Part shown: piece after piece, positions 1 through 64,000 of the stretch | Numbering within the stretch: the stretch's first letter is position 1 | Layout of the letters: every line of letters starts with the position of its first letter | NCBI GenBank assembly: GCA_965242545.1 | Contig: OZ251456.1 | Span: 316,076 to 380,075 of the forward strand | Reading direction: 5' to 3' | DNA from: a bacterium | Lineage (GTDB): Bacteria > UBA8248 | DNA: 64,000 bases | The notes under the pieces: model-generated | The model's database searches: none | What the model saw: only the letters and a program-made list of their open reading frames with translations | What the model was told of the DNA's origin: nothing | Translations under genes and position numbers: made by a program

Positions 1-178
1 ATTGCTAGCACGCCCGGCGCGGCCTGTCAAACCGGGGCGGGGCGGCGTCCGCCCGACGTTATTAACTTTCGGGCAACGCGATCGAAACGGGGCCGAAATA
101 ATTCCCGGATAGAAAAGAGAGGATTTTTTTCGTGAATCGAGGTTCTCGCGGGAGCCGAAACGCATCGGAGGAAGGGGC

Positions 179-1570
179 ATGAGAAGAAAAAACCTCTATA
201 TCGCGGCGGCGCTGACTTTCAGCGCGGGGGCGCTGGTCTTCGCCGCCGACGTCCGGGCGCAGGACGTCAAGGCCGTGGCCAGGAGCATCGCGGACCTGCG
301 GGTCGCGGCGGACACCATGTGGGTGATGGTGGCCGGCTTTCTGGTGTTCTGGATGCACGCTGGCTTCGCCATGCTCGAGTCGGGGCTCTGCCGGGCGAAG
401 AACGCCGTGGCCATCCTCTACAAGAATTTCGGCGTCGTGGCCGTCTCGTCCCTGGCGTTCTGGATGCTGGGCTTCGCCCTCATGTTCGGGGACGGCGGCG
501 CGATCCTCGGAACGAACGGCTTTTTCCTCTCGGGGGCGGACAACAGCCCGGCCACGGGAGATCTCTACAAGGGCGTTTTCTCCTCCCTCAACTGGACGGG
601 CGTGCCGCTCTACGCGAAGTTCTTCTTCCAGCTCGTGTTCGCGGCGACGGCGGCCACCATCGTTTCGGGCTGCGTGGCCGAGCGCATCAAGTTCTCCTCG
701 TTCATGATCTTCAGCTTCGCGCTCGTCGCCGTCGTCTACCCCATCCAGGGACACTGGATCTGGGGCGGCGGCTGGCTGGGCGGAATGGGCTTTCTCGACT
801 TCGCCGGCTCGACCGTGGTTCACTCCGTGGGCGGCTGGGCCGGGCTCGCCGGCATCATCGTTCTCGGCCCCCGGCTCGGAAAATACGGCGCCGACGGCCG
901 GATGCAGCCCATTCCCGGCCACAACATGCCGCTCGTCACCCTGGGCGGATTCATCCTGTGGCTCGGATGGTTCGGGTTCAACCCGGGCAGCACGATGGCC
1001 GCCGACCCGGGCGCCATCGCGCGCATCGCGGTGACGACGAACCTCGCCGCCGCGGCGGGCGTCACAGCCTCGAGCCTCACCTCCCGCGCCATGTTCGGCA
1101 AGGCGGATCTTTCCATGAGCGTGAACGGCGCGCTGGCGGGGCTGGTCGCCATCACGGCGCCGTGCGCCAACGTCACCCCGCTGGGGGCGGTCCTCATCGG
1201 CCTGGCCGCGGGCGTCATCGTGTGCGTCTCGGTTCCGTTCCTGGACAGGATCAGGATAGACGACCCGGTCGGCGCGGTCTCGGTTCACCTCGTGTGCGGC
1301 GTGTTCGGAACGCTGGCGCTCGGCCTGTTCGCCGCGCCCTCCATCGACGAGAGCGTCGCGGGGCTGTTCTACGGGGGCGGCGCGGGGCTGTTCATCAAGC
1401 AGCTGACGGGCGTCGTCTCGGTCGGCGCGTTCACCTTCGTCCTGTCCTTCATCCTCTGGCGCGTCGTGCGGGCCGCGATGGGCGTGCGCGTCTCCGCCGA
1501 GGAGGAATCGGCGGGTCTCGACCTCGCCGAGCACGGCATGGAGGCCTACGCGGGCGAGAGGCTGCTATAG
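179..1570 (+). CDS. amtB: Ammonium transporter (Amt family)
   Basis: 463-aa ORF with signal-like N-terminus and about 11 hydrophobic segments. Amt-typical motifs (FLVFWMHAGFAMLESG, DFAGSTVVH) are present, and it sits immediately upstream of a PII gene. RBS-like GGAGGAAGGGG precedes the ATG. Confidence 0.9.
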   Translation: MRRKNLYIAAALTFSAGALVFAADVRAQDVKAVARSIADLRVAADTMWVMVAGFLVFWMHAGFAMLESGLCRAKNAVAILYKNFGVVAVSSLAFWMLGFALMFGDGGAILGTNGFFLSGADNSPATGDLYKGVFSSLNWTGVPLYAKFFFQLVFAATAATIVSGCVAERIKFSSFMIFSFALVAVVYPIQGHWIWGGGWLGGMGFLDFAGSTVVHSVGGWAGLAGIIVLGPRLGKYGADGRMQPIPGHNMPLVTLGGFILWLGWFGFNPGSTMAADPGAIARIAVTTNLAAAAGVTASSLTSRAMFGKADLSMSVNGALAGLVAITAPCANVTPLGAVLIGLAAGVIVCVSVPFLDRIRIDDPVGAVSVHLVCGVFGTLALGLFAAPSIDESVAGLFYGGGAGLFIKQLTGVVSVGAFTFVLSFILWRVVRAAMGVRVSAEEESAGLDLAEHGMEAYAGERLL

Positions 1571-1626
1571 AAGAGCGGCCGCCTGCGCCGGATGAGTCCA
1601 TCCATCACCAATGAGAGGAAAGAACA

Positions 1627-1965
1627 ATGCGTTTGGTCACGGCGATCATCAAGCCATTCAGGCTGGAGAACGTGAAGGAGGCGCTGGGCGACGCCGGCGT
1701 GACGGGCATGACGGTGAGCGAGGTGAAGGGCTTCGGCCGCCAGAAGGGGCACACGGAACTCTATCGCGGCAGTGAATACGTGGTCGATTTCCTGCCGAAA
1801 ATCAAGGTCGAGGTGCTGACGCGGGACGCGAACGCCGACGCCGTCGTCGCGGCGATTTGCGAGGCGGCGAATTCGGGCCAGATAGGAGACGGCAAGATAT
1901 TCGTCCAGGCGGTGGAGGATTGCGCGCGCATCCGCACTGGCGACAGGGGCGACGACGCGCTCTAG
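1627..1965 (+). CDS. glnK: Nitrogen regulatory protein P-II (GlnK/GlnB family)
   Basis: 112-aa ORF MRLVTAIIKPFRLENVKEAL...GRQKGHTELYRGSEY, the canonical PII fold with a T-loop Tyr. Linkage to amtB is the basis for the glnK rather than glnB assignment. Confidence 0.9.
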   Translation: MRLVTAIIKPFRLENVKEALGDAGVTGMTVSEVKGFGRQKGHTELYRGSEYVVDFLPKIKVEVLTRDANADAVVAAICEAANSGQIGDGKIFVQAVEDCARIRTGDRGDDAL

Positions 1966-2087
1966 GCCGGTAGCCCCTCGCCGCCCCTCGCCCGGGATCC
2001 ATACGGGGGCGGGAAGGCGGGTGATCGCATGTTTCCGGGAATCCGCCGCCGGCCCCATTTCCGAAAAAGACAGGCGTCAACCATCAG

Positions 2088-2124
2088 GGCCGGCCCCGCT
2101 TCGGGGCCGGCTTCCTCGTTCTCC
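2088..2124 (+). terminator. Putative intrinsic terminator of amtB-glnK
   Basis: About 10-bp GC stem (GGCCGGCCCCG / CGGGGCCGGC) with a small loop, followed by a weak U-rich stretch TTCCTCGTTCTCC, roughly 120 nt after the glnK stop. Confidence 0.45.
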
Positions 2125-2217
2125 CCGTTTGTGAAGCCCGATTCTTTTTGATTCTCGATTGTGTCGGCCGGGGCGCTGAAGCCGCCGCTTGTCGGGCGGC
2201 CGCGGCGCGCCGAAAAA

Positions 2218-2281
2218 TTTAGGCGCGTCTAAAAATATGTTCTCGAAGGGTTGACTTTGTTTTCGCCGGACGCCTAGAATT
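2218..2281 (+). promoter_or_regulatory. Candidate sigma70-like promoter (TTGACT-N18-TAGAAT) with an upstream near-palindrome TTTAGGCGCGTCTAAA
   Basis: TTGACT at about 2252 and TAGAAT at about 2276, roughly 40 nt upstream of the 2320 start. A 16-bp imperfect palindrome at 2218-2233 could be an operator. Confidence 0.3.
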
Positions 2282-2319
2282 TCTCCGCTGACGTTTTTTC
2301 GACGCGGAGAACCGCCAAC

Positions 2320-4278
2320 ATGAGCCGTCATCCCGAAGCGACCGAAGAAAAAGCGGGCCCGACCGACCGGCGCCTTTCACCCGCGCCGGCGCTTCTCTTG
2401 GGCGTCGGTCTGCTCCTGACGACCTTCGGCGCGGCTTCGGCGCACGTCGTTCCTCCCGAGGAACTGCACCCGGCCGCCGAGAGCTACCGCCGCGCCGGCT
2501 TCATCCTGAACCTGAACCCGGTCGTCTGGCCGCAGGTCTGGCCCGACGTGAGGCGCGTCGGGAAAGTGCTCGAGGCCGTGAATCCCCAAGCAGCCGCGAG
2601 TTTCCGGAAGGAGCTCGCCGCCGCGAGGCGCGCGGCGCGGCCCGCCGCGAAAGACGGCGGGAAGCCGGACGCGACCGCCGCGCGCGAGAAGGGCCGGCGC
2701 CTGGTTTTCTCCCTGGCGACGCGGGGCGTTTCCGCGCTTCTCGTCTCCCATCTGGATCGAATCAAGGCGAATTCCGGGAGGGCGGAGGTCGAAAGCCGCC
2801 TGAACGAGGCGCGAAGAATTTCCCGGGCCTTCAGCGAGACCCTGCCGCATCTCGATCCCGCCGGCTGGAAGCGAATGGAAATCCATTGGCTGGAGGCGCG
2901 CTCCCATCTGGGGGCGGCCGGCGTGCTGGGCGCCGGCGCGCGGCCGATGAATCTGGAGAAAATTCGTGAAAATCTCTCCTTCATCCGCCGGTATTTCCAC
3001 TCGAATTTCTCGGACTTCCGGGCCGGCGGACGGAATTGGCTGCTCCCCCGGCCGAGGGCGAGCGCGACGTATATCGAGACGGCGAAGGTTCCGCGGCGGC
3101 TCCCGCCCGGCGCCGACGTCAACAAGCAGCTGCCGCGCCCCCGGCAGATTCTCGGAATGGCGGAGCGCGGGGCGAACGAGGCGGAGACCTTTCTCATCGC
3201 CCTGGGAGACATGGCCTTCGACAGCCCGGAGATATTCGGCGAGCCGGCGCGCGGTCTCGGAATCAGCTGCAACACCTGCCACAACAAGGGGGTGACGAAT
3301 CCCAACCTGTTCATCCCGGGGCTCTCCCTCCGAAGGGGGGGGGTGGACGTATCCAACAGCTTCTTCGCCGGCCACGCCAACAACGGCCTGCGCGATCCGC
3401 TGGATACGCCCGACCTGAGAGGCATCCGCTTCACGGCGCCCTACGGCAGGAACGGCCGCTTCGCCTCGCTGCGGGAGTTCGCGCGCAACGTCATCGTCAA
3501 CGAGTTCGACGGGCCGGAGCCGGACCCGATGCTGCTGGACGGCCTGGTCGCCTACATGAACGAGTTCGAGTTCCTGCCGAATCCGAAGCTGCGGAAAAGC
3601 GGAAGGCTCGACCCTGCGAAAGTCTCCAAAGCGGCGCTTCGGGGCGAGAAGATATTTCATCGGAAATTCCCCCGGATGATGGGCGGCGTGAGCTGCGCGA
3701 CCTGCCACGTTCCGGGCGCGAATTTCCTGGACCACAAGCGGCACGACATCGGCTCCGCCGGAAAGGAGGGGGCCTTCCGCGCGGGGGGACTGGACACGCC
3801 CACCCTGCTCTCCTCCAGGTTCACGGCCCCTTATTTTCACGACGGAAGCCTGCCCACGCTGAGGGCGGTGAACGAGTGGTTCAACGAATCCTTCGGGCTG
3901 GGCCTGAGCCGGCGGGATATCGATGACCTCACCGCTTATCTCGAAGCCGTGGGAGACGGCGTGGACGGGATGGAGGAGACGGTTCACACGCTGGACGCGG
4001 AGCTGGAGGAGTTCAAATTTTTCCTCTCCACCTATGAGCGTCTGAAGCGCAGAAAGAAAAAGGGGCTGATCGCCATCCTGCTGAAGACCGTGGCGCGCGA
4101 GGTGCGCGTCCACAAGTGGGACGTTCAGGACAAGAGCGGCCTGCCGATTCTCGACGAGATGGAGAAGCGGCTGGACGAGGCCCTGGCCGCGCACCTCGCC
4201 GGCGACGAGAGGACGACCGACGGCAAGCTGGCGGCCTACCGCGCCCTTTACGAGAAAAACGCGGACAGACTGAAATGA
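2320..4278 (+). CDS. Di-heme cytochrome c peroxidase family protein (CCP/MauG-like) with ~290-aa N-terminal extension
   Basis: Two CxxCH heme motifs (CNTCH, CATCH) spaced as in bacterial CCPs, and CCP-like conserved blocks (RFTAPYGRNGRFASL, FTAPYFHDGSLPTL). Signal/TM segment near the N-terminus. Confidence 0.75.
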   Translation: MSRHPEATEEKAGPTDRRLSPAPALLLGVGLLLTTFGAASAHVVPPEELHPAAESYRRAGFILNLNPVVWPQVWPDVRRVGKVLEAVNPQAAASFRKELAAARRAARPAAKDGGKPDATAAREKGRRLVFSLATRGVSALLVSHLDRIKANSGRAEVESRLNEARRISRAFSETLPHLDPAGWKRMEIHWLEARSHLGAAGVLGAGARPMNLEKIRENLSFIRRYFHSNFSDFRAGGRNWLLPRPRASATYIETAKVPRRLPPGADVNKQLPRPRQILGMAERGANEAETFLIALGDMAFDSPEIFGEPARGLGISCNTCHNKGVTNPNLFIPGLSLRRGGVDVSNSFFAGHANNGLRDPLDTPDLRGIRFTAPYGRNGRFASLREFARNVIVNEFDGPEPDPMLLDGLVAYMNEFEFLPNPKLRKSGRLDPAKVSKAALRGEKIFHRKFPRMMGGVSCATCHVPGANFLDHKRHDIGSAGKEGAFRAGGLDTPTLLSSRFTAPYFHDGSLPTLRAVNEWFNESFGLGLSRRDIDDLTAYLEAVGDGVDGMEETVHTLDAELEEFKFFLSTYERLKRRKKKGLIAILLKTVAREVRVHKWDVQDKSGLPILDEMEKRLDEALAAHLAGDERTTDGKLAAYRALYEKNADRLK

Positions 4279-5186
4279 GGGACGCCATGCGCTTCGCCCG
4301 GAAATTCTTCCCGTTCTTCTTGCCGGGGCCGGCTCTCCTCGCGGCTTTCATGCTGCTGGCCGCTCCGGGCTCTTCGGCGGCGGGCGAGGGGGCGCTGCGG
4401 ATCGCGTTCATTCCGATCGAGAATCCCGAGAAGCTCATCAGCGACGTCCGGCCCGCGATGAAATTCCTCGAGCGGGAAATGGGGCGGAAGGTCCGCCATT
4501 TCATCACCCTGAGCTACTCGGCGGCGGTGGAGGCGATGGTCTCCGAAAAGGCGGACGTCAGCTTCATGTCGCCGCTGCCCTACGTTCTGGCGAACAGGCG
4601 CGCGGGGGTCGAGGCCGTTCTCGGCGAGATATACGACGGGAAGCCTTACTATCATTCCCGGATCTTCGTCCGGAGGGACGGCGGCGTGAAGAAGCTCTCC
4701 GACCTCCGGGGCGGGACCATCGCCTACGTCGATCCCATTTCGAGCTCCGGCTTCATGTACCCCCACGATCTGTTCGTCCGCGCCGGCCTCGTCAGGGGCG
4801 GGGCGGAGAAGCCCGAGGGCGGGTTCTTCCGCAGGGTCTATTTCGCGGGCGGGGATCAGCAGGCGATCGGCGCGGTGCTGGGCGGCTTCGTGGACGCCGC
4901 CGGCGTCAGCCAATACGCCCTCAATCTCCTCCGCCCGGAACAGCGCGGCCAAATCGTCGCCATCGGGCGGTCCGCCCGAATCCCCAGCCACAACGTGGTG
5001 GTTCGCAAGGGGCTGGCGCCCGAGGTCAGGCGAAAGTTCATCGCGGCGATGATGAAGCTGAACCGGCCGGAGCATCGCGCGCTTCGGCGGGTCTTATACG
5101 GGACGGACGGCTACGTCAGGGTCGGCGGCGGCCATTACGAGGCGGTGGCCGCCATGGCCCGCAAATATGGCTTTTTGAAGGAGTAG
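4275..5186 (+). CDS. phnD: Phosphonate ABC transporter substrate-binding protein
   Basis: Signal peptide followed by a PhnD-like sequence (LRIAFIPIENPEKL...YYHSRIFVRRD...GFMYPHDLF). ATGA overlap with the upstream stop. Followed by phnC and phnE. Confidence 0.8.
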   Translation: MRDAMRFARKFFPFFLPGPALLAAFMLLAAPGSSAAGEGALRIAFIPIENPEKLISDVRPAMKFLEREMGRKVRHFITLSYSAAVEAMVSEKADVSFMSPLPYVLANRRAGVEAVLGEIYDGKPYYHSRIFVRRDGGVKKLSDLRGGTIAYVDPISSSGFMYPHDLFVRAGLVRGGAEKPEGGFFRRVYFAGGDQQAIGAVLGGFVDAAGVSQYALNLLRPEQRGQIVAIGRSARIPSHNVVVRKGLAPEVRRKFIAAMMKLNRPEHRALRRVLYGTDGYVRVGGGHYEAVAAMARKYGFLKE

Positions 5187-5190
5187 GGAA

Positions 5191-6036
<846 letters not shown>

Positions 6037-6753
6037 CGCGCTTCTTGTCTGGTCGTTTCGGGGCTCCGAGTTCTCGATCGGTCAATTCTGGCGCGGGATT
6101 CCCCAGCTGCTTCACTTCTTCGGCCGGATGGCGCCGCCGGACTGGTCGGTGTGGGACGTTCTGGCGGCCTCGGCGGTCGAGACGCTGCAAACCACCATCG
6201 CGGGCACGTTTCTGGGCGCGTTGTTCGCCTATCCTCTGGGCGTGCTGGCGGCCTCGAACTGGACGCCGGCCTGGGTGCATCTCCCCGTCAAGGCGTTCAT
6301 GGCGTTCATCCGCTCCATTCCGCTCCTGCTTCTCGCCCTGCTGTTCGTCTCCGCCGTGGGGCTCGGCCCCTTTCCCGGCGCGCTCGCGCTGGCGGCGCAC
6401 TCCGTCGGCGCGCTGGGCAGGTTCGTGGCGGAGGAGATCGAGGCGACCGACCCCGGACCCATGCTCGCCCTCCGGGGGACGGGCGCCTCCTCCGCGCAGG
6501 TCATTCAGCACGGCCTCATCCCCCAGGTGCTTCCGCAGATGGTCGCCCACCTCGCCATCCGCTTCGAGATGAACCTGCGCGACTCCACGATTCTGGGCCT
6601 AGTCGGCGCGGGCGGGCTGGGGTTTTACGTGTTCCTGTACGTCAAGCAGTTCCAGTGGCAGAAGTCGGGCGTGCTGGTGCTGGCCATCATCGCGCTGGTC
6701 TTCGCGGGCGAGTTCGCCGCCTGGCAGGTGCGAAAGCGGTTGATCTAGCCTAA

Positions 6754-6951
6754 TCAATTACCCCAACGTTCTTTTTCATACTTACTTTGATCTTCTCGGT
6801 TGAGCGGTTGCGATGAACAGTCTGCTCGAACAAAAAAATCTTGCTTGTCCTCAAATTTCGTGAAAACCGGTTTGCCACTTCGGGCTACCTTGATATGGCA
6901 AATTTCACAATCGTCATATATCGGGGTTAATTCTGGCTTGTAGCTCTTCAT
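6754..6951 (-). CDS. Small hypothetical protein (65 aa) in low-GC islet
   Basis: ORF overlapping the 3' end of the GmrSD-like gene. It has a low-GC composition like the islet, contains Cys/His (CEICH), and has no recognisable domain. Confidence 0.2.
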   Translation of the reverse strand: MKSYKPELTPIYDDCEICHIKVARSGKPVFTKFEDKQDFFVRADCSSQPLNREDQSKYEKERWGN

Positions 6952-8539
6952 ATATCCGCTCAGATCTGGCTTTCAGAAATGTGTCGTAATCATTGCTTTC
7001 AATTCCAAATCCGGCCAGATCAATGAAATGGGAATTTAATGCCTTATTGATCTCGGTGTTTTCATCTTGGAAAGTGCTGATATAGCTAGATGGTGCCTGC
7101 GCTTTGATTTTCTGTTTATTGAGACGTTCGCTAACCAGGGTTATATTGACCAAACTGTCGCTGTTGGAGGCATCAGCCTTGTTCTTTAAGTAAGCTTTGG
7201 GGAAGAAGTGATGATAATTCCTGCTGCTCGCTCTCTTCAGCCACGAGTTATCAAGAATTACTTTACCGCTATCTTGGAAGTCTTTCGGTTCTTGGGATGC
7301 CAGCAAACACAGAACTGCTTTACAGTAGCTGTTTCCTGCGCGGAAATTTGTATCAATCAAAGACTGCGGAGAGTCGAGATGGACTTTAATATCGCCATAA
7401 TCGGGCCGTTCATTAGCCAATATACGATCGATCCTTCTAGTGTCTTGAGCTAGTTTTGATTCCGTTGAGCTTGAATAACGACCTGACAAAGCCATGCGCC
7501 AGAAAAACTCTTGGAGATATTTTCGTTGGCGGGCCGTGGGTTCCTTCTTGTTCTGATAAAAGAAATACGCAAAAGGCACCAGCAAAAAATCGTATGGAAG
7601 TAGTTGCGATACCGGAATATGGTACTTGGTTCTGAAATACTCGATGCTGTCTTTGAGAGCGGAAATCGTCCCATCCCAATGATCGATGATAGATTGCTTG
7701 TCTAGCGCCAAAATAGTTTTACGCTTGCATTCCTTGGTGCGACTTAATGTCAATGATAGCAAATTTAGAATGACCGTGCTGGAAATACCTTCATATTCAA
7801 CATTTTCTAGGTCTTTGACGAAGCTCTTCCACTTCACTTGCATGTCAAATTTTTGGGCTTCGTCATAGGTTTTTGCAGACATGATTTCAAAGAGCGTAAG
7901 AGTTTGTCCGCTTGTGTTAATGCGAGTGAATACTTCGATTGCCGAGTCTATATCTTCTTTTCGCAAAACTACCGTTGAAAATTCGTAAGTCTTGAACGCC
8001 TCTGAATATGTGCCAACGGTTTTTAGCTCCTCGTGACTTAATCCATAATGTTTCCGAAGTTCTTCGCCGTCCGCAATGCCGGAAGTCAAAACTTTATGGA
8101 GCGATAGATATTTATTCCCTGTTGGTTCGGAAGTTATTATCTGATCGTCATTTTCGCAGTCGAGATTGACGACGATGTCGCGGTAATTGGTGGTCTTACT
8201 TTCGTCGCGCTTTGGTATTTCGGCGCCACGATAGGCGGCGAAGAGCGCCGTGATACGTTGCTGGCCGTCAAGTACATACTGGACCTTATTTCCTGCTCGT
8301 GTATGGGGAATTTTCAAATTGCCGACATTTCTGATATCGTTGAGACGCTGATCGGTTTCCCAAAGAATGAAGGTGCCGATTGGATAACCTTTAAGAATGC
8401 TGTCCAGTAATTTAGCGGTTTGCTCTATGCTCCAGACAGATTCGCGCTAGAATTTCGGAATTTTGATAATTCCTTTCTCAATTTCATAGATCAAATCAGA
8501 GTAGCCCTTTGAAGCTGGTTTTGGTTGTTCATGGCTCAT
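6914..8539 (-). pseudogene. GmrSD-like type IV restriction endonuclease (DUF262 N-terminal ParB-like domain plus DUF1524 HNH-like C-terminus), interrupted by an in-frame amber codon
   Basis: DGQQR motif and C-terminal HHFFPKAYL (DUF1524-like His-Me finger). Translation from ATG 8537-8539 reads MSHEQPKPASKGYSDLIYEIEKGIIKIPKF-TAG-RESVWSIEQTAKLLDSILKGYPIGTF. The TAG at 8447-8449 sits where the family has Gln in the conserved IP.FQR motif. The track ORF instead restarts at a TTG at 8317. GC is about 40%, against about 67% in the flanks. Confidence 0.6.
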
Positions 8540-8697
8540 GTCGAAATGATCCCTTTTGGGTTCAAGTGGGGATTGATCTGAATCGTTTTCAAAATACTTG
8601 GATTCCCGTTTATACTCCCTTCAAACGCCTTTTGATAATGTGGCGGGTCAACGCTTCTTCATCCAATCTTCGGCTTGGCCGAAGCGGGAGAAAACCC

Positions 8698-10377
8698 ATG
8701 GATACCCTGATCAGCCTCCTGAACGAGGCGGCGGCGAAATTTCCCGATTCCGTCGCTCTGGAGGGCGAGGTGGAGGGGCGGGGGCGCGTCGCTCTCACGA
8801 GGGCGGATTTGATCGGGCGCGCGTCCGCCCTGGCGCGGGCGCTGCTGGAGGCGGGCGTGAAGCCGGGGGACATGGTCGCCCTCCTGGCGCCGAACCAGCC
8901 GGAATGGGCGGTGGGCTATTTCGGCGCGCTGCTGGCGGGCGGCGTTCTCGCGCCGCTGGACGTGAACCTGAAGGACGGCGAACTCGCGAACGTTCTGGAG
9001 AGGGCGCGGCCCGTCCTTCTGCTGACGGACGCCGGGCAGGAGGCGCGCGCCGCCGCCCTGGCGGGAGGCGCCTCGTCGGCCTGCGGGACGCTGCGCTTCG
9101 ACGAGGAGAGGGAGGCCGTCCCCGGCGCATCGCCCGAGGAGCTTCCCGGCGCGGGGCGGGGGGCGGACGATCTCGCGCTCATCTCGTTTTCATCGGGAAC
9201 GACGGGCGCGCCCAAGGGCGTGATGCTCTCTCACGGGAACATCGCCTCCAACGTGCGCGCCGTGCTCGGAACGTTCGAGGCGGGGGAGGGGGACGTCTTT
9301 CTCTCGATTCTGCCGCTTCACCACATGTTCGAGAGCACGGGCGGCCTGCTGATACCCCTGATGAGCGGCGCCAGGGTGCATTATCTCTCCTCGCTGAATC
9401 CGCGCCTCATCTCGGACGCCATGCGGAGCGAGGGCATCACCATCTGCCTGATGGTGCCGGCGCTCGCGCGGCTCATCCACAAGCGCATTTTCTCGAACGT
9501 CGAAGCCCTGACGGGGGCGAAGAAGATGGTTTTCCGCCTCCTTTTCGCGGTTTCCGGGCTTTGCCTGTCGATGGGCCGGCGCGTCGGGCGGTTCCTGTTT
9601 CCGCGGGTGAAGAAAAGCCTCGGCGAGCATCTGCGCTATTTCGTGAGCGGGGGCGCCGCGCTCGATCCGGCGGTCGCCCGCGATTTGCTCGTCCTGGGAA
9701 TCGAGGTGATTCAGGGATACGGGCTGACGGAGACCTCTCCCATCACCCACGCGAATCCGCCGGGAGCGCGCAACAGAATCGGAACCGTCGGCCCGCCGAT
9801 ACCGGGCGTGGAGGCGCGGGTCGAGCCCGTGGAGGGAGCGGACGCCGGCGAGGGAGAAGTCCTCATCCGCGGGCCGAACGTGATGCGGGGCTATTTCGAG
9901 AACCCGCGGATGACGGCCGAAGTCCTGCGGGAGGGCTGGTTTCGCACCGGAGACATCGGCCGGCTGGACGAGGCGGGCTACCTCACCATCTGCGGCCGCT
10001 CGAAGAACGTCATCGTCTCCGAATCGGGCCGGAACGTCTATCCCGAAGAGGTGGAGGAGCATTTTCTGAAAAGCGAATGGTTCCGGGAGGTCTGCGTCCT
10101 GGGGAGGAAAACCCCGCGCGGCGGGGAGGAGGCGTTCGCCGTCCTCGCGCTCGACCCCGAGGCGGCCGGCCTGCCGGAAGGAGAGGAGGAGCGGGCGGCG
10201 CTGGCTGACGCCGAACTGAAGCGCCTGGGCGCGCAGCTGGCGGACTACAAGAGGCCGACCGGCTTTTTTCTCTGGCCCGACGAGGAACTGCCCAGAACCA
10301 CGACGCGCAAACACAAGCGCGAGGACATCAAGGCGATTCTGAGGGCGCGGCCCGAATTTTCCCCGGAGGATTTCTGA
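8698..10377 (+). CDS. Long-chain fatty acid-CoA ligase (AMP-binding enzyme family)
   Basis: AMP-binding signature SFSSGTTGAPKGVMLSH, and the YGLTE and TGDIGR...GYL motifs. Start taken at ATG 8698 (MDTLISLL). Confidence 0.85.
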   Translation: MDTLISLLNEAAAKFPDSVALEGEVEGRGRVALTRADLIGRASALARALLEAGVKPGDMVALLAPNQPEWAVGYFGALLAGGVLAPLDVNLKDGELANVLERARPVLLLTDAGQEARAAALAGGASSACGTLRFDEEREAVPGASPEELPGAGRGADDLALISFSSGTTGAPKGVMLSHGNIASNVRAVLGTFEAGEGDVFLSILPLHHMFESTGGLLIPLMSGARVHYLSSLNPRLISDAMRSEGITICLMVPALARLIHKRIFSNVEALTGAKKMVFRLLFAVSGLCLSMGRRVGRFLFPRVKKSLGEHLRYFVSGGAALDPAVARDLLVLGIEVIQGYGLTETSPITHANPPGARNRIGTVGPPIPGVEARVEPVEGADAGEGEVLIRGPNVMRGYFENPRMTAEVLREGWFRTGDIGRLDEAGYLTICGRSKNVIVSESGRNVYPEEVEEHFLKSEWFREVCVLGRKTPRGGEEAFAVLALDPEAAGLPEGEEERAALADAELKRLGAQLADYKRPTGFFLWPDEELPRTTTRKHKREDIKAILRARPEFSPEDF

Positions 10378-10517
10378 TCCATCGGGGAGAGGGAGACGCC
10401 TTTCGGGAAGCGTTCGCCGGGTTCGTTCTCACGGCGCTTGATGTGATTTCGACGCGGCGCGCTTTCTTTTGACGCGCTGTCGAAAATGGACTATGCGGGT
10501 TCCTTTTTGAGGGAGTT

Positions 10518-10805
10518 TTGACCGTGAGCGGATCCAGACCTCGCTCGATATGGACGGTTGCCGAGGCCAAGGCGCGGCTGTCGGAAATCCTGCGCCTCTC
10601 CGAAGAGGAAGGGCCGCAGCGCATCGGCGTGAGGAGGGCTTTCGTGGTGGCGCCGGAGCGCGCGTGGCGAAAGCGCGCGCCGGGTCGCCGCGATCCCTTG
10701 GGACGGTGGCTCGTTGACAACGTGCCGCGCGGCGCCGCTCTTGAAGCCCCGGACCGCCGCGAACCCGGCCGCGAGGTTCCGTTCCTGAAGACGGATGGTG
10801 AATGA
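10518..10805 (+). CDS. vapB: Type II antitoxin (VapB/Phd-like)
   Basis: 95-aa ORF immediately upstream of a PIN-domain gene with a 4-bp overlap. Contains an antitoxin-like N-terminal motif (AEAKARLSEIL). Confidence 0.65.
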   Translation: MTVSGSRPRSIWTVAEAKARLSEILRLSEEEGPQRIGVRRAFVVAPERAWRKRAPGRRDPLGRWLVDNVPRGAALEAPDRREPGREVPFLKTDGE

Positions 10806-11221
10806 GCGCCTGCCTCATCGACACGAACGTGATATCGGAGTTGACGAAGGCGTCGCCGGATTCGGGCGTCGTCGCGTTTCTGTCGGAACGCGATGATCTG
10901 TGGCTCTCCCCGGTTGTGGTTCACGAGCTGGAATTCGGCCTGCGCCGCCTTCCTCGCGGACGCCGCCGCGTCCGCATCAGAGCCGCCTTGTCCGCGTTCG
11001 TTGCGGCGTATGAGGATCGAATTCTGCCGGTGGGCCGTCCGGAAGCCGAGCGGGCGGCCGCGCTGAGGGCGCAGACGCATCGCGCCGGCCGGACCCTGCA
11101 TCTGGGCGATGCGCTCATTGCGGGGACGGCCATGGCGCGCGGCCTCTCGATAGCGACGCGGAATACCGGAGATTTCAAAGGGCTGGCCGTCAATGTCGTC
11201 AATCCGTGGCGAACCCCATGA
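10802..11221 (+). CDS. vapC: PIN-domain ribonuclease toxin VapC
   Basis: MSACLIDTNVISE... carries PIN acidic residues (D at position 7, later E and D). 139 aa, translationally coupled to the antitoxin. Confidence 0.75.
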   Translation: MSACLIDTNVISELTKASPDSGVVAFLSERDDLWLSPVVVHELEFGLRRLPRGRRRVRIRAALSAFVAAYEDRILPVGRPEAERAAALRAQTHRAGRTLHLGDALIAGTAMARGLSIATRNTGDFKGLAVNVVNPWRTP

Positions 11222-11426
11222 GCATCGCCGAATCCGTCGTCCCGGCGGCCGGACCGGCGAGCGAAGAATCGGGCGGCGCATTGTTCCCGCTTCGTCGTTT
11301 GTGATAGCTACCCTTCATTGAAAGCGCATTCAAAAAGCCTTCCGTTTCCCTCCGGCAAGGTTCGCCGTCCGCGCCGGCGCGCGGCGCCGGGATCGACGAC
11401 ATGAATTCACAAGAGGCGCGACGACC

Positions 11427-12632
11427 ATGACGCAGGCGATGCGGGACGCCTCCCTGGCCCTGAAGCCCTGGCTTTCGGAGATCAGGCGCGGGATTCACAT
11501 GAACCCGGAGCTCGGCTACGAGGAGCATGAAACGTCCCGGCTCGTCGCGGAGAATCTCGAAAGTTTCGGGCTTGGCGTCCGGGCCGGCGTCGCGGAGACG
11601 GGGGTGGTCGGCCTGCTCGATACCGGACGCCCCGGCCCCGTCCTCGGCATCCGCGCCGACATGGACGCGCTCCCCATAGAGGAGGCGGGCGACGCTCCCT
11701 ACAAGAGCCGCCGCCCGGGGAAGATGCACGCCTGCGGCCACGACGCCCACGTGAGCATGCTGCTGGGGGCGGCGCGCCTGCTCTCCGGGAACGGGGAGTG
11801 GCTCGACGGCCTGGGCGGCGGCGTCAAGTTCATCTTTCAGCCCGCGGAGGAGGGGAAGGCCGGCGGCAGGAGAATGGTGGAGGAGGGAATTCTGGAAGAT
11901 CCCCGGGTGGACGCGCTCATCGCCGCGCACGTGTGGCCGAGCATGCCCGCGGGCCGCATCGGCGTTCGCCCGGGCTCCGTCATGGCGACCTCGGACAAGC
12001 TCTTCTTTCACGTCCGGGGGGAGGGCTCGCACGCGGCCTATCCCCACCAGTCGCAGGACGCCCTGCTGGCCGCCTCGCATCTGGTGAGCGCGCTGCAAAG
12101 CGTCGTGAGCAGAAACGTCGCCCCGCTGGAGTCCGCCGTTCTTTCCGTCACGGGCTTCGAGTCCGGCGTCGCCATCAACATCGTGCCCCAGGAGGCCAGG
12201 CTTCGGGGCACCGTCCGCACGCACGCTCCGAGGGTCCGGGAGATGATCCGCAAGCGGGTGCGGGAGGTGGCGCGCGGCGTGGCGGAAGCCTTCGACGTGG
12301 AGATAGAGATCGAAATCGCGCCGGGCTATCCCGCCCTGGTGAACCACGAGGCGGCCGTCGCGCTCATTGAGGACGCCGGGGCGCGGGTTCTCGGCGCGGA
12401 GAACGTGAGCGAGATGCCGCTCTCGATGGGGGCGGAGGATTTCGCCTACATGGCGGCGGAGCGGCCGGGCGCCATGTTCCGCGTGGGCGTGCTGAACGAG
12501 GAAAAGGGGTTCGTTCACGGGCTGCACTCCGACCGCTTCGATCTGGACGAGGACGCCCTGCCGGTCGGCGCGGGCGTCTTCGCGCAGGCGGCCGTCGAGT
12601 TTCTGGGGAATCCGGAAAAGTATCTCGCCTGA
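11427..12632 (+). CDS. M20 family amidohydrolase (hippurate hydrolase / N-acyl-amino acid amidohydrolase-like)
   Basis: M20D hallmark blocks MHACGHDAH and FQPAEEG, with a dimerisation-domain layout. RBS AAGAGG precedes the start. Confidence 0.8.
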   Translation: MTQAMRDASLALKPWLSEIRRGIHMNPELGYEEHETSRLVAENLESFGLGVRAGVAETGVVGLLDTGRPGPVLGIRADMDALPIEEAGDAPYKSRRPGKMHACGHDAHVSMLLGAARLLSGNGEWLDGLGGGVKFIFQPAEEGKAGGRRMVEEGILEDPRVDALIAAHVWPSMPAGRIGVRPGSVMATSDKLFFHVRGEGSHAAYPHQSQDALLAASHLVSALQSVVSRNVAPLESAVLSVTGFESGVAINIVPQEARLRGTVRTHAPRVREMIRKRVREVARGVAEAFDVEIEIEIAPGYPALVNHEAAVALIEDAGARVLGAENVSEMPLSMGAEDFAYMAAERPGAMFRVGVLNEEKGFVHGLHSDRFDLDEDALPVGAGVFAQAAVEFLGNPEKYLA

Positions 12633-12828
12633 GGCCGGTCGCGCGGGGGCTTCCGGAAAAGACGCCTCGAGGGGCGGCGCCGCGCCCCTCCGCCGCCGTT
12701 CCGGGCGGAACCCGGAAGCGCCTGCCGGAAGATCCCCGCTCCCGTGGGCAGGCCGGGGAAAGCGGGGCTGAAACGCCTGCCGGGCGCGTCGTTCCCGATC
12801 ATTCCCCGTCGAGCGGAGAAGCCGGGCC

Positions 12829-13698
12829 TTGCCGATCGAGCCGTTCATCCTTTTCGCCCTGGGCGCGGCGGCGTGCTTCACCTGCGCGGATTTCCTCGCG
12901 CGCCGGGGGCTGCGTTACGCCGATCATTTCGCGGGCGCCGTCATCACGCTGGCGGGGGAGCTGGTTTTTTTCGTTCCGCTGGTACTGCTCCTGGGTTCGC
13001 CGTTCCCGGAAGCGGGCGCGCATTATTTCTGGGTGATGCTCGGCGGAACCTGCAACCCGGGGCTTTTCCTCATCTTTTTTCTCATCGGCATTCGTCGGGT
13101 CGGCGTGGCGCGTGCGGCGCCGCTCAAGGGGACGTCCCCCCTGTTCGCCGCCCTGCTGGGGCTTGTCGTCCTGGGGGAGGAGCCGGCCTGGTATCACCTG
13201 GCGGGCGTGGCCTCGGTGGCGGGCGGCGTCGTCCTGCTCCTGTCGGGCGGGACCGGGGGAGGATGGCGCCGCCGGGACGCCCGTTGGCCCGTTTTCGCGG
13301 CGATGATATCCGCGGTCGGCTCCGTCTCCTGGAAAAAAGGACTCGCCGCCTTCCCGAGCGCGCTCGCCGCCTCGACGATAGGCGCGGCGGCCGCTCTCGT
13401 CGTGGTGGGCGCCTGCGCGCGCTGGGCCTTGCGGGAGAAGGGCGCGGGAGACGTGAAGCGGGCGTTCTGGCCGTATCTGCTGGGCGGCGCGGCGGCCGGG
13501 GCGGGCATTTTCCTGTTCACCTCCGCCCTGGGGCGAAGCGACGTTTTCAGGGTCGTGCCGTTGGTGCAGACGAGCCCCTTGTTCACCGTGCTCTTCAGCG
13601 TCGTTTTTCTCAGGCGGGCGGAGGGCGTCACCTGGCGCGTCCCCGTTGGGGCGGCGCTCACCGTGAGCGGGGCGATACTCGTCGTCCTGCGCGCCTGA
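12829..13698 (+). CDS. EamA/DMT-family membrane transporter
   Basis: About 10 hydrophobic helices in two repeated halves, 289 aa. Confidence 0.6.
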   Translation: MPIEPFILFALGAAACFTCADFLARRGLRYADHFAGAVITLAGELVFFVPLVLLLGSPFPEAGAHYFWVMLGGTCNPGLFLIFFLIGIRRVGVARAAPLKGTSPLFAALLGLVVLGEEPAWYHLAGVASVAGGVVLLLSGGTGGGWRRRDARWPVFAAMISAVGSVSWKKGLAAFPSALAASTIGAAAALVVVGACARWALREKGAGDVKRAFWPYLLGGAAAGAGIFLFTSALGRSDVFRVVPLVQTSPLFTVLFSVVFLRRAEGVTWRVPVGAALTVSGAILVVLRA

Positions 13699-13796
13699 AG
13701 GGCGCCGCCGGATGGACGCGGGCGTTCAAAACTGGTATAAGTCCGCCCCTTGAGAAGCAGGGCTTCGCGCCTCCGGGCCCGATTGGCCGCTCACCC

Positions 13797-13874
13797 GTCC
13801 CCATCGTCTAGCCTGGCCCAGGACACCGGCCTTTCACGCCGGCAACAGGGGTTCGAATCCCCTTGGGGACGCCA
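13797..13874 (+). tRNA. tRNA-Glu (anticodon UUC)
   Basis: Cloverleaf read by hand. Acceptor GTCCCCA/TGGGGAC, D-arm TAGCCTGGCCCAGGA, anticodon stem CCGGC/GCCGG with loop CTTTCAC (UUC), T-arm AGGGGTTCGAATCCCCT, and an encoded 3' CCA. Confidence 0.85.
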
Positions 13875-13914
13875 GGGCGAAGGGGGGAGGCTCGGCGATG
13901 ATTGATAGAAGCGA

Positions 13915-15804
13915 ATGAAACAGCTCATCCTCACGAAAATCGATCCCGCATCGGACGAGCGCCAAGCCGAGCATCTGGGTCCCTGGTCGCTTTCAGACGC
14001 CCAGTTTTTCGAGTGGGAATGGGAAAAATACGGAATCAGGCGGGTATTGCAGGCCGAGGATATCCTGCCCGTTTCTCGCAGCCTGGAAAAGGTTTGTGAA
14101 TTTTACCTTCACCGCCTGGTCCGCCGGCAAAACGAAAGACACGGGCGCTCCTATTCCGCCCGATATTGGCGCATCTTGCTGATGCCGTGGCTTTGCAGGT
14201 TGGTCATGTGTTCTTTCGAGCGGTTTCTGCGAATCAGGAGTCGGATATCGAGCGGCGTTCCATATCTGGCGTATCTCTCGCCCCGGGATGAAGCCCCCTC
14301 ATCCATCGCAACGAGCCACTTTAATCGGATGATACTCGATGATCCGTTGAACCGCCTCATCTTCAGCAGATTTCTGCGCGCCTATGAACCCGAAGGATGG
14401 ATCATGCGGGACGGCGCGCCCGCCCCGCCGGATGAATATTTTTCCGTGAGCGATCAAAAAAAGACGTTCATACGGGACAACTATGGCGACCATGCCAAAG
14501 CCAGAAAATCGCAAAGAAAAATGGAAATATATCATTGGGCCAGCATTCTGGCCTGCAATTTGGGATGCGTCCAGTTTCATCGGGTTTATGGCCTGGGACT
14601 GCTGGACAGTCTGCATCTTTCTTTTCGCGTGATGCTTCGCAGCAGGAGACGCTGGAGGGATGCGGCGAGGTCGTTTCAGAAAATATCCGAAGCGGAAAAT
14701 AAAAATCTCTCGAAGGACGCCATGATTGAAGAGATCAAATCGATTCAGGGGATGAGTGCCGAAGAAGCGGAGATTTTCCTGCGGGTTCTGGATGGGTTGA
14801 TTGAAGAGACGATGCCGAAACAGTTCACGGAGTGTTTTCGGGAAAACGAGAAAAAGGCGCTGAGGAAAATAAGGGCGACGGCCCCCTGGACGGACGCGAT
14901 AGTCAGCGGGCTTGTGACGAGTGAAAACGACCCGTGGCGGTTTTATGCGGCCGGTCTCCTGGAGGATCGCCCCGTAAGGCTGATCGGCAGTCAGCACGGG
15001 GGATTGGTCGGCTTGGCCGAAGCGGCATCCTTTTACAATCTTGTGGAATACGAGACGGATGATCGGTTCGTATCGTGGGGCTGGGAGCGTCAGTCCGACT
15101 ATGAAGCAGCCGCGCCGGCTTCCTCTCCTCTTCTGTCGAAAATGAAGCGAGGCGCGAAGCGAAATTCATCCATCATTATGATAGGCTCCGCCTTGTTGGT
15201 CTATTCCGAATGGCTGCAAACGGGTTATCAGCCCGATGACATAGCGCGGCTTATGAAGAACAAAACAAGTTTCATCGAGCATCTGAAAAATGAATTGCGC
15301 TCCGCCTTGTGGTATCGGCCGCACGTCACCAAAGCGAGCGACCGCTATGACCGCTCCTATATGCAAGAAAGATACCCCGATTTGAAAATTTTGTCCGGGA
15401 AATTGCTAAACCATAAATCGAACCGGATGTCTTCCGCGTTGTCGCAATGCGGCGTTTGCGTTTTTGATGGGATGGGGGCTACGGAATTGTTCACGATGGC
15501 GGCGGAGATACCGGCCGTCTTTTTCTGGAACGAGAATGTGTGGCGGATCTCGCGTCAGGCGAAGCCCCATGTCGAAAAACTGTCGGCCGTGAATGTTGTT
15601 CACTCATCCCCGGAGAGCGCCGCGAGACACCTGAACGCCATCTGGCCCGATATCGATTCATGGTGGGAGGACGGCAGGACGCGGGAAGCCATCAGGGAAT
15701 TTGCGCATCGTTATTGTCGAAGCAGCGAAAACTGGCGTTCGGAATGGGTGGAATTGTTCTCTTCGGCGGATTCGGAATTATGGAAGCCAGCGAGCCGAAG
15801 ATGA
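13915..15804 (+). CDS. Large hypothetical protein (629 aa), possibly a glycan-locus transferase
   Basis: Long soluble ORF with no obvious catalytic motifs. First gene after tRNA-Glu and co-directional with the ABC exporter and sugar-nucleotide genes. From memory only, it resembles the ~600-aa uncharacterised transferase-like proteins of surface polysaccharide loci. Confidence 0.4.
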   Translation: MKQLILTKIDPASDERQAEHLGPWSLSDAQFFEWEWEKYGIRRVLQAEDILPVSRSLEKVCEFYLHRLVRRQNERHGRSYSARYWRILLMPWLCRLVMCSFERFLRIRSRISSGVPYLAYLSPRDEAPSSIATSHFNRMILDDPLNRLIFSRFLRAYEPEGWIMRDGAPAPPDEYFSVSDQKKTFIRDNYGDHAKARKSQRKMEIYHWASILACNLGCVQFHRVYGLGLLDSLHLSFRVMLRSRRRWRDAARSFQKISEAENKNLSKDAMIEEIKSIQGMSAEEAEIFLRVLDGLIEETMPKQFTECFRENEKKALRKIRATAPWTDAIVSGLVTSENDPWRFYAAGLLEDRPVRLIGSQHGGLVGLAEAASFYNLVEYETDDRFVSWGWERQSDYEAAAPASSPLLSKMKRGAKRNSSIIMIGSALLVYSEWLQTGYQPDDIARLMKNKTSFIEHLKNELRSALWYRPHVTKASDRYDRSYMQERYPDLKILSGKLLNHKSNRMSSALSQCGVCVFDGMGATELFTMAAEIPAVFFWNENVWRISRQAKPHVEKLSAVNVVHSSPESAARHLNAIWPDIDSWWEDGRTREAIREFAHRYCRSSENWRSEWVELFSSADSELWKPASRR

Positions 15805-15863
15805 AGAACCGACGGGCGCCTGCGCCCTCGCCATGCCGGAAAAGCAAAGGATAGAGAAATCGC

Positions 15864-17627
15864 ATGTTCGGCGATAAGCAAAAGAACATTCTCGCCGTCG
15901 CCCGGAATTACAAGCGGCTGTTGCTTTTATATTTTTTCGTTCTCGTTTCGGCGACGATGTTCGAGAGCATCGGCTTGGGCATGTTGATGCCCATTTTCCA
16001 AACGATACAAGGGATAGAAACAAACCATGTCCTTGAGGCGTACGCCAAATGGGGGCTTGGAATTATCGGCCTGGAGTATTCGTTCGCGAACCTTATCACG
16101 CTGTTCACAATCGCCATGCTGTTCAAATTCGCTTTGGTGGCGATTTCCACGCATCTCGCGCGGGTGCTGAGTTCGAGAATCACGTGCGATATGAGGGAAA
16201 AGGTTTTCAGAAACCTGATGAACCTTCCGCTCTCGTATTTTTATCAAAAAAAGACGGGCGATCTCATCGCCGTCCAATTCACCTCCACGCAGAATGCCGG
16301 CTTTCTTTTTGAACACATGATGCTCATCATCAACAGTATTTTTTTCTGCATCCTGTATCTGGCCATGAATCTGGCGGTCTCCTTTTCGCTCACCGTTCTG
16401 GTGGTAGGCTTGTTTTCCATCTCCTATCTTTTTCTCTTCCCGCGCTTTGAAAAGGGATATTTGAAGGGCGAAGAAGAGTCACGGGGCATGCAGGGCATCA
16501 ATTCCTATCTTCATGACGTCTTTTCCGGCGTCAAGACGGTAAAAGTGTTTGGAAATATCGCGCGCCACGTCGAACACTACAGAAGCCATACGAACGATTA
16601 TCGTCGGGTTTCCGTTGAGATCATGGACAACAAGATTATCGCCTCTCTGTTTTACGAGCCCCTGCTTTTTTTCTTCATGGTTCTTTGTCTGGTTTTCGCC
16701 GTCGTATTTCTGGAAATTCCCTTTGCGATTCTCGCCGTATTCCTGGTCATCTTTCTGCACGTTCTTCCCAAGCTGAAAGTGATCAACCACTACTGGCTCC
16801 TCGCCAATGAATTCGCTCCCCATCTGGAGAGGGTTCAGGAATACGCGGAAAACGGGAACAAGGAACATCCGACGGAAGGGCGCGCTTCCGTCGGCGAACT
16901 GAAAAAGAGCGTGCGATTCGAGAACGTGTCGTTCGCCTATCCGGGCTCCGGGGACGACGCGCTGAACGGGGTAAGCGCATCGGTCGAAAAAGGCGCGACG
17001 ACGGCGCTGGTGGGCTCCTCCGGAAGCGGGAAAACCACTTTCGTCGATCTGTTTCTGCGCCTTCATGATCCGACGCGGGGCGCCATTTACGTTGACGACG
17101 CGGACTTGAGGGACGTTTCCGTGGGCGAGTGGCGAAGCCTCATCGGGGTGGTGGAGCAGGACCCCTATCTTTTCAACGATACGGTCTACAACAACATTCT
17201 TTACGGAAATCCCGAAGCGGATGAAGCGCAGGCGCGGAAGGCGGCGGAAACGGCTTACGCCCATGAATACATCGAGGAATTGCCCGAAGGATACCGGACG
17301 GTCATCGGGAGTCGGGGGATCAAGTTGTCCGGCGGCCAGAAGCAGCGCCTCGCGCTCGCGAGAGCCCTGGTTCGCTCTCCCCGGATACTCGTGCTGGACG
17401 AGGCGACGAGTTCGCTCGACAGCGAATTCGAGCGTCTTATCCAGACCACCTTGCAGGATCTCGCCGGGCGGGTGACCATCCTGGTCGTCGCCCATCGTCT
17501 TTCCACCATCAAGAGCGCGGACAAGATTCTGGTTCTCGAGAATGGGCGAATCGTTCAGGAGGGGAGCCACGCCTCTCTCATGCGGGAGGAAGGGCGGTAT
17601 AAAAAGTTCCTGGCCTTGCAGGCGTAA
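15864..17627 (+). CDS. ABC exporter, fused permease plus ATPase (MsbA/lipid A-type family)
   Basis: N-terminal 6-TM domain, then Walker A GSSGSGKTT, signature LSGGQKQRLALARAL, Walker B ILVLDEATS and an H-loop. Confidence 0.85.
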   Translation: MFGDKQKNILAVARNYKRLLLLYFFVLVSATMFESIGLGMLMPIFQTIQGIETNHVLEAYAKWGLGIIGLEYSFANLITLFTIAMLFKFALVAISTHLARVLSSRITCDMREKVFRNLMNLPLSYFYQKKTGDLIAVQFTSTQNAGFLFEHMMLIINSIFFCILYLAMNLAVSFSLTVLVVGLFSISYLFLFPRFEKGYLKGEEESRGMQGINSYLHDVFSGVKTVKVFGNIARHVEHYRSHTNDYRRVSVEIMDNKIIASLFYEPLLFFFMVLCLVFAVVFLEIPFAILAVFLVIFLHVLPKLKVINHYWLLANEFAPHLERVQEYAENGNKEHPTEGRASVGELKKSVRFENVSFAYPGSGDDALNGVSASVEKGATTALVGSSGSGKTTFVDLFLRLHDPTRGAIYVDDADLRDVSVGEWRSLIGVVEQDPYLFNDTVYNNILYGNPEADEAQARKAAETAYAHEYIEELPEGYRTVIGSRGIKLSGGQKQRLALARALVRSPRILVLDEATSSLDSEFERLIQTTLQDLAGRVTILVVAHRLSTIKSADKILVLENGRIVQEGSHASLMREEGRYKKFLALQA

Positions 17628-17680
17628 GAATCTCAAGAGTTCGCTTGGAATCGTCGGATGAGGCATGAGGGCTTCAAAAA

Positions 17681-18475
17681 ATGAAGGGGAAGCGGAATCG
17701 CGTAGCTGCCTTGTCGTTGGGAAGGAAGGGAAGTGCGGGCTTTCCCGGCAAGAATACCTATCCGGTTCTCGGGAAGCCGCTTTCTTATTATCCCTTGAAG
17801 GCGGCGCTGGATGCGCCCGGCGTCGATGCCGTCTATCTTTCGACGGACGATGAGGAATTGATGGCGCTCGCCCGCGGCATGGGCGCCCGGGTGATCGTCC
17901 GCCCCCCGGAGCTGGCGACAAAAGAGGCTCTTAGCGAAGACGCCTATGCGCACGGGTATCGAGTCATTACGGATGAGCAGAAGAAACTGGGCGGGGAGAT
18001 GGAGTTCTTCGTGCTTCTCTATTGCAACGCGCCCATGATCCTGCCTGAAATGATTGAGGAGGGAATTCGGGTGTTGCGGGAGAACCCGTCCTACGATTCC
18101 GCCGTCACCGTTTCCTGCTATAATATGTGGAGTCCGCTCCGCGCGCGGAAGATTGAAGAGGACGGCCTTTTGCGTCCCTTCGTGCCGTTCGAGGCCTTTG
18201 GCGATCCGGAGACGTTGAGTTGCGACCGGGATTCACAGGGGGATTCGTGGTTTGCGGACGCGGGGGCGGCTATTGTTCGCCCTCGGTGTTTTGAAAACAT
18301 CAATAGCGGTCTATTGCCTTTCAAATGGATGGGACGGAAAATTTACCCGTTGCGGCAATGGGGAGGAGTGGACGTTGACCATGAATGGCAAATGCCGCTC
18401 GTGAAGCATTGGCTGATGGCGCACGGGTTCGACGCCGAAGGGCGCAGGAAGTCTCCGTTTGGTGATGAATCGTGA
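17681..18475 (+). CDS. CMP-sugar cytidylyltransferase (NeuA/KdsB acylneuraminate cytidylyltransferase family)
   Basis: N-terminal ALSLGRKGSAGFPGKN matches the CTP-binding loop of CMP-NeuAc/CMP-Kdo synthetases. 264 aa. Confidence 0.7.
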   Translation: MKGKRNRVAALSLGRKGSAGFPGKNTYPVLGKPLSYYPLKAALDAPGVDAVYLSTDDEELMALARGMGARVIVRPPELATKEALSEDAYAHGYRVITDEQKKLGGEMEFFVLLYCNAPMILPEMIEEGIRVLRENPSYDSAVTVSCYNMWSPLRARKIEEDGLLRPFVPFEAFGDPETLSCDRDSQGDSWFADAGAAIVRPRCFENINSGLLPFKWMGRKIYPLRQWGGVDVDHEWQMPLVKHWLMAHGFDAEGRRKSPFGDES

Positions 18476-18487
18476 GGTTCCGTTTGC

Positions 18488-19213
18488 ATGAATGTTTTGG
18501 TGACGGGCGCGAGTTCGGGCATCGGGCTGTCTATCCTGCGTCTTTTGCTCGACAAGGGAGACAGCATTTTCGCTCATTACAGAAAGAGCAGCCCCGAGTT
18601 GGAAAAGCTCGTCGAAGAATACGCTCCCCAAGGGCGCTTGCGGGTTCATCGGGCCGATTTTGAATATCCGGAGCAGGTGGAATCCCTGATGGACGCCTGC
18701 GACGCGGAGTGGGGGAGACTGGACGCGCTCGTCAACAACGCCGGCGCGGTAATCGAGGAAGCCAGGCTGGAGGAGATAGACCTGAAGCTTTGGAGGCGCG
18801 CCTTCGCGGTCAACGTGGAGGCCCCCTTTTTGCTGTCCCGGTGGGCGTTCCTGAAGATGGGGGAAGGGGGAGGGAAAATACTCAATATCGGCTCGATTTC
18901 CGCGAAATACGTTGGTGGGGAAACGACTTTTCACTACGGCGTCTCCAAGGCGACGGTGGACGCGCTGACCCTGGGTTTCGCCCGCCGGGGCGCGGACAAG
19001 GGCATTTGCGTCAACGCCGTCCGGCCGGGAGTGACGGATACGGACGCGCATCAGAAATACACGCCCGGCAAGGACATGACGGAAAGAATCTCCATGGTTC
19101 CGATGAAGAGAATGGCGCGGCCTGATGAAATCGCCTCACTGTCCGTTTATTTGCTCTCGAAGGAAGCGGACTACATTACGGGGCAAATCGTATCCATCGC
19201 GGGGGGAGATTGA
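18488..19213 (+). CDS. SDR-family short-chain dehydrogenase
   Basis: TGASSGIG Rossmann motif, NNAG, and a YxxxK-type catalytic region. 241 aa. Confidence 0.8.
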   Translation: MNVLVTGASSGIGLSILRLLLDKGDSIFAHYRKSSPELEKLVEEYAPQGRLRVHRADFEYPEQVESLMDACDAEWGRLDALVNNAGAVIEEARLEEIDLKLWRRAFAVNVEAPFLLSRWAFLKMGEGGGKILNIGSISAKYVGGETTFHYGVSKATVDALTLGFARRGADKGICVNAVRPGVTDTDAHQKYTPGKDMTERISMVPMKRMARPDEIASLSVYLLSKEADYITGQIVSIAGGD

Positions 19214-19216
19214 TTC

Positions 19217-20179
19217 TTGGGCGGGAAATGGAAAGTCGTTGTTTTCGGCGGTTCGGGCTTCATCGGCAGCCACTTGGCCGATGCGCTGTCTGATGAAGGA
19301 CATGAGGTTCTTCTGTTCGACTTGAAGCCCTCCGCGTATTTGCGGTCGGATCAAAGGATGTATGTCGGCGATATTCTGAACACCGAGCAAGTGCGTGAAG
19401 CGGTGAAGGGCCATGACGCCGTCTATAATTTCGCGGGCATCGCGGATCTTGATGACGCGAAAACAAAAGCCGCTCAAACTGTCGCCCAGAACGTCCTGGG
19501 AACTGTGAACATACTTGACGCGGCGCGCAGTGCGGGCGTCAAACGCTATATGCACGCCAGTTCCATATACGCTTACAGCGATCGAGGCGGTTTCTACCGG
19601 TGCAGCAAGCAGGCGGCGGAACTCTACATAGAAGAATACCAGAAGCAGTATGGGCTGAATTATGTGATTTTTCGCTTCGGAACCATATTCGGCACTCGGG
19701 CCGATGAAAGAAACAGCGTCCATCGCTATCTTCGGCAGGCGCTTTCCGAGAAGCGCATCGAAAGCTTCGTCGCCGGCGATGAGATTCGTGAATACGTCAA
19801 TGTAAAGGACGCGGCTCGCCTTTGCGTTCAGGTGCTTGCTGAGAATCCTGCCAGCCAGCACCTGATAATCACCGGCCCCTATCCCATGCGCACGAGAGAG
19901 TTTCTTGAAATGATAAATGAAATCGTGGGGGGAGGCGTCGAATTGAAGTTCGACGAGAATGGCCAGTCGGGCCACTATCGGATGACGCCCTACACGTTCG
20001 AGCCTAAAATCGGCCGGAAGCTCGCCATCAACGAGTATATGGACATGGGAGGAGGATTGCTGGAGTGCCTGCGCGAGATTTATGAGGATATGCAGGCGAC
20101 TTCACCCGGGAAAACGGCAGCCTTCGCGGACCCGCCTCCCCCGTCTTGTTCCCGTCCGCAGGCGGGGGGATCAGAATGA
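19217..20179 (+). CDS. NAD-dependent epimerase/dehydratase family protein
   Basis: GGSGFIGSH Rossmann motif. 320 aa, extended SDR. TTG start as in the track. Confidence 0.75.
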   Translation: MGGKWKVVVFGGSGFIGSHLADALSDEGHEVLLFDLKPSAYLRSDQRMYVGDILNTEQVREAVKGHDAVYNFAGIADLDDAKTKAAQTVAQNVLGTVNILDAARSAGVKRYMHASSIYAYSDRGGFYRCSKQAAELYIEEYQKQYGLNYVIFRFGTIFGTRADERNSVHRYLRQALSEKRIESFVAGDEIREYVNVKDAARLCVQVLAENPASQHLIITGPYPMRTREFLEMINEIVGGGVELKFDENGQSGHYRMTPYTFEPKIGRKLAINEYMDMGGGLLECLREIYEDMQATSPGKTAAFADPPPPSCSRPQAGGSE

Positions 20180-21000
20180 TAAGCGTCGTCATAACGGCCT
20201 ACAACGCCGAGGAATATGTTGCGGACGCCGTGAAAAGCATTCTGGCGCAGACGGAGGTCGATCTGGAATGCGTCATCGTCGATGACGGCTCGACGGACGA
20301 TACCGTCCGCGTATTGACGGGCTTCGGCGATCCTCGAATTCGTCTCATCGAAGCGGGACGAATCGGGCGCGTGAGAGCGCTCAACCTCGGCGTCCGCGAG
20401 AGCCGGGGGGAGTATGTCGCCATCCAGGACGCGGATGACTTGTCCCATCCCAAAAGACTGGAAATTCAAAGGCTGGCGATGGAGCAATCGCCGGATTATT
20501 GCGCCGTCGGTTCGCCCCCGTTCGCCTTTTACGCCAACGGGAGGCCCGATTGGCCCTCATTCGGGCCGGATGAGAAAAATCCTTCGTTAGCGGATATCGG
20601 AAGAAAACTCATGCTTTCCAATGCCGTCAACCACACGTCGCTGTTCGCCAGAAGCGAGGCGATGAAAAAAATTCAGGGCTACGATGAGAAATTTCGCATG
20701 ATTCATGATTTCGATTTGCTTGTCCGAATGTATGAAAATGGAATGAAGGTCGGGTTTTTGAAAGTTCCCGTGGCGGCGAAAAGAATTCATGTGGAGCAGT
20801 TTTTCGAGCGAAATACGAGGCTCCGGGACGTGTTTGACGGCATCCTTGTGCAAAGCAGGGCGATTCGCGCCTGTGGAGGCGGTCTCCCGTATCGCGTCCT
20901 GCTGCCGTTCTGGTTTTCGTATCGCTTGCTGCCGCCCAAAGCGCGCATGTGGATCAGGGCCAAGGGAGGCTATTTTTCCTGCGCCGACGAGCTGAAATAA
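20176..21000 (+). CDS. Family 2 glycosyltransferase
   Basis: ISVVITAYNAEEYV...VIVDDGSTDDT...QDADD is the GT2 DxD architecture. Start at ATG 20176. Confidence 0.8.
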   Translation: MISVVITAYNAEEYVADAVKSILAQTEVDLECVIVDDGSTDDTVRVLTGFGDPRIRLIEAGRIGRVRALNLGVRESRGEYVAIQDADDLSHPKRLEIQRLAMEQSPDYCAVGSPPFAFYANGRPDWPSFGPDEKNPSLADIGRKLMLSNAVNHTSLFARSEAMKKIQGYDEKFRMIHDFDLLVRMYENGMKVGFLKVPVAAKRIHVEQFFERNTRLRDVFDGILVQSRAIRACGGGLPYRVLLPFWFSYRLLPPKARMWIRAKGGYFSCADELK

Positions 21001-21157
21001 TCCACCCGTCTTTTGGAACTTTCTCGAAACCGCCGGCGCTCCGCCCTCTTGAAGATTTTTGCGTGGATTCGCCCGCTCGGTCAGTAAAATTCCACATGTT
21101 TCAAGGTTTGCGGTTTCATGGGCGGAGCCTCGAAAGACAAAAGGTTGTGGTTGAAGC

Positions 21158-23142
21158 ATGTTGTTGTTCGTTTTTGATGAGAGTTTCTCGGATGAAGAAG
21201 CGCCGGACGGGTTCCGGGGCGGGCGCGATTCGATCTCCCTGTTCGCCTTGACGGGAAACTGGAGGCTGGCGAGGCGTCTCGAGCGAGCGCTTCTGAAGCG
21301 CGGCCTGAAGCAGGTCGCCGCGCTGAATTCGGCCAGGCTCGTCGAGCGGGAAATCGAAGCCATTTGCCGCGAACTCCCAAAATGGTCCGCCGAGCGGGGG
21401 GACTCGCGCATCCGCGATGTCTCCGTTCGGCGTTTTTTCATGACGAGCGAGGACGGGATGAGCGGCTTCTGGCTGGGGCCCATTTCGGAGAAAAATCCCC
21501 TGAAAACGGATACGTTCCTCCGGCTGGCCCAGGCGCTTGCGGTTCAAGGAGAACTGCGAACCGGAAAATACGACGGGGTGGCCGTAGCCGTAAAGAACGG
21601 CAACCTCCACAAGTCCATCAGGCGCATGGCGGATGCTTTCAGCGTCCCGTTTCATGTTGTGGAAAAGCCCGGGACGCTCGCTGTCCAAAATATGAGGTCG
21701 CTCCTGCCGGGCATGTTGTCGCTCGCGCTCGCGGGCTGGCTGCAGGCCTGCTGGAAGGCCATGCTCGCCAAGGCGGTGATGGGCTTTTCCCGCCGCAGAG
21801 AGATTTCCACGCCCCCCCCGTGTTCGTCAGCTATTTTCCATATCTGAACGAGGATGCGGAAGGCGCGTTTCGCAACAAGTATTTCGAGCCGGTTCAGAAT
21901 ATCTGCCCGAAGCGAAAAGAGCGCATTTTCTGGCTTTTGATGTTCACGCATATCCAGGGCGCCACTTTTCTGGAATCCTTGAAAATCGCGAAGAAATTCA
22001 AGAAAAACGGAGAACGGCTCGCGTTCTTCGATGAGTTTTTCGGCTTCCGGGAAGCTGTCGGAGCGTTTTATTTATGGACAAGGCAGTTGGGAAGATATTT
22101 CTTTCTTGCGAGAAACTTCTCGGAAGAACGGATGTGCGGAGATCTGTTCCCCGTTGAATGCTATCCCCTCGTCAGAGATTTATGGCGCCGGTCGTTTTGC
22201 GGCGTCGAGGCCGTTCGCGGGTTGATCCAGTATAAAGCGTTCAGGAGGTTTTTCAGGGACTCGGGCGGCGCCTCTCAATGCGTGTATGCGTGCGAGATGC
22301 AGGCGTGGGAAAAGGCGCTGAATAAAGCGATAGAACGCGAAAGGCCGGAACTGGAGTCTGTCGGCTTCATTCACACGGTCATCTCCCGGCATTATGTGTT
22401 TTACGCTCACCATGAATCGGAGATAGAATCATCCCGTCTTGCCGATGGCTTGCCGCTCCCCGGGAAAATCGCCGCCAATGGCGCGGCGGCGCACGCTCTC
22501 CTCTCCGAGTGGGGCTATCCGGGCCTTTGCAAGGTGGAGGCGATACGCCAGTTGCCGCTGGCTGCGAGGATGAACGATCCGCGGCCCTTGGAGAAGGGGA
22601 GCAAGCCGACCTTGCTGGTTGCGGGAACCAGCGTCCAGGAAGAAACGAAGTCCCTGTTGCTGTTGCTTTCGGGGGCTTGTCCGCTCGCTGGCGAATGGGA
22701 CGTTTGGCTGAAGGGACATCCGGCAATGCCCATGGATTCATTGCTGAAGGGCTTGGGGATTCATCCGGCGGCGCGCCGTTGGGAGATCAAGGAAGGGGAT
22801 ATCAATACGCATCTTGAAAAGGCCGATGTCGTCCTCGTGCCCACGAGCGCCGTATCGGTGGACGCTCTTGCTTTCGGATGCGAGGTTTTCACGCTCGTTT
22901 TCAGTTCCGGATTCACCATGAACGTGTTGTCGGGATTTGAAGACTATTACCATTCCGTGAGCACGCCCGATGAATTGAGGGAAAAACTGGAGAACTACCT
23001 GAAAAACGGCTCTCGAAAGGGACTGGATGAGAAAAGGGATTTCGTGCGAAGCTACTGGAACCTTGACGCTCAGCTCCCGGGATGGCGAAGGCTGTTGAAC
23101 GTGGAGGCGAGCGATAAGGACAGCCTTGGCCCAGGTGGTTGA
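21158..23142 (+). pseudogene. KpsC/KpsS-like capsule polysaccharide biosynthesis protein (Capsule_synth-like, putative beta-Kdo-type transferase), broken by a frameshift at a C8 homopolymer
   Basis: ORF 21158..21847 (frame 2) and the C-terminal 430 aa of ORF 21364..23142 (frame 1) join at the C8 run 21812-21819; one extra C would fuse them into an ORF of about 660 aa. The C-terminal part has a GT-B-like block with a KGHP motif (LLVAGTSVQEE...WLKGHPAMP...VLVPTSAVSVDALAFGCEV), as in the KpsC/KpsS family. The first 150 aa of the frame-1 ORF are Arg-rich out-of-frame junk. Confidence 0.45.
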
Positions 23143-23417
23143 AAGTCCCCCGGGATATTTGATACTTGCGAGAACGTTCTGGATGTTGTGGCGATGAATA
23201 GAGGCATCGACCGGGGAGTGAAATGGTGAAACGGGCCTTGGAAAACGAAGACTTCGATCGGGCGGCTTGGAAAGGGGGAAACGCGCTTTCTGTTTTGGGG
23301 CTTCGCTGTCTTTGGCGGCGCTCCCGCCTCTTCGATCAGGCGCTTCAGGACGCCTATAGGGAATCTCTGGAAGCCCGCTTCAAGTGCGACACCCTTTTCG
23401 CCGTCATCACCGTTTGA

Positions 23418-24443
23418 ATGAGCATGACGCTTAAGGCGGGCATCGTCGGGTTCGGCGGCATGGGGCAGAGGCATTATCGCGCCTACGAGGGAACGCCCTG
23501 CGAAGTCGCCGCCATTTGTGAGTGGCGGCCCGAGCGCGTCGGCGAGGTTTTGCCGGATTTCCCCCCCGCCCGCGTTTATTCGGATTATCGGGAGCTGCTT
23601 GCGAATGAAGCGCTCGACGTCCTGAGCGTGGTCTCGAACGGGCCCACCCACGCGGAAATCGTCATCGCCGCCGCCGACGCCGGAATCCCCCGCATCGTCT
23701 GCGAGAAGCCGCTGGCGACGAGCCTCCGGGACGCCGACGGGGTGCTGGAGGCCGTGAGCCGGACGAGCGCCCGGGTGACGGTCAACCACATACGCCGCTG
23801 GAGCCCGGCGTATCATCGACTGAAGGACGCCGTCCGGGAAGGCGTCATAGGCGATCTTCGCCATGCGTATTTCCACATCGGCAGCGTGGGTCTCGGCAAT
23901 TACGTCATTCATATTTTCGATTTGATGCGGTTTCTTTCCGACTCCGAACCCGCCTGGGTGATGGGCGCGCTGGATCGCACGGGCACCCCCAATCCGAGAG
24001 GCCCGCAATATGAGGATCCAGCCGGATTCGGCGTCGTCGTATTCGAGAACGGCATGAGGAGCTACGTGGAGTCGTGCGAGGATACGGGCGTTCAGTATCT
24101 GATCGTTCTCGCGGGCGCATACGGCAGAATCGTCATCGACGAACTCAACGCCTCCTGGCGCGTGTACGCTCGCGCCGGGGAAGCCAGATCCGTTCCTTTG
24201 ACCCGATACGGGACGCCCATGGAGGAGAGGTCGTTCGACGGCGGAGATTTCGACATCGTTGAACTCACGCGGAACGGCATTCTCGAGCTTCTGGGGTCTG
24301 AGGAGTTGAGTTGCTCCCTGGAAGATGGAATGAAGTCGCTGGAAATGGTGATCGCCTTCCATGAATCCGAAGCGCTGGGCAACGGGCGTCTTGATTTTCC
24401 GTTGAGCGCGAAGGCTCGGGAGCGCGTTGTTCATATCGCCTGA
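23418..24443 (+). CDS. Gfo/Idh/MocA family oxidoreductase
   Basis: N-terminal Rossmann GIVGFGGMG, the EKP motif (CEKPLA) and a C-terminal alpha/beta domain. Confidence 0.8.
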   Translation: MSMTLKAGIVGFGGMGQRHYRAYEGTPCEVAAICEWRPERVGEVLPDFPPARVYSDYRELLANEALDVLSVVSNGPTHAEIVIAAADAGIPRIVCEKPLATSLRDADGVLEAVSRTSARVTVNHIRRWSPAYHRLKDAVREGVIGDLRHAYFHIGSVGLGNYVIHIFDLMRFLSDSEPAWVMGALDRTGTPNPRGPQYEDPAGFGVVVFENGMRSYVESCEDTGVQYLIVLAGAYGRIVIDELNASWRVYARAGEARSVPLTRYGTPMEERSFDGGDFDIVELTRNGILELLGSEELSCSLEDGMKSLEMVIAFHESEALGNGRLDFPLSAKARERVVHIA

Positions 24444-24524
24444 GCGCTTCACGGGCGGGATGAACGTCTCCTCGAAAAGAGGCTTTTCCCGATATACCGA
24501 TATGCCTGATTTTGAGCGGAAGGC

Positions 24525-25514
24525 GTGAGGATGAGCGAAGCTCTTGTCAGTCTTGGTTCTTTCGGCTCATTCAGCCGCAAGCCCCTGATGATTCTTGAAG
24601 AAGCGGGCATCGGATACTCCTTTCAGCCGCACCCGCGCCGCCCGAGCGAGAGCGAGATGTGCGGCCTTGTGGGCGAGACCCGTTATATCATCGCGGGCGT
24701 GGAGCCGCTTACGGCGAAGGTGATGGAAAGCGCCCCGAACCTGAGGCTCATCTCGCGCGTCGGCGTCGGGCTGGACAGCGTGGATCTGCTGGCGGCCAGG
24801 GAGCGGGGCATCCAGGTTGCGTATACGCCCGAGGCGCCCTCCGCGGCCGTGGCCGATTTGACCATCGCTCTGATGGCGTCCATGCTTCGGGGCATCCGCA
24901 AGGCGGACGCGGCTCTGCGCGAGGGAAGATGGGAGAGGCGGGTCGGCCGAGGGATTGGCGATGTGACGGCTGGAATTATCGGGGTGAATCGCATCGGCAA
25001 GCGCGTCGCCCGGCTCCTCAGGGCGTTCGGCGCGGACATTTTGGGCCACGACGTCAAGCCGGACGTGGATTTCGGCGCCGAAACCGGAATCGCCTGGGTG
25101 GAGAAAAAAGAAATTTTCCGGCGGGCGGACGTGATTACCCTCCACCTGCCCATGAGTCCGCGGACGGAGAATTACGTCGGGCGGGCGGAATTGTCGTTGA
25201 TGAAGCCGGACGCCGTCTTGGTGAATACCGCGCGCGGGGGACTGATTGACGAAAAAGCCCTGGCCGAGGCGCTGGAGGCGGGAAGAATCGGCGGAGCGGC
25301 GCTGGACGTGTTCGCCGATGAGCCCTACGCCGGCCCTCTGGCGAATCTCGACAATGTTCTGCTGACGAGTCATATCGGTTCTTTTACGAAAGAATCCCGG
25401 GTGCGGATGGAGTCGGAGGCGGCGGAAAGCGTGGTTTTTTTCCATCGGGGGCTCCCCGTCTCCCGATTGGTGCCGGAGGCGGAGTATGAATTGCAGGGGA
25501 TCGCGCCTGAATAG
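24525..25514 (+). CDS. D-isomer-specific 2-hydroxyacid dehydrogenase (PGDH/GyaR-like)
   Basis: NAD-binding GIIGVNRIGKRVA, catalytic-domain layout, and HIGSFT near the C-terminus. Confidence 0.8.
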   Translation: MRMSEALVSLGSFGSFSRKPLMILEEAGIGYSFQPHPRRPSESEMCGLVGETRYIIAGVEPLTAKVMESAPNLRLISRVGVGLDSVDLLAARERGIQVAYTPEAPSAAVADLTIALMASMLRGIRKADAALREGRWERRVGRGIGDVTAGIIGVNRIGKRVARLLRAFGADILGHDVKPDVDFGAETGIAWVEKKEIFRRADVITLHLPMSPRTENYVGRAELSLMKPDAVLVNTARGGLIDEKALAEALEAGRIGGAALDVFADEPYAGPLANLDNVLLTSHIGSFTKESRVRMESEAAESVVFFHRGLPVSRLVPEAEYELQGIAPE

Positions 25515-25573
25515 GGCTCGCCGGGCGCTGGCGACGCGCTTTGGAAGCGGGTTATGCTTTGACGCGCGGGTGA

Positions 25574-27631
25574 ATGTGGATTGCTGAAAGGTTGAAAAAC
25601 CGGAGACACTCGGGAATGGAAGCCGAGGATCGAATATCTTTTCAGGAAATCGTGGAGGCGCTGAAGCGGCGCCGGCGTTTGCTTGTCGCGCTTCCCGCGA
25701 TATTCACGGCGGCCATCGTCGCGCTCTCCCTTTTGCAGGCGAGAGAATACAAAGCGACAGCCACGCTGCGCGTCGGCTTGCTGCGATTACAGGATGTCAC
25801 GTTGGAGCGCAGCCTATCGGGTCGGCGGATACAGACGGCCGTCAAACTGATCCCGAGTCTGGTGACCGCCAGGGAAGTGGTGCGAAAGTTCAAGTTGGAC
25901 GTCGATCCTTACAATGCGCGGACCGATGAGTTTTGGGACAATATCGGCTTGGTGAAAATCGTCAAGGGGACGGAGCTGATCGAAATATCGGCGTTCACGA
26001 TGAATCCCCGGCTGTCGAAGGACATAGCGAATTATATTGCCAATCAGACGATCAGCAGGCAGATGAAGCATGCGCAGTCTGACGCCTTGCGAGTACAAGA
26101 GGGGGTCAGAAAAAGGCTTGACGGCGCGAAGCGGCGCCTGGATAGCGCGGAGGACGCGCTGTTGAAATTCCACCAGGAATCGAGGCTGGACGAGTTGCGG
26201 CAGGATATCCGGACTTTGCTGGCCCAGCGGGAGTACTTGGCTTCCATGCGCTTCGCGAGCCTCCTCAACGCGCAAGATACCGATCGGGACGCTCTCTCCA
26301 AAGAAAAGGAAGAAGTGCTGAAATTGCTCCGGGGCGACGCGGAATTCCCGGAATTGAAGATGGCGATGGATAAGAACGACAGCTTGCTGGAGCGCCATCG
26401 CGCGCTTTCAAGGAAGATGCTGGAAATGAAGAGTCGGTTCTCCGCCATGCTCTCGGCGACGAATGGTGATTCAAGAGGCGATGCCCCGTTGAGCGCGCAA
26501 AGAAAATCAATAGAAAACGCGGGGGCGGGAGATGTCGTTCGGGCCGCGTCCGGGCTTGAAAAAATTCGGAGCGAGAAAAGATCGCTGGAAGCTGAAAGAA
26601 AAAATCTTTCGACCTCTCTGCCCGTCCTGACAGTCGAGATTCAGGTTTCCATGAGCAGATTGAAATCGCTCGAGACGGCGATGAGCGATTTCAGGAATGC
26701 GAGCCGGGCCGGATCATTTTCCGCGGATGGGCGCACCCGGTCGGACGCGCCGCGGAAAAACGGAGGCGCGAGTGATGAAAGGGCGTCTGGCGCGCCGTTC
26801 GACGCCGTATCCGTGAAAATCGTGGATGAGGAATCTCGTCTGGCGGGGCTGAAAGAAAAAAAGAAGCGGCATCAGGAGAGAATCGCCAGGATTGACGCGG
26901 AGCTGCCGGAGGTGTCCGGGAAATTGCGGGAGCTGGAGGCGAGGAGCCTGCTTCTGAAAATTTCCCGAACGTCGGACGAGATAAAGAAAATCGAATCTGA
27001 AATTCTCGCGAACCGCAGGGAAATCGCGGAGCGGCGGGGGCGGAGAAACAGTTTGCTTGCGAGGCTGGGCGCATTGGAGGAAGTGTCGTCGGGCGTTGGA
27101 AAAATCGATATTTCTTTTTTCAACGCCTCGCGCTCCGCCCGCCCGCTTGATTCCGAGGGGCCGGAGGATGGCGGTTCCCCGGAAAGGGAGCATTTCTCGC
27201 CGAATATATTGTTGAACAGGCTGCGGGTTTTGGACAGGGATATCCTGACGGCGGAGCGTTTGAGGCATCGGGAGAAATTGTTTGACGCCCGGTTGAAGGA
27301 TGTGGATAGAGAACTGGGCAAAAAGATCACGGAGAAAGCGGCTTCGGTTTCCCTTCGCGAACAAGTGGAGCTCGATCATTCGCTGGCGAAACGAACTTAC
27401 AGCGACATCTCCAAGGACTATAACCAGGCGGCGGCGGCCGTGTTGTCCAGCAGCACCGATTTGAGGATTGTCAGCCCTGCGAGATTGCCCGAGATGCCGG
27501 TTTCCGGACGGCATTTGGCGATCATGGCGTCATTGAGTTTTGTCTTCGGCTTGTTGTTCGCCATGTTCACGGCGCTGTTTCTCGAGTTCCGCCAAGCGAT
27601 TCTCGCGCGAAAAGAACCGGATGGCGCGTAG
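25574..27631 (+). CDS. Polysaccharide chain-length determinant / co-polymerase (Wzz/GumC-like, no kinase domain)
   Basis: N-terminal TM, long coiled-coil periplasmic region and a C-terminal TM (LAIMASLSFVFGLLFAMFTALFL). The start could be 25616 (MEAEDRISF). Confidence 0.7.
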   Translation: MWIAERLKNRRHSGMEAEDRISFQEIVEALKRRRRLLVALPAIFTAAIVALSLLQAREYKATATLRVGLLRLQDVTLERSLSGRRIQTAVKLIPSLVTAREVVRKFKLDVDPYNARTDEFWDNIGLVKIVKGTELIEISAFTMNPRLSKDIANYIANQTISRQMKHAQSDALRVQEGVRKRLDGAKRRLDSAEDALLKFHQESRLDELRQDIRTLLAQREYLASMRFASLLNAQDTDRDALSKEKEEVLKLLRGDAEFPELKMAMDKNDSLLERHRALSRKMLEMKSRFSAMLSATNGDSRGDAPLSAQRKSIENAGAGDVVRAASGLEKIRSEKRSLEAERKNLSTSLPVLTVEIQVSMSRLKSLETAMSDFRNASRAGSFSADGRTRSDAPRKNGGASDERASGAPFDAVSVKIVDEESRLAGLKEKKKRHQERIARIDAELPEVSGKLRELEARSLLLKISRTSDEIKKIESEILANRREIAERRGRRNSLLARLGALEEVSSGVGKIDISFFNASRSARPLDSEGPEDGGSPEREHFSPNILLNRLRVLDRDILTAERLRHREKLFDARLKDVDRELGKKITEKAASVSLREQVELDHSLAKRTYSDISKDYNQAAAAVLSSSTDLRIVSPARLPEMPVSGRHLAIMASLSFVFGLLFAMFTALFLEFRQAILARKEPDGA

Positions 27632-27760
27632 TTCCGCGGATTCGGCTCGCTCCTCGTCAAGGCTGAACGGAGGAAGGCTTCAAGCGTTCAGCCCTTCGCC
27701 CGCGTCGCGCTCCAGGGGCGCTTTCACAAGCCGCCGCGTCCTCGGGTAGCAACCCTTTCC

Positions 27761-29248
27761 ATGCCTGAAGAACGAACGTCAAACAACGAACGGACCGCAG
27801 GGGAGAAAGCGTTTTCTCCTTTCCGGCTTACCAATGCGGTCATTTATCTGCACGTGGTTCATTTCCTCATTCCATGGCGAAGCGTCCCTTACTTTCCGAG
27901 TCAGCTGACTCCTTACAGGGTCTTGATGGTCCTTGCCGCCATGCTGTGCGCGGCCTGGGTGATCGAACTCCTGCTGTTCGGGGCGAGGAAGCCGAAGCTG
28001 GCGTTCGGCGTCGCCGTGTTCTGGTTCTGGGTGATATTCTGGGGAGGGGTTCTGAAGGGCTACATGGACGACGACCCCATCAAGACGTATGTACCCCTAT
28101 ACAAGCTCCTGGGCTGGACCGTTCCATACGTGGACGGGATGCTCGTATGGTATTTGATTCGGAACAACGGGTGGGGCATGGCGGAGTTCGAGCGCGCGCT
28201 GAAGTGCGTCTTCTGGGTCTCCCTGGCCATAAGCATCGAGAACGTCCTGGTCTATTATCTGGGCGTTCCCGTTTCTTATTCGATGTTTCACGGGTCCGGG
28301 GTTCGTGTTTTCATGAGCATGTTCGTCCAGACCCACGAAACGGTCTCCAGACTCGGGTTGATATTGACGGGCGTCGGCTTTTATTTCTTTTTGAGAGAGA
28401 AGAGGCATTTTTATTTTTTCGCGTCGCTGTCCGGCGTCCTCATGGTTTTTTCCACCGGGAGCCGAGCGGCGATTCTGGCCCTGTTCGCGGGCGTATTGCT
28501 CGCCATCGTCTTTTTTCTGAAATTCAGAAAACGCGCGGGCGCGAGCGGGAAGCTCGGCTCTCTTTACGCCTTTTGTCTCGCGCCTTTGGCGTTCGCCCTG
28601 TTCGTTTCCGTCGGACTGACGATGGGAGCGGCGTCGAGAGAGCACTTCATCGATCTGACGCAAAGCGTCGTGCTCCGAGCCTATCAATACGCGCGCGCGG
28701 TGGATGTATTTCTGGAGCGGCCTCTTTTGGGGGGCGGGCCTTGGCTGGGCTTCATGTATCTGTATTCGAGGGATACGCCGCCCGTGTTCTCGGAGTATGT
28801 TTTCGGCGATCTCACGCATGACAACGTTGGCGAGCTCACCGGATGGACCGGCTGGGCGCATTACGACTGGCTTCAGGAAAACCCGATGGCGGAGAAATCG
28901 CGGTTGAACTCCCGGGAATTCCAGGAAAGCCACAACATACACCATCTGCATAGTCTGCCGCTCCAGGTTCTCGTTGACCTGGGGCTGTTGGGGCTGGTTT
29001 TGCTGATGATCATGCTCGCCGCCGGCGCGATATATTTTTTCAGGATCATGCTCCTGCGGCGACATGAGAACTCGTTTTCGCGCGCGATGCCCTTCGCCGT
29101 CATTTTCTCCACCGTGGTCGCCGTTTTCATAGGCGTTCTCAGCGTCGCCCTGTTTTATCCGTTCTGGCTTTTCGCCATCCTGCTGTGTTTCACGCGCTGC
29201 CTGTATCGGGAGGCATTGACGGCGTCCGGAGCTTCGGCTTCCGCATGA
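27761..29248 (+). CDS. O-antigen ligase/Wzy-like membrane protein
   Basis: More than 10 TM helices. O-antigen-ligase-domain motif STGSRAAILALFAGVLL and a large periplasmic loop with HNIHHLHSLPLQVLVDLGLLG. Confidence 0.65.
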   Translation: MPEERTSNNERTAGEKAFSPFRLTNAVIYLHVVHFLIPWRSVPYFPSQLTPYRVLMVLAAMLCAAWVIELLLFGARKPKLAFGVAVFWFWVIFWGGVLKGYMDDDPIKTYVPLYKLLGWTVPYVDGMLVWYLIRNNGWGMAEFERALKCVFWVSLAISIENVLVYYLGVPVSYSMFHGSGVRVFMSMFVQTHETVSRLGLILTGVGFYFFLREKRHFYFFASLSGVLMVFSTGSRAAILALFAGVLLAIVFFLKFRKRAGASGKLGSLYAFCLAPLAFALFVSVGLTMGAASREHFIDLTQSVVLRAYQYARAVDVFLERPLLGGGPWLGFMYLYSRDTPPVFSEYVFGDLTHDNVGELTGWTGWAHYDWLQENPMAEKSRLNSREFQESHNIHHLHSLPLQVLVDLGLLGLVLLMIMLAAGAIYFFRIMLLRRHENSFSRAMPFAVIFSTVVAVFIGVLSVALFYPFWLFAILLCFTRCLYREALTASGASASA

Positions 29249-29379
29249 AGACCCGGCGCCCATGCCGTCCGGTTCTGACGAGAGGCGCCGGCCGTCGCCC
29301 TGAACAGGGAGCGACGGCGCCTTGACCGGAGCGCGCGCCCTTGGATCTTTCCGTCCGCGCGCCGAGGGAGAGATCGCAA

Positions 29380-30960
29380 CTATTCTCGGCGAGCGGTTTT
29401 TCGCGCCGTCAGGCAAAAAGCCGTCAGCGCCCAGTAGAGACAGGCGGTTTTGGGAAACGAAAAAATGGTCTCGGTTCCGGCCTGAAGGAGAACGCCGGCG
29501 CAGCCGGCCCACGCCCACGCTTCCGGGGCGCCCGGCGAGAGCCTCCCCTCTCTTCTCAGATGAAGAAGCGCCTCCCATAATCCCCCCATCATCAGGCAGA
29601 GGAAGAGGACGCCCCCCAAAAGTCCCGTTTCGACAAAGGCTTGCAGGTAAGAGGAGTGGGCCGAGAGCGGCGGAAGGCTTCCGTATATCGTCCACGGAGG
29701 ATGGTCTATTCCCCAAGGCTGGAGAAGGGCGCTCTTCGCCCAGGAATCGGGGGAGAGTATGCCGTAGAACTTGGGATCATCCATCCTCCACAGCGGCACT
29801 TTATCCAGTCCGTTGTTTTCCAGCTGATCTTTCTCCGCGTCTCGAGACGCCTCGGGAAAGAGGCCGCTCCCGTAGCCCGCCAAGGGGCGATCGGAGATCA
29901 TTTTCCCGGCGATTCGATAGATATAGACCCTCGGCAGCACCGATGTCTCCACGAATCCGCTGTGGGTGGCGACGGCGGCGCCGGTCGCCAGGATGAAGGA
30001 AGCGCACGCGAAGAGAAGGAGAAGGCGGGCTTTCGCCGGAGAAACATGAGCGGAAATCGTTTTCGTCAATCGCCCCCTGTTGAGGCAGAGGAGCGTCAGA
30101 AGGAAGAGGGCGAGGCTCAGCAGTCCTCCCAGACTCCCGCTCTTCCACAGGACGCCCAGGTGCGCGGCGCCGACGATGAACGCCGCCGGGCGGGAGAAGC
30201 GGAAAATCAAAGGGACCGCGGCGGCCGACAAAAGCAGGCAGGCGGCGAGAAAGTTCGGATTTCCGATGGGCCCGGGCCGGAAATAAAAGAAAAAGCGGGA
30301 TGACAGGGGAAACGGCGAATACAGCAAATCCGCGCGGAAGCTCGAATGCCACCCCCATAGCTTCCATGGAATGTGAAATGCCAGATTCTGGAGGATGACG
30401 GCCGCCATCATGATGAGGCCGCCGCAGAGGACAGCTTTCAGAATCCGCTTGCGGGAGGTTTCCTCCCCGCAAACCTCCAGAAAAACGAGGAAGGTGACGA
30501 AGTAGGCGACGTTTTCGGCGAGGCCCCAGAATTGCTTCGAGAGTGGCGCGCCGCTCAGCCACGCCGCCGCGAGGCTCCAGGCGAGGTAGGCGAGCCAGAG
30601 GTGGAAGGTGATCGGTCTGCTTTTCAGGAGCGGGGCCCTTCCGCCTTTGAGGACGCGCCACCCGAACCCGGCGGCCAGCGCGGCGAGCGCTAGTTTGTCG
30701 TATGAAACGCTCCTCCCGGTCTCGCCGAAGGCGACCTCGACGTTGACGAGCGGGTTCAGAAACAGGAAAAGCGCGCCGCCGGCGGCGAGGCTGTAGAAGC
30801 CCGTCGCGGCGACGGCCGCCGCGCCGATCGCCATGACGCCAATCGCCGCGAATTCAGGGTTCATCGTGAAGGGGCGCCTCGGGGAGCGAGCGGCTGAACG
30901 GAATCCAACGCTTTTGGGTGGACATGAAACAGCATATCGCATAATTTTCAGACTCGGCAA
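29380..30960 (-). CDS. O-antigen ligase/Wzy-like membrane protein (second copy, divergent)
   Basis: Multi-TM protein with HSSYLQAFVETGLLGGVLFL, the Wzy_C/O-antigen-ligase signature. Alternative start at 30864 (MNPEFAAIG). Confidence 0.65.
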   Translation of the reverse strand: MPSLKIMRYAVSCPPKSVGFRSAARSPRRPFTMNPEFAAIGVMAIGAAAVAATGFYSLAAGGALFLFLNPLVNVEVAFGETGRSVSYDKLALAALAAGFGWRVLKGGRAPLLKSRPITFHLWLAYLAWSLAAAWLSGAPLSKQFWGLAENVAYFVTFLVFLEVCGEETSRKRILKAVLCGGLIMMAAVILQNLAFHIPWKLWGWHSSFRADLLYSPFPLSSRFFFYFRPGPIGNPNFLAACLLLSAAAVPLIFRFSRPAAFIVGAAHLGVLWKSGSLGGLLSLALFLLTLLCLNRGRLTKTISAHVSPAKARLLLLFACASFILATGAAVATHSGFVETSVLPRVYIYRIAGKMISDRPLAGYGSGLFPEASRDAEKDQLENNGLDKVPLWRMDDPKFYGILSPDSWAKSALLQPWGIDHPPWTIYGSLPPLSAHSSYLQAFVETGLLGGVLFLCLMMGGLWEALLHLRREGRLSPGAPEAWAWAGCAGVLLQAGTETIFSFPKTACLYWALTAFCLTARKTARRE

Positions 30961-30983
30961 GTTTCATCCACGGAGACCGCCGC

Positions 30984-32432
30984 ATGAGCGACGAGAGAGA
31001 AAGAGGGGGAGCGTGGCCGGGGGGGGGGGCGACTCCGGTGATCACGCGAAGCGCGGGCATCCCGGTAAAAGGGCGCCTCGGGAAACTGGCGTCATCCGCG
31101 CAGGATCGCTCCTTCATACTGCTCGATGTTCTCTCGCTCATCCTCGCGGAGCGGCTGACGCGCTTTTTGTGGGGCGGTCTCGACGGCCTGCTGTTCTTCC
31201 GTCCTGACGTCGTCTGGCTGTCCGCGCTGAGTTTTTGCCTTTTCTGCTTCTGCGACCTCTACGCGTACATTCGCTACGTTCGCGTCTTCCTCTCCTCCTG
31301 GCTGGTGTTCAAGGCTTTGTTCATCAGTTTCATCCTGCGCGAGGCGCTCGACGGCGTTTTCTTCGGGTTTCAGGAGGGCGTCTGGTTCTGGCTTTCGCTC
31401 TACGCCGCGACCTTCGCGGTTGTTATGCTGGCGCGCCTGATTTTCAAGAAAATCGTCCTGAAGGGCGCGCTGGAATGCAAAATCGTGGTTTTGAAGACCG
31501 GGACCGTCAAATCCGACGTCTCCTCCATGTTGTCGGAGGAGAACGACCGGAACCTGGAGATCGCCGGGGAGATTGCGGCGGACGACGACCCCGCCCGGAT
31601 TGCCGGGCGGCTTGGGGAGGCCCTGGATTCCAGCCCCGACGTTCGGTTCGTGGTGTGCGAGCAGGGCTATCTCGATCAGTCGGGCGCCGCCGCGATCCTC
31701 GGCGCGTGCGCGGCGCGTCATGTGTCATGCGTCGCTTGGCCGGGTTTCGTCTCGTTGATGGAGGGACGGATTCCGTTGGAGAGCGTTTCCGAAGCCAGAA
31801 ACTTCTTCGACTCGGATTCCCTATATCGGGTGCCGAGCCGGAGGCAGCGTTTTTGCAAACGGGCGCTCGATCTGGCGTTCAGCATCGCGGCCCTGGTCTT
31901 GTTCGCCCCTTTTGGCCTCCTCATCGCCGTTCTGAGCAAGCTCTCGAGCGAGGGGCCTGTCTTTTATTCCCAGACCCGCGTCACCCAGTTCGGCAGATTG
32001 TTCACCGTCCATAAATTCCGGACGATGAACGTGGATGCGGAACAAGCGGGGAAAGCGGAGTGGAGCAAGGCGAATGATCAGAGAGTCTATCCGTTCGGGC
32101 GCCTGCTCCGCCGCTACCATCTCGATGAGTTCCCGCAGTTCTGGAACGTCGTCAAGGGGGAGATGAGCATTGTCGGCCCCAGACCGGAGAGGCCCGAATT
32201 TTTGAAAGTTTTGCGGGATCGTTATCCGGAATTTCAATACCGCGAACTCGCTCCGGCGGGCATCACGGGCTGGGCGCAAATTCAGCAAGGATACGTCAAC
32301 AGGATTGAAGATTCTAAAACAAAGCTGGAATATGATTTATACTACATTCTGAACTACTCTTTTTATATGGACGTTCAGGTGATATTCCTCACCGCGCTCA
32401 CGTTCTTGCGCCTGCGCGGCCACGGCGTCTAG
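30984..32432 (+). CDS. Polyprenyl-phosphate glycosylphosphotransferase (bacterial sugar transferase, WbaP/EpsB-like priming enzyme)
   Basis: C-terminal catalytic domain KRALDLAFSIAALVLFAPFGLLIAVLSKLSSEGPVFYSQTRVTQFGRLFTVHKFRTM...DEFPQFWNVVKGEMSIVGPRPERPEF. N-terminal TM helices. A G11 tract at 31009-31019 lies within or just before the start (alternative GTG at 31030). Confidence 0.85.
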   Translation: MSDERERGGAWPGGGATPVITRSAGIPVKGRLGKLASSAQDRSFILLDVLSLILAERLTRFLWGGLDGLLFFRPDVVWLSALSFCLFCFCDLYAYIRYVRVFLSSWLVFKALFISFILREALDGVFFGFQEGVWFWLSLYAATFAVVMLARLIFKKIVLKGALECKIVVLKTGTVKSDVSSMLSEENDRNLEIAGEIAADDDPARIAGRLGEALDSSPDVRFVVCEQGYLDQSGAAAILGACAARHVSCVAWPGFVSLMEGRIPLESVSEARNFFDSDSLYRVPSRRQRFCKRALDLAFSIAALVLFAPFGLLIAVLSKLSSEGPVFYSQTRVTQFGRLFTVHKFRTMNVDAEQAGKAEWSKANDQRVYPFGRLLRRYHLDEFPQFWNVVKGEMSIVGPRPERPEFLKVLRDRYPEFQYRELAPAGITGWAQIQQGYVNRIEDSKTKLEYDLYYILNYSFYMDVQVIFLTALTFLRLRGHGV

Positions 32433-32434
32433 GT

Positions 32435-33607
32435 CTAGGCGCCGTCTCCCGCTTTTCGAGATTCGCCCGACGGCGCTTCCGCGTTGCTCGCCCGCTCATA
32501 CAGCGCGAGAATGCTTCCGATGACAATGTCGTCGGAAAACTCCTCTTCCACGATCCGCCGCCCGGCCGCGCCCATCTCGCGCCTGAGCTCCGCGTCCCGC
32601 GCCAGCGTTCGGATGGCGTCGGCCAGGCGCCCGGCGTCCCGGGGCGGGACGAGAAGGCCGTTCACCCCGTCTCTCACAATCTCCCGGCAGCCGGGAACAT
32701 CGGTCGCCACGATCGGGCGTCCGCGCGCCGCCGCTTCCAGCAAGCCTCTCGGGAGTCCTTCCCGGTAGGAGGGCAAAACGGCGACGTGGCAGCTCCCCCA
32801 CGCCTCGCGCATGTCCTCCCTGTAGCCCCACCATTCGACCTCGCCGCTCTCGCGCCAGCCGGCGAGCGCGCTCTCCGGGATGGAGGAGGGGTTTTTGGGG
32901 TCGGGCGCTCCCGCCAGCGCCATGCGAACCTCCACGCCCTCCGCCTTCAGCAGGCGCGCGGCCTCCACGAATTCGTTCACTCCCTTGTCCGCGAGCATCC
33001 GGGAGGCGAGAACCGCCAGCGGCGCGCCGGGAGGCTCGGGCGCCGGGCGAAAAAATTGAACGTCAACGCCCGAGCCGCGAACGAGGGTCAGCCGGGATTC
33101 GTCGGGAAGCGCGCTTTTCAGGAGCGTCGCCCCGTCGTCTTCGTTCTGGACGATCGCGTGGGTGTTTTTCCGCCGGTGAAAGGCTTTGAGCAGGAGCAGG
33201 ACGATTTTCTTCAGCGCGCTCATTTTCAGCGAGCCCGGAGCGAACAGCGAACCCAGCCCCACGAATGAGTTGACGACGACGGGCGTTCGCGTCAGCCAGG
33301 CGGCGAGCGAGCCGAGCGGCAGGTTTCGCACGCCGATGTGATGGGCGATGCGCGGCCGATGCTTCCGGTAGAGGCGAACGAGTTTGACGAGCGCCCGAAA
33401 CTCCGCCCACGGGCTGACGCCCTCCCCGTTTTGGCCCAGGACGCAGCACTCGAAGCCCTCCGCGCGGATCCGCTCCGCGCGCGCTCCGCCGATTCTCGCG
33501 CATACGACGACGCGGTAGCCCGCTTCCCTGGCGGCCAGAGCGAGGGCGCGCCTGTGGCTCAGAAAATATCCGTCCTCGAGGTCCAGCAAAAGCAGCGTTC
33601 CGCTCAT
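32435..33607 (-). CDS. GT4/GT-B glycosyltransferase
   Basis: 390 aa, C-terminal E-x7-E-like region (GLPRGLLEAAARGRPIVATDVPGCREIV), group-1 glycosyltransferase layout. Confidence 0.75.
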   Translation of the reverse strand: MSGTLLLLDLEDGYFLSHRRALALAAREAGYRVVVCARIGGARAERIRAEGFECCVLGQNGEGVSPWAEFRALVKLVRLYRKHRPRIAHHIGVRNLPLGSLAAWLTRTPVVVNSFVGLGSLFAPGSLKMSALKKIVLLLLKAFHRRKNTHAIVQNEDDGATLLKSALPDESRLTLVRGSGVDVQFFRPAPEPPGAPLAVLASRMLADKGVNEFVEAARLLKAEGVEVRMALAGAPDPKNPSSIPESALAGWRESGEVEWWGYREDMREAWGSCHVAVLPSYREGLPRGLLEAAARGRPIVATDVPGCREIVRDGVNGLLVPPRDAGRLADAIRTLARDAELRREMGAAGRRIVEEEFSDDIVIGSILALYERASNAEAPSGESRKAGDGA

Positions 33608-33608
33608 C

Positions 33609-35558
33609 TCATCGCCCTTGCGCGTCCAGCCACGCCTGGAACATCAGCGCGTCCCAAAGGTGATGCGCCCAGTCCCTTTCCCCGGAGAGATGCTGCGTCC
33701 ACCTGTCGCGGATGGGCTTCGGGTGAAAAAAGCCCTCCGCCTCGAGGCGCGATTCCCGCAGGAGCTCCTCCGCCCAGTCCCGGAGCGGACCTCTCAGCCA
33801 TTCCCCGATGGGCGCGGAGAACCCCATCTTGGGCCTTTCGATCAGGGAGGCGGGCGCGTAGCGGGAGAACAATCGCTTCAATATCCATTTCCCTTCGCCG
33901 CCGCGCACCTTCAGCTCCAGCGGCAGAGACCAGGCGAACTCCACGACCCGGTGATCCAGAAAGGGCGCCCGCGCTTCAAGACTCGCCCCCATGGCCGCCC
34001 TGTCCACCTTCACCAGGAGGTCGTCGGGCAGGTATTCCGTCATGTCCCGATACATCATCTTCTCGATCGGACGCAGGCGCGCCAGTTCGGGGTCCGCGGA
34101 AAGCGCGTTTTCCGGCGCCCGATTTCCGTCGGCGCAAATCGCTTCTTCCCAGTACCTGTGGATCAGCAACTCATATATTTCATCAAGGCCGGCCGCGTCG
34201 AGAAGCGTTCCCAGCTTCCGCAGTTTGCTCCCGATCATCTCGACCTGAAAGCGTCCGGGCAGGATCGGGGATATTTTCCGGTAGGCGCGCGCCAGCCCCA
34301 CGCTTCGCGCCGCCAGCGCCTTCGCCATGGGTTTTCTCAGCCGCTTCGGCACCCGGCGGATGGAATTCCACACCCTGGGTGTCCAGAAATAGCGATTGTA
34401 GCCGCCGAAAAGCTCATCGCCGCCATCGCCCGACAGGGCGACCGTCACGCGCTCCCGCGTGAGGGCGCACAACAGGAACGTCGGGATCTGCGAGGAATCC
34501 GCGAACGGTTCGTCATAGAGCCGGGGGAGACGCGGAACGACGTCGAGCGCTTCTTTCGGGCCGGCGTAGAGTTCCGTGTGCGCCGTTCCCAGGCGGCGGG
34601 CCACGGCGCGCGCGTGAGGGGCCTCGTCATGTTCATCTTCCCGGAAGCCGATGGAGAACGTCCGGATGGGAGCGTCGCTCTGCGCCTGCGCCAGGGCGGT
34701 TACCACCGAGGAATCGACCCCGCCCGAAAGAAACGCGCCGATCGGCACGTCCGCCCGCAGCGTCCCCCGCACGGCGCGCCTCACCACTTCATCGAGTTGA
34801 TCGATCGCCTCCTCGTCCGACAGGGCCGGCCGGCGGGGCGATGCGCTCAGCACCGCGTCTTTCGCGCGCCAGTAGACGGCGGGCCGCGGCAGGCGCCCGG
34901 GCGGGTCCTGCGCGTGGAGGCTGAGAACCGCGCCGGGGACGAGCTTGCGGATTCCCCGATAGATGGAATAAGGAGCCGGGACGCAGCTGCGCTTCATGTA
35001 AAGGGCCAGCGCGTCGGATGAAATCTCCCCTTCCCAGTCGGGATGTTCGCGAAGGGCCTTCAGTTCCGAGCCGAAGACGAAGGACTTGCCGCGCCAGCCG
35101 TAATAAAGCGGCTTCTCGCCCATCCTGTCGCGCGCGAGGCGCAGCGTTCGCTCCCGGCGATCCCAAAGGGCGAAGGCGAACATGCCGACGAATCGCCGGA
35201 GAGCCGCCTCCGGCCCCCAGGCCTCCACCGCGGCGAGGAGGACCTCGGTGTCCGAGTTTCCCCTGAACCGCGCGCCCTCGCGCGTCAGCTCCTCGCGCAG
35301 ATCGAGAAAGTTGTAAATCTCTCCGTTGTAGACGACGACGTAGCGCCCGCTGTTCGAGATCATGGGCTGGCGGCCGTCTGGGCTCAAATCGATGATGGAA
35401 AGCCGCCGGAACCCCAGAGCGACGCCCGCCGCCTCGTCCACCCAGCTTCCCTCGTCGTCCGGCCCGCGGTGTCGGAGCTGCTCCGCCATGCGCGCGACGA
35501 CGTCCCGGGAGGCGTCCGTTTCCCGATGCGTGAAGAGAAACCCCGCGAAGCCGCACAT
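33609..35558 (-). CDS. Asparagine synthase (glutamine-hydrolysing) paralog
   Basis: MCGFAGFL N-terminal Ntn-glutaminase Cys2, and the SGGVDSS PP-loop. 649 aa. Embedded in a polysaccharide locus rather than an amino-acid context. Confidence 0.85.
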   Translation of the reverse strand: MCGFAGFLFTHRETDASRDVVARMAEQLRHRGPDDEGSWVDEAAGVALGFRRLSIIDLSPDGRQPMISNSGRYVVVYNGEIYNFLDLREELTREGARFRGNSDTEVLLAAVEAWGPEAALRRFVGMFAFALWDRRERTLRLARDRMGEKPLYYGWRGKSFVFGSELKALREHPDWEGEISSDALALYMKRSCVPAPYSIYRGIRKLVPGAVLSLHAQDPPGRLPRPAVYWRAKDAVLSASPRRPALSDEEAIDQLDEVVRRAVRGTLRADVPIGAFLSGGVDSSVVTALAQAQSDAPIRTFSIGFREDEHDEAPHARAVARRLGTAHTELYAGPKEALDVVPRLPRLYDEPFADSSQIPTFLLCALTRERVTVALSGDGGDELFGGYNRYFWTPRVWNSIRRVPKRLRKPMAKALAARSVGLARAYRKISPILPGRFQVEMIGSKLRKLGTLLDAAGLDEIYELLIHRYWEEAICADGNRAPENALSADPELARLRPIEKMMYRDMTEYLPDDLLVKVDRAAMGASLEARAPFLDHRVVEFAWSLPLELKVRGGEGKWILKRLFSRYAPASLIERPKMGFSAPIGEWLRGPLRDWAEELLRESRLEAEGFFHPKPIRDRWTQHLSGERDWAHHLWDALMFQAWLDAQGR

Positions 35559-35611
35559 GCCGCCCGCTCAGTTCCGGCCGGATGAATGGAGGCGCGCCCG
35601 GGCTTTCATTC

Positions 35612-36367
35612 TCATTTTTTCCGCAAGGCGACGCTGAACGTTTCCGCCGCCCGCTCGCGCGCCAGGAGATGGAAGACGCACAGCCAGCACCGCCAGAAAA
35701 CGTGCAGGGGGGCGAGGAAGGTGAAGTAATCACTGCGATAATACGCCCTTTTCTCGACGACGGCCAAACCGCTCGCTCGCGCCGTCTCCTCGAACGCCGC
35801 CAGCGTGCAGCGGTCGTAATAAGCCGGAAAGCCGGTTTTATCGTCAAGTTCGGGGAAAAGGAGCCGCAGCGTCCTCCGCTTCAGGCTCTCCGGCGTCAGG
35901 AGGTTGACGCGCGCGTAGACGGCGTTTCTCGACGGAGCGAAAAGGAGGGCGACGCCACCTTTTCTCAGGATGCTCGCCAGGCCGGCGAAGGCGGAAGCGG
36001 CGTCCGGGACGTGTTCCAGCAGAGCCTGGCAAATCACGACGTCGGCGTCCGCGCGCCCTCTGTATTCCGTGATGTCGGCGCGGATGACTTCGTCATAAGC
36101 TCCGCGCGGCGCGCGCGCCAGTTCGCTCTGGTCGATGTCGAGGCCGACGACCCGCAAATTCAGCCGCGCCTTCTCCTCGGCGGAATGGAAGGGACGCTTC
36201 CCCCCGCCGACGTCATACACCAGCGCGCCGTCGGGGATGTGAGGCGGCGCGAAGTTTTCCTGGAAATGGGCGTTTCCGTCCACCCGGAATTTTCCGGGCA
36301 GCAGCTCGTCGAAGCGTCTCGACAGATATTTGTTGAACCGGATGAATCTCGCCGGCGGAGCGCGCAT
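35612..36367 (-). CDS. Class I SAM-dependent methyltransferase
   Basis: Motif I-like VYDVGGGK and a methyltransferase-fold layout. 251 aa. Confidence 0.65.
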   Translation of the reverse strand: MRAPPARFIRFNKYLSRRFDELLPGKFRVDGNAHFQENFAPPHIPDGALVYDVGGGKRPFHSAEEKARLNLRVVGLDIDQSELARAPRGAYDEVIRADITEYRGRADADVVICQALLEHVPDAASAFAGLASILRKGGVALLFAPSRNAVYARVNLLTPESLKRRTLRLLFPELDDKTGFPAYYDRCTLAAFEETARASGLAVVEKRAYYRSDYFTFLAPLHVFWRCWLCVFHLLARERAAETFSVALRKK

Positions 36368-36525
36368 GAATGCGGTAGTTCCTCATCGCGGAAAGGCGTA
36401 GGCGAAAGCGCGAGGCCCCGGACACTCCGGGGCCGCGCCCGTCATCGAAATCACTCGAAAATTTCCTGAACCCGTCCGGTTTTTCGGCCCACCCGCTGGT
36501 TCGGAAGGATTAGGCCGCGGCCGCC

Positions 36526-37806
36526 TTAGCGGCGGTAGGTATGGGGAAGCCTGAAGCCCCGGGAGCGGAGAAATTCAAAAAGCCGGATGAGGCCGTTCGC
36601 CCCCAGCAGGGCGCGTCCCAGCAGGAGCCCGGCGAGCGGCATCGTCATGCGGCGCCCGGCGCTCCGCCGGATGGCTCCCCGGAACGATTCCGCGTCGCCC
36701 GCGCGCAGATAATGAAACGCCTGACGCGCGTAGTGAACGGCCAGCGCGGAGTCCGCCAGCTTTCTGGGGATATGGTACATCTCGCAGATTCGCTCCACGA
36801 CGGAGATGAGCGCGGGTATCCATACAAGGGGGGAGTTGCCTTCCGTGATGCTCTGTTTGTTTATTCTGTAGAAGCCGCAGACTTTTTCGACGTGCTCAAA
36901 TTCAAAATCATGGGTGATTCTGAGCCACAGGTCGTAGTCCTCGCCGATGCGCAGCGAGGGGTCGAACACGCCAGCCTTCTGAAGGGCGGAACGCCGCACC
37001 ATCGCCATGGCGGTGCATATGAAATTCGCGTGGAGCAGCTTCTCGAATACCCTTCCGGTGGGAACGTTGCCCCGGAGCATAACCTTTCCGCCCAGGGGGT
37101 GATCGCCCAGGCATTGAAAGTTGCAGGCGACGATGCCGCAGTTCGGGTTCGCCTTCATCGCCTCTGCCTGGCGCTCCAGCTTGTCGGGAAGCCATAAATC
37201 GTCCGCATCCAGAAAGGCGATGAATTCTCCCGTTGATCGGGCGATGCCGACGTTGCGGGCGACGGCGGGCAGGCCGCTGTTCTCCTGCCGGAAATAGCGC
37301 AGCCTCTCGTCGTCAAACGATTCGACGACCTCCTTCGTGTCGTCGGTCGAGCCGTCGTCGATGACGTGGACGTCGAAATCCCGAAACGTCTGCTCCAGGA
37401 CGGAGCGAATCGCCTCGCCGATGAAGGCGCCCTGGTTGTAGGCGGGAATCACGACGCTTACGGCGGGCATCCGCTTCTCCTGTCGGGCTTCCATTCGGCG
37501 CGGGAAGAGCCTTCGCGCGGGTTCCGGGAGCCGCTCCGCCTCTCGTTCGCGGCGCTCGCCGATTTCGCGCCAGACGGGCACCCACAGATCATCGGTCGTC
37601 CCCTTCAGGGAGGCGACCGCGCTTTTGAGCTCCTCGACGTCTTCGATCATGTGGAGCCATCGCCGGTAGAAGCCCCCGTGTTCCACGGCGAAGGGGTCTT
37701 CGCTGGGAGCGAAAGGGAGATGCCCGGCGGGGGGATCGCTCATCGCATCATCCTCCCGGGCCTCCCGGGGGCGGCTTTGAAGCAGCCACGTGGCGGGGGG
37801 AATCAT
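36526..37806 (-). CDS. Family 2 glycosyltransferase
   Basis: VSVVIPAYNQGAFI...VHVIDDGSTDDT...LDADD GT2 core, preceded by an N-terminal extension of about 110 aa. The true start may be internal. Confidence 0.75.
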   Translation of the reverse strand: MIPPATWLLQSRPREAREDDAMSDPPAGHLPFAPSEDPFAVEHGGFYRRWLHMIEDVEELKSAVASLKGTTDDLWVPVWREIGERREREAERLPEPARRLFPRRMEARQEKRMPAVSVVIPAYNQGAFIGEAIRSVLEQTFRDFDVHVIDDGSTDDTKEVVESFDDERLRYFRQENSGLPAVARNVGIARSTGEFIAFLDADDLWLPDKLERQAEAMKANPNCGIVACNFQCLGDHPLGGKVMLRGNVPTGRVFEKLLHANFICTAMAMVRRSALQKAGVFDPSLRIGEDYDLWLRITHDFEFEHVEKVCGFYRINKQSITEGNSPLVWIPALISVVERICEMYHIPRKLADSALAVHYARQAFHYLRAGDAESFRGAIRRSAGRRMTMPLAGLLLGRALLGANGLIRLFEFLRSRGFRLPHTYRR

Positions 37807-38243
37807 GCGCCCGGCGCGGCGTCCAGGTGTTCGTAGATCTCAACGATCATCCCGCCCTTGACAACGCCGTCGCTCAGGTGGCCGGTCAGGACTTTTTCCG
37901 GTTCGCCCGGGCCGCCGCTGATGGCCATGTGCACGTGGACGTAGGGCCGGGGCTCCTCCCACCGCTCATCGCCCAGCGCCGCGGGCGCCTCGGCGGGCCA
38001 GGTGATGTTCCCCAGGGCGATGAGCTCGCGCCAGCCCTCGAAGCGGAGGCGGTCGACGTCGTAGCCGTCCATGCTCCTGAACCCCGAGATCATCTTCGTT
38101 TCGGAGAGCGCGCCGATGAGAAAAACCGAACCCGCGCGGATGTTTTTCTCCTTCACGAATCGGGTCAGGTTCGCGTAAAAATGGTCGCCCGCCTCCAGCG
38201 TGACGCGAAAGATGCGGCCCAGTTTTTTTTCTTCCACTTTCAT
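37803..38243 (-). CDS. PPC/DUF296 domain protein
   Basis: 146 aa, resembles PPC (DUF296) domain proteins (FRVTLEAGDHFYANLTRFVKEKNIRAGSVF...VHVHMAISGG). ATGA overlap with the upstream GT2. Confidence 0.5.
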   Translation of the reverse strand: MKVEEKKLGRIFRVTLEAGDHFYANLTRFVKEKNIRAGSVFLIGALSETKMISGFRSMDGYDVDRLRFEGWRELIALGNITWPAEAPAALGDERWEEPRPYVHVHMAISGGPGEPEKVLTGHLSDGVVKGGMIVEIYEHLDAAPGA

Positions 38244-38272
38244 CGCGCGCTTTTTCTCCGTTGGAAAAGGCT

Positions 38273-39140
38273 TCAGCTTCGCCGCTCCGAGGCGACTTCG
38301 TCATAGACGCGCTCGAGCCCCTCGCGGAAGACGTCTTTTCGCTGCCGGAGCCAGTATGCGCCGAGCGAATCGTCCGCGTGAAAATACTTGAGAAATTTTG
38401 GATCCGCCACCGCTTCCGCCCTTTCCTTGCCGGAGGCGACGGCCTCGGCCATGATTTCCATCATCCCGCTCAGGCGCGCTTTCAGCCCGGCGGCGACCTC
38501 CTTTCCGCATATCTCTCCGTGGCCGGGGACGATTGTCCCGACGTCGAGGCTCTCCACCCAGGCGAGCGCCTCTATCCATTCGCCCATGCGGGCGTCCCGC
38601 ATCCCCGCCGAGGGGCCGTTGATGACGACGTCCCCCGAGAAGAGCACGCCCTCCTCGGGCACGAGGACGGAGGCGCACGCGGGCGAGTGCCCGCCTTTGC
38701 GATGAATCTCGAACGTGAGGGGCGGCAGGCGCAGCGTGAGGCCATCCTCGAAGCAGAATTGGGGCAGCGGAACGGCGGCGTTCTCGATTTCCTCCGCCTC
38801 GTCCGAATGCCCCCGGTCTCTCAGCGTTTCCACGAAGATTTCCTTGGAGAAGGCGTTGTCGCCCCTGGCGATTTCATCATAGACGCGTTGAGGGGCGATG
38901 ATGCTCACCTCCCCCTCGATGAAGGACGCGCCCGTGGTATGGTCGCCGTGATAATCGGTGGCGACGAGGTAGCGAACGCCCAGCGGGCTCAGGCGGGAGA
39001 CCCGGCTTTGCCATTCGCGCGAGTGCGTCGGCCGCACCGGGCAGTCGAGGAGGAGGACGCCCTTTTCCGTGACGGCCGCCCCCACGTTCGCCCAATCGTA
39101 GGCGGTCTCCGCGTATAGATGCTCGGAGAGGCGGCGCATG
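38273..39140 (-). CDS. MBL-fold metallo-hydrolase
   Basis: HxHxDH-type motif (TDYHGDHTTG) plus downstream His/Asp ligands. Start at ATG 39138-39140 (MRRLSEHLY). The longer track ORF upstream is antisense to the next gene. Confidence 0.7.
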
Positions 39141-39301
39141 GCGGACGCTTCCTCTTTTGACCGGGGTGAACGATAATTCCCGAATGGCGAGGATACCCTC
39201 GGAGGCTCGCTCCGGCAAGCGCCGCGCCGACGGCTTCCGCATGTTCCCGCGGGTCCGCGCGCTAAACCCGCGTCAACCTGCTTCAGTGGGGAAAACCCGT
39301 T

Positions 39302-40117
39302 TTGGAGCTCATCCTTCTGGGCGTGGGCGCGCCGCCCCCGACCCCCGAGAAAAGCGGTCCGTGCAACGGCGTCGTCAAGGGCGGGAAGCTCTACCTGGTT
39401 GACGCCGCCCGGCACGCCGCGACCCAGATCGTGAAGGCGGGCTTTCGCGTCGCCGGCGTGGACCACTTGTTTTTCACGCATTTTCACTCTGACCACTATA
39501 CGGGATTCGGCGACTTCTTCCTCTCCCGGTGGATCATGGGCGCCGGGACGCCTTTGAAGGTCTATGGCCCGTCGCCGGTTCACGAGATAGTCCGGCGGAT
39601 GCTTCATTATTACGAATACGACATCAATCTCCGGGTGGATGAGGGAAAGCCCGGGGAGGGCGCCGAAGTCGAGGCGGCCGCGCTCGCGCCCGGTGATTCG
39701 ATCGAGGTGGACGGCATCGAGGTTCGCGCGGAGAAGGGCACGCGCCACGGCAACGTGGACGACATCCTCTCCTATTCCTTTGCGGCGGAGGGAAGAAAAA
39801 TCGTCATGGCGAGCGATGGAAGCCCCACGGAAAAGCTGGCGTCCCTCGCCCGGGGCGCGGACGTTCTGGTGATGCACCCCTGCGTCCCGGAGTTGATAGG
39901 CGAGCGTTTCGGCGGATTCAGGGGCACGGCGAAGCTGGTGGCGGCCCATCACGCCACGGCGGAGGAGGTCGGGAGAACGGCCGCTCGCGCCGGCGCGGGC
40001 AAGCTCGTTTTCTCCCACGTGGTTCCCCCCCTGGCGCCGAACGAAAGGGTGAGGGAGGCGATAGTCCCTTATTTCGACGGCCCCGTCATCGCCGGCGAGG
40101 ATTTGATGCGGCTTTGA
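39302..40117 (+). CDS. MBL-fold metallo-hydrolase (RNase Z/Lactamase_B_2-like)
   Basis: FFTHFHSDHYTG motif. 271 aa. Confidence 0.7.
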   Translation: MELILLGVGAPPPTPEKSGPCNGVVKGGKLYLVDAARHAATQIVKAGFRVAGVDHLFFTHFHSDHYTGFGDFFLSRWIMGAGTPLKVYGPSPVHEIVRRMLHYYEYDINLRVDEGKPGEGAEVEAAALAPGDSIEVDGIEVRAEKGTRHGNVDDILSYSFAAEGRKIVMASDGSPTEKLASLARGADVLVMHPCVPELIGERFGGFRGTAKLVAAHHATAEEVGRTAARAGAGKLVFSHVVPPLAPNERVREAIVPYFDGPVIAGEDLMRL

Positions 40118-40257
40118 GCCCGCACGCGCTTTCCGGATTTCGCCTTGATGCAATCCGGGCGCGCCTGTGGCATACTCCCCGCATTCCATACAGGGCGGCG
40201 GCGCGCCATTTCGGCTTCGGGAGGTTCGTCTTTTCATTTCTTGGAGGAGGAAACGAG

Positions 40258-41268
40258 ATGAGAAAGTTGTTTGGGCTTCTGAGTCTGCTCCTCGTTTTAA
40301 GCCTCACGCCGGTCGATTCCTTCGTCCGCGACGCGCGGGCGGCCAAGTTCCGCATCGGGATGCACCGCCAGACGTTCGGAGCCTTCACCGCGGTCGCCAT
40401 GGGGATGGGTTATTTCGACGAGGAATTCGGAAAGGGCAACTGGTCGGTGAAGGTTTTCCCGCAGGGCAAACTCGTCATCGAGGCGCTGCTCTCCCGCAGC
40501 CTCGACGTGGGACACGGCGCCACGCGGCCTTTCGTGGACGGCGTGGCCAAAAAGGCGGGCCTGACGATGATTTCCGTCAGTTCCTCCTGGTGCAAATCCA
40601 TCTCCATCTGGGTGCCGCTGGACTCCCCCGTCAAGACGGTGGCCGACCTCAGGGGAAAGACCATCGCCGAGAAAAAAGGCACGTCCACGCACTTCGTCCT
40701 GGACAACGGCATTCTGCCCGCGTTCGGCATGAAGCCGGGCGACATCAAGATCATGAACACCACGACGGCGGAGCGCCTCTCCGCCTACAGGGCGAAGGTG
40801 GTTTCCGCCATGGTGATCGGCGCGCCCACGTCGTTCCGCCTCACGGACAAGAAATGGGGGCGGCCCATCGTTGATTACTGCAAATACGACAATCCGCCGG
40901 CCATGATCTTCATCGAGCTCGCCAATCCCAGAACGCTGAAAAGCAACCCGGAAGGCGTGGTGAAATATCTGCGCGCCTATCTGAAATCCGCGCAGCTTTG
41001 GAAAAAGGACCCCGACAAGTTCGCCAGGGTCTATCACAAATGGCTCATCTCGAAGGGGCGCAAGGTGGATTATTCCATCGCCAGGCGCGCCATCAACGTG
41101 GTGCGGCCGCTGTACAAAATCACCCCCCGCATCATCAACGCGCTCAACGCGACGGCCAAGGTGCAAAAGGGCCGGGGCAAGATTCGCCGCTTGCCTGATT
41201 TCGCGGGCGGTGAAGGCATCAATGACGGCCCGATCAAAAAGGCGCTGGCCAGCATGAACATGAACTGA
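40258..41268 (+). CDS. ABC-type substrate-binding protein (NMT1/SsuA/TauA-like) with signal peptide
   Basis: Signal peptide MRKLFGLLSLLLVLSL, periplasmic-binding-protein type 2 layout. No cognate permease or ATPase adjacent. Confidence 0.6.
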   Translation: MRKLFGLLSLLLVLSLTPVDSFVRDARAAKFRIGMHRQTFGAFTAVAMGMGYFDEEFGKGNWSVKVFPQGKLVIEALLSRSLDVGHGATRPFVDGVAKKAGLTMISVSSSWCKSISIWVPLDSPVKTVADLRGKTIAEKKGTSTHFVLDNGILPAFGMKPGDIKIMNTTTAERLSAYRAKVVSAMVIGAPTSFRLTDKKWGRPIVDYCKYDNPPAMIFIELANPRTLKSNPEGVVKYLRAYLKSAQLWKKDPDKFARVYHKWLISKGRKVDYSIARRAINVVRPLYKITPRIINALNATAKVQKGRGKIRRLPDFAGGEGINDGPIKKALASMNMN

Positions 41269-41342
41269 GGCTTTTTGGGCCCGGCATTCGAGGCTGCGGA
41301 GGCGTTTTTCTGAGCTTCCGCAGCCTTTGCCGCGTTTCGGGC

Positions 41343-42452
41343 GTGAGAGCGGATGGAATGTGCCGGATGGCCGGTTTGAAAATAGCGAAGATAGAAGCGA
41401 AGTCCATCAGGACGCCCTTGTCCCGCCCCATAGGGAGCGCGAGCGGGGCGAAATCGGAACTGGATTATCTGCTGGTTTTTCTCCACACCGAGAACGGCCC
41501 GACCGGTTGCGGCTTCGTGATGAGTCTGGGCGAAGCGGCCTCGACCGCCCTCGTTCCCTACGTTGAAAAGGAACTGGCGCCTCTGGCGAAGGGGCGGGAC
41601 GCGCTCGCGCCCGAGGCGCTTTGGCGGCGTCTTTGGGGGCCGAACAAGGCGAGAATGCGCGGCGGGCTGGGCGTTCAGGCGCTCTCCGCGGTGGACACCG
41701 CCTGTTGGGACGCGCTCGCGAAGGCGGCGGACATGCCGCTTTCCCGCGTCCTGGGCGGGTTCGGAAGCGAGGTTCCCGTCTATGGCAGCGGAGGGTGGCT
41801 CACGTTCACGGACGCCGAGATGGTGGAGGAATGCCGGGGCTTCGCGGAGAAGGGAATCGGCGCCTACAAACTGAAACTGGGGACGGAGCGGGACGAGGAG
41901 CGAATCCGCGTTTTGAGAAGGGAGATGGGAGAGGAAATCGTTTTGTTCGCGGACGCGAACCAGAAATACAACGCGCGCGAAGCCCTGGAGGCGGCCGCGA
42001 TGCTCGCCGAATACGACGTGAAATGGTTCGAGGAGCCGGTGTTGGCGGATTCCGTGGACGACCTCGCAGAGGTGGCGCGAAGGAGTCCGACGCCCGTCGC
42101 GGCGGGGGAAAACGCTTATATGCGCTGGGGTTTTCGGGAGATTTGCGAAAGAAGGGCGGCTTCGTTTCTGCAGCCCGACGTGGGCCGCTGCGGCGGCGTG
42201 ACGGAATTTCGCAAGGCGGCTCATCTGGCGGAAGCCTGGAGCCTTCCGCTGTGCAGCCATTTGCTCCAGGAGGTTTCGGTCGGCCTCATCGCCTCGACGC
42301 CGAGCGGCTACATGGTGGAGTATATGGAACTTCTTCCCCCGGATGTCCTGACGCGGGATTTTCCCGTCGCGAACGGCCGCATGAAGGTTCCCGACGCGCC
42401 CGGCCACGGTGTGGAATTCACCGAGCGCGCCATCCGAAAATACGCGGTTTGA
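41343..42452 (+). CDS. Enolase-superfamily enzyme (mandelate racemase/muconate lactonising enzyme family)
   Basis: KLKLG...FADANQ...WFEEP...GENA metal-ligand and barrel pattern. The start may be 41367 (MAGLKIAKIE). Confidence 0.8.
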   Translation: MRADGMCRMAGLKIAKIEAKSIRTPLSRPIGSASGAKSELDYLLVFLHTENGPTGCGFVMSLGEAASTALVPYVEKELAPLAKGRDALAPEALWRRLWGPNKARMRGGLGVQALSAVDTACWDALAKAADMPLSRVLGGFGSEVPVYGSGGWLTFTDAEMVEECRGFAEKGIGAYKLKLGTERDEERIRVLRREMGEEIVLFADANQKYNAREALEAAAMLAEYDVKWFEEPVLADSVDDLAEVARRSPTPVAAGENAYMRWGFREICERRAASFLQPDVGRCGGVTEFRKAAHLAEAWSLPLCSHLLQEVSVGLIASTPSGYMVEYMELLPPDVLTRDFPVANGRMKVPDAPGHGVEFTERAIRKYAV

Positions 42453-42464
42453 GGAGGATCGGAT

Positions 42465-43349
42465 TTGGCTGAAAAAGTCGCGTTTCTGGGCCTGGGAAAC
42501 ATGGGCGGCGCCCTTGCGGCCAATCTGGTGAAGGCCGGCTTCGAGGTGTCGGGCTTCGATCCGAGCCCGCCCGCCCGGGAGGCGACGGAAAAAGCGGGCG
42601 TCCCCGTTTTCGATTCTCCCGCCGAGGCGGCCAAGGGCGCGGATTACGTTTGCAGCGCGGTGCCCACGGGCGCGCAGGCGCGCGACGCCTATCTGGGCGA
42701 AAAGGGCGCGCTCCTCGCCGCCGGGGAGGGCGCCGTCTGCTTCGACTTTTCGACCATCCTGCCCGAGGAGAGCATCTCCATCGCGGAGGAAGCCGAGTCC
42801 CGCGGTTTTCACTTTCTGGATACCCCCGTCAGCGGGAACGCGCTCATCGCGCGCGACGCGAAAATCGGCCTCATGGTGGGCGGGAAAAAGGAGGTTCTGG
42901 ACGCGCACCGGGCGGTGCTGGAGAGCGTGTGCGAACTGCTCGATTATTTCGGCCCCAATGGTTCGGGCTTGAGAATGAAGTTGATCGCGAATCAGTTGGT
43001 GTCGTGCCAGCTGTGCGCTCTGGCGGAGGGATTCACCCTTGGGGTGAAGTCGGGCCTCGACCCGGATCAAATGATGGAATATCTCTACTCGAGCACGGTG
43101 TTTCGCGTGATGAGCGCGCGCGGCTGGGGCTTGAGAAAAAAGGAGTATGAACCCGTGAAGTTCGCCCTCGCCCTCATGCGCAAGGACCTGGGCCTCATCA
43201 GGGAGTTCGCCCGGTCGAACGGCGTCCCCCTGCCGCTGACCGACGCGGTTCAAAAGGCGTATCAGGGAGCGATGGACATGGGGCTCGGCGATTTGGACCA
43301 GGGCGTCATACGCGAATGGTTCGAGCGCGAAGCAGGGCTCGGCGGCTAG
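42465..43349 (+). CDS. NAD(P)-dependent oxidoreductase (3-hydroxyisobutyrate dehydrogenase/6-phosphogluconate dehydrogenase-like)
   Basis: VAFLGLGNMGGALAANL Rossmann motif and the HIBADH-family layout. Confidence 0.8.
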   Translation: MAEKVAFLGLGNMGGALAANLVKAGFEVSGFDPSPPAREATEKAGVPVFDSPAEAAKGADYVCSAVPTGAQARDAYLGEKGALLAAGEGAVCFDFSTILPEESISIAEEAESRGFHFLDTPVSGNALIARDAKIGLMVGGKKEVLDAHRAVLESVCELLDYFGPNGSGLRMKLIANQLVSCQLCALAEGFTLGVKSGLDPDQMMEYLYSSTVFRVMSARGWGLRKKEYEPVKFALALMRKDLGLIREFARSNGVPLPLTDAVQKAYQGAMDMGLGDLDQGVIREWFEREAGLGG

Positions 43350-43390
43350 GCGGGGCTGTCTTTTCAGACGCCGTTCAGGAGGGTGGGCGA

Positions 43391-44266
43391 TTGGAGCGAT
43401 TGACCGAAAACGTCTTTTATTACGACTGCTACCCGACGGTGGGCATGGTGGCGACCGACGAGGGCGTCCTCGCCGTGGACGGCCCCATGCGGCCCTCCGA
43501 GGCGATCGCCTGGCGCGACTTCATCAGGGAGAAAGGCCCGCTGCGCTACCTCGTCAACACGGAGCATCACCAGGATCACATCGCGGGCAACTGGCTCCTG
43601 CGGCCCGAGACGATCATTTCCAGCGAAGTCGCGTATGCGGATTTTTACGCCTCCATCGCCACGGCGGAGGAGGGCAGGGAGCGCATGCTCAAATACGACC
43701 CCGGGAGCGAGGCGCTGCTCGACGGCTTCGAGCTCCGCCCTCCCGACGTCACCTACAGGGAGCGGATGACGATTCGCATGGGCGGCAAAACGTTCATTCT
43801 CATCCATTCCGCCGGCCACACGCGGGGGCAAACCATCGTTCACGCGGTGGAGGATCGCGTCGCCTTCACCGCGGACAACCTGACGCCCGCCTACAACGTG
43901 GCGCTTCACTCGGCCGACGTGTGGGGCTGGTTCCAGTCGCTGGGAATGATCGAGGCGCTGGACGTGGACTGGTACGTTCCCGGCCACGGCCGGCCCTGCG
44001 GCAAGGAGGAGATACCGCGCCAGCGCGAAAAGCTCCACGCGCTCGTCGAGAAGGTCAGGGCCATGAAGAACGAGGGGCTGAGCCGGGAGCAGGTGCGCGA
44101 GAGGGTCTTTGAAGTCTATGAGACGGACCTCAAGAGCAACGATCACATGGGAGAGCGCCTCACGATGCTGAGAAAGGGGGGGCTGGGCAACGTCTACGAT
44201 TATCTGGAGGAGCACCCCTCGGGCCCCCTGAACAACCGCACCGACCCCGTGTGGCCTCACCTGTGA
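43391..44266 (+). CDS. MBL-fold metallo-hydrolase
   Basis: NTEHHQDHIAGN His motif. TTG start at 43391 with an AGGAG RBS; the track ORF begins upstream at 43316. Confidence 0.65.
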   Translation: MERLTENVFYYDCYPTVGMVATDEGVLAVDGPMRPSEAIAWRDFIREKGPLRYLVNTEHHQDHIAGNWLLRPETIISSEVAYADFYASIATAEEGRERMLKYDPGSEALLDGFELRPPDVTYRERMTIRMGGKTFILIHSAGHTRGQTIVHAVEDRVAFTADNLTPAYNVALHSADVWGWFQSLGMIEALDVDWYVPGHGRPCGKEEIPRQREKLHALVEKVRAMKNEGLSREQVRERVFEVYETDLKSNDHMGERLTMLRKGGLGNVYDYLEEHPSGPLNNRTDPVWPHL

Positions 44267-44315
44267 ACGCGGCGCTTCGCGCCGTGAAGCCGCCCTCGAT
44301 GAGGGAGCTTTCGAT

Positions 44316-45770
44316 ATGGAGCCGATGAACCTGCTCGTCATCATGTCGGATGAGCACAACGTCAAAACGCTCGGCTGCTGCGGGCACCCCATGGTGAAGA
44401 CGCCGAACATCGACCGCTTGGCGGCTTCGGGGACCCGGTTCGCGAGCGCCTATACGAACTCCCCGATCTGCATGGTCGCCCGGGCGATCTTCGCCACGGG
44501 CCGCCCCGCGCATGAAACCGGCCTTTGGGACAACGCGAGTCCCTACGCGGGAAAGCCGCCGGGCTGGGCGCATCGCCTTCAGGCCGAGGGCCATCGCGTC
44601 ACCTCCATCGGGAAGCTGCACTACAGAAATTCCTCGGACCCCACCGGCTTCGATGAGCAGATCGTCCCCATGCACGCCCGCGACGGCGTGGGCAACGCGC
44701 TGGGCTCCATCCGGGATGAGCTGATCGTTCAGAAGGCGGACAGTCTGGCGCGTGAAATAGGCCCGGGCGAGACGAGCTATTCGAACTACGACCTCGACGT
44801 CGCCGACAGGGTGCGCGCGTGGCTCGAAAACGACGCCCGGAAATACGGCGACAAGCCCTGGATGACTTTCGTCTCCTTCGTCTCGCCTCATTTCCCCCTG
44901 ATGGCGCCCCGGGCGTATTACGACATGTACCCGCCCGATTCCGTGCCCATGCCCAAGCCTCACGCGCTCGACGGCCGACCACGGCATCCGTGGCTGGAGG
45001 CGTATCGAAAATACGTGCCCTCGGACAGTTTTTTCGACGACGAGAAAAGGCGCGTCGCCATTGCGTCCTATTTCGGCCTTTGCACGTTTCTGGACGCCCA
45101 GGTCGGCCGCGTCCTGGAGAGCCTGGAGCGCGCGGGCCTCGAAGGCTCCACCCGCGTCTTCTTCGCGAGCGATCATGGAGAGAATCTGGGGGCGCGGGGA
45201 ACGTGGGGCAAGGGCACGATGTATGAGGAATCGGCCGCGGTGCCGCTCATCATGGCGGGGCCCGGCGTCGAGGCGGGCAGGGTGGTCGAGACGCCCGTCT
45301 CGCTTCTGGATTTCCATCCCACCATCCTGGAGTCGGTCGGCGCGCCGCCCGGCGAGGAGGACGGGCGGCGCGCGGGGCGCTCGCTCTATGAAATCGCGCG
45401 CGCGCCCTATGACGCTGAGCGGGTCGTTTTCAGCGAATACCACGCGTCGGGGGCGGAGACGGCGGCCTACCTCATTCGCAAGGGACGCATGAAGTATGTT
45501 CATTACGTAGGCTACCCGCCCGAGCTGTATGACTTGGCGAGCGATCCCGAGGAGCAGAACGACGTCGCGGGCAGGCCCGAAAGCAAAGCGATCCTCGATG
45601 AACTGGAAGGCGACCTGCGCGAAATTCTCGACCCCGAGGAGACGGACAGGCGGGCGAAGCGGGATCAGGCGGCGCTGGTCGAGCGCCTGGGCGGCCGCGC
45701 CCGCGTCATCGAGACGGCCGCTGCGGGCGCCACGCCCACCCCGGGAAACTACGCCGACGACGGGTATTGA
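44316..45770 (+). CDS. Sulfatase-family hydrolase (alkaline phosphatase superfamily)
   Basis: LVIMSDEHN...NSPICMVARA active-site region and a later metal-binding block (FASDHGE). Confidence 0.75.
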   Translation: MEPMNLLVIMSDEHNVKTLGCCGHPMVKTPNIDRLAASGTRFASAYTNSPICMVARAIFATGRPAHETGLWDNASPYAGKPPGWAHRLQAEGHRVTSIGKLHYRNSSDPTGFDEQIVPMHARDGVGNALGSIRDELIVQKADSLAREIGPGETSYSNYDLDVADRVRAWLENDARKYGDKPWMTFVSFVSPHFPLMAPRAYYDMYPPDSVPMPKPHALDGRPRHPWLEAYRKYVPSDSFFDDEKRRVAIASYFGLCTFLDAQVGRVLESLERAGLEGSTRVFFASDHGENLGARGTWGKGTMYEESAAVPLIMAGPGVEAGRVVETPVSLLDFHPTILESVGAPPGEEDGRRAGRSLYEIARAPYDAERVVFSEYHASGAETAAYLIRKGRMKYVHYVGYPPELYDLASDPEEQNDVAGRPESKAILDELEGDLREILDPEETDRRAKRDQAALVERLGGRARVIETAAAGATPTPGNYADDGY

Positions 45771-45776
45771 GTCGGC

Positions 45777-46475
45777 TTATCCGGAAAGCTGGAGCTGGCG
45801 CGGCGCTTGATCGTTGGTAGAACAATACGGAACAATCCATCCCCGGGATGTGAGTCTATTTATTTCGATCTTCGTTATATCAATGGTACAGGATGCGGAT
45901 TTTGGTTCTTCTTTCCCCAAAAGATACGCCTTAAATGTGAATGTGAGCTTGTCAGTTTTACTGAGCACATCCAAGGCTTCTTTCTTAAATAAATGATTAC
46001 AGCCTGGTTGTTTGAAACACGGTTTCGGGTAAAAATAGATCTCCCTACTCAATGAATTGCCAGCTTTGATTGGCCTTGGTGCCGCTGCCGCAATGAACTT
46101 ATTGTTAAGATTACCGTCCTCCGCTGGGTCGGAAAATTGCCATTCTGAGTGCCAAACCTGAATATATTCCTTTCCATCAAGTGTGAACGACACATACTCA
46201 TGGTGCACCACCGCATTGTAGTCTCGGGTACCCGTATTAACGTATGCCATGCGCGCACCGATTCGCAAAAAACGGCGATCATCGTTATTCGGATCATTCC
46301 GGTCCTTCTCGAACTTTAGCAAAACTTGCTCTGGCGGAAAAAAAGAGATTGAGGCTCCTTTTATGTAAAATATAACGTTAATGATGGCATTGACGAAGGA
46401 GATTAGTAACGCCAGACCAGCTATGAAATTGGTTATGGTCATCCCCCGTGCCATTTGAGTTTTAGAATCGTTCAT
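45777..46475 (-). CDS. Hypothetical membrane-anchored protein (232 aa) in low-GC islet
   Basis: N-terminal TM (ITNFIAGLALLISFVNAIINVIFYI), then a soluble domain with 4 Cys. Local GC is about 42%. Confidence 0.45.
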   Translation of the reverse strand: MNDSKTQMARGMTITNFIAGLALLISFVNAIINVIFYIKGASISFFPPEQVLLKFEKDRNDPNNDDRRFLRIGARMAYVNTGTRDYNAVVHHEYVSFTLDGKEYIQVWHSEWQFSDPAEDGNLNNKFIAAAAPRPIKAGNSLSREIYFYPKPCFKQPGCNHLFKKEALDVLSKTDKLTFTFKAYLLGKEEPKSASCTIDITKIEINRLTSRGWIVPYCSTNDQAPRQLQLSG

Positions 46476-46494
46476 GATGAAGCTTTACGGAGTA

Positions 46495-46731
46495 CTACGC
46501 CATGTTTCGAGGAGGCGGTGGCGGAGGTGGTGGCGATGGCGGTGGCGGATCCGGTGCCGGCATAAATGTCGAAGAAAGAGCGAAAGAGGGGAAGGATAGT
46601 TGTTCAATCGTAGGAAGCAAGAAGCTGATGGACACGATGGAAGCCAAAAGGAGCATTTTCATGTCGAAGAATCCTCCCGTCAACCAATCAGCGGCAAATT
46701 TTAATATATGATTTTTGATCTTCTTTGTCAA
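46495..46731 (-). CDS. Small hypothetical membrane protein with Pro-rich tail (78 aa)
   Basis: Central hydrophobic helix, C-terminal PAPDPPPPSPPPPPPPP encoded by a GGN/CCN repeat. An antisense Gly-rich ORF (46502..46711 +) exists, so the coding strand is uncertain. Confidence 0.3.
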   Translation of the reverse strand: MTKKIKNHILKFAADWLTGGFFDMKMLLLASIVSISFLLPTIEQLSFPSFALSSTFMPAPDPPPPSPPPPPPPPRNMA

Positions 46732-46747
46732 GGGCCAGCGTCCCTTC

Positions 46748-47377
46748 TCACTCCCCCGCCTCGGGGAACTCCTCCGGCCAGTCGGCCAGCAGCGCCTCCA
46801 GATACGCCTTGAGGTCGTCCGGCCTTTTCCGGCGAATCCTGTTCCGATCGATTTCCTCCTGCGCTTCGATGGGAATCCCCAGCGCGTCGTTGAATTTGTT
46901 TCTCATGTTGAAATAGGTGACGACCATGGTGAGCTCCACGATTTCCGCGTCGCTGAAATGCTTCCTGACCCCGGCGAAAACGTCGTCCCTCTCCCCGGCC
47001 GTGCCCAGCGTCACGTGCTCCGCCCAGAGGAGGACGGCGCGCTCTTTCTCCGTGAAGGAGGCGTAGTCGCCCTCGCCGATGGCCGCGATCCGCTCTTCCG
47101 TAATGCCCACCGATTGACCAACCGGCGCGTTGTGCGCCAGTCAGTAGGCGCAGTCGTTGAGCTGGCTGGTCTTGATGATGGCCAGCTCCTTGGTCTTCGT
47201 GCTCAGCGCCGAGCCCAGCCCCTGGCGCAGGAGCGACGAGGTGAGCGGCAGCATGAATTTCGCGATGAAGGGCTGGTTCGCCATCACCCGCCAGGCGTTG
47301 GGGACGCGGTTCAGGAGAACGCTCGCGTGGTCGAACAGATGGTTCACGACGGGGTCATCGGATCCGGATTCGAGCAT
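46748..47377 (-). CDS. Carboxymuconolactone decarboxylase (AhpD-like) family protein with in-frame TGA at the CxxC position, a candidate selenoprotein
   Basis: ORFs 47141..47731 and 46748..47110 are in the same frame, separated only by TGA 47141-47143. The read-through protein is ...KTSQLNDCAY-U-LAHNAPVGQS-VGITEERIAAIGEGDYASF..., i.e. the AhpD/CMD redox motif with the second Cys replaced by the TGA codon. The likely start is ATG 47375-47377 (MLESGSDD). A GC hairpin (CUGGCGC-ACAAC-GCGCCGG) follows the TGA directly. Confidence 0.6.
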
Positions 47378-47537
47378 GGGGACGCGGGACACGGGGTCTG
47401 CTCCTCTCTTTTGACGGATAATGGAGAAAACGACGCATTGTCCGATGAAACGCGAATTTTTTGAACCGTGATATGCTTCGCCCCGCGAGCAGCGCGGCGT
47501 TGGACGGACGCGCCCGCCGCCTGGTTCCCGCGCTTTC

Positions 47538-48659
47538 TTGAAGGCGACGCCCATGATCCCGGACGAGACGACAAGGCCCATCGGCCTGGCGGTGGTGGGA
47601 TGCGGCAGGATCGGGCGCATCCGGGCGGAATTCGCGCGCCGCAACCCGGCGGTCGAATGGATCGGGCTGTGCGACGTGAACGAGAATACGGGCCGGACGC
47701 TGGCGAAAGACCTGCGCGCCGATTTTTTCACGACGGACTACCGGGAGCTCCTGAAGCGGGACGAGGTGAACGGCGTCGTCCTGGCCACGTACGCGAACGA
47801 GCGGCTCGAACCCGTCATGGCGAGCGTGGAGCGCGGCCACCGGATGCTCATCGAAAAGCCCCTGGCGGTGGACGCGCGGACCTCCGCCCGGCTGGTGAAG
47901 GCCATCGACGACGCGGGGGCGGACGCCGTCCTGGGATATACGCAAAGGTTCCGCCGCCGCTTTCTGGCGGCGAAGGAGAAGGTTCGCTCCGGCGCGCTGG
48001 GCGACGTCTCCTCCGTCACGGCCCGCGCCTTTTTGAACCGCATGAATCCGGCGGCGAACTCCGCCAGGAGCGAATCCCCCGCGACATTCACCCCGATGGT
48101 CATCTCCGGCACCCACAGCGTGGACTTGTGCTCCTGGCTGCTGGAGGGGCGGCGTCCGGTCGAGGTGTACGCGCGCTCGGTGGACAAGGCGATGGCGCCC
48201 TGCCTCACCAAGGATTCAACGTTCGCCATCGTCACCTATGAGGACGGGACGATATGGAGCATGAACGTGAGCTGGGCGCTGCCGCGCGTCTGGCCGTCTG
48301 AGGTCTATTCGCTCGAGTTGGGGATCGTGGGAACGGGAGGCGCGCTCACCATAGACGATACCCACCGCGACGTGGTGTTCGCCACCGAGGCGCCGCGCGA
48401 ATCCGCGCGCCTGAAGGAAGGGCGGAACGTGAGTTTTCTGACGAGCTATCCGCCGGGAGACGTGGCGTTCGAGCAGCTCTGGGGCCCCATGCGCGAGGAG
48501 ACGCGCTCATGGTTCGACAGGATTTATCTGGGCGTTTCCACGCCGCACGCGACGGCGAAGGAGGCGCATGAGAACCTGATGCTGTGCCTGGCGATGGATC
48601 ACTCGGCGAAAACGGGCCGGGCGGCGCCGCTTCCGGCGTCCCCGGAGGATTTTGAATAG
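47538..48659 (+). CDS. Gfo/Idh/MocA family oxidoreductase (paralog 1)
   Basis: GLAVVGCGRIGRIR Rossmann motif, IEKPLA, GYTQRFRRRF. Confidence 0.8.
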   Translation: MKATPMIPDETTRPIGLAVVGCGRIGRIRAEFARRNPAVEWIGLCDVNENTGRTLAKDLRADFFTTDYRELLKRDEVNGVVLATYANERLEPVMASVERGHRMLIEKPLAVDARTSARLVKAIDDAGADAVLGYTQRFRRRFLAAKEKVRSGALGDVSSVTARAFLNRMNPAANSARSESPATFTPMVISGTHSVDLCSWLLEGRRPVEVYARSVDKAMAPCLTKDSTFAIVTYEDGTIWSMNVSWALPRVWPSEVYSLELGIVGTGGALTIDDTHRDVVFATEAPRESARLKEGRNVSFLTSYPPGDVAFEQLWGPMREETRSWFDRIYLGVSTPHATAKEAHENLMLCLAMDHSAKTGRAAPLPASPEDFE

Positions 48660-48768
48660 ATGAACGGGCGCGCGTCGCCGCTTGCGGGCGAGGCCGCGCC
48701 CTTTCGTCTTGAGCTCGAGGCTTCCGCCCGCTTTTATCCATGACCTGACGACTTCGCGGGAGATAGCG

Positions 48769-49899
48769 ATGACGGCCGCCGGGGGGGAGAGAACCCCGAT
48801 TGGTTTGGCGATAGTGGGCTGCGGCAGGGTGGGCCGCATTCGCGCGCGCTGCGCCCGGGAATATCCGGGCGCGGAGTGGCTCGGCTGCTGCGATATCGAC
48901 GAGAAAAAAGGCAGGGCCATGGCGGAGGAATTCGACGCCGACTTTTTCACCGCCGACTTTTCGGAGCTTCTCCAAAGGCCGGAAGTCAACGCCGTCGTCA
49001 TCGCCACGGACGAGGAATGGCACGCGAAGCCTCTGTGGGAGTCCATTGAGCGAGGCCACAGGATACTGGTGGAAAAGCCGCTGGCCACGAGCGTGACGGA
49101 ATCGGCGAAAATCGTGGAGGCCGCGGAGGCGGCGGGCGTGGAGTTGCTCGTGGGCTACACTCAGCGCTTCAGGAGGCGCTGGCTCGCGGCGAGGGAGCAC
49201 GCGCAGTCCGGCGTCCTTGGCGAGATTACCTCCGCGACGACGCGCGCGCTGCTCAACCGCCAGGTCGGGATCACGCGATTGTCGAGGAACGAGGATCGCT
49301 CCACCCTGACGCCCATGGTGATATCCGGCACCCACGCGCTGGACGTCATGCTGTTCATCCTGGGGCCGGAGAAGCGGCCCGTGGAGGTCGTCTCGCGCTC
49401 GATCTCGAGGGTGATGGCGGGGGTCGGCTCGCAGGACGCCACGTTCAGCATCTTCACCTTCGACGACGGCGCCATCTGGAGCATGGAGTGCCACTGGGGA
49501 ATGCCCGCCATCTGGCCCGCGTCAACCTACGGCGTCGCCGTCAGCGTGGTGGGCGCGGAAGGCGCCCTGACCATCGACGACACCCACGCCGACTTCATCA
49601 TGGCGTCCGAGAACCCGCTGGCTTCTCACCGGGGAGAGGAGCGCCACGTGCACCTGCTGGGGAGCTATCCGGCGGGGGACATGTCCAGGGGCCAGTTCTG
49701 GGGGCCGATGCGCGATGAAACCATCGCCTGGCTCACGCATCTCTGCACGGGCGCGGACATGCCCCACGCCACCGGAGCCGAGGGACACCGAAACCTCATG
49801 CTCTGCATGGCGTGCGACTTGTCGGCCAAGCGGGGGGAAGCCGTCAGGCTGCCCGCCGCGCCGGAAGAGCTGCAGGCGGGCCTGCAGGCGAAAGCCTAA
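48769..49899 (+). CDS. Gfo/Idh/MocA family oxidoreductase (paralog 2, tandem duplicate)
   Basis: About 50% identical to the upstream gene over its full length (GLAIVGCGRVGRIR, VEKPLA, GYTQRFRRRW, TPMVISGTH). Confidence 0.8.
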   Translation: MTAAGGERTPIGLAIVGCGRVGRIRARCAREYPGAEWLGCCDIDEKKGRAMAEEFDADFFTADFSELLQRPEVNAVVIATDEEWHAKPLWESIERGHRILVEKPLATSVTESAKIVEAAEAAGVELLVGYTQRFRRRWLAAREHAQSGVLGEITSATTRALLNRQVGITRLSRNEDRSTLTPMVISGTHALDVMLFILGPEKRPVEVVSRSISRVMAGVGSQDATFSIFTFDDGAIWSMECHWGMPAIWPASTYGVAVSVVGAEGALTIDDTHADFIMASENPLASHRGEERHVHLLGSYPAGDMSRGQFWGPMRDETIAWLTHLCTGADMPHATGAEGHRNLMLCMACDLSAKRGEAVRLPAAPEELQAGLQAKA

Positions 49900-50246
49900 T
49901 CCATCGTGGCGGTCGGCGGCGGCCAGTCTTCCGACCTGTTCTTGAACGAGAGGTAGATGAACTCGCCGTCGCCTTCGTTCCTGAACTCGTGCTCCGTTCC
50001 TTCGGGAATGTGGACTACGTCGCCCGCGGCGACGGTTTTTTCCTCATCGCCCACCCGGAACCACGCGGTTCCCTCGACGACGTTGATGATTTGCTCGCAG
50101 CCGTGCGCGTGCGGGCGCGCCAGCTTGCCGGGCTGGCTCACCGATCGGTTCAGGGTGACGTGCTCGCCGATGATGATGCTGCCCTCCGAATCCGAGGGCT
50201 TGGCCAGGTTTTTTCGCCGCATCTCCTCCCAGCGGTAAAACGGCAT
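49896..50246 (-). CDS. Cupin-domain protein
   Basis: Two His-containing cupin motifs (HAHGCEQIINVVEG ... HIPEGTEHEF). Start at ATG 50244-50246. Confidence 0.65.
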   Translation of the reverse strand: MPFYRWEEMRRKNLAKPSDSEGSIIIGEHVTLNRSVSQPGKLARPHAHGCEQIINVVEGTAWFRVGDEEKTVAAGDVVHIPEGTEHEFRNEGDGEFIYLSFKNRSEDWPPPTATMD

Positions 50247-50552
50247 TTTCAGGCTCCTTTCCGGGGAAACGATTTTGCGGGGTTGTCCCATGCTTCGGAA
50301 CGCGAATGCGCTCCCGTCGCCCATCATTCGTTGACAGCGAAGCGCCCTCGTCTGTAAGATGGCTCCCAAGCATACAGAAAAACGTGCTGGTTTGGAACGA
50401 AGCGCCGGGAATATCCTGCTTGAGGGCGTCACGAAGGGCGGCGTTTCGCCGCGCGGGGCGCCGGACGCGCGCCGCATGGAAACCGGCGCGGCGAGCCGGA
50501 GCGAATTGATGGAGTTCTTGAAGCGCAGTTCATTTCATCGGGGAGAGAGAAA

Positions 50553-51536
50553 ATGAAGAAAATCACCATGACGTTCGGCGTCCTGGCGCTGGCCCTGTCG
50601 TTTTTGACGACGGGCGGCGCCTACGGCGCGCCCGCGAAATACGACCTGGCGGTCGGCAGTCTGCGCGGGACGATGGGCAGGCTGGGCGCGGGCCTCACCG
50701 AGATTTTCAACAAGAAGCAGAACAAGGCCGCCATCAACGTGGTTCCCGGCGGCGGACGGGCGAACCCGGCGCGCCTGGGAACGGGCGGCGCGGATTTCGC
50801 CTATTCGTTCTCGAACTTCGCCAGCGCGGCGATCAGCGGCAAGACCCCCTACAAGAAGGCTTACAAGAACATCCGGGGCGTCGCCACGTTCTGGGCCTCC
50901 TGCTATCACCAGTACGCGGCCAGGGAGCTCTATGACGCGGGCGTCAGGACCTGGGGCGACATCATCAAGTCGAAGAAGCCCCTGAAGCTCGCCCCGGCCA
51001 AGAAGGGAACCAGCTCGGAATACGTGGCGAGCCTGATCGTCAAGCACTACGGCACGAGCTACAAGGAGCTCACGAAGCGGGGCTACAAGCTCACCTTCCC
51101 GGGCGCGGGCGGCATGTCGCGCGCGATTCGGGCGCGACAGATCGATTTCTACTTTCACAACTCGGGCGATCCCAACGGCGCGGGCATCCAGGCGGCTCTG
51201 GGCCGGAACCTCGTGTTCCTGGACATGGCCGACGACGTGAAGAAGATGCTGGCGAGCCATGGGTTCACGCCCTGCCGGATTCCGGGCGGCATCTACAAGG
51301 GCAGCGACGAGCCGAAGGATTCGATGGGGCTGTCCGGCGTGCTGCTCACCACGACCAAGATGAGCGCCGACGTGGTCTATTCGATTCTCAAGACGGCGCG
51401 GAGCGAGAAGAAATTCCTCTCGGGCGTCCACAAGATCTACAAGAGGTGGGACCCGAAGAAGGCGGGCATGAACGTCGGCGCGCCCCTGCACGAGGGCGCC
51501 AAGCGCTTCTACAGGGAGATCGGGGCGCTGAACTAG
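50553..51536 (+). CDS. TRAP transporter solute receptor, TAXI family
   Basis: Signal peptide. TAXI-family layout (GSLRGTMGRLGAGLTEIF...VVPGGG.ANP). Confidence 0.8.
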   Translation: MKKITMTFGVLALALSFLTTGGAYGAPAKYDLAVGSLRGTMGRLGAGLTEIFNKKQNKAAINVVPGGGRANPARLGTGGADFAYSFSNFASAAISGKTPYKKAYKNIRGVATFWASCYHQYAARELYDAGVRTWGDIIKSKKPLKLAPAKKGTSSEYVASLIVKHYGTSYKELTKRGYKLTFPGAGGMSRAIRARQIDFYFHNSGDPNGAGIQAALGRNLVFLDMADDVKKMLASHGFTPCRIPGGIYKGSDEPKDSMGLSGVLLTTTKMSADVVYSILKTARSEKKFLSGVHKIYKRWDPKKAGMNVGAPLHEGAKRFYREIGALN

Positions 51537-51561
51537 CCCCTTTCGGCGAAGAGGCGCAGGC

Positions 51562-53517
51562 GTGAGCGACGATAAGGAAAGGACGCCCCTGGACTGGCTC
51601 GTTCTGGCGATAGCGGTCGCCATGTCCGTCTTTCACATCCAGGTCGCCTACACGGGAGGCTATGAGCCGCTTTACCAGCGGGCGCTTTCCTACCTGTTCG
51701 GGATGGCCCTGATCTTCATCGTCTACGGAAGACCGGCGGGAGGAGGATGGCGCGCCGCCCTGGCGGCGGCCGTCTTCCTCCTGGCGGTCGTCTCGATCGC
51801 CTACCCGATACTGAACATCGACTATTTTCTGGATCGCCTCTATTACGTCGATCCGCTGACGCCCGTCGATTTGATCCTGGGCACGGCGGTTCTGGCGCTC
51901 ACCTTCGAGGCGGCGCGGAGAACCATCAACCTGGCGCTGCCGATGATATCGCTTTTCTTCATCGTCTATTCCTACTTCGGCCCCTATTTTCCCTGGCATC
52001 TGGCGCACAAGGGCGCTTCCTACATGCACATCGTGGATCATCAATACATGACCTACGACGGCCTCTGGACGGCGCCCCTGAGCGTTTTCTCGGTCTACAT
52101 CTTCCTGTTCATCCTGTTCGGCGCCTTTCTGGACCGCATGGGCGCCGCCGATTTCTACGTGAAGCTCTCCATGGCCGCCGCGGGCAATCTGCGGGGGGGA
52201 CCCGCCAAGGCGGCGGTTTTCGCCAGCGCGATGACCGGAACCATCATGGGCAGCGCCAACGCGAACGTGGTGACGACCGGCTCGTTCACCATTCCGATGA
52301 TGAAGCGCGCGGGATTCCGGCCGGAGATATCGGCGGCGATCGAGACGGCGGCCTCCACGGGGGGGCAAATCATGCCGCCCGTCATGGGCGCGTCCGCGTT
52401 CCTGATCGTGGAGTTCACCGGCATCTCGTATTGGGAGATCGTCAAGGTATCCATCCTGCCCGCCGCTCTGTATTTCTTCTCCGTCTACGCGATTGTTCAC
52501 CTGGAGGCGAGAAAGGAGGGACTGGTGGGCGTGCCGAGGGAGATGATTCCCCCTCTGGGCCCCATCCTGAGAGAAGGGTGGTTCTACCTTCTTCCGCCCG
52601 TCGTGATTCTGCTGGTTCTCATGACGGGGCGAAGCGTTCCCTACGCGGGCCTCGCCGGCATTCTCTCCGTCGTGCTTCTGGCGGGACTCAAGGGCGGCCT
52701 GGCCCTGTGGCGGAAAGCGAGGACGCGGGGGACGAGCGTCGGCGAGGTGGCGGGCGAGGCGCTCAGGGGGCTTTGGAACGTCGTGCTGGCGCTGGAGAAG
52801 GGCGCGGTGCAGTCGCTTCCGATATGCGCCGCCGTGGGCGCGGTGGGCATCATCATGGGGGCGCTGTTTCAGACCGGCCTGGGGCTCAAGTTCTCCTCCC
52901 TGGTTACGAATCTGGCGAACGACAGCCTGTTTCTGGGGATTCTTCTGGTGGGCGTGGCCTCGTTCGTGCTCGGCATGGGCCTGCCGACGAGCGCCGCCTA
53001 CATCGTCCTGTCGGTCATGGCGGTGCCCGCGCTCCTGGAGCTCGGCGAGCCGTACGGCCTCTCGCTTCTCTCCGCCCACCTCATCGTCTTCTGGTACAGC
53101 CTGGACAGCTGCTTCACGCCCCCCGTGTGCGTGCCCGCCTATACGGCGGCGGGCATCGCGAACGCCAACCCGGCGAAGGCCGCCTGGGCTTCTTTCCGCA
53201 CGGCCAAGGGCATGTATATCGTCCCCTTGATGTTCGCCTTCACCCCGATTCTGCTCATCCGCCAACCATGGCTCTCCCTGGAGACGTTCCTCGCCGCCCT
53301 GCTCGGTTTTCAGGCGCTGGCGGCCGCGATGGTCGGGTTCATGTATTTCTCCTTCACGAGGCTGACGCGCGCGCTTCTTTTCCTCTCGGCGGGGCTCCTG
53401 TTCTGGCCGGCCTACGAATGCCACGCGGCGGGCGCGCTCATCCTGGGCGCGATATTCGTGCTGCAGAAAAGACGCCTCGCCGAGGAAGGAGAGCCCGCCC
53501 CCGCCGCCGCGTCCTGA
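51562..53517 (+). CDS. TRAP transporter fused permease (TAXI-associated DctQM-like)
   Basis: 651 aa with about 18 TM helices, immediately downstream of the TAXI receptor. Confidence 0.8.
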   Translation: MSDDKERTPLDWLVLAIAVAMSVFHIQVAYTGGYEPLYQRALSYLFGMALIFIVYGRPAGGGWRAALAAAVFLLAVVSIAYPILNIDYFLDRLYYVDPLTPVDLILGTAVLALTFEAARRTINLALPMISLFFIVYSYFGPYFPWHLAHKGASYMHIVDHQYMTYDGLWTAPLSVFSVYIFLFILFGAFLDRMGAADFYVKLSMAAAGNLRGGPAKAAVFASAMTGTIMGSANANVVTTGSFTIPMMKRAGFRPEISAAIETAASTGGQIMPPVMGASAFLIVEFTGISYWEIVKVSILPAALYFFSVYAIVHLEARKEGLVGVPREMIPPLGPILREGWFYLLPPVVILLVLMTGRSVPYAGLAGILSVVLLAGLKGGLALWRKARTRGTSVGEVAGEALRGLWNVVLALEKGAVQSLPICAAVGAVGIIMGALFQTGLGLKFSSLVTNLANDSLFLGILLVGVASFVLGMGLPTSAAYIVLSVMAVPALLELGEPYGLSLLSAHLIVFWYSLDSCFTPPVCVPAYTAAGIANANPAKAAWASFRTAKGMYIVPLMFAFTPILLIRQPWLSLETFLAALLGFQALAAAMVGFMYFSFTRLTRALLFLSAGLLFWPAYECHAAGALILGAIFVLQKRRLAEEGEPAPAAAS

Positions 53518-53634
53518 GAGGCCGGCTCCACGCGAAGCGGCGGCGCTCCCTCGCGCCGAATCCGCATCGCCCGTCCGCCTTTTGCCCGCGCTCCCGACCC
53601 GTGAAGTCCCGCGGGGGCGCGCCGGGAGGTTCGC

Positions 53635-54534
53635 TTGCGCGTCACGCTGCTTGAGAATTTCCGCGCCGTTTTCTACGCGCCGTTCTACGCCGCCCTCGCG
53701 CTGGGGCTCTACGAGGAGGAGGGCGTCGAGGTTCGCCTCGAACAATCGCCCGATCCCGCTCAAACCGCGGACCTGCTCATGTCCGGCGGCGCGCGGGTGA
53801 GCTGGGGCGGGCCCATGCGCGTCATGGCGGCGTATGATCGCGCGCCCGGCTGCGATCTGAAAATTTTCTGCGAGGTCGTCCGGCGGGACCCGTTCTTTCT
53901 CATCGGGAAGGAGCCGAACCCGGCGTTTCGGATGCGCGATTTGACGGACGGGAAAATCGCCGTCGTCAGCGAGGTGCCCACCCCCTGGCTCTGCCTTCAG
54001 CGCGACTTGCGCCTGGCAGGCCTCGAGCCGGAGGCGCTGAACGGAATCACGGATCGGACGATGGCCGAAAACGCCGCGGCGCTCCGCGCGGGCGAGGTGG
54101 ACGTCGTTCAGGCGTTTCAGCCCCTGGCGGAGGAACTGATCGAGGAGGGCGCGGGCCACCTCTGGTATGCGGCGGCGGATCGGGGGCTGACGACCTACAC
54201 GGCTCTTTACGCGCGGGCCGCGTTTTTGCGGGAGGCGCCCGAAGCCGCCCTCGCCATGACGAAAGCCATGCGCGGAGCGGGGCGCTGGCTCGCCGGGCGT
54301 GGCGCGGAGGAGGTCGCCCGGAGCGTGCGTCCCTGGTTCGAGGACGTTCCTTTCGGGCTTCTGGCGCGCGCGATCGCGCGCTATCAGCAACTCGGCCTCT
54401 GGAACGAAAGCCCCCGCCTCGCGCGCGGGAGCTTCGAGTGGCTGCGCGCCGCCTGCCTGAGCGGCGGGCTGATAAAAACGGGCGTCTCCTACGATCGGGC
54501 GGTGGACATGCGCTTCGCCGACGCGGTCGCCTGA
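53635..54534 (+). CDS. NMT1/THI5-like (SsuA/TauA-fold) binding-domain protein without an obvious signal peptide
   Basis: Periplasmic-binding-protein type 2 fold signatures. No clear ATG start; GTG or TTG likely. Confidence 0.5.
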   Translation: MRVTLLENFRAVFYAPFYAALALGLYEEEGVEVRLEQSPDPAQTADLLMSGGARVSWGGPMRVMAAYDRAPGCDLKIFCEVVRRDPFFLIGKEPNPAFRMRDLTDGKIAVVSEVPTPWLCLQRDLRLAGLEPEALNGITDRTMAENAAALRAGEVDVVQAFQPLAEELIEEGAGHLWYAAADRGLTTYTALYARAAFLREAPEAALAMTKAMRGAGRWLAGRGAEEVARSVRPWFEDVPFGLLARAIARYQQLGLWNESPRLARGSFEWLRAACLSGGLIKTGVSYDRAVDMRFADAVA

Positions 54535-54557
54535 GCGGCGGCCGACGCGGATCGCCG

Positions 54558-54777
54558 CAGGGACAACCCCCCGTGGTTGTCCCGTTTTCATCGCGCCGCC
54601 GGACGCGAAACGGGACGCATATATGCGTGGGACGCGCCCCTCGGCGCGTCACCTACAAAAACCGCCGCCCGCCTTGTTTTGTCGATGGAATGTTTCGCCC
54701 GTAGGGGGCGCATACATGCGCCCCGCGCATAGGTTGGCGACGACGCGGCGCGAACAACCACGGGGGGTTGTCCCTAC
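54558..54777. repeat. Structured intergenic element: about 24-bp terminal inverted repeats (GGGACAACCCCCCGTGGTTGTCCC / GAACAACCACGGGGGGTTGTCCC) flanking about 170 bp with nested palindromes
   Basis: The left arm at 54560-54583 is itself a 9-bp hairpin. The right arm at 54752-54774 is its reverse complement with complementary loops. Internal palindromes ACGCATATATGCGT (about 54614) and GGGGCGCATACATGCGCCCC (about 54704). ACAAAA...TTTTGT arms lie around a GC core. Confidence 0.5.
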
Positions 54778-55127
54778 GGAATCGACAAAACCCGCGCATT
54801 TGCCCGCATTTGCGGTCGCCCGAAAAGAAGCGAAAAAGGGACCATTCGAGCCGAAACGCGCCCGATCCCCGATCAAAAGGGCGTCTTTTTCCGTCGAACC
54901 GAGAACCTTTCAATTCAAATACAATCGAGCGAATTCAAAACGAATTCAAGGCGTTTTCAGGCGAGTTGACGCGCTTTCAGGAACGCATAACCGATTGATT
55001 CAAAACGAAAAACGCCGAAAGATGGGGAATTTTATCGAAAAAGACGGGATCGGGTTGATCGCCCTCTCGCCCCGATCGACCCCTTCGTCCGCTCCGATCT
55101 GCCTTCGCCGCCCCTGCCGGGGTCGGC

Positions 55128-56339
55128 TCATCCTCCGGCGGGTTGAGAGCCCGGGGCGCGGACGACGCCCGACGAGAGCAGCGCCCGGACGCGCTCCTCC
55201 GGCAGGCCGAGAATCCCCCGGAGAACCTCCTCGGTGTCGCCTCCGAGCAGGGGAGCCGGCGCGGGGTCGGGGTTTCCGCCGGCCGCGCGGTTCAGGATGG
55301 GGTTGCCCACCACCTTCACCCGGCCGGCTTCGGGGTATTCGTATTCCCGGATCAGGCGCCGCGCCCTGACCTGCTCGTTGTCCAGGGCGCGATCCAGCGG
55401 GTTCACCGGCGCGGAGGGCACGCCCGCCGCCTCGAAGAGCGCGAGCCATTCCTCGCCCGGCCGCCGGGCGAGAATCTCCTCCATGACGGGCAGCAGCGCG
55501 TCCCGGTTCTCGGCGCGGAGGTTGTTCGTGCGGAAGCGCGGGTCGTCCGCCAGCGCGTCCATGCCCATGACCTCGCACATCTTCCGCCAGAAGCGCTCCT
55601 CGCGCGGGGAGAGCACGATGTAGATCGTCGCGGTCGGAAACGCCTGATAGGGCACCATGTATTCGTGCGCGCTGCCGGGCGGCTCGGGCACGTCGCCGCC
55701 GTTCAGGAACATGGTGGCGATGTATCCGAGCATGGCGAGCTGCACGTCGAACATGGGCACCTCGAGGTGCGCCGCGCCCCCGCCCTTCGCCCTGCCGAGG
55801 AGTCCCGCCATGCAGGCGATGGCGGTATAGAGGGCGGTGGAGATGTCCGCCGTGGGCGAGCCGTTCCTGGCGGGCGGGCGGTTCGGCTCGCCGGTGATGG
55901 ACATGTGGCCGCTCACGGCCTGCTCGACGAGATCGAAGGCGGGCTTGTCGCGCCACGGGCCCTGCTCGCCGTATCCGCTCGAATCGACGAACACGATTTC
56001 GGGGTTTCGCTCCCTCATCGCCTCGAAGCCCAGACCCAGCCGCGCCATCGTCCCGGGCCGGAAGTTCACCATCACGGCGTCGGACTTCTCCACGAGGGAG
56101 AGGAAGACCTCCCGGCCTTCGGGCTTTTTCAGGTCGATGACGACGCTCTTCTTGCCCCGGTTGAAGGTGAGGAAGATGCTCGAGACGGGGCCGATGCCGG
56201 CGATGGCGGGATTGCGCCCGATGTCGCCCTGGGGGGATTCGATCTTGATGACCTCGGCGCCCATGTCGGCCAGAATCATGCCGCCGATCGCGCCGGCGAT
56301 GACCTGTCCGAGATCGAGAACGCGGTAGCCTTCCAGCAT
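55128..56339 (-). CDS. CoA-transferase family III (CaiB/BaiF/formyl-CoA transferase-like)
   Basis: MLEGYRVLDLGQVIAGAIGGMILADMGAEVIKIE N-terminal signature. 403 aa. Confidence 0.85.
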   Translation of the reverse strand: MLEGYRVLDLGQVIAGAIGGMILADMGAEVIKIESPQGDIGRNPAIAGIGPVSSIFLTFNRGKKSVVIDLKKPEGREVFLSLVEKSDAVMVNFRPGTMARLGLGFEAMRERNPEIVFVDSSGYGEQGPWRDKPAFDLVEQAVSGHMSITGEPNRPPARNGSPTADISTALYTAIACMAGLLGRAKGGGAAHLEVPMFDVQLAMLGYIATMFLNGGDVPEPPGSAHEYMVPYQAFPTATIYIVLSPREERFWRKMCEVMGMDALADDPRFRTNNLRAENRDALLPVMEEILARRPGEEWLALFEAAGVPSAPVNPLDRALDNEQVRARRLIREYEYPEAGRVKVVGNPILNRAAGGNPDPAPAPLLGGDTEEVLRGILGLPEERVRALLSSGVVRAPGSQPAGG

Positions 56340-56357
56340 GGCGGGAGAACCCCGGAA

Positions 56358-56789
56358 TCAGCCCTGGGGCGCGGCGGTCGCCGCGGCCTTGATGAGGGTT
56401 TCGCCGCGCTGGTTCACCGCGCTCGCCTCAACGTCCACGAGGCGCTCCCCCGCCTCTTCGTATCGGCGTGAGACCGCCGCCTTGCAGATCACCGCGTCGC
56501 CAGGCCACGCCTGCGCGCTGAAGCGGAGCCTGAGGCTTTTCAGCGAGGCGGGCCCGAGCCATTCGGCGAGCAGACGGGCGAGGTATCCGCCCTGGAGCAT
56601 CCCGTGCGCGAAGGGCTTGTCGAACCCGGCGCGAATGGCGTAAACCTCGTCGTGGTGGTTGGGGTTGAAGTCCCCGCTAGCGCCCGCGTAGCGGACGAGG
56701 TCCGTCCGGGTGATGGGCCCCGCCCTCAGCTCACGCTCGACGCCCTCGGCGAGGTCCTCCCATTTCGCGTATTCCGGGGTTTTCGCCAT
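56358..56789 (-). CDS. MaoC-like (R)-specific enoyl-CoA hydratase/dehydratase (hot-dog fold)
   Basis: DFNPNHHDEVYA hot-dog active-site motif. Confidence 0.8.
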   Translation of the reverse strand: MAKTPEYAKWEDLAEGVERELRAGPITRTDLVRYAGASGDFNPNHHDEVYAIRAGFDKPFAHGMLQGGYLARLLAEWLGPASLKSLRLRFSAQAWPGDAVICKAAVSRRYEEAGERLVDVEASAVNQRGETLIKAAATAAPQG

Positions 56790-56801
56790 CGGCAGGCTCC
56801 T

Positions 56802-57314
56802 TCAGCCCTCTTTGGGAGGGGCCGCCGTTTCGATGAGGGTGCGCCTCGCCACCTGCGCCAGCTCGCCCGCCTCGTCCACGAATCTGGTTTCGATGACGAC
56901 GAAGGTCATCATCCCCCCCCGGCGGCCTTCCTTCTCGCGGGTGGAGACGATGGCGTTTCGGCCCTTGAGGTTCATGCCGGCGACCAGGGGCTTGTGGTAT
57001 TCAAACTCCTGCTCCCCGTGAAGGCGGCGCTTCGGGTCGTAGCCCAGATGCGGCATGGGGTCGTTCTCGGGCGCTTCGTGCCAGAACTGGCGCACGAACG
57101 TGGGCGGAGCGAGCAGATCGTCGAAACCCGCGGCCCTGGCGGCCTCGAGATCCGTGTGCACCGGGTCGGTCAGGCCGAGGGCGAGGGCGTATTCCCGGAT
57201 TTTTCCGCGCTCGACCCGGAATTCAAAATCGGGGAACGTCTTTTCCAGCACGCTTTTGTCCAGGGGCATGAAGCCGGCTTCCTCCATGAATGTCGCCGCG
57301 TCGGTTCCTCGCAT
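56802..57314 (-). CDS. MaoC N-terminal-like hot-dog dehydratase partner subunit
   Basis: 170-aa hot-dog protein lacking the catalytic D-x4-H, paired with the downstream MaoC-like gene (HadA/HadB-like arrangement). Confidence 0.6.
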   Translation of the reverse strand: MRGTDAATFMEEAGFMPLDKSVLEKTFPDFEFRVERGKIREYALALGLTDPVHTDLEAARAAGFDDLLAPPTFVRQFWHEAPENDPMPHLGYDPKRRLHGEQEFEYHKPLVAGMNLKGRNAIVSTREKEGRRGGMMTFVVIETRFVDEAGELAQVARRTLIETAAPPKEG

Positions 57315-57370
57315 CGTTCGGAGGCGTCAGTTTCGGCTCTTTGGGCGAAATCATCAAGTCCCCGGGAGCG

Positions 57371-58513
57371 TTAAAGTCCCAGCGCCTTGGCGATAATGTT
57401 TCTCTGCACCTCGCTCGTCCCGGCGCCGATGGTGGCCAGCCGCGCGTCCCGGTAGTGGCGCTCCATGGCGTATTCTCCGCTGTAGCCGTATCCGCCCATC
57501 ACCTGCACGCCCAGATCGGCCACCTTCTTGTAGGCTTCTCCGGCGAAGAGTTTGAGCGTCGCCGCCTCAATGCGCCCCGCTTTTCCCTGGGAGACCAGCC
57601 AGGCGAAGCGATACACCTGAAGCCTCGCCGTGTCCACGAGCACGTGCATTTCGGTGAGCATGTGGCTCACGGCCTGGAACTTGCCGATGGGGCGGCCGAA
57701 CTGCCTTCTCTCCTTCGCGTGCTCCAGGGCCAGTTCGAGCGCCGCCGCCGCCGCTCCCGTGCGCGCCGCGGACAGGCACAGGCGCTCGGTGGTGATGTAG
57801 GCCATGAGTCCCTTCCAGCCCTCCCCCACCGCTCCGAGCACGTCCGCGCCGCTCGCCTCCACGGCGTTGTAGTGCGCCACGCAGGTGCCCATCGCCCGAT
57901 GGCCGAGCAAATCGAGCTTCGACCAGCTGACGCCCTCCGCATCGGCGGGAAGGATGAAGTTCGTGATGCCCTCGTGCTTCTCGCCCGAATTGTCCGTTCG
58001 CGCGGCGACGAGGACGTGCGTCGCCGTCGGCATTCCTGAGGTGAAGTTTTTCGTGCCCGTGAGCCGAAAGCGGTCACCTTCCCGATCCGCGCGGGTGATG
58101 ATGGCCGCGGCGTCGGAGCCGGCGTCCGGCTCGGTGAGGCTGAACGCGAAGAACTTCTCCCCCTTGACGGTCGCCGGGATGAACTCTTTTTTCTGCGCGT
58201 CCGTTCCGCTCACCAGAAGGGCGTCCACGCCGTAGCAGACGTTTCTGAAGATCATGGTGGCGAGGTCGAGGTAGCGCGTCCCCGTGGTTTCGAGGACGAG
58301 CGCCAAATCGACCGCGTCCCCCCCCATTCCGCCGTATTCCTCGGGCGCGGAGACGCCGATCCACCCGTCATCGGCCAGCGCCTTGTAGGCGTTAATGGGG
58401 GCTTCGCCCTTCCTGTCGCAGTCCATCGCGTATTCGGGCGGGCAGACGCGATCGAGGCGCTCACGGAGCGTGCGGCGCATGAGTTCCTGGCGCTCGTTGA
58501 AGGCGAAGTCCAA
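57371..58513 (-). CDS. Acyl-CoA dehydrogenase
   Basis: ACAD N/M/C domain layout. C-terminal catalytic region YRDARLATIGAGTSEVQRNIIA. Confidence 0.85.
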   Translation of the reverse strand: MDFAFNERQELMRRTLRERLDRVCPPEYAMDCDRKGEAPINAYKALADDGWIGVSAPEEYGGMGGDAVDLALVLETTGTRYLDLATMIFRNVCYGVDALLVSGTDAQKKEFIPATVKGEKFFAFSLTEPDAGSDAAAIITRADREGDRFRLTGTKNFTSGMPTATHVLVAARTDNSGEKHEGITNFILPADAEGVSWSKLDLLGHRAMGTCVAHYNAVEASGADVLGAVGEGWKGLMAYITTERLCLSAARTGAAAAALELALEHAKERRQFGRPIGKFQAVSHMLTEMHVLVDTARLQVYRFAWLVSQGKAGRIEAATLKLFAGEAYKKVADLGVQVMGGYGYSGEYAMERHYRDARLATIGAGTSEVQRNIIAKALGL

Positions 58514-58620
58514 CCTGACGAACCTCGAAGGTAAAACGGGTTTCCCGACTTCGGGAGAGCATTCGACACCGACGCGCGCGAAAAATCAAGCCCGCCGCCG
58601 AACCTGCGCGAAATCGCTTG

Positions 58621-59589
58621 TCAGGCGAGAACTTCCGGGTTGTGGATGTTGATCGGCCTGCCCGCGGCGAAGGCGTTGATCTGGTCGAAGGCGATCCCGA
58701 AGTATTTCTCGAAAGTGCCCCTCGTCACATATCCCAGGTGGGGCGTGCAGATCGCGTTCTCCATGGCCAGAAGCGGATGCGCGGCCCCTTGAACCGGCTC
58801 TTTCTCATAGACGTCCACTGCGGCGAAGCCGGGCCTTCCCGTTTTGAGCGCCGCCTCGAGCGCGCCTTCTTCTATCAGCCCGGCGCGGCTGGTGTTCACG
58901 AGAAGGGCGTCCGGCTTCATGCGGCTCAAATCCTGCGCCGTCACAATGCCCTTCGTCTGCGGCGTGAGGCGAATATGGAGGCTGAGGACGTCGGATGTCC
59001 CGAAAAGCGCTTCCCGGCTGGGCGCCACCGGCAGGCCGTCCCTCCGGGCGCGTTCGGCGGAGCCCTCTCTCCCGTAGGCGATGACGCTCATGCCGAACGC
59101 CTTGCCCACGGCGGCCACCTGGCTGCCGATTTTGCCGTAGGCGTAGACGCCGAGCGTTTTCCCGCAGAGGTCTTCTCCCAGCGTTGTTTGCCAGCCGCCC
59201 TCGGCCAGATTGCGTATTTCTTTGGGGATGGAGCGCATGGCGCAGAGGATGAGCCCCCACGCGAGCTCGCATGTCGAGCGCGTGCCCGCGCCTCCCGCGG
59301 CTACGGCCACGCGGCGGCGCGTGCAGGCTTCCAGATCGATGTGCGCGGCGAAGCCGGCGCCGGTCTGGCTCACCAATTTGAGACTGGGGAGTCTGGCGAG
59401 CAATTCGGCCGTGATGCGGGTGCGCTCCCTGATCAGCACGATGGCCTCCGCTTCCCGGAACCGCGCTTCAAGCGCGTCGAGGTCGTCCACCGTGTCATGG
59501 TGAATGGTGACGTCGTGTTCCGCCATCCTGGAGAAGCACTCGAGGCGGCGGACGCAGTCCTGATAATCGTCCGAAATCACGACTTTCAT
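58621..59589 (-). CDS. D-isomer-specific 2-hydroxyacid dehydrogenase
   Basis: NAD-binding GVYAYGKIGSQVA, and NTSRAGLIEEGAL. Start at ATG 59587-59589 (MKVVISDDY). Confidence 0.8.
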   Translation of the reverse strand: MKVVISDDYQDCVRRLECFSRMAEHDVTIHHDTVDDLDALEARFREAEAIVLIRERTRITAELLARLPSLKLVSQTGAGFAAHIDLEACTRRRVAVAAGGAGTRSTCELAWGLILCAMRSIPKEIRNLAEGGWQTTLGEDLCGKTLGVYAYGKIGSQVAAVGKAFGMSVIAYGREGSAERARRDGLPVAPSREALFGTSDVLSLHIRLTPQTKGIVTAQDLSRMKPDALLVNTSRAGLIEEGALEAALKTGRPGFAAVDVYEKEPVQGAAHPLLAMENAICTPHLGYVTRGTFEKYFGIAFDQINAFAAGRPINIHNPEVLA

Positions 59590-59712
59590 GCAGGCGTCCT
59601 TTCCGGGTGGAACGCGCGGAAAAGAAATGTTTTGTCCTATACCGTGGAGATGTATTATCATCCCTTCTGCCGGGGGTTTTTACAAGCCTCATCATTATTT
59701 TCGGGAGCGGGC

Positions 59713-60810
59713 ATGGCAACGGCATCGGAGAGAAAGGAGCGCCTCACCCGGATGGTCAGGGCGGGGGGCTGAGGCTCGAAACTGGGTCCGGAGGACCTGA
59801 GAGAGGCGTTGAGCGGGTTCGAGCCGTTTTCCGATCCGAATCTTCTTTACGGGACGAACGCCGGAGACGACACGGGCGTTTATCGGCTCAGAGAGGATTT
59901 GGCCATCGTTCAGACGGTGGACTTCTTCACGCCCATCGTGGACGACGCCTACGCCTACGGCCAGATAGCCGCGGCCAACGCGCTGAGCGATTGCTTCACC
60001 ATGGGCGCGCAGCCGGTCACGGGGCTGAACCTGGCGTGTTTCCCCTGCCGTCTTGGACTGGATGCGCTGGGGAGAATTCTGGCCGGCGGCGCGGACAAGA
60101 TGCGCGAGGCGGGCGGCGTCATCGTGGGCGGCCACAGCGTGGATGACGCGGAGCCCAAATACGGCATCGCCGTCACCGGAACGGTCGACCCCAGGGAGAT
60201 GGTGACGAACCGGGGAGCGAGACCCGGCGACAAACTCGTTTTGACGAAAAAAATCGGCACCGGCGTCGTCACCAACGTGACGAAGCAGCTGAACCCGATG
60301 CTGAGGGCCGCGCGCGGCATCTTCGGGAAAAACGGAAAACTCCGAGACGGCGTGTTCGAGGAGGCGGTCGCCTCGATGAAGGCGCTCAACAAGCGGGCGA
60401 GCGAGTGCATGATGCGCGTGGGCGTGAACGCCTGCACGGATGTGACGGGCTTCGGCCTTCTTGGGCATTTGCGCAACGTGATGGAAGCCAGCGGCGCGCG
60501 GGCGCGCGTCGTTTTCTCCGACGTTCCTCAGTTCGAGGGACTTCTTCCGCACGCCATCGCCGGCACGGCGGGCGGAGGAGAGCGCAACCGCGCGTGGACC
60601 AAGTCGTTCGTCGAGCCGAAGCCGGGCGTGGACGAGGAAATGCTCGCTTTGCTCAACGACGCGCAAACCTCCGGGGGGCTCATCATTGCGGTCGAAACGG
60701 AAAAGGCGGAATATCTTTTGAGAGAACTGCTTGGAGCGGGCGTCGCCGCCGGGGCCGTGTTCGGCGAGGTGGTGGAGGGCCCGCCCGGCAGCGTGGAGAT
60801 AGAGCCGTAA
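59713..60810 (+). CDS. selD: Selenide, water dikinase (selenophosphate synthetase), selenocysteine-containing form with in-frame TGA
   Basis: The track ORF starts at a TTG at 59809, but reading upstream in frame gives MATASERKERLTRMVRAGG-TGA-GSKLGPEDLREALSGFEPFSDPNLLYG..., which matches the SelD N-terminal active-site loop (LTQ..HGAG[C/U]G.K). The TGA is at 59770-59772, a GGGAG RBS precedes ATG 59713, and a hairpin (GGGUCC-GGA-GGACCU) starts about 12 nt after the TGA. The rest of the protein is full-length SelD (DFFTPIVDD, VTDVTGFGLLGH). Confidence 0.8.
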
Positions 60811-60836
60811 TTCTGGTTTCCAGCAAGGGAGCGATC

Positions 60837-61304
60837 ATGGAAAAGGCCATGTTCGGCGCGGGCTGTTTTTGGGGCGTGGAGGAGGCGTTTCGCCGAGTGG
60901 AAGGCGTGACGCGCACCGCGGTGGGGTATTCGGGCGGTGAAAAAGAGGAGCCTTCCTACAGGGAAGTGTGCTCGGGCCGCACGGGGCACGCGGAGGTCGT
61001 CTATCTGGAGTTTGAACCGGAGAAGGTGACTTATCGGGAGCTGCTGGATCTGTTCTGGCGGATTCACGATCCGTGCACGCTGAACCGGCAGGGTCCCGAC
61101 GTCGGCACCCAGTATCGCTCGGCGATTTATTTCTTCTCGCCCGAACAGGAGTCCGCGGCGCGGACATCCAGAGCGGAGGAAGAGGCGTCGGGCCGCCATC
61201 GCGGGCCGATAGTGACGGAGATTACGCCCGCGTCGAGATTCTGGATGGGCGAGGATTACCATCAGCAATATCTCGAAAAACGCGGAATCGCTCACTGCCA
61301 CTAG
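60837..61304 (+). CDS. msrA: Peptide methionine sulfoxide reductase MsrA (Cys form)
   Basis: MEKAMFGAGCFWGVE active-site motif. 155 aa. Confidence 0.9.
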   Translation: MEKAMFGAGCFWGVEEAFRRVEGVTRTAVGYSGGEKEEPSYREVCSGRTGHAEVVYLEFEPEKVTYRELLDLFWRIHDPCTLNRQGPDVGTQYRSAIYFFSPEQESAARTSRAEEEASGRHRGPIVTEITPASRFWMGEDYHQQYLEKRGIAHCH

Positions 61305-61321
61305 CGGGGTTCGGACGACAA

Positions 61322-61358
61322 AGACCCCCGACGGGCTCGCAGCTCGCCGGGAGTCTTT
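61322..61358 (+). terminator. Possible terminator after msrA
   Basis: GC-rich imperfect stem (CCCGACGGGCTCGCAGCTCGCCGGG) followed by TCTTTTT. Convergent with the LLM gene on the other strand. Confidence 0.3.
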
Positions 61359-61367
61359 TTCCGCGTC

Positions 61368-62207
61368 TCAGCCGAATTTCGCCACGAGGTCGGCCAGTTC
61401 GTCAAGTTTCGGCAGAACGACGCCGGCCTCCGCGGAAGGCAGGACGAAGAGGCTTCTCGTCACCCCTTTGCTCTCGAGATCGCGCAGCTTCACGGGATCC
61501 GGAGGAGCGAAGAACATGGTGACGGGAATGGGCGCGCGTCCCGCCTTGGCCGCCAGTTCCTGAAGCTCCTGGATGCGCGGGGTCCAATCCACGTCCCCCC
61601 GGGGGAGGGGCATCCACTCGTCCCCGTAGCGAACCACGCGATCGAGCGTCCTTTCTCCGTTTCCGCCCACCAGTATGGGCGGGTGCGGCTTTTGCGTCGG
61701 CTTGGGCCAGGACCAGATGCGATCGAAGTCCACGAAATTTCCATGATAGCTCGCCTCATCCTCCGCCCAGATGGCTTTCATGGCCTCAATGCGCTCACGC
61801 AGGATAATCCAGCGCTTGGAGAAGCTTGTTCCATGGTTTTCCATCTCTTCGCGGTTCCAGCCGCCGCCGACGCCGAAAAGCGCGCGGCCGTCCGATAGGT
61901 GATCGAGCGTGGCCACCTCATTGGCCAGAGTGATGGGGTCGCGCTCGATCACGAGGCATATTCCCGTGCCCAGCATGATTTTTTCCGTCGCCGCGGCTGC
62001 CGCCCCGAGCGCCACGAAAAGATCGAGCGAGTGCGAGTATTCCAAGGGCAGGTCCGCGCCGCCGGGCCAAGGGGTTTTTCTGCTCGCCGGAATATGGGTG
62101 TGCTCCGGGAAGAATATGGATTCAAAGCCTCTGTCCTCGGCTTCTTTGGCGATCCGGTGCGGGCCGATGGAATAGTCGGTCGGGAAAATCGCAACGCCGA
62201 ATTTCAT
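61368..62207 (-). CDS. LLM-class (luciferase-like) flavin/F420-dependent oxidoreductase
   Basis: MKFGVAIFPTD...IFFPEHTH TIM-barrel LLM signature. 279 aa. Confidence 0.75.
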   Translation of the reverse strand: MKFGVAIFPTDYSIGPHRIAKEAEDRGFESIFFPEHTHIPASRKTPWPGGADLPLEYSHSLDLFVALGAAAAATEKIMLGTGICLVIERDPITLANEVATLDHLSDGRALFGVGGGWNREEMENHGTSFSKRWIILRERIEAMKAIWAEDEASYHGNFVDFDRIWSWPKPTQKPHPPILVGGNGERTLDRVVRYGDEWMPLPRGDVDWTPRIQELQELAAKAGRAPIPVTMFFAPPDPVKLRDLESKGVTRSLFVLPSAEAGVVLPKLDELADLVAKFG

Positions 62208-62253
62208 GGTGCGCTCTCCTGGCTCATGGGGATGAATGACTTTCGGATAACGC

Positions 62254-63576
62254 CTATCTCATGCCCAAGGGGTTCGGCTTCTGTCCCTCGGGAATGATGG
62301 GGTCATAGGTGAAGCCCTTTGTTTTGCTTGCGAACTCCTCTCGCACCTGCTTCAGCAGGTTCTCGTCTTCGATGAGTTCCAGCGCCGTGGCCGCCAGCGT
62401 TTTGGCGGCGGTCATCATGCCCTTCTCGCCGATTTCCATGCCGTATTGCTGCGTGGCGAGCCACGAGTGCCCGGGCGTTCCCGGCGCGTGGCAGGCGGTC
62501 ATCAGGTTGCCCAGGGGCGTGAGCCAGCTCACGTTCCCGCGCTCGTTGCTCGGGCGAATGTCCGCGGGGTCGAGGGGGGAGATCGTCTCGGAGAGCGGCG
62601 CGTCGTATCCCAGGCTTCGGGCGAACTCCTTCGCCTCGTCCGAATAAGCGTGCGCGCCCACGAATTCCAGGTTGCGCTGCACGCAGTGCGCCAAGGCGTC
62701 GTTGGGCAGGTTCTCGTAGACGGCGGTGAGCAGCGTTTCCTTCATTCTCGTGCCGGACGCCAGCGCGCCCGCTTTCGCGCAGTTTCGGACGCGCCCGGTC
62801 AATTCATCGACCATTTTTCTTTTGGGCGCCCGAACGTAATACCACACCCGCGAATAGGAGGGCACGACGTTGGGCGCCACGCCTCCGTCCGTGATGACGT
62901 AGTGAATCTTGGCCGGCTCGATGACGTGCTCGCGCATCATGTTGACGCCGTAGTTCATGATTTCCACGCCGTCAAGGGCGCTTCTTCCGTTCCATGGGTC
63001 CCGGGCCGAGTGAGCGGTTTCGCCGTAAAACTCGAAGACAATGGAATCCATGGCGTTGGTGCTGCCTCCGCGGGTGAAGTTCTTCTCTCCGGGGTGCCAG
63101 GTGATGGCGGCGTCGATGCCGTCGAACGCGCCGTCGCGCGCCATATACACCTTTCCCTCCAGCGTTTCTTCCGCCGGACAGCCGAAACAGACGATTTGGC
63201 CCTTCGCGTCCGATTCGCGCAGCGCGCGCGCCGCCGCGATGGCTGCGTAGGCGCTCGCCGTGCCGAAAAGGTTGTGTCCGCAGCCGTGGCCCTGTTTTTC
63301 GTGTGAATCTCCGCAGTGGGGCAAGGCGTCGTATTCTCCGAGAATGCCGACGGCGGGGCCGTCCTCGCCCCATCTCGCAATGAAGGCGGTGGGAAGATCG
63401 CCCACGCCGCGCCGCACCTCGAACCCGTTCTCCTCCAGGACGTCTTCCAGCAGTTCCGCCGATTTGAATTCTTCGAGCGCGATTTCCGCGAAATTCCAGA
63501 TTTCCCGGGCGATTTCCCGCGCCTCGCCCGCTTGCGCGTCGAGATACTCAAGGGCTTTTTGTTTGAGGGCGTCCAT
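62254..63576 (-). CDS. M20-family amidohydrolase (AbgB/aminobenzoyl-glutamate hydrolase-like)
   Basis: HGCGHNLFG and CPAEE metal-binding blocks. Start at ATG 63574-63576 (MDALKQKALEYLD). Confidence 0.75.
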   Translation of the reverse strand: MDALKQKALEYLDAQAGEAREIAREIWNFAEIALEEFKSAELLEDVLEENGFEVRRGVGDLPTAFIARWGEDGPAVGILGEYDALPHCGDSHEKQGHGCGHNLFGTASAYAAIAAARALRESDAKGQIVCFGCPAEETLEGKVYMARDGAFDGIDAAITWHPGEKNFTRGGSTNAMDSIVFEFYGETAHSARDPWNGRSALDGVEIMNYGVNMMREHVIEPAKIHYVITDGGVAPNVVPSYSRVWYYVRAPKRKMVDELTGRVRNCAKAGALASGTRMKETLLTAVYENLPNDALAHCVQRNLEFVGAHAYSDEAKEFARSLGYDAPLSETISPLDPADIRPSNERGNVSWLTPLGNLMTACHAPGTPGHSWLATQQYGMEIGEKGMMTAAKTLAATALELIEDENLLKQVREEFASKTKGFTYDPIIPEGQKPNPLGMR

Positions 63577-63797
63577 GTTCTCCTCCGGGTGATGGCGGCT
63601 GGATGGAAGACAAGTATAGCCCAGGCGCAGCGTTTCGTATATGAACCGGTTTGATTGCGGATGTCGACGAAACAAGGATATGATGTAGGCGTTTTCGCGC
63701 AATCCACCGTCATTTCCCGGATGAGGATACAAGGCGTCTTGTGGTCGCCTCGCCCGGGTACTAAAGTATTCCCTGCTTTTATTTATGGAGAGAAGCC

Positions 63798-64000
63798 ATG
63801 GAGAGAAGAACGCTCGGACGCTCGGGTTTGGAGGTTACGGTCATCGGTTTCGGCGCGATGACCATCGGGGGCGCGTTCGGCCCGGTGGACGATGAGGAGA
63901 GCAGCCGCGCGCTGCACGTCGCCATCGACGCCGGCATGAATTTCATCGACACCTCGGATGCTTACGGCGCGGGCCACAGCGAGACGGTCATCGGCAAATT
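63798..64000 (+). CDS. Aldo/keto reductase (3' truncated by window end)
   Basis: MERRTLGRSGLEVTVIGFGAMTIGG...DTSDAYG AKR N-terminal signature. The ORF runs off the window. Confidence 0.7.
   Translation, partial: MERRTLGRSGLEVTVIGFGAMTIGGAFGPVDDEESSRALHVAIDAGMNFIDTSDAYGAGHSETVIGK

What the first reader, a model, noticed from the sequence alone, without database searches (positions are those of the whole stretch)
31009..31019. G11 tract at the 5' end of the EPS priming glycosylphosphotransferase gene: candidate phase-variation site
Eleven consecutive G lie at codons about 11-14 of the ATG-30984 ORF (WPGGGA), or immediately upstream of an alternative GTG start at 31030. Length changes would shift the frame or alter start context and switch the whole downstream EPS pathway ON or OFF. 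Long poly-G/C tracts at the 5' end of surface-polysaccharide genes are well-known contingency loci in other bacteria. A tract of this length is unusual even for a GC-rich genome.
Basis: partly seen in the sequence, partly recalled or inferred. Interest (0 to 1): 0.5.

Follow-up and report, generated by a model that had tools for sequence, protein, structure and literature searches.

The report
Hypervariable poly-G switch in EPS primer gene
A run of eleven G's at the start of the gene that begins exopolysaccharide synthesis sits at the same spot in related uncultured marine bacteria but differs in length (8 to 13 G) even between near-identical strains, so it is very probably a slippage-prone switch that changes how the enzyme is translated.

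Summary
The G11 tract is real but lies at 31019..31029, ten bases right of the stated coordinates. The alternative GTG start is at 31038, not 31030. The ORF 30984..32432 is a WbaP/WcaJ-type polyprenyl glycosylphosphotransferase (TIGR03025, PF02397).

By composition alone the tract is unremarkable: 0.07-0.13 such runs are expected per 64 kb. Comparison with relatives is what matters. In 10 other independent sequences (72-95% nt identity), a pure G run sits at the orthologous position with length 9, 10, 11, 12 or 13. An eighth length, G8, is inferred from protein calls in a lineage whose 438-aa enzyme core is otherwise 100% identical. Flanks are conserved.

The tract lies between a conserved upstream ATG with its own Shine-Dalgarno (SD) ribosome-binding motif and a conserved in-frame A/GTG. 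All three frames occur among the relatives:
- Fusion, giving the long form (the window's state).
- A 16-18 codon leader ORF whose TGA overlaps the internal start.
- A 73-89 codon overlapping ORF.

Best reading: a homopolymer contingency locus giving three translational states of the priming enzyme, rather than a clean ON/OFF switch. Switching within a population and any phenotype remain untested. It is a new member of a known kind. A second tract (C8, 21812) coincides with a frameshift in another surface-carbohydrate gene.

The parts
31019..31029 (+). G11 homopolymeric tract, the hypervariable element
   Evidence: Read directly. The orthologous tract is G9-G13 in L081-L090 and L093-L095. It is the only homopolymer >=8 in most of those loci.
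30972..30986 (+). Upstream translation start: SD-like GGAG (30972..30975), 8-nt spacer, ATG (30984..30986)
   Evidence: Read directly. The ATG and a GGAG/GAGG motif 6-8 nt upstream are conserved in all 11 tract-bearing sequences. Both are absent from the tract-less ortholog L091.
31038..31041 (+). Internal in-frame start GTG (31038..31040, codon 19) overlapped by TGA (31039..31041) in the -1 frame
   Evidence: The equivalent codon is GTG in clade 1 and ATG in clade 2. In L091 it is the called start (MITES...). With G10 or G13 the leader ORF ends at this TGA.
30984..32432 (+). Priming polyprenyl glycosylphosphotransferase gene. Long form 482 aa; short form from 31038 would be 464 aa.
   Evidence: PF02397 E=4.7e-60; TIGR03025 299.8 bits against a cut-off of 295.55. 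The product is identical to database protein P0121, from a 3,087,465-bp contig.
30865..30983 (.). Divergent intergenic region between the Wzy_C gene and the transferase gene. Blocks are conserved across clades, including a -10-like CATAAT at 30940..30945 (TATAAT in L081-L084).
   Evidence: Alignment A2. The consensus scan found no complete sigma-70 promoter, so the promoter assignment is inference only.
29380..30864 (-). Divergently transcribed Wzy_C (O-antigen ligase/polymerase-like) membrane protein gene
   Evidence: PF04932. The same neighbour is present in L084-L089 and L093.
32435..33607 (-). Convergent GT4 glycosyltransferase gene. It shows that the transferase gene is monocistronic.
   Evidence: PF13692 and PF00534. 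The arrangement is conserved in all related loci.

Best explanation
The G11 run is a slippage-prone homopolymer (a simple-sequence contingency locus). It lies between two conserved translation starts of the exopolysaccharide priming enzyme.

Gain or loss of single G's during replication resets the frame of the upstream ATG (30984) relative to the enzyme. This gives three heritable but reversible configurations:

1. Tract 3n+2 in this clade (G8, G11, G14; the window's state). The upstream ATG is fused in frame and a 481-483 aa long form is made.
2. G7, G10 or G13. The upstream ATG opens a 17-19 codon leader ORF whose TGA overlaps the internal GTG (GTGA). The 464-aa short form is then made by termination-reinitiation coupling, or by direct initiation using the G run as an SD-like element 8 nt upstream.
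3. G9, G12 or G15. The upstream ORF reads 73-75 codons across and beyond the internal start in the wrong frame. This should occlude the internal start and give low or no enzyme.

This enzyme makes the first lipid-linked sugar, so its level gates the whole polymer. A population would therefore hold cells with different amounts of surface polysaccharide.

Shown: the tract, the two starts, the frame consequences, and the length polymorphism among and within lineages.
Inferred: the slippage rate, which starts are used, the expression level of each state, and the phenotype.
For: 1. Orthologous tract with conserved flanks and variable length. Window G11, L081 G11, L082 G10, L083 G9, L084 G11, L085 G12, L086 G13, L087 G10, L088 G12, L089/L090 G9, L093-95 G9.

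2. All three frames occur among 11 independent sequences: 6 fused, 3 with the leader ORF ending at the overlapping TGA, 2 with a long overlapping ORF.

3. Polymorphism within a lineage. P0124, P0126, P0127 and P0129 share a 100% identical 438-aa core, yet were called with N-termini of 464, 438, 493 and 479 aa. DNA of three contigs from at least two samples gives G9+TCCT (out of frame). The in-frame siblings read VVGGGPM, which fits G8+TCCT. P0132 and P0133 also have identical cores, and P0131 differs from them at 2 residues.

4. Between loci, the tract is the recurrent indel that is not a multiple of 3. The coding-region indels listed are multiples of 3.

5. Lengths reproduce across independent assemblies: L093, L094 and L095 agree, and L089 and L090 agree.

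6. Selection acts on the DNA run, not on glycine. GGG is 25.5% of Gly codons, and none of 15 other poly-Gly runs in the window genes is all-GGG. Yet the run stays pure across lineages that are about 27% diverged.

7. The upstream ATG with its SD motif co-occurs with the tract in 11 of 11 sequences. Both are missing in L091, which starts at the internal-start equivalent.

8. In Neisseria, inter-strain length polymorphism of G/C tracts >=8 nt is the accepted in-silico predictor of phase variation, and it was validated by deep sequencing (PMC5084427).
Against: - No read-level data, so switching within a clonal population is not shown. Fixed differences between strains would look the same.
- The conserved internal start means none of the three states is necessarily OFF, and the effect size could be small.
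- The excess of fused frames (6 of 11 against 1/3 expected) is not significant (P=0.12, or 0.08 for 6 of 10), and the sequences are phylogenetically related.
- All sequences are metagenome assemblies, where homopolymer lengths are the most error-prone feature.
- No promoter was detected by the consensus scan, so it is not shown that the transcript includes the upstream ATG.
Confidence: 0.6

Rival explanations
1. The enzyme always starts at the internal GTG (31038). The G run is only an SD-like stretch in the 5' untranslated region. Its length drifts neutrally because the distance from its 3' end to the start codon never changes. The upstream ATG is unused or irrelevant, so there is hypermutability but no switch.
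For: - The family profiles begin only at about residue 44, so the first 18 codons are not part of the conserved enzyme.
- The tract-less ortholog L091 starts at the equivalent ATG.
- Clade 2 has ATG there, 4-5 nt after the tract. Clade 1 has GTG 8 nt after it, which is within SD spacing.
- All three frames are tolerated.
- The leader peptide sequence is only weakly conserved.
Against: - The upstream ATG and a correctly spaced GGAG/GAGG are conserved in every tract-bearing lineage, across about 27% nucleotide divergence.
- An SD motif needs about 5 G, yet 8-13 uninterrupted G are maintained. A neutral run should be broken by substitutions.
- Ribosomes loading at a good upstream SD and ATG would read across the internal start, so the frame should matter.
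Confidence: 0.25
2. RNA polymerase slips on the G run, so every DNA length yields a mixture of mRNA frames. The tract then acts as a constitutive diversifier or attenuator, and DNA length changes are buffered rather than acting as a switch.
For: - Transcriptional slippage on long homopolymers is established in bacteria (general knowledge).
- All three DNA frames persist in nature, as expected if frame errors are partly rescued.
Against: - Slippage is best documented for A/T runs. PMC5084427 notes the alleged higher propensity of A/T than of G/C repeats for transcriptional slippage.
- No transcript data are available.
Confidence: 0.07
3. The length differences are sequencing or assembly errors at a homopolymer. 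The true tract is a fixed, ordinary poly-glycine coding stretch.
For: - Homopolymer length is the main error class of long-read consensus, and it is also troublesome for short reads (general knowledge).
- The window's own assembly has a frameshift at another homopolymer (C8 at 21812), which could be an error.
Against: - Identical lengths are recovered by independent assemblies of different samples: L093, L094 and L095; L089 and L090.
- Lengths span five values in DNA.
- The all-GGG codon choice is atypical for this genome.
- Other indels between the same contigs are rare, and in coding sequence they are multiples of 3.
Confidence: 0.05

Closest known systems
Homopolymeric G/C-tract contingency loci in surface-glycan genes of Neisseria meningitidis and Campylobacter jejuni (e.g. 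lgt genes, siaD, capsule and LOS transferases)
   Same: - A G/C run of >=8 nt in the 5' part of a surface-polysaccharide gene.
- Slipped-strand length changes shift the reading frame.
- Length is polymorphic between closely related strains while the flanks stay conserved. This is the criterion used in PMC5084427.
   Different: - The host here is an uncultured marine bacterium, probably sponge-associated, and not a pathogen.
- The gene affected is the priming phosphoglycosyl transferase, not a decorating or polymerising transferase. My literature searches found no paper describing this.
- A conserved in-frame start just downstream of the tract makes a full OFF state doubtful.
Haemophilus influenzae lic1A/lic2A repeat switches with several initiation codons (Dixon et al. 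2007, J Bacteriol 189:511, cited in PMC6479036; the Dixon paper itself was not readable here)
   Same: A repeat tract near the 5' end, combined with more than one usable initiation codon. Repeat number therefore selects between different expression levels rather than simply ON or OFF. (From the title of that paper and general knowledge.)
   Different: - The Haemophilus tract is a tetranucleotide repeat (CAAT), not a homopolymer.
- In Haemophilus the alternative starts all lie upstream of the repeat, in different frames. Here one start is upstream and one is downstream of the tract.
- Here one state creates an overlapping stop/start (GTGA/ATGA), which Haemophilus lacks.
[quoted passage not shown]
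   Same: - C-terminal Bac_transf catalytic domain.
- Profile match over residues 73-476, above the curated cut-off.
- Location in a Wzy/Wzz-type polysaccharide locus.
   Different: The N-terminal 18-44 residues lie outside the family profile. No member with a hypervariable 5' homopolymer turned up in my searches.

Membership tests
Simple-sequence-repeat contingency locus (phase-variable gene) | Homopolymer of about 8 nt or more in the 5' coding region or translation-initiation region of a gene | tested here: met
   G11 at 31019..31029, at codons 12-16 of the long ORF and 8 nt upstream of the internal GTG.
Simple-sequence-repeat contingency locus (phase-variable gene) | Tract length is polymorphic among closely related strains while the flanks are conserved | tested here: met
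   G9-G13 across 10 related independent sequences. G8 against G9 is inferred within a lineage that has a 100% identical 438-aa core. L087 and L088 are 98.1% identical and carry G10 and G12.
Simple-sequence-repeat contingency locus (phase-variable gene) | Length change alters the reading frame or the initiation context of the gene | tested here: met
   In-silico series G7-G15, and the natural variants, give fusion, a short leader ORF with an overlapping stop/start, or a long overlapping ORF.
Simple-sequence-repeat contingency locus (phase-variable gene) | High-frequency, reversible switching within a clonal population (read-level or colony-level heterogeneity) | not testable with these tools
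   Only consensus assemblies are available, with no reads.
Simple-sequence-repeat contingency locus (phase-variable gene) | Expression level and phenotype change with tract length | not testable with these tools
   The organism is uncultured and no expression data are available.
EPS polyprenyl glycosylphosphotransferase (NCBIfam TIGR03025; Pfam PF02397) | Score above the curated cut-off of the family models | tested here: met
   TIGR03025 299.8 bits against 295.55. PF02397 202.6 bits against 27.
EPS polyprenyl glycosylphosphotransferase (NCBIfam TIGR03025; Pfam PF02397) | N-terminal transmembrane helices plus a central domain preceding the catalytic domain (large-PGT architecture) | tested here: inconclusive
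   The profile alignment covers residues 73-476 of 482, and the WbaP profile covers 45-479. Hydrophobic segments are visible from residue 45 onward. No topology prediction or structure model was run.
XrtA/PEP-CTERM-system sugar transferase EpsB_2 (TIGR03013) | Score above the curated cut-off | tested here: not met
   243.9 bits against 393.35. The neighbouring amidotransferase also falls below the TIGR03108 cut-off, 593 against 816.9. JGI labels for distant homologs say 'PEP-CTERM system associated', but membership is not shown for this locus.
lic1A/lic2A-type multi-start repeat switch | Several initiation codons upstream of the repeat in different frames, giving graded expression | tested here: not met
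   Here there is one start upstream and one downstream of the tract. The logic is similar but the layout differs.

The most novel reading that the evidence does not exclude
The tract, the upstream ATG with its SD motif, and the overlapping stop/start form a selected three-state translational switch on the priming enzyme: long form, leader-coupled short form, or occluded. It has been maintained across species-level lineages of uncultured, probably sponge-associated bacteria. It belongs to a wider homopolymer-based contingency strategy for surface glycans in these genomes, since the C8-associated frameshift at 21812 would be a second locus caught in its OFF state. This would extend contingency loci from pathogens to marine animal symbionts, and it would place the switch at the committed first step of a polysaccharide pathway.
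Probability: 0.3. Interest if true: 0.65.

Novelty: new member of a known kind. Interest (0 to 1): 0.5.

Why it matters
Homopolymer contingency loci are textbook for a few host-adapted pathogens. They are rarely documented in uncultured environmental or symbiotic bacteria.

Here public metagenome assemblies alone show a tract kept pure at one position across diverged lineages, while its length changes between near-identical strains. The affected gene commits lipid carrier to a surface polysaccharide.

If the switch is functional, populations of these bacteria carry standing heterogeneity in their outer coat. That matters for phage escape and for recognition by a filter-feeding host.

There is also a practical point. 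Gene callers give this enzyme four different N-termini (438, 464, 472 and 479-493 aa) depending on tract length. Annotation and pangenome clustering of such genes are therefore distorted.

Tried and rejected
- **Genome-contig scan with alignment A1.** The patterns chosen (KLEYDLYY, EGPVFYSQ) were generic.
- **Metagenome-contig scan.** I searched with the conserved downstream flank ATCGCYCCTTCATRCTGCTYGA. The single hit is an unrelated gene, so the JGI set holds no usable relative.
- **Exact look-up of the window protein.** It returned nothing, although the identical P0121 exists.
- **Rfam over the whole window.** It found only one tRNA, so there is no riboswitch or leader RNA family at the site.
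- **RNA folding of 30950..31075.** The fold is less stable than shuffles (z=+1.94), so a structure-based regulator is rejected.
- **Sigma-70 scan of 30700..31200.** No promoter was found, so the transcription start is unknown.
- **Literature searches.** I looked for a phase-variable priming glycosyltransferase and for contingency loci in sponge symbionts. No matching case turned up.
- **BioSample search.** A search for the BioSample prefix did not confirm the origin of the samples.
- **Rejected reading: ordinary poly-Gly linker.** Codon usage and the frame-shifted natural variants argue against it.
- **Rejected reading: PEP-CTERM EpsB membership.** The score is below the cut-off.

Full report
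**Observation**

The window has eleven consecutive G at 31019..31029. This is ten bases to the right of the stated 31009..31019. The in-frame GTG is at 31038 (codon 19), 8 nt after the tract, not at 31030.

The tract is the longest homopolymer in the window. Composition alone makes it only mildly unusual. A first-order model expects about 0.13 G or C runs of >=11 per 64 kb, and the observed run-length spectrum extrapolates to 0.07. The case therefore rests on comparison with relatives.

**The gene and its setting**

ORF 30984..32432 (482 aa) carries a C-terminal Bac_transf domain (PF02397, E=4.7e-60). It passes the curated cut-off of TIGR03025, the EPS polyprenyl glycosylphosphotransferase subfamily (299.8 against 295.55 bits). 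It falls below the cut-offs for WcaJ, WbaP and the PEP-CTERM EpsB_2 model. The family profiles start to align only at residues 44-73, so the first 18-44 residues are not part of the conserved enzyme.

The gene sits in a polysaccharide locus running from about 13.9 to 37.8 kb:
- LIC12162-family transferase
- ABC exporter
- cytidylyltransferase
- short-chain dehydrogenase (SDR)
- epimerase
- GT2
- TIGR04326-family protein
- oxidoreductases
- Wzz-like protein
- two Wzy_C proteins
- the priming transferase itself
- GT4
- Asn-synthase-like amidotransferase
- methyltransferase
- GT2

The transferase gene is divergent from a Wzy_C gene (29380..30864, minus strand) and convergent with the GT4 gene. 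It is therefore monocistronic, and any effect on the pathway would be biochemical, not polar.

**Relatives**

The database holds ten close representatives at 57-92% identity. Their clusters contain further members. P0121, from a 3,087,465-bp contig, is identical to the window protein. I fetched the DNA of 14 related contigs, L081-L091 and L093-L095.

Every relative except the most distant one (L091, 57% identity) has a pure G run at the same position, and the flanks align well.

| Group | Sequence | Tract |
|---|---|---|
| Clade 1 (86-95% nt identity to the window over 1.56 kb) | window | G11 |
| | L081 | G11 |
| | L082 | G10 |
| | L083 | G9 |
| | L084 | G11 |
| Clade 2 (72-75% nt identity) | L085 | G12 |
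| | L086 | G13 |
| | L087 | G10 |
| | L088 | G12 |
| | L089 = L090 | G9 |
| | L093 = L094 = L095 | G9 |

- In pairwise locus alignments, the tract is the recurrent indel that is not a multiple of three. The coding-region indels listed are multiples of 3.
- It is the only homopolymer >=8 in most of these loci.
- The same length is recovered by independent assemblies of different samples (L093/L094/L095; L089/L090), which argues against random homopolymer miscalls.

**Variation within a lineage**

P0124, P0126, P0127 and P0129 share a 100% identical 438-aa core, yet they were called with N-termini of 464, 438, 493 and 479 aa. The three contigs that encode P0124 read GTC-G9-TCCT-ATG, which puts the upstream ATG out of frame. 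The in-frame siblings read VVGGGPM, which fits GTC-G8-TCCT-ATG. That step is an inference from the protein sequence.

P0132 (438 aa) and P0133 (464 aa) also have identical cores, and P0131 (481 aa) differs from them at two residues. L087 and L088 are 98.1% identical and carry G10 and G12.

**Anatomy around the tract**

Upstream, the ATG at 30984 is preceded by GGAG at 30972..30975 with an 8-nt spacer. An ATG with GGAG or GAGG 6-8 nt upstream is conserved in all 11 tract-bearing sequences and is absent from L091.

Downstream, a start-capable codon in frame with the enzyme is present in all 12 lineages: GTG 8 nt after the tract in clade 1, ATG 4-5 nt after it in clade 2, and ATG in L091, where it is the called start. 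The next codon is always ATC or ATT, so the sequence reads (A/G)TGA.

The natural variants and an in-silico series G7-G15 in the window give three states:

| State | Tract length in the window's clade | Outcome | Natural examples |
|---|---|---|---|
| Frame 0 | G8, G11, G14 | Upstream ATG fused to the enzyme; long form of 481-483 aa | window, L081, L083, L084, L086, L087 |
| Frame 2 | G7, G10, G13 | Leader ORF (17-19 codons in the window series; 16-18 in the natural variants) whose TGA overlaps the internal start | L082, L088, L089/L090 |
| Frame 1 | G9, G12, G15 | Upstream ORF of 73-89 codons running across the internal start in the wrong frame | L085, L093-L095 |

An overlapping stop/start is the classic arrangement for translational coupling (established knowledge). 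A long overlapping upstream ORF would be expected to interfere with initiation at the internal start (inference).

**Selection on the DNA run**

GGG makes up 25.5% of glycine codons in the window genes, and none of 15 other poly-Gly runs is all-GGG. Protein-level selection for Gly3-4 would therefore not keep an uninterrupted run of 8-13 G across lineages that differ at about 27% of surrounding nucleotides. An SD function for the internal start would need only about five G. I infer that selection acts on the run itself.

The excess of fused frames (6 of 11) over the one-third expected is not significant (P=0.12), and the sequences are not independent.

**Other checks**

- Rfam finds nothing at the site.
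- The RNA from 30950 to 31075 folds less stably than shuffled controls (z=+1.94). This fits an open initiation region and argues against a structured regulator.
- The sigma-70 consensus scan finds no promoter in 30700..31200. A conserved -10-like CATAAT/TATAAT at 30940..30945 is visible in the alignment. The transcription start remains unknown.

**Interpretation**

The best reading (confidence 0.6) is a homopolymer contingency locus that sets three translational configurations of the priming enzyme, and hence the amount of polysaccharide made.

The main rival (0.25) is that translation always starts at the internal codon, and the tract is a neutrally drifting SD-like stretch. The profile boundaries, L091 and the tolerance of all three frames favour this rival. 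The conserved upstream ATG with its SD motif and the purity of the run argue against it. Transcriptional slippage (0.07) and sequencing artefact (0.05) are less likely.

Length variation and frame effects are real, but a strict ON/OFF switch of the pathway is doubtful because of the conserved internal start.

**Comparison with known systems**

The mechanism class is the slipped-strand homopolymer switch known from Neisseria and Campylobacter surface-glycan genes. The criterion applied here is length polymorphism among related genomes at a G/C tract of >=8 nt. That is the one used, and validated by deep sequencing, for N. meningitidis in PMC5084427.

The graded logic resembles the Haemophilus lic genes, where several initiation codons combine with a repeat tract (Dixon et al. 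2007, cited in PMC6479036; I could not read that paper). The layout here differs, with one start on each side of the tract.

My searches found no report of such a tract in a priming phosphoglycosyl transferase or in sponge symbionts. Absence from that library is weak evidence.

**Organism and habitat**

- The ammonium transporter at 179..1570 matches the 'marine subtype' model.
- Its best named relatives are MAGs labelled Nitrospinota (76%) and Candidatus Tectomicrobia (71%).
- Most related contigs carry the label PANK22-1 with BioSamples SAMN1229xxxx. This fits the Caribbean sponge metagenomes of Pankey et al. 2022 (BioProject PRJNA555077). It is an inference from the label, not a verified link.

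**Verdict**

This is a real hypervariable homopolymer at a functionally sensitive position, and a new member of a known kind. Interest is 0.5.

Noticed in passing
window 21812..21819 (C8), ORFs 21158..21847 and 21364..23142 (+): A TIGR04326-family surface-carbohydrate biosynthesis gene in the same polysaccharide locus is split by a frameshift at a C8 run. The N-terminal part matches profile positions 18-130 in one frame, and the rest matches 183-601 in another. C9 or C6 would restore a 660-661 aa ORF. The window genome's own database entry is a truncated 440-aa call (P0261). Relatives at 63-88% identity are intact at 660-665 aa and read STAPR or STASR where the window reads STPPP. This could be a second contingency locus in its OFF state, a pseudogene or a homopolymer assembly error.
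   Followed up: partly
window 3335..3343: A G9 run lies in the middle of ORF 2320..4278 (652 aa), which has weak MauG/di-heme peroxidase-like matches at residues 362-562. The ORF is intact across the run. Orthologs were not compared.
   Followed up: no
window 38223 (T8), 56913 and 58318 (C8): Further homopolymers of 8 nt. T8 lies about 20 nt inside the 5' end of the minus-strand PCC-domain gene 37803..38243. C8 at 58318 lies about 195 nt inside the acyl-CoA dehydrogenase gene 57371..58513. They were not examined further.
   Followed up: no
L093, L094, L095 position 108..116: A second G9 run lies inside the upstream Wzy_C-family gene of this lineage. Its length is identical in all three contigs. 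There is no equivalent run in the window's copy.
   Followed up: no
window 13915..23142: The left part of the polysaccharide locus has a clearly lower third-position GC than the rest of the window (0.62-0.74 against about 0.75-0.93). This part holds the LIC12162-family and TIGR04326-family genes, the ABC exporter, the cytidylyltransferase and a GT2. The pattern suggests a horizontally acquired block.
   Followed up: no
P0004/L084 and P0006/L086, residues about 350-420 of the transferase: P0004 (clade 1) carries a segment (MRVNSKPPAGTMSTK...GPRAEHVKSLEIAKAHYP) that resembles the clade 2 protein P0006 rather than its own clade. This suggests recombination within the catalytic domain between lineages.
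   Followed up: no
window 32421..32437: A GTCTAG hexamer is duplicated at the stop codon of the transferase gene relative to L081. This is where the gene abuts the convergent GT4 gene.
   Followed up: no

What the first reader, a model, noticed from the sequence alone, without database searches (positions are those of the whole stretch)
46748..47377. AhpD/carboxymuconolactone-decarboxylase family gene with UGA at the CxxC redox cysteine position: candidate selenoprotein split by the ORF caller
Two track ORFs (47141..47731 and 46748..47110, minus strand) are in the same frame, separated only by TGA 47141-47143. Read through, they give a single ~209-aa CMD/AhpD-fold protein with active-site context ...SQLNDCAY-U-LAHNAP..., where the family has the second redox Cys. 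Cys-to-Sec replacement at a CxxC redox centre is the usual selenoprotein pattern. selD in the same window also carries a Sec-type TGA, which argues the organism decodes UGA as Sec. A GC hairpin (CUGGCGC-ACAAC-GCGCCGG, 47122-47140) lies directly 3' of the UGA and may be part of a SECIS. Standard annotation would call this a pseudogene or two fragments.
Basis: partly seen in the sequence, partly recalled or inferred. Interest (0 to 1): 0.7.

Follow-up and report, generated by a model that had tools for sequence, protein, structure and literature searches.

The report
AhpD-like selenoprotein gene, split by annotation
This is one intact gene for a small redox enzyme of the AhpD family that most likely uses selenocysteine, encoded by an in-frame UGA, in its active site; this selenoprotein family has been known from marine metagenomes since 2005, so the case is real but ordinary.

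Summary
On the minus strand, 47392..46748 is one 214-codon reading frame interrupted only by TGA 47143..47141. The product has a CMD/AhpD-core domain with the motif C81-A-Y-U84.

Among 80 related genomic loci, 69 carry TGA at exactly this column and 11 carry TGC (Cys). No locus has any other stop. The taxa include Nitrospinota, Tectomicrobia, Rhodospirillales, Betaproteobacteria and Acidimicrobiales. Both halves of the gene are under purifying selection (dN/dS about 0.1-0.2).

The overlapping hairpin at 47127..47108 is conserved with compensatory changes, has a GGUC loop 21 nt after the UGA, and meets all four published bacterial SECIS criteria. It is absent from the Cys forms.

A Sec-containing selD lies in the same window (Sec codon at 59770).

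The gene belongs to the "AhpD-like" CxxU selenoprotein family, described from the Sargasso Sea in 2005 and the fourth most abundant selenoprotein family in the GOS ocean survey. Public records do annotate its orthologues as 120-122 aa fragments.

Verdict: correct call, known kind, low novelty.

The parts
46748..47392 (-). Complete coding sequence of the AhpD-like selenoprotein: 214 codons plus the terminal TGA at 46750..46748, GTG start at 47392
   Evidence: Translation. Pfam CMD PF02627 scores 46.2 bits (cut-off 23) and TIGR00778 AhpD core 29.2 bits (cut-off 27.8). Orthologues align over residues 1-213 with a single in-frame stop. dN/dS is 0.08-0.20 on both sides of the UGA.
47401..47408 (-). 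Shine-Dalgarno sequence GAGAGGAG, 8 nt upstream of the GTG start
   Evidence: Read from the sequence. An equivalent AAGGAG/GGAGG lies before the same start position (12 GTG, 1 TTG) in 13 orthologous loci.
47141..47143 (-). In-frame UGA, codon 84: predicted selenocysteine, second position of the C81-x-x-U84 redox motif
   Evidence: TGA in 70 of 81 sequences (window plus 80 loci) and TGC in the other 11 at this column. It aligns with the second Cys of CxYC in full-length Cys homologues and with Cys51 of PA0269, PDB 2O4D.
47108..47127 (-). Predicted bacterial SECIS hairpin: 8-bp stem (47127..47120 with 47115..47108) and GGUC apical loop (47119..47116), 21 nt after the UGA
   Evidence: The local fold is -11.4 kcal/mol. 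On 70 TGA sequences, 81% of cells are paired, with compensatory changes at two pairs (CG/GU in 14 sequences, UA/CG in 13), and 0 of 500 shuffles reach the observed score. The GGUC loop is present in 64 of 70 TGA forms and 1 of 11 TGC forms. It meets the four bSECIS criteria quoted in PMC13188914.
47122..47140 (-). It competes with the SECIS hairpin because they share 47127..47122. It is not conserved and is not the SECIS.
   Evidence: It is part of the minimum-free-energy fold of this sequence. Across homologues only 47.5% of cells are paired, equal to the shuffle mean, with no covariation. [quoted passage not shown]
59713..60810 (+). selD (selenophosphate synthetase), itself with an in-frame Sec UGA at 59770..59772 and a candidate SECIS hairpin at 59782..59801 (loop GGA, 17 nt after the UGA)
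   Evidence: Translation ...MVRAGG-U-GSKLGPEDL.... TIGR00476 selD scores 336.7 bits against a cut-off of 125. The local hairpin folds at -8.3 kcal/mol.

Best explanation
Window 47392..46748 (-) is one functional gene for a 214-residue AhpD-fold, all-helical thiol/selenol oxidoreductase whose active site is C81-A-Y-U84.

How it most likely works: translation starts at GTG 47392. [quoted passage not shown] It inserts selenocysteine, and translation continues to the ordinary TGA stop at 46750..46748.

Sec occupies the position of the second Cys of the CxxC motif (Cys51 in P. aeruginosa PA0269, Cys133 in M. tuberculosis AhpD). Glu69 lies at the position of the proton-relay Glu. The protein probably cycles between a selenol/thiol state and a C81-U84 selenenylsulfide, reducing hydroperoxides directly or re-reducing a peroxiredoxin or another disulfide or sulfenate partner.

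Shown here: the UGA/Cys correspondence, the conservation of the UGA, the covarying SECIS hairpin, purifying selection on both halves, the AhpD fold of the family, and a Sec-type selD in the window. Inferred: actual Sec insertion, the selenenylsulfide cycle, and the physiological substrate.
For: 1. There is a single in-frame TGA in an otherwise open 214-codon frame with a CMD/AhpD-core domain.
2. 69 of 80 homologous loci from at least six bacterial lineages carry TGA at the same column, the other 11 carry TGC, and no locus has another stop.
3. Full-length Cys homologues align C-x-Y-C with C-A-Y-U. PDB PA0269 (E = 1e-16) aligns CAYC with CAYU, and its Glu36 aligns with Glu69 (relay residues from PMC3141380).
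4. The hairpin with the GGUC loop is 81% paired with compensatory changes, and 0 of 500 shuffles reach its score. It is present in 64 of 70 TGA forms and 1 of 11 TGC forms. It folds at -11.4 kcal/mol and meets the published bSECIS model.
5. dN/dS is about 0.08-0.16 upstream and 0.10-0.20 downstream of the UGA, at dS about 0.3-0.75.
6. selD with its own Sec UGA is in the same window.
7. An AlphaFold model of a 48%-identical Cys homologue (pLDDT 93) matches D. radiodurans AhpD 6K40 and other 'peroxidase-related' AhpD-core structures.
8. AhpD-like CxxU is an established selenoprotein family. NCBI-labelled Nitrospinota/Nitrospinae MAGs (GTDB UBA8248) rank among the most selenoprotein-rich bacteria.
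Against: - selA, selB and tRNA-Sec are not in the 64-kb window (one search found only tRNA-Glu), and the rest of the genome could not be searched.
- No experimental evidence (75Se labelling, mass spectrometry) exists for this gene.
- The protein scores below NCBIfam's cut-offs for TIGR01926 (65.1 vs 81.8) and for the two selenoprotein-aware AhpD-related models.
- The relay His sits at i+3 (His87), not at i+4 as in PA0269 and MtAhpD. Asn88 aligns there.
- No ahpC/peroxiredoxin gene is adjacent, so the physiological partner is unknown.
- In this particular sequence, the competing upstream hairpin is thermodynamically favoured in the free RNA.
Confidence: 0.93

Rival explanations
1. Pseudogene or sequencing/assembly error: the TGA is a nonsense mutation or a miscalled TGC/TGT, and the gene is dead or actually encodes Cys.
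For: A single in-frame stop in a MAG-type sequence is the classic signature of either. Gene callers and NCBI annotation treat the orthologues as fragments.
Against: The same TGA at the same column occurs in 69 other independently assembled genomes of several phyla, with no additional stops. dN/dS is about 0.1-0.2 downstream of the TGA. An RNA hairpin is conserved and restricted to the TGA forms.
Confidence: 0.01
2. Genuine split gene: UGA terminates translation. An 83-aa N-terminal piece and a separately initiated 120-aa C-terminal piece (GTG 47110) assemble non-covalently, with no selenium involved.
For: ORF callers find a GTG start at 47110 for the second piece. Databases list 120-128 aa products.
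Against: The 10 codons between the UGA and that GTG (LAHNAPVGQS) are conserved at the protein level and contain the family's invariant H-N. In most family members the codon at the 'start' position encodes Ala (QAAG), so it is not a start codon. A split would remove the second redox residue entirely, although every uninterrupted homologue keeps Cys there. The covarying hairpin has no role in this model.
Confidence: 0.02
3. UGA is recoded, but not as Sec: it is read as Trp or Gly (alternative genetic code 4 or 25), or by near-cognate Cys/Trp read-through.
For: One database protein (P0035) shows W at this column.
Against: The W is an artefact of a gene caller using another code: the DNA has TGA. 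This gene and many others in the window end on TGA as a normal stop. Homologues have Cys, never Trp or Gly, at the column. A SECIS-type hairpin and a Sec-type selD are present.
Confidence: 0.02

Closest known systems
AhpD-like (COG2128 / TIGR01926-type) CxxU selenoproteins of marine and other bacteria (Zhang, Fomenko & Gladyshev 2005, PMC1088965; Zhang & Gladyshev 2008, PMC2398784; 2026 review PMC13188914)
   Same: It has a CMD/AhpD-core domain, Sec at the second position of CxxC (CxxU), many Cys-containing homologues, and a SECIS hairpin directly downstream of the UGA with G in the first loop positions. The family is abundant in marine bacteria, and the function is inferred to be redox.
   Different: This orthologue group scores below the TIGR01926 cut-off (65.1 vs 81.8). 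It has His at i+3 after Sec and a C-terminal extension of about 40 residues ending in DWPxEFP that the solved AhpD-like structures lack. I could not check directly that these exact sequences are among those catalogued.
P. aeruginosa PA0269 (PDB 2O4D/2IJC/7XW1), an AhpD-like protein with weak H2O2-reducing activity (PMC3141380)
   Same: It is the closest solved relative by sequence (E = 1e-16). It has the same C-A-Y-C/U tetrad, and the relay Glu lies 12 residues before the first Cys. The helical AhpD fold is shared.
   Different: PA0269 has Cys, not Sec. Its relay His is at i+4 (His55), where the window protein has Asn88 with His87 at i+3. PA0269 has 145-165 residues and lacks the N- and C-terminal extensions.
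M. tuberculosis AhpD (reductant of AhpC; Cys130-x-x-Cys133, Glu118, His137)
   Same: It shares the helix-turn-helix catalytic motif with a CxxC-type redox pair and a Glu relay (PMC3141380).
   Different: The chain topology differs and the sequence similarity is low. The mycobacterial gene sits in an operon with ahpC, whereas no peroxiredoxin gene lies next to the window gene.
NCBIfam selenoprotein-aware relatives: NF053654 'YciW-related (seleno)protein' and NF041238 'alkylhydroperoxidase-related (seleno)protein' (CFYUT)
   Same: They belong to the same superfamily, with Sec at the same CxxU position.
   Different: Scores are far below the cut-offs (73.7 vs 310 and 41.4 vs 175). These are different subfamilies.
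Bmp8 debrominase (PDB 6OHI/6OHJ), a CMD-fold, Cys-dependent reductive dehalogenase
   Same: It has the same fold (Foldseek E = 2e-6) and weak sequence similarity (E = 2e-5).
   Different: It is much more distant than the AhpD-like peroxidase-related proteins. No evidence here points to dehalogenation.

Membership tests
AhpD-like / CMD-family CxxU selenoproteins (literature family) | CMD / AhpD-core domain | tested here: met
   PF02627 scores 46.2 bits (cut-off 23) and TIGR00778 scores 29.2 bits (cut-off 27.8). The family model has an AhpD fold.
AhpD-like / CMD-family CxxU selenoproteins (literature family) | In-frame UGA aligned with the second Cys of CxxC in Cys-containing homologues | tested here: met
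   C-A-Y-U aligns with C-x-Y-C. The column holds TGA in 70 sequences and TGC in 11.
AhpD-like / CMD-family CxxU selenoproteins (literature family) | Bacterial SECIS downstream of the UGA: 3-9 nt loop, 4-16 bp stem, G in the first two loop positions, 16-37 nt spacing, MFE <= -7.5 kcal/mol (criteria from PMC13188914) | tested here: met
   The loop is GGUC (4 nt), the stem is 8 bp, the spacing is 21 nt, and the fold is -11.4 kcal/mol. The hairpin is conserved with covariation and is specific to the TGA forms.
AhpD-like / CMD-family CxxU selenoproteins (literature family) | Host has the Sec-decoding trait (selA, selB, selC, selD) | tested here: inconclusive
   selD is present and is itself Sec-encoding. 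There is no tRNA-Sec in the window, selA and selB were not found among the window genes examined, and the rest of the genome is not available. The literature reports SelA/SelB in most sponge-symbiont bins of a set that included one Nitrospinae bin, and 48-54 selenoprotein genes in NCBI-labelled Nitrospinota/Nitrospinae MAGs that GTDB places in UBA8248. The window's own lineage was not verified.
AhpD-like / CMD-family CxxU selenoproteins (literature family) | Selenium actually incorporated into the protein | not testable with these tools
   This needs 75Se labelling or mass spectrometry.
TIGR01926 'peroxidase-related enzyme' subfamily (NCBIfam) | Whole-protein score at or above the curated cut-off | tested here: not met
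   65.1 bits against a cut-off of 81.8, with U replaced by C. The protein is a relative, not a member by NCBI's threshold.
NF053654 YciW-related (seleno)protein / NF041238 AhpD_rel_CFYUT | Score at or above the curated cut-off | tested here: not met
   73.7 vs 310 and 41.4 vs 175.
Canonical AhpD (M. tuberculosis type, AhpC reductant) | Proton-relay residues: Glu 12 residues before the first Cys, and His at i+4 after the second Cys | tested here: inconclusive
   Glu69 is in place. His87 is at i+3, and Asn88 aligns with the relay His (residue roles from PMC3141380).
Canonical AhpD (M. tuberculosis type, AhpC reductant) | Genomic linkage to ahpC/peroxiredoxin | tested here: not met
   The neighbours are GFO/IDH/MocA oxidoreductases, a sulfatase, a metallo-beta-lactamase-fold protein and an unannotated low-GC ORF. 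No neighbour is conserved across the family.
Gamma-carboxymuconolactone decarboxylase proper (PcaC) | Lacks the CxxC redox motif and relay residues (PMC3141380) | tested here: not met
   The window protein has the CxxU/CxxC motif, so it sits on the AhpD-like side of the CMD superfamily, not with the decarboxylases.

The most novel reading that the evidence does not exclude
The most novel reading my evidence does not exclude is that this subfamily is not a peroxidase-system component at all. It is distinguished by His at i+3, a conserved C-terminal DWPxEFP extension, and 3-4 Sec-containing paralogues per genome in relatives labelled Nitrospinota. It could be a selenol-dependent enzyme with a different chemistry, for example a reductive dehalogenase/debrominase analogous to the CMD-fold enzyme Bmp8 (and, mechanistically, to Sec-dependent deiodinases).
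Probability: 0.06. Interest if true: 0.6.

Novelty: new member of a known kind. Interest (0 to 1): 0.2.

Why it matters
The practical value is in annotation. This gene and dozens of orthologues in public MAGs are deposited as 120-122 aa 'CMD family' or 'hypothetical' fragments. The current selenoprotein-aware NCBIfam models do not reach this subgroup, so selenoproteomes of these lineages are under-counted.

The alignment of 70 UGA-containing genes also gives a clean, covariation-supported SECIS for this family. It has a GGUC loop, 21-nt spacing and a bulged-A variant in one paralogue group, and could seed a covariance model.

Biologically the finding adds nothing unexpected. AhpD-like CxxU selenoproteins have been known since 2005 and are among the commonest selenoproteins in the ocean.

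Tried and rejected
- **Rfam.** A gathering-threshold scan of the whole window, and a permissive scan (E <= 10) of 46900..47300, found no SECIS family. The weak hits (RSV_PBS, MEG8_2) are noise.
Rejected: no conservation and no covariation, and it fails the loop-G and spacing criteria.
- **Conserved gene neighbourhood as a clue to function.** An all-against-all comparison of flanking ORFs in 81 loci gave only lineage-specific neighbours: a divergent GFO/IDH/MocA oxidoreductase in the orthologue group, and an unrelated upstream ORF in one paralogue group. No peroxiredoxin appeared.
- **More selenoprotein genes in the window.** A scan for in-frame TGA flanked by coding-like sequence on both sides found only this gene, apart from adjacent-gene artefacts. 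The filter missed selD because its upstream part is short.
- **Structure prediction.** A single-sequence prediction of P0024 was useless (pLDDT 39.6). The alignment-based model worked.
- **Tracing the window's origin.** An exact look-up of the window's 120-aa fragment found no record.
- **Bmp8 debrominase literature.** The search found nothing.

Full report
**1. What is in the sequence**

On the minus strand, the ORFs 47141..47731 and 46748..47110 share one frame. The only stop between them is TGA 47143..47141.

Translating 47392..46748 gives 214 codons: VSRVPMLESG...KTSQLNDCAY*LAHNAPVGQSVGITEER...DWPEEFPEAGE*.

The start is most likely GTG 47392, not ATG 47377. A GAGAGGAG ribosome-binding site lies 8 nt upstream of the GTG. 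All 13 orthologous loci start at the same position (12 with GTG, 1 with TTG) after an AGGAG-type ribosome-binding site.

With U replaced by C, the protein matches Pfam CMD (PF02627, 46.2 bits) and the AhpD core domain TIGR00778 (29.2 bits, cut-off 27.8). It falls below the cut-offs of TIGR01926 (65.1 vs 81.8), NF053654 'YciW-related (seleno)protein' (73.7 vs 310) and NF041238 'alkylhydroperoxidase-related (seleno)protein' (41.4 vs 175).

**2. Is the TGA an accident?**

It is not.

- In a protein database search, every close relative (81-94% identity) is a 120-122 aa C-terminal fragment. Only relatives at 50% identity or less are full length, and those carry C-x-Y-C where the window has C-A-Y-U.
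- A scan of one genome per species returned 80 loci. Of these, 69 have TGA at exactly this codon and 11 have TGC. No locus has a second in-frame stop.
- The TGA forms come from MAGs labelled Nitrospinota/Nitrospinaceae, Tectomicrobia, Rhodospirillales/Rhodospirillaceae, Beta-proteobacteria/Burkholderiales, Acidimicrobiales/Acidimicrobiia and Chthoniobacterales.
- Between the window and ten orthologues, dN/dS is 0.08-0.16 for codons 2-83 and 0.10-0.20 for codons 85-213, at dS about 0.3-0.75. The part after the UGA is therefore translated in this frame.
- One database protein shows 'W' at the column (P0035), but its DNA has TGA. A gene caller had used another genetic code.

**3. The SECIS**

In this sequence it does form, and with the UGA included it dominates the minimum-free-energy fold of the free RNA.

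On an ungapped alignment of 70 UGA-containing homologues (A2), it is not supported:
- Only 47.5% of cells are paired, which equals the shuffle mean.
- There is no covariation.
- It starts 7 nt after the UGA.

The overlapping hairpin at 47127..47108 (CGCCGGUU-GGUC-AAUCGGUG) behaves differently:
- 81% of cells are paired.
- There are compensatory changes at two pairs (CG to GU in 14 sequences, UA to CG in 13).
- 0 of 500 shuffles reach the observed pairing or covariation score, and it beats all slid registers.
- One paralogue group keeps the helix through a bulged A.
- The GGUC loop occurs in 64 of 70 TGA forms but 1 of 11 TGC forms.
- On average 6.5 of the 8 pairs form in the TGA sequences and 3.8 in the TGC sequences. 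The same amino acids (L-G-Q-A-A) are thus encoded with fixed codons only where a UGA precedes them.

This hairpin meets all four criteria of the published bacterial SECIS model (PMC13188914): loop of 3-9 nt (here 4), stem of 4-16 bp (here 8), G in the first two loop positions (GG), spacing of 16-37 nt (here 21), and MFE of -7.5 kcal/mol or lower (here -11.4).

Rfam has no matching family.

**4. Sec decoding in the organism**

selD lies at 59713..60810 (+) and scores 336.7 bits on TIGR00476 against a cut-off of 125. It has its own in-frame UGA at 59770 (...RAGG-U-GSKLGPEDL...). A hairpin with a GGA loop follows 17 nt downstream and folds at -8.3 kcal/mol.

No tRNA-Sec is in the window, and selA and selB were not among the genes I annotated. 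The rest of the genome is not available to me.

From the literature:
- SelA and SelB co-occur in most sponge-symbiont bins of a study whose 37 bins included one Nitrospinae bin, bin107 (PMC5649159).
- MAGs labelled Nitrospinota/Nitrospinae by NCBI, which GTDB places in UBA8248, hold 48-54 selenoprotein genes and rank among the ten richest bacteria (PMC13326102).
- The window's closest relatives carry the same NCBI labels, but I did not verify that they are the same lineage.

**5. What the protein is**

The closest solved relative is P. aeruginosa PA0269 (2O4D, E = 1e-16). It aligns CAYC with CAYU, and its Glu36 with Glu69.

PA0269 has weak H2O2-reducing activity and a proton relay of Glu36, Cys48, Tyr50, Cys51 and His55. 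These correspond to Glu118, Cys130, His132, Cys133 and His137 of M. tuberculosis AhpD (PMC3141380).

In the window protein these positions are Glu69, Cys81, Tyr83 and Sec84. The His, however, is at i+3 (His87), and Asn88 occupies the i+4 position.

An AlphaFold model of the 48%-identical Cys homologue P0024, built with a 40-sequence alignment, has pLDDT 93.3. Its best matches are:
- D. radiodurans AhpD (6K40; TM-score 0.84 normalised to the target)
- structural-genomics 'peroxidase-related AhpD core' proteins (2PRR, 3C1L, 2OYO, 2PFX, 2GMY)
- the debrominase Bmp8

The family has an extra C-terminal segment of about 40 residues (two helices, ending DWPxEFP) that the solved structures lack.

**6. 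Context**

The gene appears to stand alone.
- Upstream, a GFO/IDH/MocA oxidoreductase is transcribed divergently (47538..48659).
- Downstream, a strong sigma-70-like promoter match (TTGACA-17-TATATT, 46731..46703, minus strand) precedes a low-GC (43-50%) segment with an unannotated 232-aa ORF.
- No peroxiredoxin is nearby.
- No neighbour is conserved across the family.

The physiological partner or substrate is therefore not indicated.

**7. Mechanism, with its basis**

- *Shown:* one reading frame; UGA at the redox Cys column; conservation of that UGA; a UGA-linked covarying hairpin of SECIS type; selection on the downstream half; the AhpD fold; a Sec-type selD.
- *Established knowledge* (PMC13188914): SelB with Sec-tRNA(Sec) binds such a hairpin and decodes the UGA once the lower mRNA structure is unwound by the ribosome. 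That unwinding would also remove the competing upstream hairpin, which includes the UGA itself.
- *Inferred:* Sec84 acts as the attacking nucleophile and is resolved by Cys81 to a selenenylsulfide. The substrate is a hydroperoxide or an oxidised peroxiredoxin or thiol protein.

**8. Comparison with what is known, and novelty**

'AhpD-like protein (COG2128), CxxU' was one of the new selenoprotein families of the Sargasso Sea, with 27 sequences (PMC1088965). It occurs in finished genomes (PMC1794560).

As 'AhpD-like 1' it is the fourth most abundant selenoprotein family in the GOS data, with 299 Sec forms and 902 Cys homologues. 'AhpD-like 2' (pfam02627, CxxU) is listed beside it (PMC2398784).

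The 2026 review lists 'AhpD-like protein, TIGR01926, CxxU' and 'CMD-like protein, PF02627, CxxU'.

The window gene is therefore a further member of a known kind. What is slightly particular is that this orthologue group falls below the curated NCBIfam cut-offs and is annotated in public records as fragments.

**9. Verdict**

Novelty is low and interest is 0.2.

The most novel reading not excluded is a non-peroxidase chemistry such as selenol-dependent dehalogenation. It rests only on a distant fold relationship to Bmp8 and on the subfamily-specific features, and I give it about 6%.

Noticed in passing
window 59713..60810 (+), Sec codon at 59770..59772, hairpin at 59782..59801: selD is itself a selenoprotein (...RAGG-U-GSKLGPEDL...). 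It has a candidate SECIS with a GGA loop 17 nt after the UGA, so its loop sequence and spacing differ from those of the AhpD-like gene (GGUC, 21 nt).
   Followed up: partly
window about 45780..46700: A low-GC island (43-50%, against 62-69% around it) lies directly downstream of the selenoprotein gene. It holds a 232-aa ORF (45777..46475, minus strand) with no Pfam match, a small ORF with a signal-peptide-like start (MKMLLLASIVSISFLL) that runs into a proline-rich run (PPPPSPPPPPPPP), and a near-consensus sigma-70 promoter match (46731..46703, minus strand). It may be horizontally acquired.
   Followed up: partly
L085:1105-2493 (+) (Logan SRR23617268); also proteins P0002 and P0017: A tandem two-domain version of the family: a 463-codon frame whose first domain has C-A-Y-U (TGA) and whose second domain has lost both redox residues (EAAYSLAH). 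Databases hold only the part after the UGA.
   Followed up: partly
L002/L024/L025 (OZ244713.1); L012/L014/L026 (OZ244906.1); L013/L030/L031/L070 (CBDBZY01): Relatives of the window organism carry three or four paralogues of this gene per genome. All have TGA at the same codon, and they fall into three sequence types (U-LAHN, U-YAHN, U-LGHN). The U-LGHN type keeps the SECIS stem through a bulged A.
   Followed up: partly
L081:1501-2145 (protein P0035): A database protein shows Trp at the Sec column because the gene caller read TGA with an alternative genetic code. The DNA has TGA.
   Followed up: yes
window 47134..47129 (His87-Asn88 codons); alignment A1: In this family the conserved His follows the Sec/Cys at i+3 and is followed by Asn (U-x-x-H-N; invariant among the Sec forms, near-invariant in the close Cys homologues). 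PA0269, MtAhpD and the more distant homologues P0055/L079 have His at i+4. The consequence for the proton relay is unknown.
   Followed up: no
L014:3195-3932 (+) and 18 other loci: An ORF beginning MDRSIWATWYDLPPEDEQAYNEWLH... recurs about 70 nt upstream of the gene in 19 loci, on the same strand in 15. The example is in a locus of the U-LGHN paralogue type, so it may be a co-transcribed partner of that paralogue. It was not annotated.
   Followed up: no
window 41070..43349: The coding strand is ambiguous. A 727-aa minus-strand ORF (41070..43253) has no Pfam match. The plus strand has two ORFs (41343..42452 and 42465..43349), and the second begins with a Rossmann-like GGSDLAEKVAFLGLG motif. 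The plus-strand pair is probably the real one.
   Followed up: no

What the first reader, a model, noticed from the sequence alone, without database searches (positions are those of the whole stretch)
54540..54800. Palindrome-rich element bounded by ~24-bp inverted repeats in a 590-bp convergent intergenic region
Terminal repeats GGGACAACCCCCCGTGGTTGTCCC (54560-54583) and its reverse complement (54752-54774), each a hairpin on its own, flank about 170 bp containing further perfect palindromes (ACGCATATATGCGT; GGGGCGCATACATGCGCCCC). A MITE-like or REP/BIME-like structure, a bidirectional terminator array, or a structured sRNA are all possible. It is not explained by the flanking genes.
Basis: seen in the sequence. 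Interest (0 to 1): 0.5.

Follow-up and report, generated by a model that had tools for sequence, protein, structure and literature searches.

The report
Cluster of GTAG-tagged REP hairpins
The palindrome-rich stretch is not one bounded element but a cluster of four or five short REP hairpins, the common bacterial intergenic repeats linked to RAYT transposases, sitting between two convergent genes; it is an ordinary kind of feature, though this REP family is shared by bacteria of several phyla.

Summary
Window 54557-54777 contains the reported 24-nt hairpin, an inverted near-copy with 2 mismatches, and more palindromes, far beyond chance.

It is not a single element with terminal repeats. It is a BIME-like cluster of separate REP hairpins in alternating orientation, four of them carrying a 5' GTAG or GCAG tag.

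Each hairpin type recurs on its own in related genomes labelled Nitrospinota or Tectomicrobia. The usual form of REP-A is a head-out dimer: GTAGGGACAACC-CCCYGT-GGTTGTCCC, a short spacer, then GGACAGGC-ACRGGG-GCCTGTCCCTAC. The loop is conserved and the stems are compensated.

A strain 98% identical shares only the left half. Its left arm is mutated, an extra REP is inserted, its right REP-A has the opposite orientation, and its downstream genes differ. The orthologous site carries different REPs in five relatives and none in a sixth.

RAYT (Y1 transposase) genes lie next to GTAGGGACAA-type REPs in three genomes, one from this lineage. The 64-kb window has no RAYT, and the source genome's copy number could not be tested.

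Verdict: a new member of a known kind (GTAG-tagged REPs). MITE and sRNA readings are not supported. A terminator or 3'-end role is plausible but secondary.

The parts
53635..54534 (+). Left flanking gene: an NMT1/TauT-type ABC substrate-binding protein, stop codon TGA at 54532-54534. Context only.
   Evidence: Pfam NMT1 and NMT1_2. Homologues of 300 aa cover 99-100% of it, and some are named 'Nitrospinae bacterium'.
54557..54583 (+). REP-A1: a degenerate tag GCAG (54557-60), a 9-bp stem GGGACAACC/GGTTGTCCC and a loop CCCCGT, followed by GTTTTC.
   Evidence: DNA hairpin -9.5 kcal/mol, z = -3.7. It is the only terminator-like hit in the region. The exact 24-mer occurs in 13 or more loci of other genomes.
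54612..54628 (.). REP-C remnant: GGGACGCATATATGCGT, with perfect palindrome ACGCATATATGCGT at 54615-28. Its 3' arm is decayed.
   Evidence: The intact family form GTAGGGGACGCATATATGCGTCCC is at L047:3620 and L121:4554, and a variant at L119:7032.
54630..54656 (-). A minus-strand REP: GTAG-GT, stem GACGCGCC/GGCGCGTC, loop GAGG. It forms a two-hairpin compound with the REP-C remnant.
   Evidence: DNA fold of the compound is -16.6 kcal/mol, z = -4.3. A homologous compound with a compensated stem, GTAGGTGGCGCTCCCTTCTTGGGAGCGCCGCATATATGCGGCC, occurs twice in L020.
54676..54686 (.). Left arm of an 11-nt perfect inverted repeat, GTTTTGTCGAT. The partner is at 54781-54791. Together they bracket REP-B and REP-A2.
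   Evidence: Pair I13. The left arm is also present in strain L119 (as GCTTTGTCGAT); the right arm is not.
54701..54724 (+). REP-B: GTAG followed by GGGGCGCA-TACA-TGCGCCCC.
   Evidence: Copies of CGTAGGGGGCGCATWCWTGCGCCCCG are in L047, L008 and L111 (all from OZ241326.1), and a variant is in L038.
54725..54750 (+). Linker GCGCATAGGTTGGCGACGACGCGGCGC, which travels with REP-B as a composite unit.
   Evidence: The same REP-B, linker and REP-A composite is seen at L047:3340-3465 and twice in L119 (3780-3860 and, inverted, 6905-7000).
54751..54777 (-). REP-A2: on the minus strand GTAG followed by GGACAACC-CCCCGT-GGTTGTTC(G). The 3' arm is decayed, leaving a 6-bp stem. It sits exactly at the point where homology to the sister strain ends.
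   Evidence: The fold is no better than shuffles. Homology to L119 stops at window 54752, and L119 carries REP-A in the opposite orientation there.
54781..54791 (.). Right arm of the 11-nt perfect inverted repeat, ATCGACAAAAC.
   Evidence: I13.
54795..54815 (+). Motif CGCATTTGCCCGCATTTGCGG, two 10-bp direct repeats. It is adjacent to the REP cluster but not part of it, and it belongs to another recurring non-coding module.
   Evidence: The same motif (4 or fewer mismatches) is found in L020, L032, L046 (3 copies), L047 (2), L076 (2), L084, L089, L102 and L111, usually 100-330 nt from an AT-rich block.
54880..55060 (.). AT-rich block (GC about 0.49 against 0.70 background) with boxes such as GAATTTTATCGAAAAAG. 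It belongs to the CoA-transferase side and is probably an orphaned promoter region.
   Evidence: Composition. It is present, diverged to 76% identity, downstream of the 97.5%-identical CoA-transferase in L124. In L125-L129 the same position holds an AT-rich region that I read as a TTGATT-N17-TATATT promoter (by eye, from the sequence printed) in front of a Mg-chelatase/ComM-type gene (Pfam ChlI, Mg_chelatase).
55128..56339 (-). Right flanking gene: a family III CoA-transferase. Context only.
   Evidence: Pfam CoA_transf_3, E = 1e-117. Homologues are named Nitrospinota or Candidatus Tectomicrobia.

Best explanation
Window 54557-54777 is a cluster of GTAG-tagged repetitive extragenic palindromes (REPs). 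It is organised like a BIME or REP group: four or five independent 24-30 nt hairpins of at least three sequence families (REP-A twice, REP-B, a REP-C remnant and a GTAGGT-type REP), in the order + + - + -. The two 'terminal inverted repeats' are simply two REP-A copies with their tags pointing outward. That is a head-to-head (HH) arrangement with an unusually long spacer, because other REPs lie between them.

Shown here:
- Each hairpin type is a member of a repeat family present in several copies in related genomes.
- The family keeps the tag and the loop (CCCYGT) while the stems change by compensated substitutions.
- The site just 3' of this substrate-binding-protein gene is REP-occupied in most relatives, with rapid turnover.
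- The right-hand REP-A lies at a strain-level synteny breakpoint.
- RAYT genes lie directly beside GTAGGGACAA-type REPs in other genomes.

Inferred, from what is established for E. coli RayT and REP and for REPINs:
- The hairpins form in single-stranded DNA and, together with the GTAG tag, are recognised, cut and rejoined by a RAYT (HUH/Y1 transposase) encoded elsewhere in the genome.
- New copies tend to land next to old ones, which builds clusters that then decay.
- Locally, the first hairpin probably serves as the terminator or 3'-end stabiliser of the binding-protein mRNA, and the cluster blocks read-through between the convergent units.
- The repeats serve as substrates for rearrangement.
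For: Anatomy. GTAG or GCAG tags precede hairpins at 54557(+), 54656(-), 54701(+) and 54777(-). These are the only such hairpins clustered anywhere in the 64-kb window.

Family.
- A scan of genome contigs for the bare hairpin returned 118 hairpins. Of these, 59 have the TA of a GTAG/CTAC tag directly adjacent, against about 14 expected.
- In chromosomes of the same lineage the canonical form is an HH heterodimer: GTAGGGACAACC-CCCYGT-GGTTGTCCC, a spacer of roughly 5-60 nt (read by eye), then GGACAGGC-ACRGGG-GCCTGTCCCTAC.
- Stems GGACAACC (25 copies), GGACAGGC (22), GGGCGGCC (4) and GGGACGGC (1) all carry the loop CCCYGT.
- Several copies per genome were found even in a truncated scan: OZ241326.1 in 4 loci, CBDCMA01 in 4, JAJDYR01 in 4.
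- REP-B, REP-C and the compound REP recur in OZ241326.1, L038, L020, L121 and L119.

Turnover.
- Strain L119 is 98.2% identical over window 50976-54707. Its REP-A1 arm is mutated, it has a 43-nt insertion carrying a different REP, its REP-A2 is in the opposite orientation, and it has unrelated downstream genes.
- The orthologous site carries different GTAG REPs in L121, L210, L211 and L212. L212 has a canonical REP-A/A' dimer. L123 has none.

RAYT link.
- The L098 ORF matches Pfam Y1_Tnp above threshold, and its best NCBIfam hit is REP_Tyr_transpos (69 bits, against 15 for IS200). It has GTAGGGACAATCC... in its 5' flank and GTAGGGACAACCCTAGGGTTGTCCCTAC inside it.
- In L051 a RAYT C-terminus lies about 25 nt from the same REP.
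- L032:117-1(-), from lineage chromosome OZ241996.1, is a RAYT N-terminus (HMM E = 7.7e-11, stronger than the E. coli RayT control). REP clusters of this family lie directly upstream.
- In 80 metagenomic relatives of that RAYT, GTAG hairpins occur at 1.8 per kb in the flanks against 0.28 per kb elsewhere.

Literature. GTAG tag, 6-13 bp stems, HH/TT dimers, heterodimers with different stems, clusters, and a preference for convergent or unidirectional intergenic regions downstream of ORFs are the described properties of GTAG REPs (PMC3733652).
Against: - The source genome itself could not be examined. There is no second copy of any of these REPs in the other 63 kb of the window and no RAYT in the window. 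Multi-copy status and a cognate RAYT are therefore inferred from relatives.
- The RAYT evidence within the lineage is a 39-residue N-terminal fragment cut off by a locus edge.
- Unselected loci of relatives (about 57 kb) contain no GTAG hairpins, so this is not a REP-dense genome of the E. coli or Pseudomonas type.
- REP-A1 has GCAG rather than GTAG. REP-A2 and REP-C are decayed.
- The 167-nt distance between the two REP-A copies is outside the 20-100 bp usual for dimers (PMC3733652).
- No transcript or biochemical data exist for any step of the mechanism.
Confidence: 0.85

Rival explanations
1. A MITE: one ~220-bp non-autonomous transposon bounded by 24-26 bp terminal inverted repeats and moved as a unit by a DDE transposase.
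For: There is a 26-nt inverted repeat at 96% complementarity, 173 nt apart. The whole region folds into one long hairpin. By eye, a 4-nt ATCG lies just outside both arms.
Against: - The unit is not repeated as a whole in the window, in 129 related loci, or in the plasmid or phage collections.
- In a 98%-identical strain the two arms behave independently: the left is mutated, the right is inverted, and there are extra insertions and different flanking DNA.
- Each arm is a stand-alone REP. Elsewhere it pairs with a different partner (GGACAGGC type) at a spacing of roughly 5-60 nt.
- A 4-nt flank match is weak evidence.
Confidence: 0.04
2. Nothing more than convergent intrinsic terminators: the hairpins exist only to end transcription of the two converging operons.
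For: REP-A1 starts 25 nt after the stop codon and is followed by GTTTTC. It is the single terminator-like hit. As RNA it folds at -16.5 kcal/mol. The position between convergent genes fits.
Against: - Only 4 U follow the stem.
- The terminator scan found 1 site against 1.9 expected in shuffles.
- No hairpin lies near the CoA-transferase stop, which is 350 nt away.
- Identical 24-mers with GTAG tags recur in many unrelated intergenic contexts and in other phyla, usually without a T-run. Gene-specific terminators do not do that.
- In the sister strain the 5' arm of this hairpin is mutated.
Confidence: 0.06
3. A structured small RNA or cis-regulatory RNA encoded in the intergenic region.
For: Folding z-scores are strong on both strands. 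An AT-rich, promoter-like block lies 100-300 nt to the right and could drive minus-strand transcription through the cluster.
Against: - No Rfam family matches, even at E = 10, apart from three chance-level hits, and none in four related loci.
- The structure is not conserved as a unit even at 98% strain identity.
- The fold energy is explained by self-complementary REPs, and both strands fold equally well, as expected for DNA palindromes.
Confidence: 0.03
4. The juxtaposition is an assembly artefact: two unrelated contigs were joined through the shared REP-A repeat, so the 'bounded element' is chimeric.
For: Strain-level homology on the left ends exactly at REP-A2 (54752). No comparator spans 54753-54970, and the contigs of related strains break or diverge here.
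Against: - The shared repeat is only about 25 nt, shorter than usual assembly k-mers.
- An 11-nt perfect inverted repeat spans the junction.
- Rearranged downstream neighbours are the rule at this site in complete long-read chromosomes as well.
- Even if the join were chimeric, the REP cluster 54557-54750 is confirmed independently in L119.
Confidence: 0.05

Closest known systems
GTAG-tagged REPs and REPtrons (Di Nocera, De Gregorio and Rocco 2013, PMC3733652; RAYT/TnpA-REP systems, PMC3479197, PMC6006769)
   Same: An unpaired 5' GTAG (here once GCAG) tag followed by a 6-10 bp stem. Several REP families coexist in one genome. HH dimers and heterodimers have different stems, and stem changes are compensated. 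Copies form clusters. They sit downstream of ORFs between convergent genes. The TAG of the tag supplies the stop codon in relatives (L121, L210, L211). RAYT genes are flanked by the same REP type (L098, L051, L032).
   Different: The loop is 6-7 nt and conserved (CCCYGT) across stem variants, whereas most described loops are 2-4 nt. The hosts are uncultured bacteria labelled Nitrospinota/Tectomicrobia, Latescibacterota and Nitrospirota, which are not in the 2013 survey as far as I read it. The exact 24-mer is shared across phyla. Copy number in the source genome is unknown.
E. coli BIMEs (bacterial interspersed mosaic elements)
   Same: REPs of different subtypes alternate in orientation within one intergenic region. 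The two partners of a dimer differ in their stems, as the Y and Z REPs do.
   Different: There are no conserved L, S or similar linker motifs, and no IHF (RIP) site was identified. The members come from at least three unrelated REP families rather than Y/Z variants of one. Spacers are irregular.
REPINs (Bertels and Rainey 2011, PMC3116915)
   Same: The canonical REP-A/A' doublet in related genomes is two inverted REPs about 5-30 nt apart that could fold into one long hairpin. That fits the REPIN definition.
   Different: The window's pair (two A-type REPs 167 nt apart with other REPs between them) does not recur as a unit. It is not conserved in the sister strain, so it is not itself a replicating REPIN.
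MITEs with terminal inverted repeats (for example Correia or ERIC-type elements)
   Same: Small size, intergenic position, inverted ends and the potential for a long hairpin.
   Different: There are no full-length copies, no convincing target-site duplication, and the ends behave independently between strains. The ends are self-complementary hairpins with GTAG tags.

Membership tests
GTAG-tagged REP (REP/RAYT system) | A short (20-40 bp) imperfect palindrome able to form a stem-loop | tested here: met
   There are four hairpins of 24-30 nt. DNA folds are -9.5, -16.6 (the compound) and -11.2 kcal/mol, with z from -3.0 to -4.3. The fifth (REP-A2) has decayed.
GTAG-tagged REP (REP/RAYT system) | An unpaired GT[AG]G-type tag at one end | tested here: met
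   GTAG at 54701(+), 54656(-) and 54777(-); GCAG at 54557(+). Family-wide, the tag is adjacent in 59 of 118 hairpins against about 14 expected. GYAG variants are accepted in the literature.
GTAG-tagged REP (REP/RAYT system) | Extragenic location, typically 3' of ORFs in convergent or unidirectional intergenic regions | tested here: met
   It lies in the 593-bp convergent intergenic region, and both flanking ORFs are full length compared with homologues.
GTAG-tagged REP (REP/RAYT system) | Many copies dispersed in the same genome | not testable with these tools
   Only 64 kb of the source genome is available, and it holds no further copies.
GTAG-tagged REP (REP/RAYT system) | A cognate RAYT (Y1 HUH transposase) gene in the genome, flanked by the same REPs | tested here: inconclusive
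   There is no RAYT in the window. In lineage chromosome OZ241996.1 a RAYT N-terminal fragment (HMM E = 7.7e-11) lies just downstream of REPs with the same tag and loop. Full RAYTs are flanked by GTAGGGACAA-type REPs in L098 and L051.
BIME (E. coli type) | Alternating inverted REPs of two subtypes separated by conserved linker motifs, some of which bind IHF | tested here: not met
   Alternating orientation is present, but the members belong to different REP families. Apart from the one linker that travels with REP-B, no conserved linker set recurs. IHF binding was not tested.
REPIN | Two inverted REPs with a short spacer that recur and replicate as one unit | tested here: not met
   The window's REP-A pair (167-nt spacer) is unique and is not conserved in strain L119. 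The canonical REP-A/A' doublets in relatives do meet the definition.
MITE | Multiple full-length copies bounded by terminal inverted repeats and target-site duplications | tested here: not met
   No second full-length copy was found anywhere searched. The arms vary independently between strains.
Intrinsic (Rho-independent) terminator | A GC-rich hairpin immediately followed by a U-tract, at the 3' end of a transcription unit | tested here: inconclusive
   REP-A1 followed by GTTTTC passes the consensus scan, but only 1 site was found against 1.9 expected in shuffles, and the tail has only 4 U. No transcript data are available.
Known structured RNA (Rfam 15) | A match to a curated covariance model | tested here: not met
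   There are only three chance-level hits at E of 0.76 or more, far below the gathering scores. There are none in four related loci.

The most novel reading that the evidence does not exclude
REP-A is a single REP lineage that has moved between phyla sharing a host habitat. The exact 24-mer GGGACAACCCCCCGTGGTTGTCCC, with its GTAG tag, occurs in genomes labelled Nitrospinota, Nitrospira/Nitrospirales and Latescibacterota (the last in complete chromosomes), and in several unnamed chromosomes related to the window. At least some of these are sponge-associated. REP/RAYT systems are described as predominantly vertically inherited. An inter-phylum spread of a REPtron among co-resident symbionts would therefore be an exception. 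This REP also has a conserved 6-7 nt loop, which suggests loop-specific recognition. The cognate RAYT clade may in addition carry its own REP in-frame inside the gene.
Probability: 0.3. Interest if true: 0.55.

Novelty: new member of a known kind. Interest (0 to 1): 0.3.

Why it matters
For the window itself, the result removes a candidate oddity. The 'bounded element' is an ordinary REP cluster, and annotation should call it REPs, not a MITE or an sRNA. It also flags 54752 as a strain-level rearrangement point, which matters to anyone using synteny or assemblies from this lineage.

More broadly, the work defines a REP family in uncultured genomes labelled Nitrospinota or Tectomicrobia: GTAG tag, conserved CCCYGT loop, compensated stems, head-out heterodimers. 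The same 24-mer turns up in other phyla. If that reflects transfer, the usual view that REP/RAYT systems are inherited vertically would need an exception.

A by-product may be of separate interest to people who study HUH transposases. In a widespread RAYT clade the cognate REP sits in-frame at a fixed position just after the HUH motif, in about 70% of the genes examined.

Tried and rejected
- Rfam on the region at E up to 10, and on four related loci at gathering thresholds: nothing meaningful.
- BLAST of the 261-nt unit against the plasmid and phage collections, and a viral-contig scan for tagged REP-A: no match.
- Exact-protein look-up of the CoA-transferase: not on record. The source contig was never found, so genome-wide copy number and RAYT presence could not be tested.
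- RAYT searches of the window and 129 loci, using E. coli RayT tblastn, a HUH...YxxxNP motif, the L098 RAYT and a 73-sequence HMM: hits only in L098, L051 and L032.
- An attempt to recover the full L032 RAYT from its N-terminal fragment failed. The query was first too short, and then no candidate was found.
- The idea that CGCATANATGCG marks transcription-factor sites elsewhere in the window: the two other near-matches (36363, 42113) have no REP context and look like chance.
- Target-site duplication: only a 4-nt ATCG was seen by eye, which is not convincing.
- I first suspected that the AT-rich block with the CGCATTTGCC motif was part of the element. Comparison with L124-L129 shows it belongs to the CoA-transferase side, where relatives have the promoter region of the next gene.
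- A literature search for RAYT plus sponge found nothing relevant.
Full report
**Observation.** The reported sequence features are real. GGGACAACC-CCCCGT-GGTTGTCCC lies at 54560-54583. An inverted copy with two mismatches at its outer end lies at 54751-54774. The inverted repeat extends to 26 nt at 96% complementarity, with 173 nt between the arms. No shuffle of the window gave a single match. The 266-nt region folds 6-7 standard deviations better than shuffles on either strand. It lies in a 593-bp convergent gap between an NMT1/TauT-type substrate-binding protein gene (53635-54534, +) and a family III CoA-transferase gene (55128-56339, -).

Two details need correction. The right arm is a decayed hairpin, no better than shuffles. 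And GGGGCGCATACATGCGCCCC is a hairpin, not a perfect palindrome.

**Anatomy.** Read on both strands, the stretch resolves into separate short hairpins, four of which are preceded by an unpaired GTAG or GCAG:
- REP-A1: + strand, GCAG at 54557.
- A decayed GGGACGCATATATGCGT (REP-C): 54612-28.
- A minus-strand GTAG-GT-GACGCGCC-GAGG-GGCGCGTC: tag at 54653-56.
- REP-B: + strand, GTAG at 54701, then GGGGCGCA-TACA-TGCGCCCC.
- REP-A2: minus strand, tag at 54774-77.

These are the only clustered GTAG hairpins in the 64-kb window. A 5' GTAG tag on a 6-13 bp stem is the signature of the largest REP super-family. So are alternating orientation, head-out (HH) dimers, and a position downstream of ORFs in convergent gaps (PMC3733652).

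**The hairpins belong to repeat families.** Half of the 118 hairpins have the TA of a GTAG/CTAC tag directly adjacent, against about 14 expected.

In a group of chromosomes and MAGs labelled Nitrospinota, or only 'bacterium', the element has a canonical form. It is GTAGGGACAACC-CCCYGT-GGTTGTCCC, a spacer of roughly 5-60 nt (read by eye), then GGACAGGC-ACRGGG-GCCTGTCCCTAC. This is a head-out heterodimer whose second REP has a compensated stem (AACC/GGTT becomes AGGC/GCCT) and the same loop. Further stems (GGGCGGCC, GGGACGGC) carry the same loop. Several loci per genome were hit despite the truncation.

REP-B recurs three times in OZ241326.1 and once in JAJDYR01. REP-C recurs in intact, GTAG-tagged form in L047, L121 and L119. 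The two-hairpin compound at 54612-56 has a homologue with a compensated stem, present twice in L020.

Homologues of both flanking proteins tie the window to this same group of genomes.

**It is not one bounded unit.** Contig L119 is 98.2% identical to window 50976-54707. Within the cluster it differs in four ways:
- The REP-A1 5' arm is mutated (GGGACATCTCCCCGTGGTTGTCCC).
- A 43-nt insertion carrying another REP (GTAGGGGCGGTTCGGGAACCGCCC) sits at window position ~54707.
- REP-A2 is in the opposite orientation.
- Homology ends at window 54752. After that L119 continues into luciferase-like, pterin-4a and glycosyltransferase genes rather than the CoA-transferase operon.

The composite of REP-B, linker and REP-A occurs twice in L119, in inverted orientation around those genes, and also in L047.

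At the orthologous site just 3' of the binding-protein gene:
- L121 has a different REP set more than 650 bp long.
- L210 and L211 have other GTAG REPs whose TAG is the gene's stop codon.
- L212 has a canonical REP-A/A' dimer, followed by an IS110 transposase gene.
- L123 has only a plain hairpin.

The downstream gene differs in nearly every genome. The whole 220-bp unit matches nothing in the related loci, plasmids or phages. This pattern fits independent REPs that accumulate and decay at a favoured site. It rules out a MITE.

**Link to RAYT transposases.** The window has no RAYT. Among the loci brought in by the hairpin scan:
- L098 (Ignavibacteria) encodes a Y1 transposase: Pfam Y1_Tnp at 30.9 bits (cut-off 23), and NCBIfam REP-associated tyrosine transposase at 69 bits against IS200 at 15. 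It has GTAGGGACAATCC... in its 5' flank.
- L051 (Falkowbacteria) has a RAYT C-terminus about 25 nt from GTAGGGACAACCCTAGGGTTGTCCCTAC.
- L032 (chromosome OZ241996.1, of the window's lineage) has a RAYT N-terminus at its edge: HMM E = 7.7e-11, stronger than the E. coli RayT control. REPs with the same tag and loop lie immediately upstream.

Eighty metagenomic relatives of the L098 RAYT show GTAG hairpins at 1.8 per kb in their flanks against 0.28 per kb elsewhere.

**The right half of the gap.** Positions 54795-55060 hold a motif, CGCATTTGCCCGCATTTGCGG, and an AT-rich block. The 97.5% strain L124 has the AT-rich block too, diverged, plus a 190-nt REP-containing insertion. In relatives at 83-89% protein identity the same position holds an AT-rich region that I read as a TTGATT-N17-TATATT promoter (by eye, from the sequence printed) in front of a Mg-chelatase/ComM-type gene. 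This part therefore belongs to the CoA-transferase side and is probably an orphaned promoter region. The present gene adjacency looks like the product of a rearrangement whose left breakpoint is REP-A2. The motif with an AT-rich block recurs as a module in about ten other loci. I did not resolve what it is.

**Mechanism.** Shown: family membership, tag and loop conservation with compensated stems, clustering, turnover at an orthologous site, coincidence with a synteny break, and RAYT genes next to this REP type.

Inferred from the E. coli RayT-REP structure and biochemistry and from REPIN work (PMC3479197, PMC3116915, PMC5581495): the hairpins form in single-stranded DNA and are recognised together with the GTAG tag by a RAYT encoded elsewhere. 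The RAYT cuts and rejoins them, and new copies land beside old ones. Secondary roles are plausible: termination or 3'-end protection of the binding-protein mRNA by REP-A1, and insulation between convergent units.

**Rivals.** The MITE reading fails on copy number and on strain behaviour. The sRNA reading has no Rfam support, and the unit is not conserved. 'Only terminators' cannot explain identical tagged 24-mers in unrelated contexts and phyla. An assembly chimera at REP-A2 cannot be excluded for the right-hand join, but it would not affect the identity of the cluster.

**Novelty.** This is a new member of a known kind. Less ordinary points:
- The 6-7 nt conserved loop.
- The presence of the exact 24-mer in genomes labelled Nitrospinota, Nitrospira/Nitrospirales and Latescibacterota. 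The SB0662 bin series and PCPOR2b are sponge-associated according to PMC7883664. The habitat of the other assemblies rests on my own knowledge and is unverified.
- The in-ORF REP of the RAYT clade (see items noticed in passing).

RAYT systems are reported as predominantly vertically inherited (PMC5581495), so inter-phylum sharing would be worth testing.

Noticed in passing
L098:357-384; L130-L209 (RAYT loci): In a clade of RAYT-like Y1 transposases the cognate GTAG-tagged REP (single, dimer or several) lies in-frame inside the gene, just after the HUH motif. 58 of 80 loci have at least one. Plus-strand copies sit at a median of 253 nt (IQR 245-261) from the start of the match. Density is 2.5 per kb inside the genes against 0.28 per kb in the background. 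In 27 loci the 12-nt head of an inside copy matches one in the flank (1 mismatch allowed). 68 of 73 proteins keep both the HUH and YxxxNP motifs. The REP-coded peptides include VGATRRVAPT, VGAGFKPAPT and RRDNPRVVPT. I found no mention of this in the three REP/RAYT papers I text-searched.
   Followed up: partly
window 54795-54815 and 54880-55060; L020, L032, L046, L047, L076, L084, L089, L102, L111: A recurring non-coding module. It has the motif CGCATTT(C/G)CCCGCATTTGC(C/G)G, which is two 10-bp direct repeats, sometimes in 2-3 copies. A second box, TAT(C/G)(G/C)T, follows about 25 nt downstream in several loci. An AT-rich block with boxes such as TTTTTCGA(C/T)AAATTC lies 100-330 nt away, often upstream of a gene start. 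There is no Rfam match and the function is unknown. It may be a regulator site with a promoter.
   Followed up: partly
window 54707-54752 compared with L119:3736-3870; window 55090-55094 compared with L124:1352-1539: Strain-level structural differences coincide with REPs. There is a 43-nt REP-carrying insertion, an inverted REP-A and loss of synteny at 54752 relative to L119. L124 has a 190-nt REP-containing insertion just 3' of the CoA-transferase gene.
   Followed up: yes
L121:3917-3919, L210:4901-4903, L211:4901-4903, L123:6907-6909: In four relatives the stop codon of the substrate-binding-protein gene is the TAG of a GTAG. In L121, L210 and L211 a REP hairpin follows it directly, as described for GTAG REPs in PMC3733652. 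In L123 no hairpin follows the GTAG. The window and L119 use TGA instead.
   Followed up: partly
window 54676-54686 and 54781-54791: An 11-nt perfect inverted repeat, GTTTTGTCGAT / ATCGACAAAAC, brackets REP-B and REP-A2 across the strain-level breakpoint. The left arm is shared with L119 and the right arm is not. It resembles the TTTGTCGA boxes of the AT-rich modules.
   Followed up: no
L006, L063, L104, L011, L048, L069, L100, L106 and others: REP-A, exact or with one loop change, is found with its GTAG tag in genomes labelled Nitrospira/Nitrospirales and in complete Latescibacterota chromosomes. In the latter it pairs with a different partner, GGGCGGGC-ACAGGGG-CACCGCCCCTAC. Related GTAGGGACAACC-loop-GGTTGTCCCTAC palindromes occur in CPR bacteria, Dehalococcoidia, Poribacteria and Bacteroidota.
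   Followed up: partly
L098:560-565: In the L098 RAYT the codon where relatives have the catalytic tyrosine (IREYIANNP) is TAA. The gene is therefore a pseudogene, or the contig has a sequencing error.
   Followed up: no
L007, L008, L013, L032, L046, L047, L111, L121, L211 and others; L010, L032, L039, L058, L212 and others: Relatives carry two further repeat families that are absent from the window. One is the CGTC-tagged hairpin CGTCATTCCGGCGAAGGCCGGAATCC (33 hits in 17 loci). The other is the C-rich repeat AAAACCAACCCCCCCTACCCCCCCTTGACAGGGGGG (34 hits in 13 loci).
   Followed up: partly
L212:5283-6308: An IS110-family transposase gene (Pfam DEDD_Tnp_IS110, Transposase_20) lies about 240 bp past the REP-A/A' dimer downstream of the orthologous binding-protein gene in OZ244799.1. 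This is consistent with reports of insertion sequences sitting in or next to REPs (abstract of PMC8450116).
   Followed up: no
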